Translations under genes and position numbers: made by a program
Assembly (NCBI GenBank): GCA_977017575.1
Contig: CDRNVI010000137.1
Span: 94,022-158,021 of the forward strand
DNA length: 64,000 nt
Source of the DNA: Paramoeba atlantica
Lineage: Eukaryota > Protista > Discosea
Direction: 5' to 3'
The notes under the pieces: model-generated
Seen by the model: only the letters and a program-made list of their open reading frames with translations
What the model was told of the DNA's origin: nothing
The model's database searches: none
Part shown: positions 1 to 64,000 of the stretch, piece after piece
Numbering within the stretch: position 1 is the first letter of the stretch
How the letters are laid out: every line of letters begins with the position of its first letter

Positions 1-17169: not shown

Positions 17170-19537
17170 TGAACAAAAAAAAATGAAAAAAAGAAAGAAA
17201 ACAGAAAGGAAAAAAAAAGAAAGAAAAAAAAAAGAAAAGGGAAAGGAAAGGGAAAGGAAAGGGAAAAGGAAAAAAAAAAAAAGAGAAAAATAAACAAAAA
17301 ACAAATAAAAACAAAAGAAAAAAAAGAAAAAAAAAGAAAAAAAAGAAAAAGAAAAGAAAAAAAAAAAGAAAAGAAAAAAAAGAAAAGGAAAACAAAAAAA
17401 GAAAAAGAAAGAAAAAAGAAAAAAAAAAGAGAAAAAAAAAAGATAAAAGAAACAAAGAGAAGAAAAAAAGAAAAAAAGAAAGAAAAAAGAAAAAGAAAAA
17501 AGGAAAAGGAAAAAAAAAAGGAAAGGAAGAGGGAAAAGAGAAAGAGAAAAAAGAGAAAACCAACAATTTTCTTTTTATTTTCGCTTTGTCAAGAAAAGAA
17601 AGGAGAAAGAGGAAGAAAAGGAATAAAAACAAAAAAAAAAACAAAAAAAACAAAAAAAAACAAACAAAAAAACAAAAAAAAAGAAAAGAAAAGAAAAGAA
17701 CAATAAACAAAAACAAACAAAAACAAAAAAAACAAAAAAAAGGAAAAAAGGAAAAAAAAGGAAAAAAAAGGAAAAAAAAGGAAAAAAAAGGAAAAAAAAG
17801 GAAAAAAAAGGAAAAAAAAGGAAAAAAAAGGAAAAAAAGGAAAAGGAAAAAAGAAAGAAAAAAAGAAAGAAAAGAAAAAAAGAAAAACAAAGACAGAAAA
17901 AAAGGAAAAAAAAGAAAAAAAGGGAAAAGGAAAAAAGAAAAAAAAAAGAAAGAAAAGAAAAGAAAAACAAAGACAGAAAAGAAAGAAAAAAGAGAAAAAA
18001 AAAGAAAAAAAGAAAAAAAAAAGAAAAAAGAAAAAACAAAGACAGAAAAGAAAAAGAAAAAGAAAAAAGAAAAGAAAGAAAAAAAAGAAAAAAAAAAGAA
18101 AAAAAGAAAAAAAAAAGAAAAAAAGAAAAAAAAAAGAAAAAAAAAGAAAAAACTGTGAAGAAAAAGGATCTTTTTTGATACGTGATTTCACTCTTTTCTA
18201 ATGCAATGACTTCACTGTTTTAAAAGGAAAGAAAGAGAAGGAAAGAAAAGAAAAGAAAAGAAAAGAAAAGAGAAGGAGAAAGAGGGGAAAGAGGAGAAAA
18301 GAGAAGAGGGGGGGAGAAAGATTAAAAAGAGGAAAGATAAAAAATAAAGAAGATGAAAAAACAAAAGATAAAAGAAAAGAAAAAAAAAAGAAAAAAAAGG
18401 AAAAACACATAAAAAAGAAAAAACAAAAAAAAAAAACAAAGAAAAAAAAGAAAAAAAAACAAAAAAAAAACAAAAAAAAACAAAAAAAACAAAAAAAACA
18501 AAAGAAAAAAAAACCATTGAAGAAAAAGGACCATTATTTAAAATGTGAATTACACTCTCTTCAATTAAACAACTTTCCTGTGTTAAGGAGAAAAGAAAGA
18601 GAAAAGAAAGAGAAAAGAAAGAGAAAAGAAAAAGAAAAGAAAAAGAAAAGAAAGAGAAAAGAAAGAGAAGGAAAAAGGGAGAAAAAGAGAAGAGAGGGGA
18701 AAAGATTAAAAAGAGGAAAGATAAAGAAGAAAAAACAAAAGAAAAATAGGAAAAAAAACAAAAAAAAAAAACAAAAAAAAACAAAAACAAAAAGAAAAAA
18801 AAAAGAAAAAAAAAAGAAAAAAAAAAGAAAGAAAAGAAAAAGAAAAAAAGAAAAAAAAAAAAGAAAAGAAAAAGAAAAAAAAAGAAAAAAAAAAGAAAAA
18901 AAAAAGAGAAAGAAAAAAGAATAAACCTCAAGAAAAAAGAGAACATGATTTCACTTCACCCACCCACCTCTACCCAACCTTCTCAACTTTCTCAACCTTC
19001 CCCGACTTTCCCCTCCTTTCCTACCTTCCCTCTTCTCAACCCTTTCCCCTCCTTTCCTACCTTCCCTCTTCCCCACCTTTCCTCCCTTTCCTCCCTTCCC
19101 CACTTTCCCCTCCTTTCCTACCTTTCCTACCTTCCCCAACCTTTCCTACCTTTCCTACCTTTCCTACCTTCCCTACCTTCCCCACTTTCCCCTCCTTCTT
19201 CCCTCCTTCTTCCTCTTTCCCTTTTTTTTTTAGTTCTTAATTTAATTCTTTTTTTTAATTTCTCTTTCTTTTCTTTTCTTTTTTCTCTTTCCTCTTCTTC
19301 TCCTCTCCTTTCGCTCTTTCCTCTCTCTCACCGGGTTGCCAAAGGAAAGGAACGCAATTGCAAAGGTTTTTCAGGGCATTGAAAAAAAAATTCTCATAAA
19401 AAAATATTTTTTCAACACTCAGAAAAACAATTGAATTGTGCTGGTTTATTTTAGCACACAAAAAAAAAAAGATTTTAGGGCTCATAATTTTTCTGGCCTC
19501 GTTGGTTTTGTTTTGCCTTTTCTTTTTCTCTCTTTCT

Positions 19538-19571
<34 letters not shown>

Positions 19572-20080
19572 CTCTCTCTCTTCTCTTTTCTCTCTCTTTT
19601 TCTTTTCTCTCTCTTTTTTTCTTTTCCTTCTTTTTTTCTTTTCTCTTTCTCGAAATTTTTTGCCCTTTATGAATGGGACTGGATGGGGTTCTCTCTTTAT
19701 TTCTTTTTATTTCATTGACTTTTCTGTTTTTTTCTTCTCTTTTTCACTTTTATCTCTTCTCTTTTTTTTTTTTTTTCACTTTTTCACTTTCTCACTTTTT
19801 CACTTTTTTTTGTTCCTCTTTTTCTTGTTCCCCTTTTTCTCGTTCCCCCTTCTTCCCTTTTTTGATAGGGTCTCTCTTTTCTTTTTTCCCTTTCCCCCCT
19901 TTTTTCTTTTTCTCTTCTTTCCTTTTCTTTTTGTTGATTTCTTTCCTTTTGTTTTCGATTTCTTCTTCACAGTTTCTCATTTTTCTCTTTCTTCTCTTTC
20001 CATTTTCTCTTTCTCTTCTCTCTTTCTCTTTCTCTTCTCTCTTCTCTCTCTTTCCCTTCCCTTTCTTTTCCTTTTTCTTT
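17170..20080. repeat. low-complexity A/G-rich (left) and T/C-rich (right) tract with internal ~370-bp direct duplication
   Basis: Poly(AAAAG)-like runs. 18150-18515 resembles 18515-18940 (shared gaagaaaaagga.. and aagattaaaaagaggaaagataaa). Confidence 0.8.
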
Positions 20081-20174
20081 TTTGAAAAAATAAGACAGTC
20101 TCACAGATAAGTGAATCTTCAAAAAAAAAGAAGAGACAAAAGAGGTGTTTTTTTATTTGGGAAAGATGATGTAT

Positions 20175-20214
20175 TCTGGGTCCGGATTTTCACAAATTAG
20201 CACCCAGAGAGTAT
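20175..20214. repeat. short hairpin repeat family, copy 2
   Basis: Reverse complement atactctctgggtgctaatttgtgaaaatccggacccagaa matches copy 3. Confidence 0.75.
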
Positions 20215-20449
20215 CAAGATCTCTCCCCCAACCATCTATCTGACACATTCTTTTTGACGAAAAAAGAAAGGAGAAAAATTACAATGAGATAACCAACAGA
20301 GAAAAGAAGAGGAGTGAATAAAGAAAAAAAAAGAAAAAAGAAAAAAGAAAAAAGAAAAAAGAAAAAAGAAAAAAGAAAAGAAATAAACTTTTTTTCTTGA
20401 TAAAAAAAAGAGCACAAAAAATTTGATTCCATTAAAGAGATTTTGTTAT

Positions 20450-21343
20450 TTATTTTCGTCTTCTTTCTTTTGGAGGAGAATTGAAAAACTTCTTTTTTGA
20501 ATCATGTGGTGGGGAGGAACGTCGAGTTCCTTTTCTCTTATTTCTAAACATTTTGTCTTTCTCTTTTTCTTCTTCTTCTGGTCCAGTCGCCAACCTCTCT
20601 GTGATTTCCTCCAAACGTTTCTTGAGAATAATTTCTGTTTCCATCATCTTTTTTGACTTCTTTTCTTTTGCTTCAAGATTACAAAGTCTTCTTTCGATGT
20701 TTCGTCGTTGATTCTGAAGCTTTCTCGATTGCCCAAATGATCTTGGTTTACCATAATCTTCCTCTTCTTCCTCTTCTTCCTCTTCTTCCTCTTCTTCCTC
20801 AGACAATTGGACTTCTTCAATCTCCTCCTCATGTTTGTCACCAACAATGTCGTCCTCTTGACTTTTCAAATCAACAAGATTCTCTCGAACTTGAGTTTTG
20901 TTTTCAGTCAACTGTTCCTTTCTTTGTTGGAGAGCCACAATCTTTTCTTCAAGAACATCGATCTGATCTGCCAGTTTCTCATCACGTTTACTGAGCATTT
21001 CAATCTTCTTCTCTCTCTTCTGTTGTTCCTTGAGTCTTTTCTGAGGGTTCTCAGAAACTTCATCCCCCACTTTCTCAACCTTCTTCTCTTCATCATCACC
21101 CACTCGATTTTCGACCTCTTGGATCTCCTTTTTGGTTTCTTCTTCAACTTGACTCTCCACTGCTTTTGCTGTCTCGTTCTTTTTTGGGAGAACAAACAAA
21201 GCATCTTCCAAGTCTTGGTCACGTTTCACAAAGACGACATCACACTCATCGTCAAGATAGAACACTCGAACCGCAGTTGAAGTTCCGTACACATCCTGGA
21301 TCTTCCTTCGGAGACTTCGAAAGTCTTGGCTTGAACAGAACAC
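20450..21343 (-). CDS. PB1-domain protein with acidic coiled-coil C-terminus (5' end uncertain)
   Basis: DFRSLRRKIQDVY...VFYLDDECDVVFVKRDQDLEDAL fits the PB1 helix and acidic OPCA motif. It is followed by E/K-rich heptads. There is no clear in-frame ATG, and an in-frame TGA lies just upstream. Confidence 0.6.
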   Translation of the reverse strand: MFCSSQDFRSLRRKIQDVYGTSTAVRVFYLDDECDVVFVKRDQDLEDALFVLPKKNETAKAVESQVEEETKKEIQEVENRVGDDEEKKVEKVGDEVSENPQKRLKEQQKREKKIEMLSKRDEKLADQIDVLEEKIVALQQRKEQLTENKTQVRENLVDLKSQEDDIVGDKHEEEIEEVQLSEEEEEEEEEEEEEEDYGKPRSFGQSRKLQNQRRNIERRLCNLEAKEKKSKKMMETEIILKKRLEEITERLATGPEEEEKEKDKMFRNKRKGTRRSSPPHDSKKKFFNSPPKERRRK

Positions 21344-22085
21344 ACTCTTCCATTCTCAGTGTTTTGGACTTCCCACCACTCTTCTTCTCTTTCGACAATC
21401 GACATCAACTGAACTCTCATCACCATATTTTGATTGATTGATTGTTGTTTTTTCTGTTTCAAGTTATCCAGAAAAAGAAATGTTTTGAATTAAAAACAAA
21501 ACCTGAGGGTGTGGTTGATTGTGTTTGTTGTCGTTCACGAGGGAATGAGAGGGGGGGGGGGTGGGGTGTGGCGAGAAGGAACACCAATCAAAATTGAACA
21601 AAAAAAAACAAAAAAAATCACTGAAAGAACAACCAAAAACAACACACAGAAAAAAAAAAGAAAAAAAGCGCTGATAGGACCTGAAATAGAGGTCCATCAT
21701 ATTCGGACCCAAAATAGAGGTCCGTTTTTCTTTTTTTGTTTTTGTGTTTTTTTTTGTTCGTTTGTTTTTTTTTGGTTTTCCTCAGTCTTTCTTTTTCCTC
21801 TTTCTCTTTTCTTCTGTCTTTTTTTATCTTTCTTTTTGTGGGTTGTTAATTTTTTTTCCTTCTCTTTCTTTGTTTTTTCTTTATTTTTTTCTTTCTTTTT
21901 TTTGAAATTCCACCACTTTTTCTCTCTTTCCATTGAGGTTTTTTCTCTTTTCTCTTTTCTCTTTTCTTTTTTCTCTTTTCTTTCTTTTCTCTCATCTTTC
22001 TTTTCTCTCATCTTTCTTTTCTCTTTCTCTTTTCTTTTTATTAATTTGGATTGATATTAAAAGAAGAAAAAAAAGAAGAGAAAGT

Positions 22086-22204
22086 GTCTTCGGTCATACC
22101 CAGTTGAAAGCACCCGATCCCATCAGAACTCGGAAGTTAAGCAGCTGTGGGCTCGGTTAGTAGAATGGTGGGTGACCACATTCGAATCCCGAGTGCTGAA
22201 GACC
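22086..22204 (+). rRNA. 5S rRNA
   Basis: 119 nt. GTCTTCGG..CTGAAGAC terminal stem; CCCGATCCCATCAGAACTCGGAAGTTAAGC and GGTTAGTA..GGTGACC conserved eukaryotic 5S boxes; T-run after. Confidence 0.95.
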
Positions 22205-22226
22205 TTCTCTTTTCTTTTTTTTTTCT

Positions 22227-22228
<2 letters not shown>

Positions 22229-22257
<29 letters not shown>

Positions 22258-25200
22258 CAATGAAAGAGATTTTTGAAGGGAATGGTTGCACATTCGGCAG
22301 AATATCTCACCCAGTGAGAGGAGGAACTGCAGAAAAAGGGGGTAGTACATGTGGAAAGAAGAGGGGGGAATGGAAATGTCATTTGGATTGAGAGATGATG
22401 AGAAGCACAGAGAGTGATGGGTCAAAAGGGGGTTGCTGGGTTTTAGATTTTCCTGTATGCTCATCATGTGGTTTGCCATTGCTTTCATTAGTGCAGCTGA
22501 AATCTTCTTCTTTGCTCTTCTTAAGAAGAGGGGGAGGGGGTTGGCATCCAGGACCCGGTCGTTTTGGAGGGCAATTGAGGTGAGGGATCGGAGGAGTGCA
22601 CTAATGTCAGGGGATATTCCACCACCTGAGGATGAAGATGCTGGAAGGAAGGATGACTTCACCTTGGAGAAACGGAAAGAGTTATTTGTTTAAGGGTCTG
22701 TTTCTCCTCAGGGGTGTCTCTGCCCCTTCCTGCATTTTAAAGTCTGTTTCAGTCAGACATCTGTCCACATATTCTCTGTGTTTCATGATCCTGGCATGGT
22801 GTGCAGCAGGTGAGAGGGTGTTGAGTATGGGGTCAGAGTGGGTTTTGGTGGGTGTTTGGATCACACAGCGAAAGTGGGGGGTTTTGTGGGTTGACACAAC
22901 TTGGACATCAATACACAGATCCTGGTCACCTTGCCACTTGCGGATTGTAAGATCAGGTTGCTTGTGTGACACTTCCCAATTGGCCGGTAGGCTCCATCTC
23001 AGATTGTTGTTTTTCCCGCCGCCCAGCTGGCAATGTTCTTGAGTTCATCACGGAGAGCATGGTGTCTTCTTGTGTGGTTCCTCTTCCATGACTGGTGCAA
23101 TCTGAGAGGTGGAGGGAGGATGCAGCACAGAGTTCTTTTTCACAGAATCCACACTTGACAGCCCCAAGTTCACAGAGAGCCCCAAGCCAACTATGTCAAG
23201 CCTACATCGGTAGGCTGAGCGAAAATCTTCAGCATTTAAGGCTTGATATGGCTTTGGCCCAGAGGTGTCCTTGTCTGGGTAGGCTGTCATCCACAAGTGG
23301 GTGGTGGGGCCAACCTCATTCTCACGGATTGCACGGCAGAGGTTTTTGTCTTGTGTTGGGTCCATGATCTTCTTTTTGACATCCTGAAGTTCACAGGAGG
23401 TGAACTTCTTCTGTGGTTTGTAGTTTTCTCCAGTGTCCATTGAGTCAGATGGTGGCTCTGTCAATCGAGTTAGGAGCTCATGGACAGAGGTACCACTTGG
23501 CAGTTTCCACTCGCTCAAGATGAAGCTTTCAAAATGGTCATATATGCTTGGTGGAGAGCCTGGCGCTGGGGTGAGTCACTCTTCCAGAAGTCTTCAAAGA
23601 GGTTGATAAGTTCAGGTTTGAACTCAGAGCAGGATTGGTAGACTGAGATCCAGGAGCCAAGGAAGGCTGCTTGGTGGGTGTTCTGAGAGTAGCTCAAGCC
23701 ACCACCACCTTTTGACTTTGGAAGGCCTGCAGCTTCTACTCGAGAGAGATGGAGTTCTTTGTTTGGATGCAGGTGGGGGACTTGGAGGGGGTTGAGGAGG
23801 TAATTGATGTTTGTTGTAGTGGTTTGCTTGATGAAGTCTTGGAAAGGGGTTAAAGAGAGAGGTGTTGTGTGGCAGATGTATGTTAGTTTGGGTGTGATGG
23901 TTTTGACAAAAAGCTCGAGACTTTCATGGGGGTTGGAGAACATTATTAAACAGTGGTCTTGTGATGCTTGTTGGTATTCTTGAGCAAGGGTGTGAAGCCA
24001 CTTGGAAATTTGAGTGTTCAGCCCGATGGGTGACCCTAGAACTGTGATTACTTCCACCTTCCCAATGCCAAGATTTTTGAGGTCATTGCTCCTGGCGCTT
24101 CAGGAGAGAAACAGACCATTTTGCCCCTTTCTGTGCCAAGTTTGAGGTTGGCATTTGGGAGGACACTCTGGATCTGAGTGGTGATTTCTGCAATGGCAAC
24201 TGGGCTCCCACAAACAAATATATCATCGACAAAGAGGAGAAGAAGAAGTGCATTCGGTGGAGCATCAACCTTCTGAAAGATTGGATTAAGGATTCCATGA
24301 AATCCCAGACAAAAGAAAATTGTCCCGAGGGGATCTCCTTGCTGGACACCCTCCTCCATGGTGAGGGTGTGGTTCCGGTCATGAGAGAGGAGGGGTGTTA
24401 CCGAAGAATAGAAGGTGTAGAGGTATGGAAGTAATACAGGGGCCAGCTGGACTGTGCTCTCAAAGATGGTTTTTCTTGAGATGGAATTGAAGGCATTAAC
24501 AATGTCCAGTTCCGTGGCATAATGTTGTGGGTGGAGGTGGAGATAGGCTGTGATATTGCTTTGTGGACCATTTCTGCACCACTTGGCAAGCATACACCAT
24601 ACTGATGGGACAATTTCTCAGGAATTCCCTCGTGTTGGACTTCAAGAACAAGTGCAATTGCTGCCCACCTCTTGAGAACTTCAGCAACACCAATTGGACG
24701 GATCCCTTTGTCCCCTTTTGCCAGAGGAATGAAGAGAGAGGTTGCCATGATGTTGTGTATGGTTTCATTGAGTTTTTGGTTGGTGATTAAGACAGTCAAT
24801 TCTTTGAGGGTTGAGCAGAGTTCTTGGTCTGTGCATAGGAGTGTGACAAACTCATAAGACATTCCTGAGAGCCCTGGTGTGCGGCCTTTTGGAAGTCTCC
24901 GAAGGGCCAGATCAAGTGAGTCAAAGGACTGAAACTCATCTTGTTCAAGGATTGCTGGTTTCCAGTCAGGAATTTCGGCTCGATCTGGTGGAGTCCACGC
25001 CTGCTCAGATCTTGGGTAGAGGTTCTTTGCAGTTTCATGATTTTCTGGGACTGAGAGATCCCTGAATCCACTCTTGGATTGAAGCTTCCTTGCAGCTTTG
25101 GAGAGATGTCCTTTTCTGACCTCTTCAATAATCTGGTCTGCCTTGGTTTTCTTGGTGGACTTCTGCCTCCTCTTTTGCTTGAGTTTGCTGAGCTCGCCCT

Positions 25201-27425
25201 CAAGTTTTTTGTGGAGTCTCTCCCACTCAAAATTTCGCACCATGGTGCATCGAGATTTCACTTCTTTCATTCCTCAAGTACCCCTTCTAAGGCAGCCAAA
25301 GATCCATTTTGGGAGGAGGATCAGGAGTTGGGGTATCTTATGAAAGAGGTGTTGTACAGCACAAAAAGTTTTGATGACTGTATCACGAAGGCAGAGTGGT
25401 ACTGAGTCCATGTAGCAGAGGGGGATGTGTTTTGAGAAGGAGTCTCCTTCAAGAGAGAGGATGAAGTTCATTGTAGTCTCTTCTTTGCTTCCATGAGGAA
25501 GGGTTGTAGAGCACCCATGATTGAAGAAGAGTTGTTGGATGTGTTGTGGGTCTGGGTCGAGGATGGGTGTGATTCTCCAGGTGTTGTCAGGGCATCCTCT
25601 GTGTACTGCTAAACTTGTGATCCTATCTGCCAAAGAGTTGTTCTCGCAGTTTCTCCAGTTAATATGGTTTTCAGGGCTTGGGAATGGATGAGAGAGTGGA
25701 CAATTTCCTTGTTCTCATGAATGACACAGAGTGATGAGCTTCCAACGCACCATCCATTTGGGTTGGTAGCAACAGATCCATCCCCACAGATGAAAAAGAA
25801 GTTGTCTTTGACATTTGTGAGCGAGATTTCGGGAGGCTGTGGTGCAGGTTTCCAGTGTTGCCAGAACTGTAGGAGAAAGGCTATTCTCCCCGTGCTACTT
25901 GTGATTCGAGAGAAGGGGGACGATATCTCATCTTGCTTTGTTTGTTGAGCATTTTTGAAATCTGAGGAGAGAATGGGAGTAAGGTCTTAGTTTTTCTGTT
26001 GGCCACCAAAGAGGTGGTTGATTCCAAGTCCAAGGAGGTCACGAGCTCTGCATGTTTGGAGGGAGCTTGTTCTTGCGCGATCCAAGTTTCTGAAGCGGGG
26101 GACAGTTAAGACTATATCTTCAAAGGAGCCATTTTCGAAGAGTTCAAGGATAAGGGAGAGGGAGGGAGGAGTTTGTTGAAAAGAAGGTGGGCCATGAGAA
26201 GAAGGGTGGTGGGAAAGTTGTTGGGGAGGGGGAGCGAGAGGGGAGTGAGAGGGGGTGTGGGAAGGGAGGTGGTGAGGTGGGCTTGGAGGGGGGCAAATGA
26301 GGTGGATGGGAAGGAGGGTGGAGAGGTGTGTGAGGTGAGGGGTGAGATGGGAGGAGGAAAAGGGGTGATGGGATGGTTTTCTGTGCTGTTGTGGCATTGT
26401 GTTGAACAATAATGCATTTGGCAGTGGTTACAGGAGATGTGGGAGCCAACTTCTGCTTTACCATTGCATTCAGGGTTGTTACAGGAAGGGGGAGGGGTGC
26501 CAGAGGGATTGAGATCAGGATTAAGATTGAGATGAAGAGTGGGATAGGGAGTGGGGGAGGGGAGTGGGGAGGGAGGGGGGAGGGAAGTGGGGAGGGAGGG
26601 TGGGAGGGAATTGGGGAGGGAGGGTGGGAGGGGGGATTGGAGGGAGAGCAGGGAGGGGAGGTTAGGGATGGGAGAGGTTGGGGGGGGGGGGAGGAAGAGG
26701 GTGACAGAGAGTTTGTGACTTCCTGTGGTGGGAAAAGGAGCAGAATGTAAGGAGGCACTTCTCGCATTGGGAGACTATTACTTTTTGGTGTTGGCCTCTG
26801 CATCTTCAGTATGAGCAATTGCCAAGGAATTTTGGAGGATGTGAAGTTGTCTTCTGGGCCTGAGGATTGTCCATTCGATTTAGTTCTTTTTCTCTTTCTT
26901 TTCTGTTTCTTTCATTCTTTTCTTTTTCTGATTTTTCTCTTTCTTCCTCTTTTTTTCCATTCTTTTTCCTTCCTGTTTTTTTTCCTCCTCTATTTTCTTT
27001 TTCTTTTCATTCTCTTCCTTTCTTTTCTCTCTTTCTTCGTTGTTTCTGCTCCTGCTCTCTCGCTTTTTTGGGGTTCTCTTTGTCTTTTTCCTTCCTTTTC
27101 TCTTTCTCTGACCTCTTCTTTTTTTCCTTCTTTTTCTTTTTCTTGCTCTCCTTCTTGGCTGTGACTCTTTCTCCACTTGGCCTGAGTGAAGTTTTGGGAA
27201 CTGAAAGTTTTCTGTGCTATCTGGTTTGAGGGTGCTCAGGATCAAGAGGCATGGCTGTGGCAATCTCGAAAATCTTTTGTTATGTCAGGGGTGGGGAGCA
27301 GAGCTTTTGAAGGTGGGGTTTGAGAGGAAGAGGGGAGAGTGGGTATTGATTTGGATGAAGTGGGAAGTGATTGGTGGTGTGGTTGGTTTGTGGTTTGTTG
27401 TTTGTTGTTTTTCAAGGGGAAAAAG
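22229..27425 (-). mobile_element. RLE-type (CRE/NeSL-like) non-LTR retrotransposon, degenerate
   Basis: A 28-nt poly(A) tail appears as a T-run at 22230-22257. RT, zinc-knuckle and RLE motifs lie internally. A candidate 16-bp TSD TCTTTTTTTTTTCTCT is at 22213-22228 and 27426-27441, but it is low complexity. Confidence 0.85.
22400..26874 (-). pseudogene. retrotransposon ORF: 2 Cys-rich fingers - Pro-rich linker - possible RNase H-like segment - RT - CCHC knuckle - restriction-like endonuclease
   Basis: RT: GRTPGLSG, KGIRPIGVAEVLKR, ELDIVNAFNSISR, GVQQGDPLG, FVDD, GLPKSKGGGGL. Knuckle: CGFC..HLSDC..RHHALRDEL. RLE: QPDL..CIDVQVV. Multiple frameshifts and stops. Confidence 0.88.
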
Positions 27426-27829
27426 TCTTTTTTTTTTCTCTTTTTTTCTTTTCTTTTTCTTTTGAAATCTCTTTTTTTTTTCCTTTCCTCCCCTCCCTCC
27501 TTTTTTTTTTTTTTGTCTTTTTGTCTTTTTCACTTTGTTTTTGTTTTTCTTTTCTTTCTCTTTCATTCTTCTTCTCTCTTTTGGGATTTTTAAATTCTTT
27601 GTTTTTCTTTTGTCTCTCCTTTCTCCCTTTCTCACCACCACTCTTTCTCTCTTTCTAGAGCGCAAACATGCCCAAAGTTGTGCAGGTAGTGCCATGACAA
27701 AGACTTTTTTCTTTTTTTGTTCTTTTGTTTTGGAGTTGAATCGTCCTGGCCCTTGAAATTGCTCAAAAAAATTGTTGTACAACTCTGATTAAGGCAGGTA
27801 TTTCTTTCAATCCCCAAAATTCTTTTGGA

Positions 27830-29400
27830 TTTTGAATTCAAAGACTCTCTTCTTGAAACTGATCTTTTTTTTTTTTTTGAAAAAAAGGCTCATGAAACCC
27901 ATAAAGAAGCGATTCTTGAAAGTAGTGCAGGCTGAGTGTGAATATTGTCAAGTACCAGACCACAAAGCAATGACTTATGCTGGACCATTCATTGCTGTTC
28001 CTTCCTTGTTTGAGGAGAAATGGTGAAGACAATTAGAAAAGGCTTTAGACTGAAAAATTATTAGAGAAGGACTGACCTCCTGGAACCAGTGATTGAAACA
28101 CCGAAAATTGCGAATTGTTGTTGAACATTTTGTTTTGGATGAAAATGGTTGTTTTTCTTTATTGGCCCTCAAATTCTTTGATAAAGTTGGGCAATCTGGT
28201 TTTGTGGAAGTGGTGGGGAATTTTCTGGTGGTTTATGAAGTGGTCATGATTGAAACAAGGAAAGCCAACCTGCTTGTGGTTATTTTATTTGCTGCCCACC
28301 ACACATCAAAGTGTTGGATGACCTTGATCTTTTTGTTGATAAAGTTCATCATTTGATTGATCTTCCTGAGGAAATTTCATTTCATGACCTCCTTGCTTGC
28401 AAAGAAGACTGAGGAGGATGAGGAGAATGATGAAAAAGGAAAAGAAGAAGAGGAGGAGCAGGTAAGAACTCTTGAACTTGGTGCTGGTGGATTGCAATTC
28501 TCTTTCTTCCCTTGATATGACCCAGAGAAATATTTCTCCTGCAATTTGAGAATTTTTCTGAATTTTTTTGAAAAAAGACCCTACTCTTCCATCACCAACC
28601 ACAATCCAATAGATTTGTTGTGAAGGCAGCATCCAATCAAAATTAGAAGCACTACTATGAGTCCAAGAATGAAAATCCTCAACTCTCTCTCATGATGGAA
28701 GTTCATCACAAGGACAAAATCTTCTTTCTGTTGGGATTCAGGGCAAAGGTAAGCATGTTAATTTAGGTATTTGAGAAACAGTTGATCATGATGCCCTGTC
28801 AATTGCAAAGAATATTTTTTCTCTTTTAAATGGTCTCCAAAATCTAGCAAAGAAATTCCTTAAAACTCAGTCCTTTTCAGATTCTTTGAGCCTCTCTTCT
28901 TTTGAATCTGTGATGGGGGATCATACTCCTTCAAACCTAGCAGCAGTTGGAGAATTGAGTCAAATGGCTGGAAAAATCCTTCAGATTCTTGGTTGCCATG
29001 CCCATAAATGTGATCTTGTTGAAGAAGCTTTTTGAAAGGCTCTAATCAAAAATCTATCTTCTTGAGTTGAACAGATTGTTGATGATGATAATTTTGATTG
29101 TGGTGGTAGATCTGACTTATTGATGAAAGCTCCAACAAGAGTGAAAAATATTCACTCTTCTTCACACTTTCTGTATCAACTTGAAAAACTTGCACTGACT
29201 TCATTAAACAAGTATGGGCATTCTAAAAAATTTCAGGTCTGGACAGCACAACATAATTTTATCTACCACCACCTCAAACTTCTTCACTCAAATCAGTTTT
29301 TAGTTTATTCATACAATAGTTTGACTTGTTATCAAGACTTACACTATTAGGAAATGTTTGTGGAAAATTGTTTGCCTTCTTCCACTTGAACATTTGAAAT
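27830..29400 (-). pseudogene. heavily decayed coding relic, possibly an APE-endonuclease region of an L1-like element
   Basis: Nearly CpG-free broken frames. HSWTHSSASNFDWML resembles the APE xTWxH..SRxDxxL motif only weakly. Confidence 0.3.
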
Positions 29401-29419
29401 AGAGAATAAACAAGAAATT

Positions 29420-32400
29420 ATTAAAAGTGATTTTTTTAATATTAATTTTCTTATAATTTCAATTTCTTAATTATGTTTCCATATTGAATAGAATGTTTTA
29501 ATTTATTTTTTAATTTTATAATATATTTTAAATTTATTTTTTAATTTTATAATGTGTTTTCAATTTATTTTTCATTTTAAAAATATTTTTTAAGTTGGTT
29601 CAATCAAATTTCTTAATTGTTTTAAATTGATGTATTTGATTTATTTTTTATTTTATTTTTTTCATATTATTTTTTTGTAATTTCAATTTCTTAATTATGT
29701 CTCCATATTGAATGCAATTTCCTAATTTATTTTCTGATTCTGTGATATTTTTAGAACTTATATTTCAGATCTATGATATTTTTTAAGTTGGTTCAATAAA
29801 ATTTCTTAATTGTTTTTGGTTGATGTATTTGATTTATTTTTTGTTTCATTTTTTTCATATTATTTTTTTGTAATTTCAATTTCTTAATTATGTCTCTATA
29901 TTGAATGCAATTCCTTAATTTATTTTCTGATTCTCTGATATTTTTAGAACTTATATTTCAGATCTATGATATTTTTTAAGTTGGTTCAATCAAATTTCTT
30001 AATTGTTTTGAATTGATGTATTTAATTTATTTTTTATTTTCTTTTTTTCACATTAATTTTTTGTAATTTCAATTTCTTAATTATGTCTCCATATTGAATG
30101 CAATTTCCTAATTTATTTTCTGATTCTGTGATATTTTTAGAACTTATATTTCAGATCTATGATATTTTTTAAGTTGGTTCAATAAAATTTCTTAATTGTT
30201 TTTGGTTGATGTATTTGATTTATTTTTTGTTTCATTTTTTTCATATTATTTTTTTGTAATTTCAATTTCTTAATTATGTCTCTATATTGAATGCAATTCC
30301 TTAATTTATTTTCTGATTCTCTGATATTTTTAGAACTTATATTTCAGATCTATGATATTTTTTAAGTTGGTTCAATCAAATTTCTTAATTGTTTTGAATT
30401 GATGTATTTAATTTATTTTTTATTTTCTTTTTTTCACATTAATTTTTTGTAATTTCAATTTCTTAATTATGTCTCCATATTGAATGCAATTTCCTAATTT
30501 ATTTTCTGATTCTGTGATATTTTTAGAACTTATATTTCAGATCTATGATATTTTTTAAGTTGGTTCAATAAAATTTCTTAATTGTTTTTGGTTGATGTAT
30601 TTGATTTATTTTTTGTTTCATTTTTTTCATATTATTTTTTTGTAATTTCAATTTCTTAATTATGTCTCTATATTGAATGCAATTCCTTAATTTATTTTCT
30701 GATTCTCTGATATTTTTAGAACTTATATTTCAGATCTATGATATTTTTTAAGTTGGTTCAATCAAATTTCTTAATTGTTTTGAATTGATGTATTTAATTT
30801 ATTTTTTATTTTCTTTTTTTCACATTAATTTTTTGTAATTTCAATTTCTTAATTATGTCTCCATATTGAATGCAATTTCCTAATTTATTTTCTGATTCTG
30901 TGATATTTTTAGAACTTATATTTCAGATCTATGATATTTTTTAAGTTGGTTCAATAAAATTTCTTAATTGTTTTTGGTTGATGTATTTGATTTATTTTTT
31001 GTTTCATTTTTTTCATATTATTTTTTTGTAATTTCAATTTCTTAATTATGTCTCTATATTGAATGCAATTCCTTAATTTATTTTCTGATTCTCTGATATT
31101 TTTAGAACTTATATTTCAGATCTATGATATTTTTTAAGTTGGTTCAATCAAATTTCTTAATTGTTTTGAATTGATGTATTTAATTTATTTTTTATTTTCT
31201 TTTTTTCACATTAATTTTTTGTAATTTCAATTTCTTAATTATGTCTCCATATTGAATGCAATTTCCTAATTTATTTTCTGATTCTGTGATATTTTTAGAA
31301 CTTATATTTCAGATCTATGATATTTTTTAAGTTGGTTCAATAAAATTTCTTAATTGTTTTTGGTTGATGTATTTGATTTATTTTTTGTTTCATTTTTTTC
31401 ATATTATTTTTTTGTAATTTCAATTTCTTAATTATGTCTCTATATTGAATGCAATTCCTTAATTTATTTTCTGATTCTCTGATATTTTTAGAACTTATAT
31501 TTCAGATCTATGATATTTTTTAAGTTGGTTCAATCAAATTTCTTAATTGTTTTGAATTGATGTATTTAATTTATTTTTTATTTTCTTTTTTTCACATTAA
31601 TTTTTTGTAATTTCAATTTCTTAATTATGTCTCCATATTGAATGCAATTTCCTAATTTATTTTCTGATTCTGTGATATTTTTAGAACTTATATTTCAGAT
31701 CTATGATATTTTTTAAGTTGGTTCAATAAAATTTCTTAATTGTTTTTGGTTGATGTATTTGATTTATTTTTTGTTTCATTTTTTTCATATTATTTTTTTG
31801 TAATTTCAATTTCTTAATTATGTCTCTATATTGAATGCAATTCCTTAATTTATTTTCTGATTCTCTGATATTTTTAGAACTTATATTTCAGATCTATGAT
31901 ATTTTTTAAGTTGGTTCAATCAAATTTCTTAATTGTTTTGAATTGATGTATTTAATTTATTTTTTATTTTCTTTTTTTCACATTAATTTTTTGTAATTTC
32001 AATTTCTTAATTATGTCTCCATATTGAATGCAATTTCCTAATTTATTTTCTGATTCTGTGATATTTTTAGAACTTATATTTCAGATCTATGATATTTTTT
32101 AAGTTGGTTCAATAAAATTTCTTAATTGTTTTTGGTTGATGTATTTGATTTATTTTTTGTTTCATTTTTTTCATATTATTTTTTTGTAATTTCAATTTCT
32201 TAATTATGTCTCTATATTGAATGCAATTCCTTAATTTATTTTCTGATTCTCTGATATTTTTAGAACTTATATTTCAGATCTATGATATTTTTTAAGTTGG
32301 TTCAATCAAATTTCTTAATTGTTTTGAATTGATGTATTTAATTTATTTTTTATTTTCTTTTTTTCACATTAATTTTTTGTAATTTCAATTTCTTAATTAT

Positions 32401-35400
32401 GTCTCCATATTGAATGCAATTTCCTAATTTATTTTCTGATTCTGTGATATTTTTAGAACTTATATTTCAGATCTATGATATTTTTTAAGTTGGTTCAATA
32501 AAATTTCTTAATTGTTTTTGGTTGATGTATTTGATTTATTTTTTGTTTCATTTTTTTCATATTATTTTTTTGTAATTTCAATTTCTTAATTATGTCTCTA
32601 TATTGAATGCAATTCCTTAATTTATTTTCTGATTCTCTGATATTTTTAGAACTTATATTTCAGATCTATGATATTTTTTAAGTTGGTTCAATCAAATTTC
32701 TTAATTGTTTTGAATTGATGTATTTAATTTATTTTTTATTTTCTTTTTTTCACATTAATTTTTTGTAATTTCAATTTCTTAATTATGTCTCCATATTGAA
32801 TGCAATTTCCTAATTTATTTTCTGATTCTGTGATATTTTTAGAACTTATATTTCAGATCTATGATATTTTTTAAGTTGGTTCAATAAAATTTCTTAATTG
32901 TTTTTGGTTGATGTATTTGATTTATTTTTTGTTTCATTTTTTTCATATTATTTTTTTGTAATTTCAATTTCTTAATTATGTCTCTATATTGAATGCAATT
33001 CCTTAATTTATTTTCTGATTCTCTGATATTTTTAGAACTTATATTTCAGATCTATGATATTTTTTAAGTTGGTTCAATCAAATTTCTTAATTGTTTTGAA
33101 TTGATGTATTTAATTTATTTTTTATTTTCTTTTTTTCACATTAATTTTTTGTAATTTCAATTTCTTAATTATGTCTCCATATTGAATGCAATTTCCTAAT
33201 TTATTTTCTGATTCTGTGATATTTTTAGAACTTATATTTCAGATCTATGATATTTTTTAAGTTGGTTCAATAAAATTTCTTAATTGTTTTTGGTTGATGT
33301 ATTTGATTTATTTTTTGTTTCATTTTTTTCATATTATTTTTTTGTAATTTCAATTTCTTAATTATGTCTCTATATTGAATGCAATTCCTTAATTTATTTT
33401 CTGATTCTCTGATATTTTTAGAACTTATATTTCAGATCTATGATATTTTTTAAGTTGGTTCAATCAAATTTCTTAATTGTTTTGAATTGATGTATTTAAT
33501 TTATTTTTTATTTTCTTTTTTTCACATTAATTTTTTGTAATTTCAATTTCTTAATTATGTCTCCATATTGAATGCAATTTCCTAATTTATTTTCTGATTC
33601 TGTGATATTTTTAGAACTTATATTTCAGATCTATGATATTTTTTAAGTTGGTTCAATAAAATTTCTTAATTGTTTTTGGTTGATGTATTTGATTTATTTT
33701 TTGTTTCATTTTTTTCATATTATTTTTTTGTAATTTCAATTTCTTAATTATGTCTCTATATTGAATGCAATTCCTTAATTTATTTTCTGATTCTCTGATA
33801 TTTTTAGAACTTATATTTCAGATCTATGATATTTTTTAAGTTGGTTCAATCAAATTTCTTAATTGTTTTGAATTGATGTATTTAATTTATTTTTTATTTT
33901 CTTTTTTTCACATTAATTTTTTGTAATTTCAATTTCTTAATTATGTCTCCATATTGAATGCAATTTCCTAATTTATTTTCTGATTCTGTGATATTTTTAG
34001 AACTTATATTTCAGATCTATGATATTTTTTAAGTTGGTTCAATAAAATTTCTTAATTGTTTTTGGTTGATGTATTTGATTTATTTTTTGTTTCATTTTTT
34101 TCATATTATTTTTTTGTAATTTCAATTTCTTAATTATGTCTCTATATTGAATGCAATTCCTTAATTTATTTTCTGATTCTCTGATATTTTTAGAACTTAT
34201 ATTTCAGATCTATGATATTTTTTAAGTTGGTTCAATCAAATTTCTTAATTGTTTTGAATTGATGTATTTAATTTATTTTTTATTTTCTTTTTTTCACATT
34301 AATTTTTTGTAATTTCAATTTCTTAATTATGTCTCCATATTGAATGCAATTTCCTAATTTATTTTCTGATTCTGTGATATTTTTAGAACTTATATTTCAG
34401 ATCTATGATATTTTTTAAGTTGGTTCAATAAAATTTCTTAATTGTTTTTGGTTGATGTATTTGATTTATTTTTTGTTTCATTTTTTTCATATTATTTTTT
34501 TGTAATTTCAATTTCTTAATTATGTCTCTATATTGAATGCAATTCCTTAATTTATTTTCTGATTCTCTGATATTTTTAGAACTTATATTTCAGATCTATG
34601 ATATTTTTTAAGTTGGTTCAATCAAATTTCTTAATTGTTTTGAATTGATGTATTTAATTTATTTTTTATTTTCTTTTTTTCACATTAATTTTTTGTAATT
34701 TCAATTTCTTAATTATGTCTCCATATTGAATGCAATTTCCTAATTTATTTTCTGATTCTGTGATATTTTTAGAACTTATATTTCAGATCTATGATATTTT
34801 TTAAGTTGGTTCAATAAAATTTCTTAATTGTTTTTGGTTGATGTATTTGATTTATTTTTTGTTTCATTTTTTTCATATTATTTTTTTGTAATTTCAATTT
34901 CTTAATTATGTCTCTATATTGAATGCAATTCCTTAATTTATTTTCTGATTCTCTGATATTTTTAGAACTTATATTTCAGATCTATGATATTTTTTAAGTT
35001 GGTTCAATCAAATTTCTTAATTGTTTTGAATTGATGTATTTAATTTATTTTTTATTTTCTTTTTTTCACATTAATTTTTTGTAATTTCAATTTCTTAATT
35101 ATGTCTCCATATTGAATGCAATTTCCTAATTTATTTTCTGATTCTGTGATATTTTTAGAACTTATATTTCAGATCTATGATATTTTTTAAGTTGGTTCAA
35201 TAAAATTTCTTAATTGTTTTTGGTTGATGTATTTGATTTATTTTTTGTTTCATTTTTTTCATATTATTTTTTTGTAATTTCAATTTCTTAATTATGTCTC
35301 TATATTGAATGCAATTCCTTAATTTATTTTCTGATTCTCTGATATTTTTAGAACTTATATTTCAGATCTATGATATTTTTTAAGTTGGTTCAATCAAATT

Positions 35401-38400
35401 TCTTAATTGTTTTGAATTGATGTATTTAATTTATTTTTTATTTTCTTTTTTTCACATTAATTTTTTGTAATTTCAATTTCTTAATTATGTCTCCATATTG
35501 AATGCAATTTCCTAATTTATTTTCTGATTCTGTGATATTTTTAGAACTTATATTTCAGATCTATGATATTTTTTAAGTTGGTTCAATAAAATTTCTTAAT
35601 TGTTTTTGGTTGATGTATTTGATTTATTTTTTGTTTCATTTTTTTCATATTATTTTTTTGTAATTTCAATTTCTTAATTATGTCTCTATATTGAATGCAA
35701 TTCCTTAATTTATTTTCTGATTCTCTGATATTTTTAGAACTTATATTTCAGATCTATGATATTTTTTAAGTTGGTTCAATCAAATTTCTTAATTGTTTTG
35801 AATTGATGTATTTAATTTATTTTTTATTTTCTTTTTTTCACATTAATTTTTTGTAATTTCAATTTCTTAATTATGTCTCCATATTGAATGCAATTTCCTA
35901 ATTTATTTTCTGATTCTGTGATATTTTTAGAACTTATATTTCAGATCTATGATATTTTTTAAGTTGGTTCAATAAAATTTCTTAATTGTTTTTGGTTGAT
36001 GTATTTGATTTATTTTTTGTTTCATTTTTTTCATATTATTTTTTTGTAATTTCAATTTCTTAATTATGTCTCTATATTGAATGCAATTCCTTAATTTATT
36101 TTCTGATTCTCTGATATTTTTAGAACTTATATTTCAGATCTATGATATTTTTTAAGTTGGTTCAATCAAATTTCTTAATTGTTTTGAATTGATGTATTTA
36201 ATTTATTTTTTATTTTCTTTTTTTCACATTAATTTTTTGTAATTTCAATTTCTTAATTATGTCTCCATATTGAATGCAATTTCCTAATTTATTTTCTGAT
36301 TCTGTGATATTTTTAGAACTTATATTTCAGATCTATGATATTTTTTAAGTTGGTTCAATAAAATTTCTTAATTGTTTTTGGTTGATGTATTTGATTTATT
36401 TTTTGTTTCATTTTTTTCATATTATTTTTTTGTAATTTCAATTTCTTAATTATGTCTCTATATTGAATGCAATTCCTTAATTTATTTTCTGATTCTCTGA
36501 TATTTTTAGAACTTATATTTCAGATCTATGATATTTTTTAAGTTGGTTCAATCAAATTTCTTAATTGTTTTGAATTGATGTATTTAATTTATTTTTTATT
36601 TTCTTTTTTTCACATTAATTTTTTGTAATTTCAATTTCTTAATTATGTCTCCATATTGAATGCAATTTCCTAATTTATTTTCTGATTCTGTGATATTTTT
36701 AGAACTTATATTTCAGATCTATGATATTTTTTAAGTTGGTTCAATAAAATTTCTTAATTGTTTTTGGTTGATGTATTTGATTTATTTTTTGTTTCATTTT
36801 TTTCATATTATTTTTTTGTAATTTCAATTTCTTAATTATGTCTCTATATTGAATGCAATTCCTTAATTTATTTTCTGATTCTCTGATATTTTTAGAACTT
36901 ATATTTCAGATCTATGATATTTTTTAAGTTGGTTCAATCAAATTTCTTAATTGTTTTGAATTGATGTATTTAATTTATTTTTTATTTTCTTTTTTTCACA
37001 TTAATTTTTTGTAATTTCAATTTCTTAATTATGTCTCCATATTGAATGCAATTTCCTAATTTATTTTCTGATTCTGTGATATTTTTAGAACTTATATTTC
37101 AGATCTATGATATTTTTTAAGTTGGTTCAATAAAATTTCTTAATTGTTTTTGGTTGATGTATTTGATTTATTTTTTGTTTCATTTTTTTCATATTATTTT
37201 TTTGTAATTTCAATTTCTTAATTATGTCTCTATATTGAATGCAATTCCTTAATTTATTTTCTGATTCTCTGATATTTTTAGAACTTATATTTCAGATCTA
37301 TGATATTTTTTAAGTTGGTTCAATCAAATTTCTTAATTGTTTTGAATTGATGTATTTAATTTATTTTTTATTTTCTTTTTTTCACATTAATTTTTTGTAA
37401 TTTCAATTTCTTAATTATGTCTCCATATTGAATGCAATTTCCTAATTTATTTTCTGATTCTGTGATATTTTTAGAACTTATATTTCAGATCTATGATATT
37501 TTTTAAGTTGGTTCAATAAAATTTCTTAATTGTTTTTGGTTGATGTATTTGATTTATTTTTTGTTTCATTTTTTTCATATTATTTTTTTGTAATTTCAAT
37601 TTCTTAATTATGTCTCTATATTGAATGCAATTCCTTAATTTATTTTCTGATTCTCTGATATTTTTAGAACTTATATTTCAGATCTATGATATTTTTTAAG
37701 TTGGTTCAATCAAATTTCTTAATTGTTTTGAATTGATGTATTTAATTTATTTTTTATTTTCTTTTTTTCACATTAATTTTTTGTAATTTCAATTTCTTAA
37801 TTATGTCTCCATATTGAATGCAATTTCCTAATTTATTTTCTGATTCTGTGATATTTTTAGAACTTATATTTCAGATCTATGATATTTTTTAAGTTGGTTC
37901 AATAAAATTTCTTAATTGTTTTTGGTTGATGTATTTGATTTATTTTTTGTTTCATTTTTTTCATATTATTTTTTTGTAATTTCAATTTCTTAATTATGTC
38001 TCTATATTGAATGCAATTCCTTAATTTATTTTCTGATTCTCTGATATTTTTAGAACTTATATTTCAGATCTATGATATTTTTTAAGTTGGTTCAATCAAA
38101 TTTCTTAATTGTTTTGAATTGATGTATTTAATTTATTTTTTATTTTCTTTTTTTCACATTAATTTTTTGTAATTTCAATTTCTTAATTATGTCTCCATAT
38201 TGAATGCAATTTCCTAATTTATTTTCTGATTCTGTGATATTTTTAGAACTTATATTTCAGATCTATGATATTTTTTAAGTTGGTTCAATAAAATTTCTTA
38301 ATTGTTTTTGGTTGATGTATTTGATTTATTTTTTGTTTCATTTTTTTCATATTATTTTTTTGTAATTTCAATTTCTTAATTATGTCTCTATATTGAATGC

Positions 38401-40083
38401 AATTCCTTAATTTATTTTCTGATTCTCTGATATTTTTAGAACTTATATTTCAGATCTATGATATTTTTTAAGTTGGTTCAATCAAATTTCTTAATTGTTT
38501 TGAATTGATGTATTTAATTTATTTTTTATTTTCTTTTTTTCACATTAATTTTTTGTAATTTCAATTTCTTAATTATGTCTCCATATTGAATGCAATTTCC
38601 TAATTTATTTTCTGATTCTGTGATATTTTTAGAACTTATATTTCAGATCTATGATATTTTTTAAGTTGGTTCAATAAAATTTCTTAATTGTTTTTGGTTG
38701 ATGTATTTGATTTATTTTTTGTTTCATTTTTTTCATATTATTTTTTTGTAATTTCAATTTCTTAATTATGTCTCTATATTGAATGCAATTCCTTAATTTA
38801 TTTTCTGATTCTCTGATATTTTTAGAACTTATATTTCAGATCTATGATATTTTTTAAGTTGGTTCAATCAAATTTCTTAATTGTTTTGAATTGATGTATT
38901 TAATTTATTTTTTATTTTCTTTTTTTCACATTAATTTTTTGTAATTTCAATTTCTTAATTATGTCTCCATATTGAATGCAATTTCCTAATTTATTTTCTG
39001 ATTCTGTGATATTTTTAGAACTTATATTTCAGATCTATGATATTTTTTAAGTTGGTTCAATAAAATTTCTTAATTGTTTTTGGTTGATGTATTTGATTTA
39101 TTTTTTGTTTCATTTTTTTCATATTATTTTTTTGTAATTTCAATTTCTTAATTATGTCTCTATATTGAATGCAATTCCTTAATTTATTTTCTGATTCTCT
39201 GATATTTTTAGAACTTATATTTCAGATCTATGATATTTTTTAAGTTGGTTCAATCAAATTTCTTAATTGTTTTGAATTGATGTATTTAATTTATTTTTTA
39301 TTTTCTTTTTTTCACATTAATTTTTTGTAATTTCAATTTCTTAATTATGTCTCCATATTGAATGCAATTTCCTAATTTATTTTCTGATTCTGTGATATTT
39401 TTAGAACTTATATTTCAGATCTATGATATTTTTTAAGTTGGTTCAATAAAATTTCTTAATTGTTTTTGGTTGATGTATTTGATTTATTTTTTGTTTCATT
39501 TTTTTCATATTATTTTTTTGTAATTTCAATTTCTTAATTATGTCTCTATATTGAATGCAATTCCTTAATTTATTTTCTGATTCTCTGATATTTTTAGAAC
39601 TTATATTTCAGATCTATGATATTTTTTAAGTTGGTTCAATCAAATTTCTTAATTGTTTTGAATTGATGTATTTAATTTATTTTTTATTTTCTTTTTTTCA
39701 CATTAATTTTTTGTAATTTCAATTTCTTAATTATGTCTCCATATTGAATGCAATTTCCTAATTTATTTTCTGATTCTGTGATATTTTTAGAACTTATATT
39801 TCAGATCTATGATATTTTTTAAGTTGGTTCAATAAAATTTCTTAATTGTTTTTGGTTGATGTATTTGATTTATTTTTTGTTTCATTTTTTTCATATTATT
39901 TTTTTGTAATTTCAATTTCTTAATTATGTCTCTATATTGAATGCAATTCCTTAATTTATTTTCTGATTCTCTGATATTTTTAGAACTTATATTTCAGATC
40001 TATGATATTTTTTAAGTTGGTTCAATCAAATTTCTTAATTGTTTTGAATTGATGTATTTAATTTATTTTTTATTTTCTTTTTT
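29420..40083. repeat. AT-rich satellite: 193-bp monomers in a 386-bp A/B higher-order repeat (~27 dimers)
   Basis: Monomer starts at 29701 (ctccata), 29894 (ctctata), 30087, 30280 ... 39737 = 29701+26x386. Monomer A has 37/193 G+C and no CpG. A diverged monomer lies at 29420-29700. Confidence 0.98.
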
Positions 40084-41312
40084 ATCAAAAATTTTTTTCT
40101 CTTTTTTGAATATTTAAAATCTTATTTTTTTCAAAAATATAAAAATCAAATTGAGAAAAATATTTTTATTTTTAGCCAAATAAAGAAAATTAGTTTTGTT
40201 TCTGAAATTGATTTTAGTTTTTTGTTTGTTTTTGTTGGTTTTTGTTTAATTGCTTCATTTCACCTAAATTCCTTTTCAAGAATTTATTATCTTCTTTTTT
40301 AAAAAAAAAAAAATCTTTTATCTTTCTTGTTAAAGTAATTTCATTGTAAAATTTAAAACTTTTAGTTCATGAATACATTCTTTTTTATGAAACCTTTGAA
40401 TGAGAAAAGTTGACTCTTTGTTAAACTTTAATTAAGTAATGTTATTGTTTTTATGAAAAATTGATTTTTAATAATTCAAATGAAAAAGAATGAATAAAAA
40501 CTTTCACAACTATAAGTTGTTTTTTTCAAATTGACTAACAACAAAACAGAAAACTTTTCAAAACCTAGGGTAATCTGCTTTTTGGAGTGAAATCAAAGAT
40601 ATGAAAACACTTTACAAAGATTGAACCTTCTCAAATTGATAAAATTGTTAAGTATGTGTAAAAATGTAATGGAAACCAAGTTTCATTGATCCAAACCACC
40701 TTCAAAGATTGGATTAATACCACTTTCTCAAAAGCAATCTTTTTCACCTGAATTTATTTCTTTGTTTAGAGTGAAAAACAACTTTTTCTTATTGATTCAG
40801 AGTCATTTGAGATAGAGAGGTGCAGTTTGTTTGAGGAAAAGCTGAAACAAAATACAAAAAAATTGTAAGAAAAAATTGATGCTACTCACTCTCAATTGAT
40901 CATAAATATTAATGAAACTGATTTTAATTGCAAAAAAGATACTGAAAAACTCAAAGTTGTTTTAATATATAATTGCTCCTATATATATTGTTCCTCTTGA
41001 AATGAATTCTATATCACTTTAATACTTATAGTTGGTATTATTGGATGGAGTCTTTCAATTTTTGCAACTATCAAAACAATATTCTTTGTTTTAGACTTAA
41101 AGGTGATGTATAATTTCTCAGTAAATGAGTAGTATTATATAATATTATTTTCATCATCAAATATCAATAATAAGTTATTTTCTTATTAAATTGATAAAAT
41201 TTTTGTTCTAAAAGTAATTATAAGATGTTGATTTTTAGAGTTCAAAGATAATACCAAAACTCTTCTTATCTTAAATAGTTGTTTTGTTTATAGTGTTGCA
41301 AATTTTCAAGCC

Positions 41313-42930
41313 TTAACTTGTAATTTCACAAAGTAATTCATTTAAAGCATAATTTTTTCTAGTATGGGTTTTGAACATTGTCTTGGTAAGAATTATACAA
41401 TCTTCAACAATCACAATCTTTTTTATCATTGATCTAATACTTTGTATCCCTTTTAAGTAGTCTATAAATTCACCAATATTGTTAAAGCTAAGAGAAATGG
41501 TTTCAAACCCACCACATATTTCTCTCTCTTTCCTGAAAACTGCAAAATCTGCACCCCCCAGATGAAGGCCTGTATATCTTGAATCATTATAAAACATTTA
41601 AAAGCTTTTGAATTTAAAGTTTTTCTTCTTTTTAGGTTCTTTTTTGATTTGAGTTCTTGGAGGCTAAAGAAGGATTTTATTCTTTCTCAGGATTTTTCTA
41701 ACAATTTTTATAGTAAACTAAACTAATTTAGTTTCTTCTGCACACACTATGAGCCACAAACTTAGTAAGGCAGCACTCACCACAGAGGTTTCTTGTCTAG
41801 TAAAATACTTTGAGACAAGACCACATACATTTTTAGTTTCTTGCCAATTGAGTACTTTCAGCAAAATACATTTCCTTCCTCTTGCTTGAAGAAAACCCTC
41901 AACCACAAAGCATTTTTCCAGTAGATGAGATTATAACTCCTTTTCTCAGTGGCAGAGGCAACAACTTGAATCTTGGTTTGAGAAGTGAAACAACTTGTTT
42001 CTTGTAGATAGTTCTTTTATTAGAAATTTAAGTAAATTCTTCTTAAACTGAGGTTTAATTGCATGAACCAAGTTGTACACCACATACTCAGCTCTTCTTT
42101 TCCCCACATACAAGTCTTTGATTTCAATTGAAATCATTTGAGACATATTGGTATATGTAACACAAGTGGCCTGGCCAAACACAACTTTGGAAGAAAGGCT
42201 TTGGGCTGCAATGAAAGCATTCTTCCACATGGCTTCAATGGAGAGAGGATTCTAATAATCACTCTTCATTGGTGGACAAGAGGTGAAAAGAGCCCAATTA
42301 AAAACAATAGGGTGATGTAGTTGAGGATTTGAGTCCAAAGAGGATAGCATAAAGTAAGAACAGAGGTTTTAGTGATGGCATAGGCACCCAGGGCTGAGCA
42401 AATGGATTTCCACATCAAAGAGGTGATAGATTTTAGGATCAACTTGAATCTCACTAAGTATTCCATACATGGAGTTAGATAGATATTGACCATCCTCACT
42501 CTTGAGTAAAAATTCCCACCTCTCTTTTTAATTGCTGTTCCAACTTTCTTCATCTTTTGGACCACCTTCTCTCAATCTTTGAGAGAAGATAACCATTTAT
42601 TCAATCTCACTCCCAGTTTCATTACCACAGTAATTGAGTCTTGCCATCTCAGACCAGGGGCCTACTGGTTTGTAAGACTCAGTTGAGAGGACAAAGCACT
42701 TATTAAAGTTCAGTTTAGCTTCAGTTGCTTCTTTATATTTCTTAAAGGTTGGAGTGAGAGAATTGATGGTTTCAACTCTCTGAAGCACTATCCCCAAATC
42801 ATCCATAAAGCCTGACAGATCTTGGAGGTTGTGTTTCTTCTTCAAACTCACAAGGAGGATGTCAAACACAATCACAAACAATAGAAGGGAGATTGGGCAT
42901 CTTTGTCTAACTCCTGTCCAGCTTTGGATT
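41313..42930 (-). pseudogene. L1/Tx1-like non-LTR ORF2, C-terminal half of RT and downstream region
   Basis: GVRQRCPISLLLFVIVFDILL, GFMDDL and EATEAKLNFNKC are L1-type RT motifs B, C and D. CpG-free, many breaks. Confidence 0.8.
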
Positions 42931-43108
42931 GATTCTTTGGTGCCTGCCCTTTTGGATTCACTAATCACTTTGGGACAAAAAAATTTCTTGGGAGAGAACA
43001 TAGCCAGAGGTCAACCTGCATTTTTTGGCTCTGAAACACGACTGTGGAAGTGATGTGGCAAAGTGGATAGGCAAAAAAGACCCCAAAAAAACGCGGAAAG
43101 GCGAAAAG

Positions 43109-43910
43109 ATATGAACCCAATTGCCAAAAAGGATGATAATTGGGTTCTTTTTCACTCAAAATTTTTGGGTGGGATCAAGATGGCGTGGGAGAGGAGGAGG
43201 TGTTCTTTTTCAACTTCTCGAAATGGAAAACAAACTGATGATCGAAGATACTTGGGAGATTGAAGAATATCTCCATTTGATTCAGAAAGAGCAAAACACT
43301 TCAAATAGAAGAAAAAAAGCGAAAAAAATAGCAGGACCTGGTGGAAACAAACAAGACGAGATGACAATGCTGATGAATGAACAAATGGTTCATTGTGTTC
43401 TGGCACAAAGAATCCCAAAGACCCTCGAAAAATTGGTAAAAAACACTCTCATGAGTTTTTTTTTTTTCTAAAGATTCTTTTTTTCACTCACACACAAAAT
43501 TCTTTTAGTGGAGGGGAAAAGGTTGAAAACATTGGTGCTCTCGCCGGGTTTTCATTCAACATTTCCCTGAGGCCCTCTTTTTCTTTTTGGTCGATAATAA
43601 CGTTACCAAAACCAAAACAAATCGAAAAACCGGGAAGAAAGAATTTTGGGGACAACTTGATCTCCCTTCACAAATCCGAAAGAAGTTGGGGGTCATTGCC
43701 TACCAGAAAATTTTTCGGGATGGGTCCACTGCAACAGTGACTGGCCCTGTGAAAATCAAATTTTCACAGGAAAAAAAATTGTTGTCGATTTCTTATGGCT
43801 ATTTTCTTCAAAACCAAGATGGAAGGCCAGCAAAGGGGATGGCTGAAAACTGGAAACTCCCAGTAGTTGCCCCAGTTGTTGTTGTGAAAGAGGAGGCTCT
43901 CGACAAATAG
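43109..43910 (+). other. unidentified coding-like segment near the left end of the transposon (probably spliced, disrupted)
   Basis: Open frames 43121-43471 and 43587-43910 separated by a GT..AG intron-like tract (~43431-43509). No recognisable domain. Confidence 0.35.
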
Positions 43911-44073
43911 TGAAAAATAAATTATTTTTTTTATCCGAGGCACCGCCTTTTTTTTTTTTTTTTCTCTTGAGAAAAGACCAAAAAACAAAGCAGCTGCTTT
44001 GTTTCGTGACCCACTGAAGAAGAAGAAAAAGGAGGAAAAGACAGGGTTGTGTGTTGTGTTGTGTTGTGTTCAA

Positions 44074-47000
44074 ATGGCTGAGAGAGGAGTCTCTAGAAAG
44101 AAACAGTTGGTGTGTAGTCATTTGGTGCAGTTTTGTGTGAGAAGGAATGAGAAAAGTTCATGTGGAGTTTTCAGTTCAAAACAAGCCAAAAGTATTCATC
44201 AACGTTTACGCCATTATTGTCCAGATGAATGTAAGAGGTGTCAAAAAGAACAAGGTTTGAATTCTTTTCCTCTTCTTCGATCTTCAGTTTCAGAGAGTAG
44301 TTGGGTGGGTGGGTTTAAAGTTTCTGTTTGTCTTTTTTCTTTTTGGTGGGTTTGAAAGTGTTGCTATTCTGAAAGAATTTGGTGTTTGGAATTAGAAAGA
44401 GCTGCTGCTGCTGTTGATCAAACTGCTGAGAGTATGATGGGTATGGGAGCAATTCCTCAAGTTTTTCCACAACAAGGACAACAGGAACAGGTCTTTTTTT
44501 TTTGCAAAGAGAAGAGTCTTTTTATTCTTCAAGTCAAGTTAAGTGATGACACTGCAAGAAAAATAATTTTTGTTTTTTAGACTAGAAGAAGAGGTGGTAC
44601 CACCTCTGCTTTTTCCACCACCACCACCACACTCCCCATTGCTGCTTCCAACAGTACCTTTACCACCACCACCACCACCGCCACTTTTACTCCTCCTGTG
44701 ACTGCTTCTTGCCATCACCGTAGTTCCTCAGATGAGAAATTCCTCCGAACCAACTGGGTGAATGAAGCTGTGGGATCACTTGGTTTTGAAAATCCAACCT
44801 CTTTCTTGGCTCAGCTTTTAAGTGATTGCAACACTTCTCAGATTGTTGAAGTCTTAGAGAAACTCTTTCAGTTGGATGATGGAAATGCAAGAAGGGGGAG
44901 GAGTGGTTTTTCTCAGAAACAACAGATTAGAAACTTTTTTGGACTCCCAAATGATGCACAAGAAGTATCAAAAAAATATCGGTGTATGAAAAAACAGGAA
45001 AAGGCAGAGTTTTTTGGAAGATTGTTTCTAAGATTGGGTCTCACTAGGTATCAGATTCGAGGTCTTAATTCTGAACTGGGTTGGGAATTTTCAGATTGTC
45101 AGTTCAAGTATTGGTTCCAAAAACTAAAAGATCAGATTCCCTTGGAAAAAACAGACCATGGTTGGAGAGTGAATGATGTTGAGGGTGAAGTGAATAGAAT
45201 GTTTGATGATGATTGGGAGGGCAACAAGTATCCTCTTTGGGATGAATATGATCGGGTGAACAACAATATGAATCACCAAGAAGAAGCAACTATTGGTGGT
45301 GTTGCTAATGCAGAGGAAAATTTAAAGCTGAAGATGATCTTTTCTGCTGATGGGGGTTCTTTTGATCGAAGGAACAAAGGAGTTGTTGTGAAATTGATAC
45401 GTGGTGATGAAGAGTGGTGGGCAAAAGGAACTCGAACTTGGAGAGCAGTCCTCAATTTAAGTTTGGGTGTCTTTGTAATGAAAGAGAGCTTTAAAACCTT
45501 TCAAGAAGAGATATCTCCGATTTATCAGATGATTTACCAGATAAGTATTTTTTTGTAATGCTTTTAATTTAATTTAATATTAATATTAATATTAATTTAA
45601 TTTAATTTAATTTTTGACTTTTTTAATTTTTTTTTTTAAAAAAAATTAATTTAATTTTTCGTTTGATATTCATTTCATTAATTTTCTTCTCTTTTTTACC
45701 TACTTTTTCTTTCCCCTCTCTCCTCTCTCTTTCTTCTCTTGGGACTCTTTTGTGATTTTTATTAAAAAAAGATTCAGTATTCAGATTTCAAGGAATGAAC
45801 AATTTCATTCACTGAAACACATGACATGTTATGCTCTTCACTTCTTTTTGGTCATGGTGGCAAATCAATATTTCATCACACATCAAAAAGGCCTTGTTGG
45901 CGTTGTAACATTGTTCGAGATAAGGATGATAGAGGGCTTTGGGATGATCATACAAAGGTTTGCAGCTTCTTCCAAATTTTATTAAAATAATTTACTCCAT
46001 AAAAATGAATAAGAAAATAAAAGAAGAAAAATTTCAAAAATAATTAAGAAAAAAAAAATAATTTCAACTAAAAAAAATAATTTTGTTTTTACTAACATCC
46101 ACCCCCCACCCATATTTTTTTGTCAGCATCACTTTTGGGATAATCAATTTGGTGGTTATAGTATCTTTGAAAGTTTTGCTGAGGCTGATGATGAACTGGC
46201 AATTAATCTTGTTGGTAACTTGGATCAAAAACATACATGGTGAACTTTAGAACAAAAAAAAAGCGATTTTCAATTGGTTCAGGGCTGGGAGGGATCCAAG
46301 AACAGTCTTGCAAAATTTATGAATCAAATGGGAATGAGAAATCCTCCAATAACTCCATCGCAACCATGGGACCACAACTTGGACTTGATCCACTTTGTTG
46401 AAGGGACTTGTAGAAATGTTGTTAAACTTTTTGTGATGGATGTTTCTCTGTGTAAGTTAAAAAAAGAATATTTTGAAAATAATACTTTTGAAAAGAATAA
46501 AATTCTCATTGAAAAAGAAAATAGATTCACCTCATGATTTAACGATTTGAATTGCTTTTTATCTCATTGGAGGAGTGAAAATTCCAGATCCATCACAAAA
46601 GGTATTCAACCTTTGGGAGAGAATCAAAAAAGTAAGACCTAGTTACGTTCAATGGATCAAGATTTTAAGGGGTTTCCCCAATAAAACTGGTTGGTTTATT
46701 CTTCTCTTCTTTCTTTGATATCTTCTTCATTTTTAAAATTTTATAAATAATTATAATAAAAAAAAAATAATATTTTTTGAAATACTTTTTTTTTTTTTTG
46801 AATATCTTAATTATTACATTCTCTCTCTTTATTTTTCTACAACTGACAATATATTTTTGTTTTCAAAAAAAATCATTTATTTTAGCCTGAAAAGGAGCTG
46901 TTGATTTTCTTTATGATGAATATCTTATTAAATTAGCTGAATGGATGGATTCAAATCTCCAAAGTGAAAAAGTCAAAAGCATTTCACATGAACAAGAGGA

Positions 47001-50000
47001 ACCAGAAGTCCTTCCTTTTTCGGCGTTTAATGCAGCTTTGTTGAATGCAAAAGGTTGATTTACTATTTCTTGTTTTTTCCAAACAAACAAAAACTCTCTT
47101 TTTTTGATCAAATAATTTTATTCAGAAAAAAAAAATTTCAAAAGTTTTTTCATGATTTTTGTTATTCAGATTTTGATTTATCGATCATCGATGTTTTAAT
47201 TGGAGATTCAGAACGAGACACATTTGAACCAGAATATGAGTTTCTAACGTTGACTTATGACATTCTCCAAATGGCTTCAGCCCCATATCAACTCTCTCAT
47301 CAGAAGATCAATATTGTTCGAAAGGCTTCCCTTCTTTGGGGAAGAAAATATAACGAATGTAATTTCTCCCCTCTTTATTGGGCTCCTTATTTACATACCC
47401 TCCATGATCACCTTCATTGGGAGTTATTGAGGTTTGTTTTTTCTTTATTATTTTTGTGGTGTTGAAATTTTTTAAAAATGATGGTTCATAATATCCATCC
47501 TTCTTTTTTGATTTTCAGTTTTTCTGCAATACAGAATAAAGTCACTCCCCTCTGACATACACAACACAGATACCCTCTTCCACGAAGAGCAGGATTTGCA
47601 ATTGAAGGAGCCATTCTTGCAGCTCGTTCTCATTGTTGGGCCCAAAAGCCATTTGGAGGTAGACATAGGCAAGGAGTGAGCAGTCAAGAGAAAGGAACTT
47701 TTTCAATCCAAATGAATGCCTTGATCAAAGGGATGATGGAGCGAAGTGAGGCATTGAGATCAGAGAAAAAACTTGAAAACAGAGCAAGCAAAATAAGTGC
47801 AAATGAACCTTCTCGACTTATTCGTGAGGTATTTTTTGTTGACCCTTTTTTCCCCCAAATTTGTTGTTTTCTGAAAATTTCAAATTATTTTTTTTTAAAA
47901 TAAAATATGAAAACTCAAAAGCAGATTTCTAATAATTCTTTCCTTCTACCAAAATCAGGGTCACTCCTCAAAACTTGTTCCCTCTGGTTCTTCAAAGCAA
48001 CCCCCCCTCCTCAAAAGAACAAAATTACCTAATTCTGTTGCCTGCAAATCAGCTTATCAGTATGCTTCTTTGTGTTGCCAGCCCCTTCAGGATACTTTGG
48101 ATCCAATAACAAATTATCAATCCTCTTCTCATCGTCACAACATCCGCTCTTTCAACCCTTCATCACACTACATGTCTTCCCAAACCACTCCAATTAACCT
48201 CTCTTCCCCTTCCCCTTCCCCTTCCCCTTCCCCTTCCTCTTCCCCTTCCCCTTCCCCTCCCCCTTTCCTTTCTTCTCTTTCTCAATCACCAGGAAAAAAT
48301 TCTCAATTTTCTTTTTCCTATTCTTCCTTTCCTCTACCATCCCAAACATCCCAAAGTAATTTCTCTTCTTCCACTCATCTCTCAGGAAGTCCCTGTTCTT
48401 CACAGTCTTCTTTTCCTTCTCTTTCTGGTTCTTGTCCTTCTCCTTCTCTTTCTCCTTCTCCTTCTCACCAACCCTATACATCTTGGCCAACCATGTGTCA
48501 ATCATCTCAATCATCCCAACAATCCTGTATGGGAAGATTTTCTCTTTCTCCTCAGCAGCCTTCTCCTTCTCCTTCTCCTCCTCTTTCTTGCCCTTCTGTT
48601 TCTCCTTTTTCTTCTTTTCCTTCTCGCCAATCCTCTCATCAACCACTGCCTTTTCCTTCTCCAACTCCTTCTTCCCAAACCACATCCCCACATCCCCATG
48701 TTTCTTTCAGGAAGTTTCCCTTTTCTTTTTCCCCGTCTTTTGCATTTGCGACTCCCTCTCCCCCCCCATCATCAACCCCCAAAATGGTGGGTAATTTCTC
48801 ATCTTCATTTACTCATTTCCCAGTTCATTCTCATCATCCTTCTTTCTCTCCAAGTTCTCGTTTTTCACACTCACCATCTTCTTCATCTCCCTTATTGCCT
48901 TTTTCTCCTCAGTCATCTTCTTCTCTTTCTTTTTCTCTTTGTTCTCCTTTCTCTTCTCCTTCTATTTCTCATTGTTCTTCTTCTTTCTCTTTTTCTCCTT
49001 CTCCTTCTCCCCCTCCACCCTCTCTTTCTTCTTTCTCTCCTTTTGCTCCTTCCACTCCTTTCTCAGGAAGTTCCAGGAACTCTTCACACTCTTCTTTTCC
49101 TTCTCTATCTTCTACTTCTCGCCCCTTCTCCTCTCCCTGTTCTTCTCCTTATTTCTCTCCTCTTCTCTCTTCTCCCTCTCCTTCATCCTCTCCCTCTTCC
49201 TCTCCCCTTCTCTCTCCCTCCCTCTCCCCCTCTTCCTCTCCCTTTTCCTCTTCCTCTCCTCTTTCCTCTCTCTCAGTGAGAAATGCTCTTAAACTCGTTG
49301 AAATAAACGAACACCAAGCATTTCTTGCTTTGGAGCAAGAATATGCGCACATGATGACAGAAATACTCCCAAAGGTTTTTGTGATTTTTTTTCTTTCTCA
49401 TTGAGAGGAATGTTTCATTTTTTCATTTTTAGATTGATGAAGAAATTGAAGCTGGCCATTGGGACCCAATGGCTCGGGTTCAATGTATTCAAAAGATCAA
49501 AAAGCTGTCTTCTGCAAAATCAAACACCATCTACAATCATCTGATTTCTAATGCTATTCTTGTGCAAAATATGTGGTTCTTAGAGTTCCCAAACTAGGAA
49601 AAGATGAAGAAAGCAAAAAAATGGTTGAAGGAGACCGAAGTACCAATGAAAGACAACCTCAAGAATGTTTTGATTCCTGGTAAATGGGTGGAGGAGGAAG
49701 TTTGTTTTTTTTTCTTTTCTTATTTTTCATTATTTTATCATTGTTTTTATCATCTCATACCCAATATTTAGGTGGTTTCTTGGTACTGTCAGAGTTTGAA
49801 ATCCCGTTTTGTAGGAGCTCTCTTGGAATCTTTTCTTTTGGATCCACAAGTAAAAACTGATCAAAAACTCTCAAATCTTAGTCAAGTATTTTTTTTTCAA
49901 AAAATTTTTTTCAGAAATTAGAAAAAAGATTGGCAGCCAGAACATTTTTTTACCTATCAGTAATTTTCATTTTTCAGGTGATGATTTGGCAAAAAACAGG

Positions 50001-50682
50001 TTTTTATTGCATTTGTAACCCAGGAAATCACTGGGTTGTGATTGATGGAAAAATCGATGAGGCAAACAGAAAGGTTGAATTAACACTGTATGACAGTCTG
50101 AAGCAACAGCAAACAAATGACAAACCTCTCCAAGGTTTTTTGTGTTTTTTTTGTTCTTCTTTCCCTTTATTCTTCCAGTTACTGAAACTTTTTTATTTTT
50201 TTTTAATATTTTCAACAAAGATATTCAAGCTCTTTTAGAAAAACATTTTCAGGAAAGGTCTGAAGATAAGTTATCATTTCAAAGAAAAATTGCAAGTAAG
50301 GGGCCTGACCAGCAACAGGTTTTTTTTCTTGACTACCTGAATATAGATGGAGAATCTCTTGATTGTTATGTTTTATTTTTCATCCAAAACTGATTTCTTT
50401 CATTTTTTCTTTCAGAATGTCACAGAGTGTGGTGTTTTGGCTTTATTTACATTCTATTGTCTTACTCAGTCATATCCTCTGACTTTTACCCTTGCTGATT
50501 GTCCTGATATTCGTGAACATATTTTCTACAGAGTTTATGAGGAACTTCTTCCAGGTCAAACAGAAAAAAGGAAAAGGATGGATGAAGAGCGATTAAATGA
50601 ACCAAGAAGTACTGGAGTTCAAAGATCGAGAAGAAGCCAGCTGGCAACAAAGAGAAGGAAAACAACAAATCCATGGATTTGA
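44074..50682 (+). pseudogene. multi-exon DDE transposase (RAG1/Transib/CMC-like CCHH core) fused via Ser/Pro linker to Ulp1/C48 cysteine protease
   Basis: Spliced by eye with GT-AG introns. N-terminal C2H2-like finger; IFSADG (D, 45349); THDML..LFGHGG..PCWRC (D, 45823); GMRNPP..LDLIHFVEG; YLHTLHDH..LLR|YPLPRRAGFAIE (E). Then CNPGNHWVVI..LYDSL and QQQ|NVTECGVL (His 50029, Cys 50428). Four in-frame TGA (45796, 46241, 46548, 46888) plus lesions near 49560-49690. Confidence 0.8.
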
Positions 50683-50969
50683 TAATAAAAAATTACATTT
50701 CTTAAGAATTGCTCTTCTTCTTATCCCTTTCAAGTATTTTTTCTTTTCTTCTTTTCTTGGGGGGGGGGGGGGGGGGGGGGGGAACCTGTAGACAATAAAA
50801 TTTTTGGATTGTCTACAAGTCAGATTTTTTTCTCTTAATAAATTTGGTCCCCCACTCAACCCTCTCAACTTAAACTTCAGTTTTTCAAGACTGTTTTTTT
50901 ATTTACTAAGTTTTATTTATTTTTTACAGCTTTTTTTTTCTCAGACTTTTTTGCTTTTTTTGGGGTTGT

Positions 50970-51833
50970 TCATGACTCCATTGTTTCTCTTACCATTTCA
51001 CGCTTTGGGATTTTGCATGCCCGCAAATAAGAACGATGGATAATGAAAAGACCAACCATTCGATCATCTTCAGAAGGGCTTGATGGATCTTCTTCACCAT
51101 AATACCCACGAGTTCTGTGACATAACTGGTCAGTATCCAAAAGGAGAACATCCCCAATTCGAAGACCAAAAGCAATATCCAAACCACCAATCTCCAGTCC
51201 ACCAACTTGATGTTTCCCAATATGGATCATAACTAAGACAGAGAGAAAATCATTTTGGTCATAATGCATTTTGGCTGATCCTGCAGGGCACATGAATAAA
51301 TGAAACATCCCAAACTGTCCCTCAACATCGATTAATCCGTGTTTTTCCAGACAATTCCAAACATCAGGATGATACTTTTCCACCAATCTGGAAAGCTGCT
51401 TCCCAATTGATGTCAGAACAGAATCGAGAACTTTTTCGACTTCGACCTCGTAGTGGCCTCCTTTTCCAGCAGGATGAAAGGTATAATGTCCTTGTTGGGT
51501 CCATCCACCACAAAACATAAAAGCTCTCTCCCCTCTTTTTTTGTCAACTGAAGAGTCCCAATGTGTCTCTTGGCATGACAGCAAAGCTACTTGGAATTGT
51601 TTCATTTCTTCCTCAGTGAAAACCGATTTGAGGTAGTGTCCACGATAGCACTCCGTAACACGAGAATTTTTTTGGCGTTGGACCTCGAGGTACACAGACT
51701 CATTAATTATGAGACAGTGCTTCGAATGTTCCCAGTTTGGTTTTGTGGTTGCTTTCAGAGTTTTGTTCACAACTCTGAGTCCACAGCCTCTCTTTCTTTT
51801 TTTCGGCTCAGGATCATCAGGGTTTGAGGCCAT
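50970..51833 (-). CDS. TET/JBP-family 2-oxoglutarate/Fe(II) dioxygenase
   Basis: Intact, intronless ORF (287 aa from ATG 51833) with NLS PKKRKR. Motifs: HYDQND (HxD), VLVMIH..GGLEI..LRIGDVLLLD..LCHRT (distal His), DDRMVGLF (2OG-binding Arg), with spacing typical of Tet_JBP. Confidence 0.82.
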   Translation of the reverse strand: MASNPDDPEPKKRKRGCGLRVVNKTLKATTKPNWEHSKHCLIINESVYLEVQRQKNSRVTECYRGHYLKSVFTEEEMKQFQVALLSCQETHWDSSVDKKRGERAFMFCGGWTQQGHYTFHPAGKGGHYEVEVEKVLDSVLTSIGKQLSRLVEKYHPDVWNCLEKHGLIDVEGQFGMFHLFMCPAGSAKMHYDQNDFLSVLVMIHIGKHQVGGLEIGGLDIAFGLRIGDVLLLDTDQLCHRTRGYYGEEDPSSPSEDDRMVGLFIIHRSYLRACKIPKREMVRETMES

Positions 51834-52329
51834 TTTACGAGGTTGTTGTTTTGTACAAAAAAGGTTCCCAGTATTAAGCGGGCGCTGGTGAATCTCTTTT
51901 ACAACTTCCACAACTCAAAAGAAACTGTTCTGAAAAGAAAAAGGAGGGGGAAAAAGAAAAAAAGAACCATGACGCAGAAAACCGTGTCGTGGAAAAAAAA
52001 TTTTTCACAAGTTTTTTTTTGATGCTCTAAAAGGAAGCTTAGCACAGAAGCTTTTTTTTAAAGAGCTTTGAAAGGGACATGATCCATCTCTTCAAGCTAG
52101 TGAAAACAAATGCACCCCATTCCTGTTTTCTCATTCCCCGAAAACGATGTCACAGAACTGGCAAGAATGGGGGCTAATTAAATCAGGGCTGTGAAAAAAA
52201 ATAATTGTTTGTCTTTCATTTCTTTCATCACCTTGAAAAAACTCCGCATTGCAGAAAGTCATTCTTGACCTTTTCAGACTTTTTGTTTCTGGAAAAGTCA
52301 ATAGCAGGCAACAGAATACTACCCTGCAA

Positions 52330-52840
52330 TGAATTTTAACCCAAAGTGATTTAGCAGCCAGGTTACATATTCACAAAGGACTTTCTCAACAATATAGATT
52401 GCTTGAGGGGGGCATTCAGACTTTTGAGAATATGAAGGAGTGCATCACAATTCACATAATCATATGCCTTGCAAAAGTCTGTTTGGAGGAGAGTCACATC
52501 TTTTCCCTCTGCCAAAGCTTTGTAAAAAGAGTTATATACTGATTCTACTGCTTCATTAATTGATCTCCTGAAAATTCATAATTTCACCTGCTTGTTGAAT
52601 TAATTTTACTCACATATCAAAGTACTTCTCTTGTGTTGCCTTATACAAAAAGAAGGGAATACCATCAGGTCCTGTGCTGGTGTTGTTGGTTCTCTGAAGT
52701 AGTTTATCAACTTTCTTCCTATCCACATCATGTTTCTCAACTGGAAGGAAATGAGGTTGGTGGTCAGCAATCAGTTCATCAAGAGAATCTTTGTTATATG
52801 GTCTTTCTGTGCTGAGAAAACCCTCTCAAAAATCCTTAAT
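52330..52840 (-). pseudogene. L1/Tx1-like RT N-terminal half
   Basis: NTSTGPDGIPFFLYK at ~52670 and DF(AK)AYDYVNCDALLHILKSL at ~52480. Collinear with the C-terminal half at 42600-42930. Confidence 0.75.
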
Positions 52841-52904
52841 TGCTTTTTTAACCACATTATCATTATGAGAGATCACCCCATCCATGATTACATGTTGTTT
52901 TTAA

Positions 52905-53200
52905 CAAAAAGATGAAGACCATCTTTGCTTCAAGTTAACAGCTCTGTCAGGTCTGTTTGAATGAGTGTATAGTGGTATGGTTCTACAAATTGACTTCTAG
53001 TTGAATGTTTGTTCAAAAAGAAACCATATTTTTTTGGAAATGAACATCATATAATTGGTTGAAGGGAGACTAGAGTGATATTTTTTCTTGAAATTGTCAA
53101 GGGAAAGTTCCATCCTCTTGAAATTCCTGAAATGGGCTTGTTCAAGTTTCAACCTCTATCAGGTTTTGGAGTGAAAACTGTTGGTTTAATGCTTTACATG
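52905..53200 (+). pseudogene. decayed internal fragment of the piggyBac-like transposase, opposite orientation to the 56-58 kb copy
   Basis: IFFLEIVKGK..PEMGLFKFQPLSGFGVKTVGLML aligns to ILFLEIVEGK..PEMGLPKFQPPSGSGAKTVGLML at ~56930-57010. Confidence 0.8.
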
Positions 53201-55846
53201 AGAGTGAGCTTAAGCTGCACTTGCAATCATAGTGTTTTTAGAATTGAAGTGACTTCAAATATTTCTTTTGAGCTTTTAAAAAAAAATCTGATGTTATATC
53301 CATATGTTCACTCTTGTGGTCTCTTTTCTGATTTGTTTGTTTTTTGGTTGAATGAAGATGGTAAAGGTTGAAGAAATGGAACAAAAAAGAAAAAGAAAAA
53401 GGAAAAAAAGTGTGTGTTTATTATTCTTTTGATGATTAAATTGTTTGATTTGAAAGAAAAGGTTATGCATAGAAGTTGAAGGTGATGATGTTGTGAAAGG
53501 GAAAAAAAGAACCTGTTTTGTCAATTGATCCAAATAGAAACTCTTTCACTAGAGACTCCCATTCCTGGATGTATTCTCAGTGATTTTGACTTGACACTGA
53601 TTGTTTGAAGAAACTCTGATTCAAGTTCTTCTTCTTCTTCTTTATTGTCTGGGTCAATGCAACCTGATGTAAGCTCATGAAGAAAACACTGATCACAGTA
53701 GTCTTCAGTGTCTTTGGCTGAACATTGGAAAACTTTTGAAAGTGAAAGGAATTGGCCAAAGACACAACACTTGGTCCTCCCTCATCTCAACTTATGGCAA
53801 CATATAGCTTTTGAAATGTTCTCAAGTAATTGCATGAACCTGGTCCAGTGGTTTGCTCAATCTGACCAAACCCCTCCACCACCCAAAAGGAAAAGAGAAG
53901 AGGAAATTGACCTCCAAGCAGCAAAGAAGCAAATGCTGACACAACTCAATGAAATGATTGAGAATTGTAAGGACCTTAATGAACTCAAAAGAAAATTGGA
54001 CAAACAAAAATGATCCAACTGTTACTGTTCATCATAAGCAAGATAACAGTTTCACTCTCATCATTGGAGATCTGGAAAGAGATTTATTTTGAAACTTTGC
54101 TCCCCTGCTCAAACCAAACAAGAATTATCAGAAAACATGAGTCAACTTGCTTCCTCAACAAACAGTCATCATTTTAGGTCTGAGGTGTTGCATGGGTCAA
54201 CTTGTTCTCCAGTGTACACTCCAAGAGCCCACATCACTCAAGGCTTCAGCATTGGCCAAAACACTGAGTATGCAATTGATAGGTCAACTTTGTATAAGAC
54301 ATTTATTAATGCATCAATGGGTCAACTTTCAATTTCAGTTTCAAACACCAGGCCACTCAAGTGGTGATGCTCTCACTGAACCTTATCTGGAATGGAGGAG
54401 GATGTTGAGTGCACACACCCATGCCAAAACCAAATGTAGGGCACAAAAGAGTCACCCAAAAGATTAATGCTTTATCTGAGCAAGACTTAGTTTGAATAAC
54501 TGATGAATAAACTCCTAAGAAGAGGGGTAAGGACAAGCAGAGATATTGGAGAGGAAACAAAGCAATAGACCTGAATTGAACAAATGGCTGATTCATTTTG
54601 TAAACAAATGAGAAATCTTCTCTTGAATGGAATATTACCAGAATCAAAAATAGAAGCAAAGAATAATCAATTTTGAATTTCCAATCCTGTGTCCACAAGT
54701 TCATCTTGCATGATCTGACATCTTTAAAGTAAATTAAAAACCAAAGGAGAAGAAGGCAAAGAAGAAAGAAGGGGTAAGACAAGAGTGGATGAGGGGCAAA
54801 ATGGGGCACACAGGAGATGGACAAAAAGCACACACATCATCAGAAGGAATGCAATATCTCAAAAGATACCCTTGATTGAAGAATCTGAGCACTTTTTGCA
54901 CCTAAAAAGCACTCTTGTACCTCATCATTATAGTCACCATGATCAAATTCATGCAACATGGTGTGGAAGACCAGCTTGTGGAATTAATGAGGGGAATAGG
55001 GAGAAATGGAGAAAGAGAATTTAGGACTTGAGAAAGAAATAAAAGAGAGAGAGAGACACATGAGAATGGAAAGGATGAGAAAGTGAAATTTGATTTAGGA
55101 GAAATCTTCAATCCTATCAACAAGAACAGAAGAAAATGATTCTCTAACACCAACTTTAGGAAATCCAAGGATCTTGAGAGGTGGACATTATCAAATAAGG
55201 AGGTTCAAGGAGATTTCAAAGAAAGTGATGAAGAAATATAAACCCAAGAGGAGCAGACTAGTAATGCCAATCAGCTCAGTTGGCCAAAAGGATGAATATT
55301 TCCCCCCTTGATAAGGGTCACTGAGATCCTTAGGGGATGCAAGGGGGGGTCTGAATATTGAGACCTTTTGTCAAGCCACCTTTTGGGCAGTTAAGAGGAA
55401 GCAGCCAAGAACCTATTTGAATGTTGAATTGGCCCAATTGGTTCAGATTGCAATCAGAAAGAAAAGAAGATGGAAGATTGAGATCAAGATAAATAAGGGG
55501 GGGGGTTTTGGAGTTGGCTTGAGAAACTCTACTCCAAAAGGGGAAGAGACCAAAACCAAGGATAATCAAGAAGGATAAACAATGGAAAAGAAGGCCAGAG
55601 AAAGTACTCAAGAAGTATGCAAAGGAACAGGACAAAGAGGAGACTTCACCAACAGCAGCATTTCCACCCTTTTTGTACCAAAGAGAAAGATTGATCTGAA
55701 ATATGTGAACCACACAGCACAAAAACTGTGAGACTCTGGGAAAAATGTTTCACCATCTTCCAAAAGAAAAGAAAAAACCAGAAAAAAAGAAAAAACCAGA
55801 AAAACCAGAAAAAAAACAAATAAAATTGTTAAACTCTCCAGAAAAT

Positions 55847-58352
55847 TGGGTTCCTTCCAGGCCAAAAGACTAATTAGGCCTCTATTTTTGACTCTTTTTT
55901 TGAAGCCACTGGTGGGTGGAGGGGAGATTTTTTTTGATAAACTTTTTAATAAAGATCTTTTAAACAAGAATATCAAGAAATATTTGTCCAAATATTGTTT
56001 TTTGAAAAAAAAAATTGAGTCACTAAAAAAAAAAAAACATCATTTTTCAAAAGGACTAATTAGTCCTCAGTCATGTGCCTGCTCATATGGTCAGCAAAGC
56101 AACCTGAACAAAAAATGAGTGTTTGATCACAGGAGCAATAGGTTTGAACTTTCTTTGTACAATTTGTCCCATTGCATCCTACTCTTCTGGTACTCTTGTC
56201 TGGCTTCAGTCCAATTACCATTTCACCAAACTCCAGCAAAGTTGGGCTTGATCATCAGATGATGTTCTACATGAGTTGGGAGTGGTATTCGCAGGTTATA
56301 GCTTTCATCCAAGGGATGATTCTGAGAGAGTAGACCTTGGGCAACCTCAAAACGAAATTCTGCAAAGGAGAGCTCTTTGGCTTGGGGGAAAAAGTGCTGA
56401 AATATGAGGAAGGCATTGACTTCCACAACTACAAGAATGAAAGCAAACTGCCTGTGGACCCATTTTTTGGTCTTCCAGGAACTCTCCAAGGAGAGAGAAC
56501 CTTGCCTCAGTTGGTTGTGATCATCCACACAATGCCTGGTTTGATAGTAAAAGTCAAGAGGCTGAGTATATCACAGGGAGAGTCTTTGGCCTTCAAGCTT
56601 GCAATTTTGTAGGCAACCAGTGGGAAAAGAAGTTCCCCAGGTATTAATCATTATAGAAGAGTGATGAACATCTTGGAAAGCCTCCACATAGAATTTATAA
56701 CCTCTCAGAGATCCTTTCTTCACTTTCACACATAACCAGGTTCCTTCTCCTTGAGGTGTGTAACAATCTCTTTCCCTGGAATTCCTTTGGGCCAATATCA
56801 TTTTTTCTTCACAACTGAAGTACAATACAATCCCTTCTCCAAGAAGTTGAATACAACCTTCCAACACACAAAAACCACTATCCAAAGCAACTACTCGACC
56901 AGTTCCCCAAATTCCCTCAGTCATTCTAAGCATTAAACCAACAGTTTTCGCTCCAGAACCAGATGGAGGTTGAAACTTGGGCAGGCCCATTTCAGGAGGA
57001 TGGGACTTTCCTTCCACAATTTCAAGAAAGAGTATCACTTTAGTCTCCCCACAACCAATTGTATGATATTCATTTCCAAAAGGATGAGGTTTCCTCTGAA
57101 CAAACATCCAACCAGGAGCCCATTTACAGAACCACACCACCATAGACTCATCTAGACAGACCTGTCAACTTGGAACAAAGATGGTCTTCATCTTCTCATT
57201 AAAAGCAGCAATCAGGGGTCGAATTTCCCACATACAGTCTGTGTAAGAGGGTTTTGCAGAGAGAGGAGCAAGTTTAAGAGAGGAGACAATCATATCAAAC
57301 CAATTTCTACTGATATATTTCCTAAGATAAGGCAGTGTACCATGCAAGGAAGATCCAGCTGAATCCTTTGAAATTCGAAAAAAATCCCTTCTTTTATGTC
57401 CTGGGTAGAAAGACATAATCTGGCACAAGGCAATAAAATCAAGCATTTCAGCTTCAGTGAAGTTCAAAGAATGGTTAAACTCATTTGTTGCTTTCAGCAC
57501 ATCAGTTTTTAGAAAGGTTAGAGGTAGAACTTGGAGAAAAATATCGAGGGGAGTGGGGACATAAACAGCATCAAAGCGAATTCTTGTACAGGCCTTGAAG
57601 TCTTGTGCTCCTATCACAGCACAAGCATCAGTTGTTGAGGAAGACCACTCAGAAACACAAAGGAAAGATCATTTTCAACGAGTTCTGCTGCATTGTCTTC
57701 CCCTTCCTCCTCAATATCAGAGCAAGATTCAGTATCTTCATCATCAGTATCAGATGAGCCCAAAACAGGCACAGAGGTTGTTGATGCCTGGGATGAACCA
57801 GAACTTGATCCTCCTGAGCCAGAAGAGGATGATGAAGATGAAGATGGATGAGTTGAAGTCCCACAACCCTCTGAGACATCTGCTTCTCCAACAAACTTCA
57901 AATTTTCAGGAAGAGCCAGAAGGTAATCATTCTGAAAGACAGGAGAATGAAGCAAAACTACCATCTGAGATTTCCTGTCATAGTTCTGAAGTTCCACCCT
58001 TTTCACCCTGAGTGAAGAGAGAGATGCTCCTTGATATTGGTCACCAAAATGTTTCCTTAGAAGATGAGAAGGGCAAAGGTTCACAGCTTTGCAGAACCAA
58101 ATAGTATCCTCCTTCAATTCTTCAATTCTTGGAGAAGTTGATCTAGAACTCATTTTTCTCACCACTGTAACTTTTTTCATTCAGACTTTCTGAGAAAGGC
58201 ATTGTGATGAAAATCAAGAAAAAACCTCAAAGAAACACAAAAGAAAGTAAAAAAAAAAAAAAAAAAGTTCAAAAATGTGCTTTATTTTGGCCAACAAACA
58301 GGAGCCTAATTAGGCCCAAAAAGACTAATTAGGCCCCCCTGGAAAGAACCCG
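55847..58352 (-). mobile_element. piggyBac-like (DDE_Tnp_1_7/PGBD-type) DNA transposon with 15-bp TIRs
   Basis: TIR tgggttccttccagg (55847-55861) vs reverse complement cgggttctttccagg (58338-58352). Subterminal CTAATTAG palindromes at ~55870, 56056, 58306 and 58324. Confidence 0.7.
56060..58180 (-). pseudogene. piggyBac-like transposase, frameshifted
   Basis: Acidic N-terminus; RKPHPFGNEYHTIGC, VVALDSGF and VDDHNQLR (DDD core); C-terminal Cys-rich CNGTNC..YCSC..FCSGCFADH. Confidence 0.85.
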
Positions 58353-58677
58353 ATATAATATTGTTAACCAAAATAAACCTGATCAAATTGTGCAATATCT
58401 TGATGCAATAAATGAGGAAATATATATATATTTGTTCTCATTCTCACTTCTAATCTAAGAGAAGGAAAGAAAAGATTGAAGAAGAGATAAAAAAAAATGA
58501 AAAAATTCACTATGTGAGAATTGAACCTGTTAGATGAATAGATGGTTCTTGCCCTTCTCCTTATTCTCTTGAGGTTTGAAAAAGAAGTTTTTCAATCCCC
58601 CTCCTTTGAAACAAAAATAGAAGACATTATTTGAAAAATAACTTTCTTCAAAAGAACAATGAACCCCCAGAATTTTC

Positions 58678-58723
58678 ATACTCTCTGGGTGCTAATTTGA
58701 AAATTTGTACCCAGAGAGAGTAT
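58678..58723. repeat. short hairpin repeat family, copy 3
   Basis: atactctctgggt-gctaatttgaaaatttgt-acccagagagagtat. Confidence 0.75.
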
Positions 58724-59338
58724 AAGTCTTCTTGCTTGAGGTCATTTGAGTTTTGCTTGTATTGCCACTGAACAAGGAAAGAACTGAAATAGTTACTTCT
58801 TCAAAAAAGATCAAAAGAAATGAGTTCTCTGTTCAAAAAAAAAATGTGAAAAAGGAGGTGAAAAGAAAAGATAAAGAAGATAAAAACTAGTAAGAAAAAG
58901 AAAGAAAAAAGAACCTTGTGTCCTTACCTCTCACAGCTTAATAGATGGTCTCCCTGATCCAGTGTCCCCTCAAGGTAAAATGATTCCCATTTCTCTCAAA
59001 GTTCTTGTTTCTCAAAAGACAAAAGGAATGCCAAATCAAAGAAAGGTCCCAACATTGAACTGGGGTGAGTCATAAAATAATTAAAGAAATAATTGATATT
59101 CTCAAGGGTCCACCAAGTCTAATCCTCTTAAATAACATCAAAGAAATAATAGTGTTGTTTGAACAATATCAAAAGAACTATTTAACTTGTTCATATAAAA
59201 CTCCTTACAATCCATTCAATTTGTTTTGCCTTTCTCAATCTTGGATATTAATCACAAGCACAAAGTGGAGATATTATCATCACAACAAGACACTCCCTCA
59301 ACAGGTATTCAACAAAACCAAATAACTAGAACCCAAAT

Positions 59339-59557
59339 TGTTGGAGGTGAAACAGGGAAAATGATAAAACTGATGTAAGGCATGAGGGTTTAGAGAGGAA
59401 AATGAGAATAAACTTTATTTGTGACAAACAAGGTTGCACAAACAAGTGACAATGGAATAGGTGGTTGCATTGCAATGTCTCAGGAGGATGCAACAATGTC
59501 TGGACAACTTCAATGAAACCAGATTTATCTTAATAAGGTTAGAAGTTGCATCCAACA
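59339..59557 (-). repeat. 3' LTR of copia element (219 bp)
   Basis: Bounded by TGTTGGA...TCCAACA inverted termini. The polypurine tract GGATGGAGGAGAG immediately precedes it on the minus strand (59558-59570). Confidence 0.85.
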
Positions 59558-59580
59558 CTCTCCTCCATCCAATGAATACT

Positions 59581-62500
59581 TCAATGCAATCCGGAAAAAC
59601 AAACATTCATGTGTCTCTCATGCAGGATTCTCTTGAGAGGCTTGGTCATCACGTCTGCATGTTGTACAGAGGAACAGTGATAAACAAGAGAAATGGTCTT
59701 ATTTTCAATCAACTCTCGAATAAAATGCAGTTTAATATCAATGTGCTTGGTTCTTGACTTGATCATCGGGTTGTTTGCAATGTCAATAGCTTGTTGATTG
59801 TCCTCATAAATTAAAATAGGGGTTTTAACCATCAAACCCAGAGTCTCCAACAATTGTTTCAGATACATAATCTCTTTTGTAACCTCAGCTAATGCATAAT
59901 ATTCAGCATCAGTTGATGAGAGTTTCACAGAAGGGGTTGTCTTGAAACACCAGGAAATCAGATTGGAGCATAAGAAAACCAAATAGCCATAGGTGGAGCA
60001 ACAGTCATATTGATCAGCAAAGGCAGCATCACAAAACACACTCAAATCAACAGTCATCAATTTGGGGTCAAAACCAGCAGGGTGGACAAATTTGATTTCC
60101 TCATTAGGGCGTCCATTCAGATAAGAAATAAGGTGACAAATAGTGTTCTCAAGTTCTTTGGAGGGACAGGTTTGGAACTTGCAGATCTGGCCAACAGCAT
60201 ATGAGATATCTGGTCAGGTGTTGGAGGCATACAAGAACTTCCCATTGATCGTGGGGATAGCTATCAGGGCACAATCTTATTTTTGGGTCAGCAGGGGTCT
60301 TGTAGTGGATTCAAACCAGGTGATTGTATTCTTGACAGATCAACTTCACATAATCAGATTGGTCCAAAGAAACTTGAAAGAGCTCATCTTGCTTGATCTG
60401 CATTCCAATCAACCAATCAACTGTGTCAAAGTATTTTAGATCATATTTTCCACACATGTATTCCATGAAGCGCTCGTGCAATTTTATGCAGGTGGAAAAC
60501 CAGGTCAAGTCATCTACAATAGCAACCAAAAACATAATTCCATTTGATTCAGCAATCATGAACAGACAAAGATCAACATCATTCCAAATGAAGCCAAAAG
60601 CCAATAGGGACTCAACCAAATGATTGTACCAGTTTCAACCAGCAGGGGGGTATCCATAAATTCCCTTCAACATCAGCCACACAAAATCATTTCCTTTCTC
60701 AACAAAACCAGGGGGTTGACTTATATAAACAGGTTTCGTGTCAGGATCAACATCAGCACAAACATATGCTGAGGGTACATCACCACCGTGGAGCTTACAT
60801 CCAAATAGGGCAGCCAAACACAGAATGGTTCTCAGAGTGGAGGAGCGGGCAACAGGGGAATACACCTCATTGATGGAATCTGGAATAAATGAAGAGCCAT
60901 TGACACAGTATCGTGACTTGAAGGAAGTAACCTTTCCATGTTGTGTTTTGATGCGATATCTCCACAAACCAGGTAAAATTACCACATTCGAATAATCGAT
61001 TTGGTTCTTGTGGACAAGGACAAAAGCTTTCCTTTTCATGAGGGCATCGCACTCTCTCTTCATTGATTCAAGCCATTCACACTTCTCTTGGGAGGCAATA
61101 GCACCTTTGAAAGTTTTCAGGGTCAATGCAGTTGAGATGTCTTCCTCAGCCATGAGAGCAGCTGTCATTGAGATTTCAAAATCATCCCATTGTTTCTTCT
61201 TCCTTTCTCGAGCAGATCTTCTGGGTTCAGAGGGAGTTTGGGTCAGACTGGGTACAGGTGGGGTAATATCTCGGTCATGTGCACCAGATTCATAGAAACC
61301 ATCTGAATATTCAAAGTTTTCAGGGCCATGGATCAATTCCTCCCCTCCATTTTGGGATTCCTCCTCACAAGGTGTCTCTTCCTCAAGTTCCTCAAATGAG
61401 ATAGGTTCAGAAGATGGTTGCAGTCCGAAAAGGTCAATAGGAGGAGCAGAAGATCCACCAATATACTTCTGGTAGAGAGATTGGACACCAAAGGCAGTCT
61501 TGTCAAAAACCACATTAGCAGACTCAAAAAATTTCTTCACAATTGGGTCCCACATGCAGTAAGCAGCCATATTGGGGGCAGGTCACACATAAATTCTGAA
61601 TCGAACTTTGGGCTTCAATTTCTTCTGTTGTTCCTCAGGTAGCAAAGAGAAAGCATAGCAGCCAAAGGCTCTGAAGTACATCCAGTCAGGTCAGGTTTTG
61701 AAGAGAGCTTCCATTGGTGAGATCTTTGCATCGCCATGGACAGTAGATTGGTAATACAAATCAAAGAATTCAGCTGCTTCAGGCCAGAAGAAGTCAGGAC
61801 AGCGACCAGAATGGAGGTTGGATCTGATTCCCTCTTGAGAGGTATGGTTGTATCTCTCAGCAATTGTGTTTTGTTCATGCTCAGAACGTGCAGACCATTG
61901 AAGATGGATCCCTTTCTCTTTACAAAATTTCAAAAGTTTTCCATGCTTGCCAATGAACATCACATTGGATAATCTTCACACAAGTGTCGCATTGTTGTTC
62001 CAATTTCACGACAGCAACAATAATATCATCAGCAGCATCATTCTTCAGCTTCAAAGACGAACAGAGAGGATGATGAGATTTGTGTTCAATGATTGTCAAC
62101 CGGTACTTGAAGCCACCAATTCCCACAACATTCAAATACAAAATGTCAATGTGAATAAATTCTCCATAATTGAAATCACGCCGTGGTTCGATCTTGATAT
62201 GTGGAGAGCGAGAAAGCTTCCCAGAAACACATCCCAATACACAATCAGTTTTGTCATTGTGGAGCACTCGAGGTAAATTGCGGCCAACTTGAAGCTCAAC
62301 AGTCCATTTAATTGAACTAATGTGTCCAGCCTGTAGGTGCCAAATCAAGAAAGATTCGCGGTGTTGGGGATGGAGCTCACGGTTGCAATGCTTCTTCTTT
62401 CCAAGCAGAGCAGTACCAGGTGATGGGAGTTGGTAAGAGAGGTAGTAGAGGCCATTATTTCATGTTCCAGTTGCAATGACTTCAATCCCAGCCAAATCAG

Positions 62501-64000
62501 ATATATTTCCTTTACAAATTAGGACTCGATCTGAATCAAAAAGCATGAACGCATCCAAATCATCACATGTTGAAGAAACAGAGAGAAGATCATGGGAGAG
62601 GTTTGGAACAAACAAAACTTGACTTAAACTTAAGTCTCTTCCATCTGTGAGGATTGAACCAGTTCCGCGTTTCTCAACAGGTAAAGCAGAACCGTTTGCT
62701 TGGGTTATTGATCCACCAGGGCCAGCAGCGTTATGTTGGATCATGTTAGGGTTGTTTGTGAGGGTAGGAAAAGCGCCAGAATCAACAATCATGTGGTGGG
62801 AACCATCAGCAGCATGAAGAGCAACAGAGTCATCAGTGACATCCAAAAAACAGAATCCATCCGTAGGTTCATTATAGTGCTCATCAGTTTGTTGCTCATC
62901 AAGAAGAAGATCTTGGACAAACTCAAGGAACTCCTCAGTGGAAGGTTTGGTGTAGAAGGCCATTTTGCAGACGCCAGTCATTGCAAATTGTGCGAGAAAT
63001 GCTTCACCAACAGAGGTCTGGGGCTTTCCTTGCTTCTTTCTTTGACATTCATCCTTCCAGTGACCAGTCACCCCACACCAATGGCAATGACCTTGACAAA
63101 CAGTTGAACCACCAGGACGTCAATCACCAGGTTTGAATTTCTTTCCAGTTCTCCAACATTTCTCCTCCTTTGCTTCAGCCAACAAACCAACATGTGGTGG
63201 GAATCCAAAACTGGATTCCTTGCCATATTTAGATAGGACTTTTTCTTCAAAGTGTGCCAAACTATCAACCAAATCCTCAAAAGATAAATCTTTCTGATAT
63301 TTGAGTGTCTCCATGGGTTGGAACTCAGGACCAAGGCCTCGAAGAAGAAGAGCCATCATACAGTGTTCTGAAACAGGTTCATCATTCTCAGCAGATTCTA
63401 TGGCGAGGGCCATACCTCGGGATACATAATCATTGACAGTTTCGTTCTCCTTCTTTTTCAAAGTCATCAACTCGTTCGTGAGGTCCAGCAAAGATGCCAT
63501 TGTTTTCTTGTCGTACTCGTCTTCCAACTTGAGCCAAACATGGTGGGGCTTATGCTTGTAAAAGGGTGCAGCAATCTTAAGTTTTGCGTTCCGCTGCAGA
63601 CAGACGAACAGGAAGCAATAGACCTTCTTTGCATTAAAACGCATTGCCGATCGCATGCAGTGGACTTGAGGAACTGGGATGAGTAGATACTCCGCTAAAC
63701 CATACGAATCCAAATGATTTGTGATGTCATCCTTCCATTTCCGATACTTCTTCTTGGTTCCATCGAAGGGGTATTGCACCTTCATCAGGTCTTTGTGGAC
63801 TTTTCGAGGGTACAACTCAATCTCATCTTCATCTGATGAAAATTCATCAGAGGAATTGCCATAATCATCAGAGCCAAAAGAATCATCGGAATCAGGTGGG
63901 TCAGGATCAGAGTGATCAGGGGGATCTCTCTGAGGCTTCGATGTCAGTGGTGTTGCAGTCTGGTGAGCAGAAGTAGAAGAACAAGAGGCATTTGAAGAAC
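59581..64000 (-). pseudogene. copia gag-pol, frameshifted
   Basis: UBN2-type gag, GHWKDEC knuckle, IVDSGA protease, WHLQAGH pre-integrase, IHIDIL/NTIAERYN integrase, DVPSAY/GIYG/IVDDL RT, FCDAAFA..STDAEY..YEDNQ..KHID RNase H. The frame stays open to the window edge. Confidence 0.93.

Follow-up and report, generated by a model that had tools for sequence, protein, structure and literature searches.

The window, the whole 64,000-nucleotide stretch of DNA that was analysed, contains a 9,383-bp block inserted into a degraded LINE. It carries a spliced transposase gene that most likely continues into a Ulp1-type protease, a convergent TET/JBP-like dioxygenase gene, and a candidate small upstream gene:

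41422..42965, minus strand: 3' part of the degraded LINE ORF2 hosting the insertion, from the FMDD reverse-transcriptase motif on (Pfam RVT_1, E=5e-9; colinear with L010 1245-2801)
42966..52348, no strand assigned: whole transposon copy, variant A, decayed; ends from homology junctions with independent copies
42966..42974, plus: left terminal inverted repeat CACTTTGGG, then ACAAAAAAATTTC; kept in L005, L006, and L011
43037..43042, plus: CACGAC hexamer, internal to the element
43223..43910, plus: candidate small upstream gene, 183 aa, two exons (43223-43435, 43572-43910), GT-AG intron of 136 bp
44074..47828, plus: transposase part, exons 1-9 (44074-44237, 44376-44490, 44581-45544, 45785-45957, 46127-46451, 46576-46689, 46895-47053, 47170-47431, 47570-47828); GT-AG introns in phase, two of them in RNA contigs
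47959..49374, plus: exon 10, Ser/Pro-rich low-complexity linker of ~470 aa from transposase to Ulp1; only frame open throughout
49433..50682, plus: Ulp1/C48 protease part, from gene model, motifs, and atlas features; exons 11 and 12 (49433-49687, 49772-49885), 13 (49978-50134; NHW...YDSL, His and Asp), 14 and 15 (50221-50318, 50416-50682; QQQ/NVTECG, Gln and Cys)
50970..51833, minus: TET/JBP-like 2OG-Fe(II) dioxygenase gene, single exon, 287 aa, from atlas features, motifs, and Foldseek
51986..51991, plus: GTCGTG hexamer, internal and conserved inside copy L001
52340..52348, minus: right terminal inverted repeat CACTTTGGG (read on the minus strand), then TTAAAATTCATTGCAGGG; kept in L001, L003, L009, and L012
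52349..52892, minus: 5' part of the same LINE reverse-transcriptase ORF (KAYD motif; colinear with L010 510-1244)

The boundaries of the block are set by homology edges that fall on the same base in nine junctions of independent copies, each with unrelated flanks. The left end at 42966 is matched by edges in L005 (8714), L006 (7749), and L011 (3272), the right end at 52348 by edges in L001 (9424), L003 (4010), L009 (9176), and L012 (4314). Moreover, the DNA runs contain loose ends at 52348 and hundreds of contigs at 90–99% identity to the element. Both ends read 5'-CACTTTGGG inward, forming 9-bp inverted repeats. An earlier note on this DNA had taken the CACGAC and GTCGTG hexamers for the termini. 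These and the adjoining GAAA are present but internal: homology in L005, L006, and L011 begins 71 bp left of 43037, and beyond 51991 copy L001 is still 96% identical over ~360 bp.

The empty site lies between positions 1244 and 1245 of L010, an uninterrupted LINE paralogous to the insertion host, and the LINE ORF across the joined flanks reads ...VTWLLN/ISESKRAG.... Because L010 has the counterparts of bases 52349 and 42965 side by side, the window insertion has no target-site duplication (0 bp in n=1 insertion, the one testable), and GAAA is not the 4-bp duplication proposed before. The Chapaev- or ProtoRAG-style argument from the ends is likewise not supported. With several copies, precise ends, and an empty site, the block is a multi-copy mobile element and, as the earlier note had held, a genuine DNA transposon. 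Only one of the copies seen shows both ends, and none is complete and intact.

The transposase-Ulp1 model comprises 15 exons (44074-50682), and 14/14 introns are GT-AG and in phase, the exon 1/2 junction being the least certain splice of the transposase part. RNA contigs bear out introns 47054-47169 and 47432-47569, and the positions of two introns are kept in the distant relatives L007 and L008. In copy L009, exons 2-10 are stop-free and the same model yields 942 aa; distant homologs are P0010-P0017. The spliced DDE transposase noticed before is confirmed as a multi-exon gene on the plus strand. Its N-terminus is a Cys/His zinc-finger-like region, followed by the motifs SADGGSFD (D1), ETHDM (D2), CWRC, LDLIHFVEG, HTLHDHLH, and AIEG (E), so that CxxC and a His-rich motif separate the second Asp from the Glu. 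By motif alignment to RAG1, this Glu presumably corresponds to E959 rather than E962.

The C-terminal Ulp1-type protease likewise stands, with His/Asp and Cys boxes in downstream exons on the same strand and in frame. Its assignment comes from motifs and language-model features: exon 13 (52 aa) finds Peptidase_C48 in 77/100 best named clusters, with a top score of 0.83 that is below the tool's guide of 0.9. NHW, YDSL, and TECG are retained in variant B at 35–41% identity, and the Ulp1 exons, taken singly, match nothing in Pfam or among PDB sequences. Transposase and Ulp1 domain are most likely parts of one gene, joined by the Ser/Pro linker. Over ~1.4 kb, one frame alone is open; in variants A and B alike it fits the phase of exons 9 and 11, and it stays open although the variants differ by indels. 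The GT-AG sites also fit the spliced model. Alternatively, Ulp1 is a gene of its own and the transposase stops soon after exon 9, with a CT-rich spacer in place of the Ser/Pro "exon". Unspliced exon 9 indeed meets a TAA at 47901, CT-rich DNA is poor in stop codons in any frame, spacer identity between variants is only ~71–73%, and Met codons precede exon 11. Further, the region is without RNA: the RNA run has no reads over Ulp1 or TET, and the exon 9-10 junction lacks RNA support, so that the fusion is an inferred one. Given the phased frame kept in both variants, we regard two separate genes as possible but somewhat unlikely, and we retain the fused gene.

The TET/JBP-like ORF lies tail-to-tail with this gene, as described before, yet it is not fully intact: a premature TGA cuts it 19 codons short of a basic C-terminus kept by P0001 and paralogs. 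The protein carries an HxD (MHYD) and a distal His (QLCH), and H215, D217, and H264 are invariant across TET paralogs. Its atlas features score 0.96, with Tet_JBP clusters in 73/100 matches, and the best Foldseek TM-scores of the predicted structure are to CcTet, NgTET1, and TET2. There is no Pfam match, and the sequence search returns four relatives only, from this assembly and one metagenome, with no close fungal relative. In the small upstream gene, exon B retains 64–65% protein identity in L006 and L011, which form a diverged subfamily; for exon A the figure is 36–65% across L005, L006, and L011. The gene has no Pfam or PDB sequence match.

The window copy represents variant A, while L003, L009, and L012 represent variant B. 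The two share their termini, and their transposases are 95–97% identical in nucleotides, whereas TET is 38% and Ulp1 35–41% identical. By these identities, Ulp1 and TET form a cassette that element variants have exchanged as a whole. The three-part linkage of transposase, Ulp1, and TET is kept in two variants that are only 35–41% identical in TET and Ulp1.

Judged by the predicted fold of a paralog, the transposase belongs to the RNase-H-fold DDE enzymes of the CMCT clade rather than specifically to Transib. This clade unites EnSpm/CACTA, Mirage, Chapaev, Transib, Plavaka, and ESTA, and RAG1 arose from it. In Foldseek, the best 22 PDB matches of the predicted paralog P0012, which is 24–26% identical to the window protein, are all HzTransib or RAG1. 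In VIA-align, its best 29 entries are RAG1, HzTransib, or BbRAGL (Z 6.4–8.8; next 4.0). Both AlphaFold models are of low confidence (pLDDT 52–55). Among the predicted structures of the ESM-Atlas, DUF1280, Transposase_21 (EnSpm), and Plavaka are as close as RAG1, which points to CMCT as a whole. The atlas features of exon 3 match DUF1280, RAG1, and Transposase_21 clusters, and the clusters nearest in structure consist of unnamed Mucoromycota and DUF1280 proteins. Pfam scans, including the RAG1, Plavaka, and Transposase_21 models, detect no transposase family of any kind, and a family HMM against PDB sequences links the transposase to no named family. The CAC...GTG ends agree with the CMCT description in PMC12730594.

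TET-carrying CMCT transposons, namely EnSpm, Plavaka, and ESTA, have been published for fungi (Kojima 2025, PMC12730594), with 5'-CA..TG-3' ends and with C(2)C and H(3-4)H in the transposase; HHpred finds the ESTA enzyme similar to RAG1. The element might thus be the first non-fungal member of one of these lineages, which seems to us unlikely. It shares with them CMCT membership, C(2)C and His motifs that follow the second Asp and precede the Glu, the RAG1-like structural match, CA(C)...(G)TG termini, a TET/JBP gene inside the element, and C-to-T repeat decay in the host. ESTA consensus sequences, moreover, begin with CACCAC, and Plavaka and Transposase_21 clusters occur among the structural neighbours. 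In contrast, ESTA elements have, by definition, TA duplications and EnSpm elements 3-bp ones, whereas the one insertion open to testing here duplicated 0 bp and is not flanked by TA. The termini are CACTTTGGG rather than CACCAC, the Pfam Plavaka and Transposase_21 models find no sequence similarity, and the closest structural clusters are the unnamed Mucoromycota and DUF1280 proteins. In addition, the TET belongs to another, highly divergent type without a close fungal relative, and the putative Ulp1 fusion sets the element apart; PMC12730594 makes no mention of Ulp1 or SUMO. The earlier statement that no such element had been described is thus not supported as regards TET-carrying CMCT transposons, while the Ulp1 fusion is apparently new.

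We consider it improbable that the element belongs to the Transib/RAG lineage proper, in a ProtoRAG-like layout with TET in place of RAG2L, as had been suggested. The only matching solved structures are RAG1, HzTransib, and BbRAGL, spanning DDBD to ZnH2 of RAG1 (residues ~460-994), and several RAG1 Pfam clusters appear among the atlas features. The motif order DGxxD, D, CxxC, D/E-x-L-H, HxxxxH, E is similar to that of Transib/RAG1. The ends start with CAC as in Transib and ProtoRAG, the terminal heptamer CACTTTG resembles CACAGTG at CAC..TG, and the accessory gene is convergent as in ProtoRAG. However, no CMC, EnSpm, or Mirage transposase structure is known to have been solved, so a PDB match cannot split Transib from the rest of CMCT. 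DUF1280, Transposase_21, and Plavaka neighbours score as well as RAG1 or better, and convergent layout is a weak character. Unlike Transib, ProtoRAG, and RAG1, the element has no Pfam RAG1 match, no 5-bp duplication, and no RAG2-like Kelch protein, and it has many introns and the extra Ulp1 and TET. Structure comparison thus supports the RAG1/Transib fold match without singling out Transib.

In basidiomycetes, TET/JBP genes occur in association with KDZ elements. Ulp1-like proteases are found in Zisupton/KDZ and in plant MULE/CACTA elements (Böhne 2012; Iyer 2014; Hoen 2006), and the present element resembles these in associating or fusing Ulp1/C48 with a DNA transposase. It differs from them in joining Ulp1 and TET in one element, where they are swapped as one cassette, and from Zisupton/KDZ in lacking an 8-bp duplication. 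Neither Pfam nor fold assigns the transposase to KDZ, its fold neighbours being CMCT families. One CxC1-domain nematode protein occurs among its AFDB neighbours. Insertion without target-site duplication, seen here for one insertion only, recalls the DDE cut-and-paste Spy elements of the PIF/Harbinger group (Han 2014, as cited in PMC12730594), which have other ends and a transposase of an unrelated superfamily.

A segmental duplication of host genes can practically be dismissed as the origin of the block: nothing favours it except that both ends are seen in one copy only, while homology in nine junctions stops at the same base beside unrelated sequence, the termini form inverted repeats, and the block is missing, to the base, from a paralogous LINE.

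Overall, 42966-52348 is a decayed copy of a multi-copy DNA transposon in a protist, most likely an autonomous cut-and-paste CMCT element with Ulp1 and TET/JBP. Comparable TET-carrying transposons, including the RAG1-like ESTA, are so far described only in fungi; apparently new are the non-fungal host, the Ulp1 fusion, and the missing duplication. In such an element, the transposase would bind at the CACTTTGGG termini, cut the element out, and insert it again. TET may oxidise 5-methylcytosine on the element or genome-wide, which would oppose methylation silencing and C-to-T decay of copies, and Ulp1 could deSUMOylate chromatin factors, silencing factors, or the transposase itself. The two accessory enzymes may thereby counter two host silencing layers, the function put forward in the earlier note.

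The window copy is dead. Besides the premature TET stop, its transposase-Ulp1 gene contains three nonsense codons:

45796..45798, plus: in-frame TGA, exon 4 (CGA in L009)
46241..46243, plus: in-frame TGA, exon 5 (TGG in L009)
49595..49597, plus: in-frame TAG, exon 11 (other copies have CAG; every contig of X2-X4 shows 49595 T>C)

The two window stops checked are C>T/G>A changes. As expected under host pressure, this is also the direction of the differences between copies, where transitions outnumber transversions by 58:1, 229:5, and 121:8, and the observed/expected ratio of CpG is 0.32.

The element at window positions 42966–52348 (9,383 bp) belongs to a real transposon family, as the earlier note had proposed, and its copy in the window is dead. 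It is best filed as a TET-carrying DNA transposon of the CMCT clade (EnSpm/CACTA-Mirage-Chapaev-Transib-Plavaka-ESTA together with RAG1). The features of the element and its host are as follows.

41422–42965 and 52349–52892, minus strand: LINE family (RVT_1 and zf-RVT) on both sides of the element, also found at 510–2801 of L010
43223–43435 and 43572–43910, plus strand: small two-exon ORF of 183 aa between the left end and the transposase gene
44074–50682: transposase-Ulp1 gene model in 15 exons
N-terminus of this gene: Cys/His zinc-finger-like, followed by a helical region
DDE core of this gene: motifs SADGGSFD, ETHDM, CWRC, LDLIHFVEG, HTLHDHLH, and AIEG
Exon 10 of this gene: Ser/Pro-rich linker of ~470 residues
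C48 part of this gene: five exons with the boxes NHW...YDSL and QQQ/NVTECG
45796: in-frame stop TGA in the window copy, CGA in L009
46241: in-frame stop TGA in the window copy, TGG in L009
49595: in-frame stop TAG in the window copy, CAG in all DNA-run contigs
50970–51833, minus strand: TET/JBP-like gene, single exon, convergent

The loci used for comparison were taken from contigs of TET relatives, of which the protein database contains four for the window ORF, and from contigs of transposase fragments found in an exhaustive phmmer search (11 matches, all fragments or unnamed). Eleven loci stem from ENA assembly ERZ24900291, which appears to represent the same organism, L004 from a JGI metagenome, and L008 from a different assembly of another organism (ENA ERZ25071330). 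A profile search of a 5.8-billion-protein set gained only two more relatives, and no relative was found in the JGI metagenome contigs scanned. The window region itself is eukaryotic, with a GC content of ~37% and short, AT-rich GT-AG introns.

Independent copies define both ends of the element. Window homology starts at 42966 in L005, as it does in L006 and L011 within alignment tolerance; it stops at 52348 in L001, L003, L009, and L012. The flanks beyond are unrelated at every junction. Across nine junctions, the termini are CACTTTGGG...CCCAAAGTG, the 5'-CA..TG-3' type of CMCT elements. Read inward, both ends start with 5'-CACTTTGGG, forming a 9-bp inverted repeat without mismatches; further in, the similarity is looser and A-rich. 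The earlier note had placed the ends at CACGAC (43037) and GTCGTG (51986–51991). These hexamers and the adjoining GAAA are present, yet a 6-bp inverted match beside an A-rich tetramer is weak evidence alone, and the independent copies place both sites inside the element. In the DNA runs (X2–X4), loose ends with mixed continuations occur at 52348 and hundreds of contigs match at 90–99% identity; the family is thus multi-copy. A motif scan of the 205 kb of collected sequence revealed no short derivative carrying both ends.

The element interrupts a degraded LINE ORF2 (Pfam RVT_1). L010, an uninterrupted paralog of this LINE, provides the empty site: The junction between its positions 1244 and 1245 corresponds to the joint of window 52349 and 42965, and the joined window flanks align to it without gaps over ~60 bp on each side. 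Moreover, joining the flanks restores the reverse-transcriptase frame, in which ...VTWLLN is directly followed by ISESKRAGTKESIQSWTGVRQRCP.... The gapless alignment and the kept LINE frame indicate that the insertion made no target-site duplication, a point that rests on one insertion because the window copy alone spans both ends within one contig (L001, L002, L003, L005, L006, L009, L011, and L012 break inside the element). The duplication in this sole complete insertion is 0 bp, as compared to the 2–5 bp described for CMCT elements with their 5'-CA..TG-3' ends (PMC12730594). Accordingly, GAAA is not the 4-bp target-site duplication that had been suggested, since nothing is duplicated relative to the empty site. 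A 2-bp duplication of AT is ruled out as well, because the empty site already contains ATAT, and the LINE reading frame agrees. The element is flanked by CTAAT and ATTTA, and the 5-bp duplication typical of Transib is absent at the empty site. Likewise, the bases adjoining the nine ends (T, A, A, G and T, C, C, T, G) lack the TA duplication of ESTA, a TET-carrying fungal lineage. In this one insertion, the element apparently lacks a target-site duplication. The copies in L001 and L002 also lie in or beside LINE sequence, which suggests a nested, repeat-rich region.

The spliced DDE transposase noticed in the window is borne out by the 15-exon model, in which all 14 introns have GT-AG borders and phase is kept throughout, and by two introns (47054–47169 and 47432–47569) confirmed by RNA contigs of run X1. 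Exons 2–10 map onto L009 as 942 residues with zero stops and conserved splice sites. Translation of TGA as a sense codon is ruled out by CGA and TGG at the respective sites in L009 and by the additional TAG stop. Of the proposed Ulp1 fusion, the Ulp1 component stands, and its location in the transposase gene is probable. Only one linker frame is open from end to end; it continues the phase of exon 9 into exon 11 and is present in both element variants despite indels. Because the linker DNA is CT-rich, an open frame alone means little. No RNA contigs span the fusion stretch. Judged by frame and conservation, transposase and Ulp1 probably form a single fused gene product. The small upstream ORF is conserved in L005, L006, and L011, shows 64–65% protein identity in the diverged subfamily, and matched nothing in Pfam or among PDB sequences.

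The convergent TET/JBP ORF was confirmed by its Atlas features, its HxD...H triad, and model comparison. The Atlas features (203 of 256 shared) reach a score of 0.96, and 73 of 100 matches fall in Tet_JBP clusters. The iron triad of H215, D217, and H264 is invariant in six paralogs down to 37% identity. In Foldseek, the low-confidence structure model (pLDDT 52, pTM 0.59) yields TM-scores of 0.43–0.46 to CcTet, 0.43/0.50 to NgTET1, and 0.45 to TET2, compared to ~0.3 for other 2OG oxygenases. The protein is predicted to adopt the double-stranded beta-helix fold with the HxD...H triad that characterizes TET/JBP. No Pfam match at E ≤ 1, Tet_JBP (PF12851) included, and no PDB sequence match was obtained with the ORF. 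Relative to P0001, a relative of the window TET, and to the paralogs, the window gene carries a premature TGA 19 codons short of the basic tail.

In the Ulp1 part, the C48 boxes follow in proper order, with NHWVVIDG...LYDSL in exon 13 and QQQ and NVTECGV on either side of the exon 14/15 junction. NHW, YDSL, and TECG are kept in the second element variant at 35–41% identity. For exon 13 (52 residues, containing the His and Asp), 77 of the 100 best-ranked named Atlas clusters are Peptidase_C48, with a best score of 0.83. Pfam Peptidase_C48 gave zero matches with single exons of 30–88 aa, queries too short for Pfam. The putative His-Asp-Cys boxes of an Ulp1 protease are all present. Zisupton and plant MULE/CACTA elements are known examples of Ulp1 accompanying a transposase; a literature search on Transib or Ulp1 fusions in protists found nothing specific.

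The element occurs in two versions. Variant A comprises the window copy, L001, and L002, and variant B comprises L009 (9176–17420), L012 (4314–13461), and L003 (4010–5344). Their right termini are 95–97% alike and their transposases (44306–48433) 95–97% identical in nucleotide sequence, while identity is ~71–73% in the distal linker and, at the protein level, 35–41% in the Ulp1 exons and 38% in TET. Since both diverged variants share the three-part architecture, this architecture is old and conserved. Further, the same ends and a near-identical transposase combined with highly divergent Ulp1 and TET in variant B imply modular recombination; by this pattern, Ulp1 and TET behave as a cassette that would have been recombined onto one transposase backbone. 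A distant subfamily (L006, L011) with 56–60% protein identity has the same left end and upstream ORF. Neither TET nor Ulp1 was detected in the paralogous families P0012 and L007 of the same assembly and L008 of the other organism. The L008 transposase carries a C-terminal SAP domain in place of Ulp1 and shares two intron positions with the window gene.

Both the window protein and the intact L009 copy contain the motifs SADGGSFD, ETHDM, CWRC, HTLHDHLH, and AIEG in this order. Distant homologs from metagenomes and the same assembly (P0010–P0017, P0021) share the transposase motifs: The Asp and CxxC motifs are kept in P0010–P0017, and the His-rich and Glu motifs lie in the following exons of L007 and L008. 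This arrangement corresponds to the CMCT catalytic motifs, with putative catalytic roles assigned by motif. None of the exons or distant homologs matched a transposase, TET, or C48 family in Pfam. Pfam RAG1 matched neither exon 3 (E ≤ 1) nor P0010–P0015 (E ≤ 0.1). The family HMM retrieved no RAG1 or Transib chain from the PDB, and searching PDB sequences by phmmer and HMM yielded nothing but weak C2H2 zinc-finger matches.

Fold comparison was made on a low-confidence model (pLDDT 55) of the paralog P0012 instead of the window protein. The Foldseek top 22 consist of HzTransib and RAG1 only (best E 0.016, probability 0.99). In VIA-align, the first 29 PDB entries are RAG1, HzTransib, or BbRAGL (Z 6.4–8.8), followed by the next at 4.0, with Hermes at 2.5; the alignment spans model residues ~190–507 and RAG1 residues ~460–994. 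As modeled on this paralog, the catalytic core would have the RAG1/Transib-like fold of the CMCT clade. No CMC-type transposase is known to have a solved structure, and the RAG1/Transib matches consequently assign the family to the CMCT clade at large and not to Transib itself. Neighbors among predicted structures, with similar scores, comprise unnamed Mucoromycota proteins, DUF1280, Transposase_21, Plavaka, and RAG1, the same mixture of families as in the Atlas features of exon 3.

The element thus fits CMCT by its motifs, its fold (paralog model), and its ends, and differs by its 0-bp duplication. The ESTA transposase is RAG1-like by HHpred (PMC12730594). The defining TA duplication of ESTA is missing here. 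The specific Transib/ProtoRAG reading of the earlier note is not supported: In contrast to Transib, the element has neither a RAG1 profile match nor a 5-bp duplication, and whereas ProtoRAG/RAGL elements carry a RAG2-like (Kelch) partner, its convergent gene is TET/JBP-like. It contains no RAG2-like gene and no further long ORF. Its terminal heptamer-like CACTTTG shares CAC..TG with the RSS heptamer CACA/TGTG. Only the left end has an A-run 2 bp further on, and the ends show no evident 12/23 spacer asymmetry. Unlike KDZ elements, it has no KDZ transposase or CxC Pfam match, lacks the 8-bp duplication of Zisupton, and has CMCT fold neighbors.

The copies have decayed in one direction. Transitions and transversions between copies (window versus L001, L002, L005, and L009) stand at 58:1, 229:5, and 121:8, and differences are directional C>T/G>A changes in all dinucleotide contexts. 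TGA 45796, TGA 46241 (relative to L009), and TAG 49595 are changes of this kind. The CpG observed/expected ratio is 0.32–0.34 in the element and the whole window. The pattern fits methylation/deamination or RIP-like pressure and looks RIP-like or deaminase-like.

TET-carrying transposons of many superfamilies, including the CMCT members EnSpm, Plavaka, and ESTA, have been reported in fungi (Kojima 2025, PMC12730594), and the claim that no comparable element had been described is thereby superseded. That study covers fungi only and mentions neither Ulp1 nor SUMO. New traits are the protist host, the probable transposase-Ulp1 fusion, the swappable Ulp1 and TET cassette, and the apparent absence of a target-site duplication. 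An anti-silencing function of TET and Ulp1 is plausible. Somewhat short of an even chance, in our estimate, is a separate, undescribed CMCT/RAG1-related lineage that would combine duplication-free insertion, the first non-fungal TET transposon, and a module-exchanged Ulp1/TET counter-silencing cassette. If so, a transposon would have captured TET in a protist as an independent event, under pressure from methylation or deamination.

Capture of TET/JBP by DNA transposons is documented only in fungi, where it is read as escape from methylation-based silencing; capture in a protist suggests a recurrent answer to cytosine-methylation or deamination defence. Here, TET resides with a transposase that is related to RAG1 and probably joined to a SUMO protease, and the repeats of this genome are strongly C-to-T decayed and CpG-depleted. 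The family branches deeply near the radiation of RAG1, Transib, and EnSpm and is rich in introns, which helps to reconstruct the evolution of the catalytic core. If confirmed on more copies, the missing duplication would reveal a DDE element integrating without staggered target cuts. One transposase with two divergent Ulp1 and TET cassettes offers a natural experiment on the joint action of accessory activities.

Several further repeats were observed. L008 (1–14540) consists of tandem ~6.4 kb units, each with a related transposase gene and with two unexplained minus-strand ORFs of ~690 and 260–340 aa. P0012 lies in a ~16 kb block flanked by two sets of Peptidase_S10 gene fragments (L007 941–19386), which may be an insertion splitting a Peptidase_S10 gene. 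A DDE_1 ORF (pogo/Tigger-like, weak Pfam match) is inserted in the diverged copy of L005 (10574–11986). Window 30001–40000 is a 10-kb block of only 18.5% GC whose AT skew is strongly negative; it presumably represents a satellite or tandem array. To the right of the element, dispersed repeats (52893–53194 / 56928–57210 and 53214–53540) are 79–88% identical to L005 13466–13795 and L012 2910–3202.

Follow-up and report, generated by a model that had tools for sequence, protein, structure and literature searches.

An intron-rich DDE transposase with a RAG1-like motif layout in a decayed DNA transposon of Paramoeba atlantica

RAG1, the assembler of antibody genes, derives from a Transib transposon, and its kin (Chapaev, Mirage, CACTA, Plavaka and ESTA) have been described chiefly in animals, plants and fungi. 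A stretch of 64,000 nucleotides of Paramoeba atlantica DNA (the window) raises the question whether a protist carries such an enzyme, as an initial annotation, made from the letters alone, had read a RAG1-like transposase core into positions 44074-47830. In our view this stretch is, with high probability, the transposase gene of an autonomous DDE transposon of the CACTA-Mirage-Chapaev-Transib (CMCT) group, which occupies 42966-52348 and represents a rare, deeply diverged lineage.

The transposase gene and its motifs

Seven exons on the + strand, between 44581 and 47828, sum to 2331 nt, a multiple of three, and form a 777-codon frame; a first coding exon lies upstream. The parts of the gene are given below.

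44074..44254, + strand: first coding exon, Cys/His zinc-finger module (ORF with ATG start; intact in a second copy of the element, L005)
44581..45540, + strand: exon for a helical, DNA-binding-like region, for the pre-RNase H part and for the first three RNase H strands, with the first catalytic Asp at 45349 (family alignment; covered by RNA contigs)
45541..45765, + strand: intron (joint 45540-45766 in RNA run X1; L005 has GT and AG)
45766..45957, + strand: exon with the second catalytic Asp at 45823, CxxC at 45895-45906 and an in-frame TGA at 45796-45798 (Asp and CxxC invariant in the family)
46127..46451, + strand: exon between the second Asp and Glu, with HHF, TLE and PIT..H..LIH..EG..VKL blocks and an in-frame TGA at 46241-46243 (family alignment)
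46525..46689, + strand: predicted exon with an LW.R..K...V.W...L.GF block and an in-frame TGA at 46548-46550 (frame, GT-AG sites and alignment to P0008/P0010/P0012; no RNA joint seen)
46886..47053, + strand: exon with an in-frame TGA at 46888-46890 (3' junction by RNA: X1 joint 47053-47170, GT..AG)
47170..47431, + strand: exon encoding LTYDIL and the His motif, with His residues at 47394, 47403 and 47409 (RNA joints on both sides)
47432..47569, + strand: intron (X1 joint 47431-47570, GT..AG, its shorter side 95 letters long)
47570..47828, + strand: exon with the presumed catalytic Glu at 47604-47606 (RNA contig covers 47568-47779)

The joints in X1 contigs confirm three introns, among them the one across which, as the initial annotation had proposed, the last motif assembles; L001 and L003 have an intron at the matching protein position. 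The motifs quoted there were all found in place, with the D of SADGG at 45349, the D of THDML at 45823, CWRC at 45895-45906, HTLHDH at 47394-47411 and the E of AIEGA at 47604. Two readings had to be revised: the Arg suggested at the stop before TLE is a Trp, because the runs and L005 read TGG, and an intron at 46217-46249 does not exist, because an RNA contig runs straight through it (unbroken over 46125-46289). Since a GT donor stands at 47829, the gene probably continues past 47828. A middle exon at about 44396-44490, between the exons at 44074..44254 and 44581, is likely, being predicted from the splicing options rather than from RNA. The pattern C..H..C..H..H.C..C..C of the 44074 exon recurs at the N-termini of P0007, P0009, P0012 and L003, and the block S.DGGS.D.RN in exon 44581..45540 is invariant across the family alignment.

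In the 777-codon numbering the motif residues are Asp257, Asp340, His679/His684 and Glu703. CWRC starts 24 residues past the second Asp, and every member that reaches this far has it unchanged; H679-x4-H684, with a third His inside, is followed by Glu 19 residues past the last His. C(2)C and H(3-4)H motifs of this kind are common to the whole CMCT clade, which the motif set defines (PMC12730594). Relatives of the transposase are few (11 matches in a set of 1.84 billion representative proteins, and Pfam recognises none of them); both Asp and the CxxC are retained in every relative covering them, at 22-46% identity, H-x2-H-x-H followed by Glu at 19-20 residues is kept in paralogs L001 and L003, and Glu703 is invariant in three paralogs. 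As judged from this conservation, the Asp, Cys, His and Glu motifs are more than a chance arrangement, and Glu703 presumably serves as the third catalytic residue. The evidence supports an intron-rich DDE enzyme with a Cys2/His2 zinc motif set in a RAG1-like layout.

The transposase has Cys/His fingers at its N-terminus; a helical DNA-binding part and a pre-RNase H part lead to the RNase H core, which carries Asp257 and Asp340. After CxxC comes a long inserted region, with His679/His684 and Glu703 behind it. If RAG1 and Transib are a guide, the two Cys and the two His would coordinate zinc and so fasten the inserted region to the core, while the D-D-E triad, with Mg2+ bound, would cut one strand at the CAC ends and join the 3' ends to a new site.

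Ends, insertion site and decay of the element

The gene lies in a decayed copy of a 9.4-kb cut-and-paste DNA transposon. Copy L005 (ENA ERZ24900291 ctg2320l) is 97.9% identical to window positions 42965-52348 exactly, and its flanks are unrelated. The element, its ends, the interrupted gene around it and a second ORF are as follows.

42966..52348, + strand: whole transposon copy, 9,383 bp (L005 alignment; L006 and L007 share the left start base)
42966..42974, + strand: left terminal inverted repeat CACTTTGGG (homology begins at its first base in four copies)
52340..52348, + strand: right terminal inverted repeat CCCAAAGTG (homology with L005 stops at its last base)
42597..42965, - strand: left half of an interrupted LINE reverse-transcriptase gene (Pfam RVT_1, E 5e-9; the homology stops at the element end)
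52349..52515, - strand: right half of the interrupted reverse-transcriptase gene (ORF with the RT block TDFCKAYDYV)
50970..51911, - strand: convergent 313-codon ORF inside the element (ORF call; also in L005)

The right end, defined from two copies only (the window copy and L005), is the exact reverse complement of the left end, giving 9-bp inverted ends, and each 9-mer occurs once in the 64-kb window. CMCT transposons generate target duplications of 2-5 bp. The bases adjoining the element are AT/AT in the window copy, which fits a 2-bp duplication, and TT/GA in L005. At these two copies, both of which have two ends, duplications of 5 bp (CTAAT/ATTTA in the window, CAGTT/GAGAG in L005), 4 bp (TAAT/ATTT and AGTT/GAGA) and 3 bp (AAT/ATT and GTT/GAG) are absent. 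The window transposon sits inside a LINE, and the reverse-transcriptase frame, as read from the sequence, rejoins across the element after one junction copy of AT is deleted. The termini CACTTTGGG...CCCAAAGTG satisfy the 5'-CA..TG-3' rule of CMCT ends (PMC12730594).

Neither Pfam nor the PDB sequences yielded a match for the ORF at 50970..51911. By eye alone, an HxD...H pattern can be seen in it, and TET/JBP is a candidate identity.

The window copy is dead: TGA stops interrupt its frame at four places, 45796, 46241, 46548 and 46888, and the splice sites of intron 45541..45765 are mutated (AT..AA, at 45541 and 45765), with the runs reading G at 45765. Where the window has stops 45796 and 46548, both the runs and L005 have CGA; at 46241 an RNA contig has G at 46243 and restores TGG, the codon also found in the runs and L005; and at 46888 CGA is found in L005 and in about half of the run depth. 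All four stops and both broken splice sites are private C-to-T or G-to-A changes of the window copy. At each of the 18 fixed differences between window and runs the window has A or T against G or C, and L005 agrees at 17/18. Six of the 18 window changes fall at CpG compared to 4.8% expected (p 1.4e-4), and the genome is strongly CpG-depleted (observed/expected 0.18-0.44). In other copies the decayed positions still have the bases that preserve the frame, and at least one of these copies gives spliced transcripts.

Placement of the family within the CMCT clade

Structures were compared using models of the paralog P0008, which is 26-27% identical over exon 44698-45540; the models rest on a shallow alignment and are of modest confidence (pLDDT 55 and 66). 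In these models the order strand-strand-strand-helix-strand-helix forms an RNase H core, in which D285 sits on strand 1 and D367 follows strand 4; their window counterparts, D45349 and D45823, do not vary within the family, and D367 of P0008 lies within one residue of mouse RAG1 D708 in the structural alignment. The best 43 matches of a Foldseek search of the PDB with the paralog model were all RAG1 or HzTransib (probability up to 1.0). VIA-align gave 32 RAG1/Transib/BbRAGL rows at Z 6.1-8.1, a range (Z 6-8) in which chance arrangements occur; the first unrelated row followed at 4.5, and Hermes scored 3.0. Model residues 192-368 were paired with RAG1 461-707. A second, independent PDB-wide search again placed RAG1 first, and the only solved structures resembling the paralog model across several domains are RAG1, HzTransib and BbRAGL. 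We know of no solved CACTA, Chapaev or Mirage structure, and the PDB is therefore unable to discriminate among CMCT lineages. When predicted models were compared with the domain model, CACTA, Plavaka and Chapaev matched or exceeded the fit of RAG1 (TM 0.53-0.61); among the ten sets listed RAG1 was lowest (TM 0.53), and the Transposase_21 and Plavaka models reached TM 0.57-0.60.

No sequence-profile method tied the family to any named transposase family. RAG1 Pfam families gave no match up to E 1-5 for the window exons and six paralogs, family HMMs found no RAG1 or Transib chain among PDB sequences at E up to 10, and the Transposase_21, DUF1258, Plavaka and DUF1280 Pfam models did not match. 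By protein-language-model features the nearest named clusters were RAG1_RNase_H/ZnC2/ZnH2 (0.96) and DUF1280 (0.93-0.95), the latter being Chapaev, which clusters with RAG1 (PMC3985635); CACTA reached 0.79 for the exon and was not among the top sets listed for the paralog core.

Because the CACTA, Plavaka and Chapaev models fit equally, the motifs are CMCT-wide and the RAG1 profiles are silent, we call the family a new CMCT lineage: it is an undescribed branch of the clade and not a clear RAG1 relative. Part of the initial proposal of a RAG1-like transposase is supported, namely an intron-rich DDE enzyme and a RAG1-like Cys2/His2 layout, and RAG1, HzTransib and BbRAGL are the best solved structures. 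Its motif series, however, is CMCT-wide and not specific to RAG1, the by-eye RAG1 matches outside the catalytic and zinc motifs found no statistical support, and profile searches yielded no RAG1/Transib match (RAG1 Pfam; HMMs against PDB chains). Within CMCT the family possibly belongs on the Transib/Chapaev side.

A position on the CACTA/Mirage side, or with ESTA or Lanisha, as an EnSpm-like element with a 2-bp duplication, seems to us somewhat unlikely. The ends begin CACT, like CACTA, the TM values of the Transposase_21 and Plavaka models would fit, and a 2-bp AT duplication, the length that Mirage makes, would restore the interrupted reverse-transcriptase frame. ESTA makes TA duplications, its transposases match RAG1 by HHpred, and it carries TET/JBP genes (PMC12730594). 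The missing Transposase_21, DUF1258 and Plavaka Pfam matches, the low CACTA language-model score and L005, which has no duplication, argue against this placement.

That the family truly falls within the Transib/RAG1 lineage or is its sister, which would make it a protist Transib, is unlikely. The best solved-structure matches do span the DNA-binding/dimerisation, pre-RNase H and RNase H parts, and RAG1-annotated clusters dominate the nearest named language-model clusters, with no CACTA among the sets listed. H-x4-H and the His-to-Glu spacing of 19, compared to 20 in RAG1, point the same way, as does the end CACTTTG, which matches 5/7 bases of the CACAGTG heptamer. Against this stand a PDB devoid of CACTA, Chapaev and Mirage structures, predicted CACTA, Plavaka and Chapaev models that fit at least as well, the silent RAG1 Pfam models and the absence of a 5-bp duplication at either copy.

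We regard as distinctly improbable a more far-reaching reading, in which the family would be an old protist offshoot of the Transib/RAG1-Chapaev line rather than of CACTA, would have been mobile recently and would carry, as second gene, a cytosine-modifying dioxygenase that aids escape from CpG-methylation silencing. If true, it would be the first such transposon outside fungi and would move the origin of the RAG1-type transposase architecture closer to early eukaryotes. A domesticated host gene, derived from a transposase and outside any mobile element, would be transcribed and spliced and might keep its intron positions in relatives, as is seen here, but is scarcely credible for a sequence whose copies, at 67-98% identity, lie in different flanks with an exact left end and inverted termini in common, one of them (L006) interrupted by another transposon and the window copy riddled with stops inside a LINE.

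As a CMCT branch, the family brings the RAG1-type arrangement of catalytic and zinc residues to a microbial eukaryote. Its divergence is such that it escapes Pfam and HMMER, and ORF-based and profile-based annotation pipelines will likewise miss it. Its sequence, being outgroup-like, could help to root the CMCT clade and to tell which RAG1 features are ancestral. The C-to-T decay, the CpG-depleted genome and the unexplained second gene make it a usable case for methylation-linked transposon silencing in protists.

Comparison with known systems

With RAG1 and Transib (HzTransib, BbRAGL) the family has in common the DDE triad, a CxxC that closely follows the second Asp, an H-x4-H some 20 residues ahead of Glu, the order of helical DNA-binding part, pre-RNase H part and RNase H core, and element ends beginning CAC. 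It differs in that sequence-profile similarity is undetected, introns are many and a 5-bp duplication is missing. In RAG1, the second Asp is 19 residues from Cys and 254 from Glu, compared to 24 and 363 here. N-terminal C2H2-like fingers stand in place of the RING and nonamer-binding parts of RAG1, and no RAG2-like partner lies nearby.

Chapaev, known from animals, has the same C(2)C and H(3-4)H motifs and close language-model features, the latter no more than a lead, but it makes a 4-bp duplication, not seen in the flanks here, and its DUF1280 Pfam model gives no match. EnSpm/CACTA, Plavaka and Mirage (Transposase_21, PF18759, DUF1258), among which large multi-gene elements are usual, resemble the family in motif set, domain shape and CACT... 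termini. Unlike EnSpm/CACTA, the ends here read CACTT instead of CACTA, a 3-bp duplication and a Pfam match are lacking, and feature similarity is lower.

ESTA, described from rust fungi only, has CMCT-type transposases linked to RAG1 by remote methods only and a 2-bp (TA) duplication (Kojima 2025, PMC12730594), while the candidate duplication here is AT, in one copy. In ESTA and other TET/JBP-carrying fungal transposons the second gene is proposed to counter cytosine methylation (PMC12730594). Compared by published description only, the Paramoeba atlantica element is like ESTA in its CMCT-type transposase, and its host genome is strongly CpG-depleted.

Limits of the element and its insertion site

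The second genomic copy of the element (L005, ENA ERZ24900291 ctg2320l) aligned with the window at 42965-52348 with 97.9% identity, its flanks being unrelated, and in two more diverged copies (L006 and L007) the homology began at the same left base as in the window copy. These homology limits place the element at 42966-52348, with a length of 9,383 bp and a right end based on two copies. The left end reads CACTTTGGG and the right end CCCAAAGTG, each of these 9-mers occurring once in the 64-kb window; long inverted repeats were not detected by the repeat finder. Limits at 43037 and 51991, with CACGAC ends and GAAA flanks, rested on 6 matching bases and were discarded, as the homology to L005 reaches 42966 and 52348. 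In L006, a 470-residue ORF at 10574-12448 with a weak match to DDE_1 (pogo-like) occupies the place at which a counterpart of window 45577-46865 is missing, and looks like a nested insertion.

The element splits a LINE reverse-transcriptase (RT) gene on the minus strand:

42597-42965, minus strand: left half of the RT (Pfam RVT_1)
52349-52515, minus strand: right half of the RT (TDFCKAYDYV block)

AT is found at both junctions, and deleting one AT brings both RT halves into a single frame, which argues for a 2-bp target duplication. L005 is flanked by TT and GA, without a 2-bp duplication. No second copy of the flanking LINE usable as an empty site was found in the window or in the examined loci. 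The split RT gene also contains two TAA stops near the junction, which could derive from CAA.

The same 64 kb combines transposons with a complete rDNA unit (668-7497, minus strand; LSU, 5.8S and a long SSU of 2.1 kb), a separate 5S gene (22086-22204, plus strand), a tRNA (11728-11800, minus strand) and a satellite (29583-40098; 10.5 kb, 18% G+C) made of 193-bp units, with 386-bp higher-order repeats that are 99% identical.

Transposase gene and decay of the window copy

Six-frame reading and trial splicing revealed a multi-exon gene on the plus strand at 44074-47828, followed within the element by a Ser/Pro-rich low-complexity stretch, plus-strand ORFs and a convergent ORF.

Exons of the transposase gene and other ORFs of the element; exons 1 to 7 are based on six-frame reading and trial splicing
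44074-44254, plus strand: Cys/His finger exon with ATG; the same finger is found at the N-termini of relatives
44581-45540, plus strand: exon 1 of the seven-exon frame
45766-45957, plus strand: exon 2
46127-46451, plus strand: exon 3
46525-46689, plus strand: exon 4
46886-47053, plus strand: exon 5
47170-47431, plus strand: exon 6
47570-47828, plus strand: exon 7
48070-49404, plus strand: Ser/Pro-rich low-complexity ORF, possibly coding, 444 codons
49433-50682, plus strand: candidate Ulp1 ORFs
50970-51911, minus strand: convergent ORF, candidate TET/JBP, 313 codons

The seven exons sum to 2331 nt, which is divisible by three and gives a single frame of 777 codons. From the end of the finger exon at 44254 to 44581, trial splicing yielded many in-frame options. 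As a GT donor directly follows 47828, the transposase gene probably continues downstream.

The stretch is covered by four public runs of the organism, one of which (X1) is RNA. Contigs of X1 joined 45540 to 45766, 47053 to 47170 and 47431 to 47570, the latter two with GT..AG ends and the last with 95 letters on its shorter side. The initial annotation had stated that the last motif assembles only across an intron at 47432-47569, and this intron corresponds exactly to the RNA joint 47431|47570. Another X1 contig, running from 46125, carries five unplaced letters at its start, a hint of the joint 45957|46127; an intron first drawn within 46125-46289 was excluded by the unbroken RNA contig there. 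For the introns 46452-46524 and 46690-46885, support comes from the reading frame, the GT-AG sites and the alignment with relatives.

The 444-codon ORF separates the transposase exons from the proposed protease exons; Glu/Lys-rich frames are present on the opposite (minus) strand. Searches in Pfam and PDB sequences supported neither the Ulp1 nor the TET/JBP label; by eye, an HxD...H pattern was seen in the 313-codon ORF. A diverged homolog (L003 1-14540, ENA ERZ25071330 ctg560060_36x_c) occurs as a tandem array with a unit length of about 6.4 kb; a unit comprises the transposase exons with a SAP-motif tail and, on the opposite strand, two long Ser/Pro-rich ORFs.

The transposase of the window copy carries four in-frame TGA stops (45796, 46241, 46548 and 46888) and a 225-nt intron with AT..AA ends. 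At the four stop positions the runs read CGA, TGG, CGA and CGA, the C at 46888 being present in about half of the run depth, and at 45765 they have G. Across 44000-48100, all 18 differences agreed among the four public runs were A/T in the window versus G/C in the runs. L005 carries the base of the runs at 17 of these 18 sites, and also has G at 45541, C at 46888 and GT-AG at all introns; it follows that the A/T changes are private to the copy in the window.

Comparing the window copy and L005, 120 transitions and 15 transversions were counted. CpG is strongly depleted across the window (observed/expected 0.18-0.44), and six of the 18 private changes fall at CpG, although only 4.8% of C dinucleotides are CpG (p = 1.4e-4). 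This pattern is characteristic of cytosine deamination, in part at methylated CpG, and the G/C-to-A/T changes and the CpG depletion together indicate that cytosines are heavily methylated and deaminated in the organism. An assembly artefact at modified bases is a less likely source of the A/T changes of the window; L005 has its own set of comparable changes. A strain difference as the cause for the absence of the window alleles from the runs was rejected, since the family is multi-copy and contigs drop rare variants of multi-copy sequence. In L005 (2572-5848), five exons show length differences of 1 or 2 bases relative to the window copy, reflecting either frameshifts or homopolymer errors of a long-read assembly.

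Conserved residues and predicted fold

When the largest exon was compared by phmmer with 1.84 billion representatives, 11 matches were obtained: five fragments of close copies and six diverged proteins, 292-578 residues long. Word-based searches provided two further relatives and, with the paralog P0008 and the family alignment as queries, nothing outside the family; further relatives, among them a fragment of an MMETSP transcript, came from a search with the C-terminal exons. The MMETSP link suggests that the organism is a marine microbial eukaryote. The relatives originate from the ENA assembly of L005, a second ENA assembly and JGI metagenomes, and those sharing the assembly with L005 are therefore paralogs in this genome. 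Pfam detected weak C2H2 fingers and a SAP motif in the relatives and nothing else.

Family alignments revealed conserved blocks at the first Asp (S.DGGS.D.RN) and at the second Asp (N/H-D-M/A), a conserved CxxC, and the further blocks HHF, TLE, PIT..H..L(I)H..EG..K..VKL and LW.RLDK. Three sequences share W..[YK][FL]H..H.H..W..L[RK], followed by [VI]E[SG] after an intron at the same position. In the window model, 83 residues separate the first from the second Asp, 24 the second Asp from the Cys and 363 the second Asp from the Glu; the His pair is H679-x4-H684, and His684 precedes Glu703 by 19.

The relationship to RAG1 proposed in the initial annotation was not recovered by profiles. Pfam scans covering all exon ORFs, six paralogs and, from another homolog (L001), the C-terminal exons gave only weak C2H2 fingers, and neither RAG1 nor Transib was matched when PDB sequences were searched by phmmer and with family HMMs. 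The 86-residue exon with the His motif gave no informative result in a language-model search.

Structure was predicted, with the family alignment, for P0008, a one-exon protein of 578 residues ending just before the His motif. The full model was weak (pLDDT 55; 78-88 in the core), and a 261-residue domain model reached pLDDT 66. In both models, helices and a small strand/helix unit precede the order strand-strand-strand-helix-strand-helix; D285 lies on strand 1 of this series and D367 follows strand 4. In a Foldseek search against the PDB, the best 43 matches were RAG1 or HzTransib. With VIA-align, 32 RAG1/Transib/BbRAGL rows scored Z 6.1-8.1, a range covered by the tool's chance-arrangement warning, so that weight is placed on the length covered and on the gap to unrelated rows; values then fell to 4.5, and HIV RNase H, Hermes and foamy-virus integrase scored about 3. 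Residues 192-368 of the model aligned with mouse RAG1 461-707, placing D367 at most one residue from D708. A search other than Foldseek across 48,161 PDB representatives likewise ranked RAG1 top, the other multi-domain matches being only BbRAGL and HzTransib.

Placement among CMCT transposases and proposed mechanism

To our knowledge, there is no solved structure of CACTA, Chapaev or Mirage, and the PDB result therefore indicates membership in the CACTA-Mirage-Chapaev-Transib (CMCT) clade, which includes RAG1, and not closeness to RAG1. Of the claim of a RAG1-like transposase, the likeness to RAG1, Transib and BbRAGL as best PDB matches was retained, and the specificity for RAG1 was lost, as CMCT models fit alike. 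Against the ESM Atlas, the P0008 domain model matched an unnamed Mucoromycota cluster (TM 0.61), arthropod Transposase_21/DUF1258 (0.60), Plavaka (0.58), plant Transposase_21 (0.57), DUF1280 (0.56) and RAG1 (0.53); the predicted shape thus shows no preference among CMCT groups. AlphaFold DB clusters returned only unnamed animal, fungal and protist proteins.

Language-model features lean toward the RAG1/Chapaev side, opposite to shape. The paralog core scored 0.96 with RAG1_RNase_H/ZnC2/ZnH2 clusters and 0.95 with DUF1280, with no CACTA cluster among the sets listed, and the window exon scored 0.93 with DUF1280, 0.92 with RAG1 and 0.79 with Transposase_21. DUF1280 is the Chapaev transposase, grouped with RAG1, while Mirage is grouped with CACTA (PMC3985635). 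The zinc motif set is common to the CMCT clade and not specific to RAG1, and the clade has CA..TG ends and 2-5 bp duplications (PMC12730594). We read the family as a new CMCT lineage, for which a position on the Transib/Chapaev side is somewhat more likely. It is not a demonstrated Transib, since RAG1 profiles fail and a 5-bp target duplication is absent from both the window copy and L005.

The architecture supports a cut-and-paste enzyme. Its fingers and helical part would bind the element ends, and the putative D-D-E triad would coordinate two Mg2+ ions. By analogy to relatives, the CAC ends would be nicked, hairpins of flanking DNA would form, and insertion with a 2-bp stagger would follow. 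As in RAG1 and Transib, a zinc ion bound by the Cys pair and the His pair would fasten the long insert onto the core.

Follow-up and report, generated by a model that had tools for sequence, protein, structure and literature searches.

Taken together, the observations reported here identify an open reading frame (ORF) of an amoeba-like protist as a cargo gene of a 9.4-kb cut-and-paste DNA transposon. By family and fold, its small product belongs to a divergent clade of TET/JBP dioxygenases, which use Fe(II) and 2-oxoglutarate, and it is probably targeted to the nucleus. Constraint between subfamilies indicates that this gene is kept by selection in active transposon lineages, and we posit that the enzyme most likely oxidises a modified base, probably 5-methylcytosine (5mC), on transposon DNA, thereby countering host silencing, a role already suggested for fungal transposons that carry TET genes. 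The copy analysed here lies in a window of 64,000 nucleotides (the whole stretch of DNA under study, C137:94022-158021) from a eukaryotic genome assembly of 45.7 Mb. This copy is no longer maintained: after insertion it underwent the C>T process, most rapid at CpG, that also affected the remainder of its element, lost its C-terminal basic tail via a CGA>TGA change and took on four replacements, leaving a decaying relic. We regard this reading as a whole, that is, a TET-type oxidase carried as transposon cargo, selected at the level of the lineage and probably anti-silencing, with a neutral relic in the window, as likely to be correct.

The element and its cargo gene

The element is a 9.4-kb, CACT-ended DNA transposon copy at 42966..52348 on the plus strand. 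A second copy, on contig C149, is 98.5-99% identical to it from 42963/42966 to 52348 and unrelated outside, and because homology begins and ends exactly there, we take these positions as the limits of the element. They coincide with perfect 9-bp terminal inverted repeats, CACTTTGGG, which lie at 42966..42974 on the left (plus strand) and at 52340..52348 on the right (minus strand). A 5-bp target duplication, GAAAG, flanks the C149 copy; a search for a target-site duplication at the window copy found none. A further contig, C152, matches the window at 99.92% identity across 20 kb that take in the flanks, and represents the other allele of the window locus or else a duplicate of very recent origin.

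The dioxygenase gene sits 437 bp inside the right end of the element, convergent (tail-to-tail) with an intron-split transposase gene whose region, at 44074..50682 on the plus strand, is broken in the window copy when compared with C149. At least four nonsense codons had been claimed for this neighbouring transposase; we located six window-specific stops (45796, 46241, 46548, 46888, 49542 and 49595), each in a frame that C149 keeps open; there are also 1-bp indels relative to C149, and roughly 400 bp are missing at 48996. Two GT..AG introns, at 47052..47167 and 47430..47567 (plus strand), are supported by spliced contigs of run X5 that carry the letters of a non-window copy. X5 is the sole probable RNA run, and none of its contigs (16.5 million letters) covers the TET gene. 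As for an Ulp1 label of the 3' exons of the transposase, Pfam was blank on the putative exon pieces, and BLASTP of the putative Ulp1 exons against a Pfam-confirmed Ulp1 from another element gave no match.

The frame itself is open for 313 codons at 50970-51911 on the minus strand, a length that, from base composition (about 0.066 stops per codon), we estimate to arise by chance roughly 6e-5 times per window. From the ATG at 51833 to a premature TGA, the coding sequence (50970..51833, minus strand) specifies 287 amino acids, and its annotation as a TET/JBP-family dioxygenase is based on the ORF, a family profile, an AlphaFold2 (AF2) model and fold comparison. In independent copies of this multi-copy, transposase-encoding element, the TET gene is enclosed by the terminal inverted repeats.

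Family assignment and active site

Direct searches are of little help in placing the protein. The window dioxygenase has no Pfam match even at E 1, and so lies below the Tet_JBP gathering threshold; the six paralogue types from the same genome likewise have no match even at E 1, and a search of PDB sequences with the window dioxygenase alone found nothing. A word-index protein search returned 4 matches only, and language-model (ESM) features favoured Tet_JBP clusters (0.96). A profile run exhaustively against 1.84 billion representative proteins yielded 163 clusters, a number small enough to indicate that the family is rare. From this family we built an alignment, A2, of 54 full-length members, 21 of which match Pfam Tet_JBP (PF12851), the best at E 3.6e-16. 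Since distant relatives match Pfam and the window protein has no match, membership in Tet_JBP is transitive and the clade is divergent.

The A2 profile matches NgTet1 (4LT5, 5CG8) at E 4e-11 to 8e-11 and CcTet at 3e-4; its best match among other 2-oxoglutarate (2OG) oxygenases is 6e-4, in an alignment around the second iron-binding His only. An AF2 model built on A2 (pLDDT 90, pTM 0.88) has the DSBH fold. By VIA, this model aligns with NgTet1 at Z 18.9 (216 residues, rmsd 3.2), with TET2 at Z 18.8 (247 residues), with CcTet at Z 18.3 and with CMD1 at Z 15.4. A first AF2 model, from a shallow 11-sequence alignment, was poor (pLDDT 64) and was set aside.

Could the protein instead be another kind of 2OG oxygenase, such as an AlkB-like repair demethylase, a prolyl hydroxylase or a TauD-like enzyme? 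The lack of any direct Pfam or PDB sequence match would be in keeping with this, as would the behaviour of the 11-sequence profile, whose sole contact is the second-His motif of gamma-butyrobetaine dioxygenase (E 0.008); in addition, a few family members also contact WelO5 and 2OG-FeII_Oxy_3, and AlkBH3 attains Z 14.8 by VIA over 181 residues. However, Foldseek ranks 1-26 are all TET/JBP structures (CcTet, TET2, NgTet1 and CMD1; E 8e-10 to 6e-7) before AlkBH3 appears at 8e-6, with E-values four orders of magnitude better than for AlkB; TET/JBP structures align over 212-250 residues versus about 180 for AlkB; and the deeper profile reaches NgTet1 at 8e-11, far ahead of any other family. Both the AlkB and the prolyl-hydroxylase classes thus rank below all TET/JBP structures, and no 2OG-FeII_Oxy match was found in Pfam. 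We consider a placement outside TET/JBP to be very unlikely. The TET/JBP assignment of the original prediction is upheld by profile and by fold (Z 18-19), which together place the predicted protein in a divergent, Pfam-invisible clade of these dioxygenases.

The catalytic residues tell the same story. The iron-binding HxD motif (HYD; H190 and D192, in numbering from the ATG) lies at 51258..51266 on the minus strand and aligns with HKD of NgTet1. The conserved Arg R258 (51060..51062, minus strand) stands eight residues ahead of a conserved His, H266, and aligns with the R of RIGLVYFAHK in NgTet1. In alignment A2 (n=54), H190, D192 and R258 are invariant and the second iron-binding His, H239, is nearly so, which bears out the earlier claim that the HxD, His and Arg are retained. 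Two blemishes deserve mention, both evident on comparison of the copies. The Gly adjoining H239 has become Arg in the window copy (51114..51119, minus strand), turning the family-wide HGT into HRT, a change that the near-identical C152 copy has too and that none of the other copies compared shows. The CGA codon of R258 has mutated to Q or a stop in two older copies.

A basic cluster, KKRKR, read from the sequence at residues 11-15 (51789..51803, minus strand), confirms the signal-like motif that had been noted before. Basic N-terminal clusters are found in all paralogues of the dioxygenase, and we suggest that KKRKR is a probable nuclear localisation signal that would target the enzyme to the nucleus.

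Neutral decay of inserted copies and constraint across lineages

The original prediction described the frame as uninterrupted and intact. It is indeed an open frame of 313 codons, but its end is a premature stop: TGA at 50970..50972 (minus strand) derives by CpG>TpG from CGA (Arg), the codon that both C149 and the natural copy L043 have. At position 50972, G is the main letter in DNA runs X1, X2 and X4 (most contigs, same organism label), and the same codon is also mutated in two further copies. Both the C149 copy and L043 (protein P0158) extend 19 codons beyond the window stop, RTTPKKAKKSEKKKAVKNK; comparison with them places the former last 18 codons, a basic tail (TTPKKAKKSEKKKAVKNK), together with the original stop at 50913..50969 (minus strand), which is untranslated in the window copy. 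Basic C-terminal tails are conserved in the paralogues. Nine differences separate the window from C149 within the frame, eight of them derived in the window and one (R79H) derived in C149. Those derived in the window are R43C, G175R, R181H, G266R and R314stop (codons numbered from 51911, not from the ATG) and three synonymous changes; G175R is private to C137, and G266R is the change that adjoins the second iron-binding His.

Across the whole element, the window and C149 copies differ by 86 substitutions; 67 of these are C>T or G>A changes on the window side, 34 of them at CpG, giving per-site rates of 13.1% for CpG and 1.0% for other sites. Since the C137/C152 split the element has acquired 14 substitutions, every one of them C>T or G>A, two at CpG and most in a TC context. 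Substitution density per kb is 9.6 in the TET frame, 9.3 in the transposase region and 7.2 in the next segment. Under the measured rates, the frame would be expected to have 8.1 nonsynonymous and 2.9 synonymous changes and 0.63 stops; we observed 5 (the nonsense change included), 3 and 1, respectively. The probability that no stop arises in codons 1-290 is 0.61, and that of ORF survival about 0.5-0.6, at these rates, with the stop rate per codon about equal in TET and in the much longer transposase region. The frame has gone from 29 CpGs to 23 (21% lost) and the whole element from 132 to 102 (23% lost). Thus, the window ORF is open by chance and not through protection or selection of this copy; that the frame is still long comes down to a short gene in a young copy. 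The inference that an intact ORF in a decayed element must be under selection therefore does not hold here, given a density of change and a CpG loss like those of the element, neutral nonsynonymous and synonymous counts, and a nonsense codon of its own.

The same picture emerges when the copies are pooled. Besides the three copies in the window's assembly, at least eight are present in a second one (ENA ERZ24900291), and we compared 11 copies with the least-mutated natural one, L043, as reference. C>T or G>A changes account for 125 of 130 variant sites. The frame has 58 CpG positions, of which 56 are mutated in at least one copy; pooled rates per copy-site are 0.26 at CpG, 0.048 at CpC (TCC 0.073), 0.021 at CpA and 0.017 at CpT. 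The least-mutated copy retains 29 CpGs in the ORF, the window 23 and the oldest copies 1-4. Nonsense codons occur in 7 of the 10 copies compared with the least-mutated one, and three CGA codons (251, 284 and 314) are their recurrent targets. The nonsynonymous share of mutated sites is 0.75 at CpG, where 0.74 is expected, and 0.80 elsewhere, where 0.74 is expected (p = 0.34); because this share equals the expectation from the mutation spectrum, we conclude that inserted copies decay neutrally. The same gene in 11 states of decay is an unusually clean natural experiment in neutral, CpG-first C>T erosion.

These data bear directly on two explanations that had been offered for an open frame in a broken element. 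One is host domestication, in which the copy or the gene is kept by purifying selection while the element around it decays. The frame is open from the ATG past all catalytic residues next to a transposase with several stops, and the host has canonical long Tet_JBP genes, so that TET chemistry is in use; yet the three copies in the window assembly and the eight in the second all lie inside the same element, in the window copy 3 synonymous changes stand beside 4 replacements and a nonsense codon, the pooled changes are neutral with stops in most of the copies compared, and stops accrue at a similar rate per codon in TET and transposase. With every copy inside a transposon and the copies decaying freely, domestication is contradicted, and we see it as highly improbable. 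The other is self-protection in cis, in which the enzyme keeps its own DNA unmethylated and the gene escapes CpG decay. The many CpGs that had been noted in the ORF are real: there are 23, an observed/expected (o/e) ratio of 0.56, where the remainder of the element has 0.29 and the flanks 0.00-0.04. But the ORF has lost CpGs in the same proportion as the element, older copies with only 1-4 of 29 ORF CpGs left contradict any local shelter from methylation-driven decay, and the ratio is already high in the least-mutated copy (0.66), which fits a coding sequence rich in CGN Arg codons. What makes the ORF conspicuous is its setting, a young element inserted into a CpG desert. Self-protection is, in our judgment, no easier to credit than domestication.

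If single copies are not maintained, is the gene? Matches to the dioxygenase protein number 12 in the genome, in six or seven types at 35-59% identity, all with open frames and catalytic residues, and the least-mutated copies (C149 and L043) are full length. Between six subfamilies, pN is 0.28-0.53 and pS 0.70-0.83, so that dN/dS is at most about 0.3, a value to be read as an upper bound since synonymous sites are saturated. A ratio of at most about 0.3 between subfamilies argues that the gene is maintained in transposon lineages and that selection, as read from these sequences, acts at that level. The earlier idea that the dioxygenase is still selected thus survives in altered form, for the comparison across paralogues points to constraint across transposon lineages (six open subfamilies) but the window copy is neutral, and the copies decay without selection.

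The gene also moves between element backbones. The closest type, at 59% identity, lies tail-to-tail with a Pfam-confirmed Ulp1 and an RNase_T-like ORF and has no similarity to the transposase of the window element. Conversely, the C164 and C143 elements share the right end with the window element and have a transposase segment 96-99% identical to it, yet over the 3.8 kb in which their dioxygenase gene lies, protein-level identity is only about 46%. Such movement is shown by these two observations. TET genes likewise move between element backbones in fungal TET+ transposons (Kojima 2025, PMC12730594).

Substrate, role and relatives

Which base would such an enzyme act on? By ungapped profile alignment, D195 and H266 correspond to D234 and H297 of NgTet1, which bond N4 and N3 of 5mC (PMC4678852). 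In this alignment, the position of the base-stacking F295 of NgTet1 and Y1902 of TET2 is occupied by I264 in the window protein (Ile, Val or Leu in paralogues), with a nearly invariant F263 one residue earlier. The Asp at HxD+3 (D234 in NgTet1) is common to JBP1 (PMC11804724), and NgTet1 has measurable thymine activity (PMC11804724, PMC4678852); because of these two facts the substrate cannot be read from the sequence. C5-cytosine methyltransferase genes were sought in the assembly with PF00145 and TIGR00675 and none was found, which is not proof of absence; the same kind of search finds canonical Tet_JBP genes (893-aa and about 1044-aa frames) and an MT-A70 gene. In the absence of such a methyltransferase gene, 5mC as substrate is not established for this organism.

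It is therefore worth weighing an enzyme of the same fold and cargo role with another substrate, namely thymine (JBP-like, 5hmU), 6mA or RNA m5C. The missing C5 methyltransferase and the MT-A70 gene would suit such an enzyme, as would the aliphatic residue that the ungapped alignment sets against the stacking aromatic and the Asp at HxD+3 that JBP1 has in common with thymine-active NgTet1; moreover, CcTet acts on 6mA too (PDB 7W5P; Kojima 2025, PMC12730594). On the other side of the balance, the nearest solved relatives by both profile and fold are 5mC oxidases, D195 and H266 correspond to the cytosine-contacting pair of NgTet1, and the C>T decay of the copies, whose rate is 13-25 times higher at CpG, bears the classic footprint of 5mC. 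We thus consider another substrate possible but, on balance, unlikely, and continue to favour a modified cytosine, probably 5mC, as the target.

A separate observation concerns the erosion itself. Transposon DNA in this genome undergoes repeat-targeted C>T erosion, fastest at CpG and next at TCC, and a canonical C5 methyltransferase gene was not found. One could speculate that the TET-like enzymes counter a non-canonical base-modifying or deaminating defence, or act on thymine or 6mA; we hold this to be unlikely. If true, it would mean a transposon-host conflict fought on a chemistry not yet described in Amoebozoa-like protists.

The proposed role of the gene has precedents. Iyer et al. 2014 reportedly described TET+ DNA transposons of fungi. 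Such fungal elements include members of the CACTA/EnSpm-Mirage-Chapaev-Transib group (EnSpm, Plavaka and ESTA) (Kojima 2025, PMC12730594). The resemblance is considerable: in both cases a small TET/JBP gene, separate from the transposase gene, is housed within the inverted repeats of a DNA transposon, of DDE type in the fungi and putatively so here; a single genome contains more than one kind of TET-bearing element, elements with no relation to each other carry related TET genes, and the host subjects repeats to C>T hypermutation. By analogy, the dioxygenase described here is probably anti-silencing cargo. There are also clear distinctions. The host here is an amoeba-like protist, the clade goes undetected by Pfam Tet_JBP, the gene is tail-to-tail with the 3' end of the transposase, a C5 methyltransferase gene was not found in the assembly, and the TET frame is broken in most mutated copies.

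Among single proteins, NgTet1 of Naegleria gruberi (4LT5, 5CG8, 5CG9) is the nearest, being the best match both by profile (E 8e-11) and by structure (Z 18.9). Like the window protein, it is about 300 aa long, lacks a Cys-rich domain or large insert, and has the HxD..H triad, an Asp at HxD+3 and an R-x7-H segment; unlike it, NgTet1 has a stacking Phe295, which aligns with the Ile, and is described as a host gene, whereas the window gene is transposon cargo, and the two proteins are only 15-17% identical. CcTet of Coprinopsis cinerea (7VPN, 8JKK, 7W5P; Z 18.3, profile E 3e-4) is likewise a transposon-linked TET, in its case linked to Kyakuja, but belongs to another TET clade and another transposon superfamily; it has proven 5mC and 6mA activity, whereas the window protein is known from sequence and model. 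More distant in design are JBP1 and JBP2 of kinetoplastids, thymine hydroxylases of the same superfamily that have the Asp at HxD+3 in common with it (PMC11804724); these host proteins are long and include a J-DNA-binding or SNF2 domain, in contrast to the bare catalytic domain with basic tails predicted here.

What does this mean for TET enzymes carried by transposons? For the window copy, at least, the answer to self-shielding or host takeover of a transposon-borne TET is a clear no. A cytosine methyltransferase gene that cannot be detected raises the question of the target of these enzymes. In the literature searched, we found no published TET-carrying transposons outside fungi. The TET-bearing elements of this amoeba-like protist, which are of several types and carry a Pfam-invisible TET clade, extend a putative anti-silencing strategy to another eukaryotic supergroup.

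Insertion site and flanks

The 9.4-kb CACT-ended DNA transposon that carries the dioxygenase (positions 42966-52348) lies between CpG deserts, with 0 CpG in the 2,966 bp of the left flank (40000-42965) and 9 in the 5,652 bp of the right flank (52349-58000; observed/expected, 0.04), and its insertion target is old, fully decayed repeat DNA. An independent copy on contig C149 is bordered by a 5-bp target-site duplication, GAAAG; the 5-mers flanking the window copy differ from each other (CTAAT at 42961-42965 and ATTTA at 52349-52353), possibly through a later rearrangement or through recombination between copies. Directly upstream of the element region is a long AT-rich tandem array (30001-40000; GC about 0.185, strong AT skew), which matches itself at an offset of 386 bases; when shifted by half as much, it aligns in a second register with 92.6% identity. 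Contig C152, near-identical to the window over 20 kb, has the array too.

Mosaic elements and a convergent gene pair

How are the related elements built? We compared window positions 44262-48198 and 52026-52348 with the elements on contigs C164 (36000-55999) and C143 (35000-54999). In sequence comparison, both elements are 96-99% identical to the window element across the transposase segment and right end, whereas the 3.8 kb between, which holds a low-complexity tract, the 3' transposase exons, and the dioxygenase gene, has only about 46-48% protein-level identity. The elements are mosaics, and this juxtaposition of near-identical and divergent segments points to an origin by recombination between subfamilies. 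Within the window element, a Ser/Pro-rich low-complexity frame of 444 codons (48070-49404) varies in length between copies; compared with the frame in the C149 copy, it has lost roughly 400 bp at position 48996.

The paralogue nearest to the window dioxygenase (59% amino acid identity; C145:11770-14573, or L015:5771-8574 in the extracted piece) lies tail to tail with a Ulp1 protease ORF, confirmed by Pfam (PF02902; E = 3.7e-22), and an RNase_T-like ORF. The element that carries this paralogue has no similarity to the window element's transposase; the convergent pairing of a dioxygenase with a transposase 3' end therefore also occurs in a different element type.

DNA-modification genes and recent change in the element

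The whole assembly, searched with models PF00145 and TIGR00675, gave no match to a C5 cytosine methyltransferase. It contains canonical Tet_JBP genes on C3 (218187-218660) and C30 (893-aa frames) and on C39 and C40 (about 1,044-aa frames), as well as an MT-A70 gene on C24 (82434-82952) and C11.

Between the window (35817-55817) and its near-identical counterpart, C152:6000-25999, there are 15 differences within the element and 1 in the flanks, which together span 10.6 kb; counted on C+G sites, the contrast has a Fisher P of 0.0015. The 14 element substitutions consist entirely of C>T and G>A changes, of which just 2 affect CpG sites and the majority are in a TCC, TCT, or TCA context. This concentration of C>T and G>A changes, so few at CpG, suggests that a process other than CpG deamination alone is targeting the element and is still under way.
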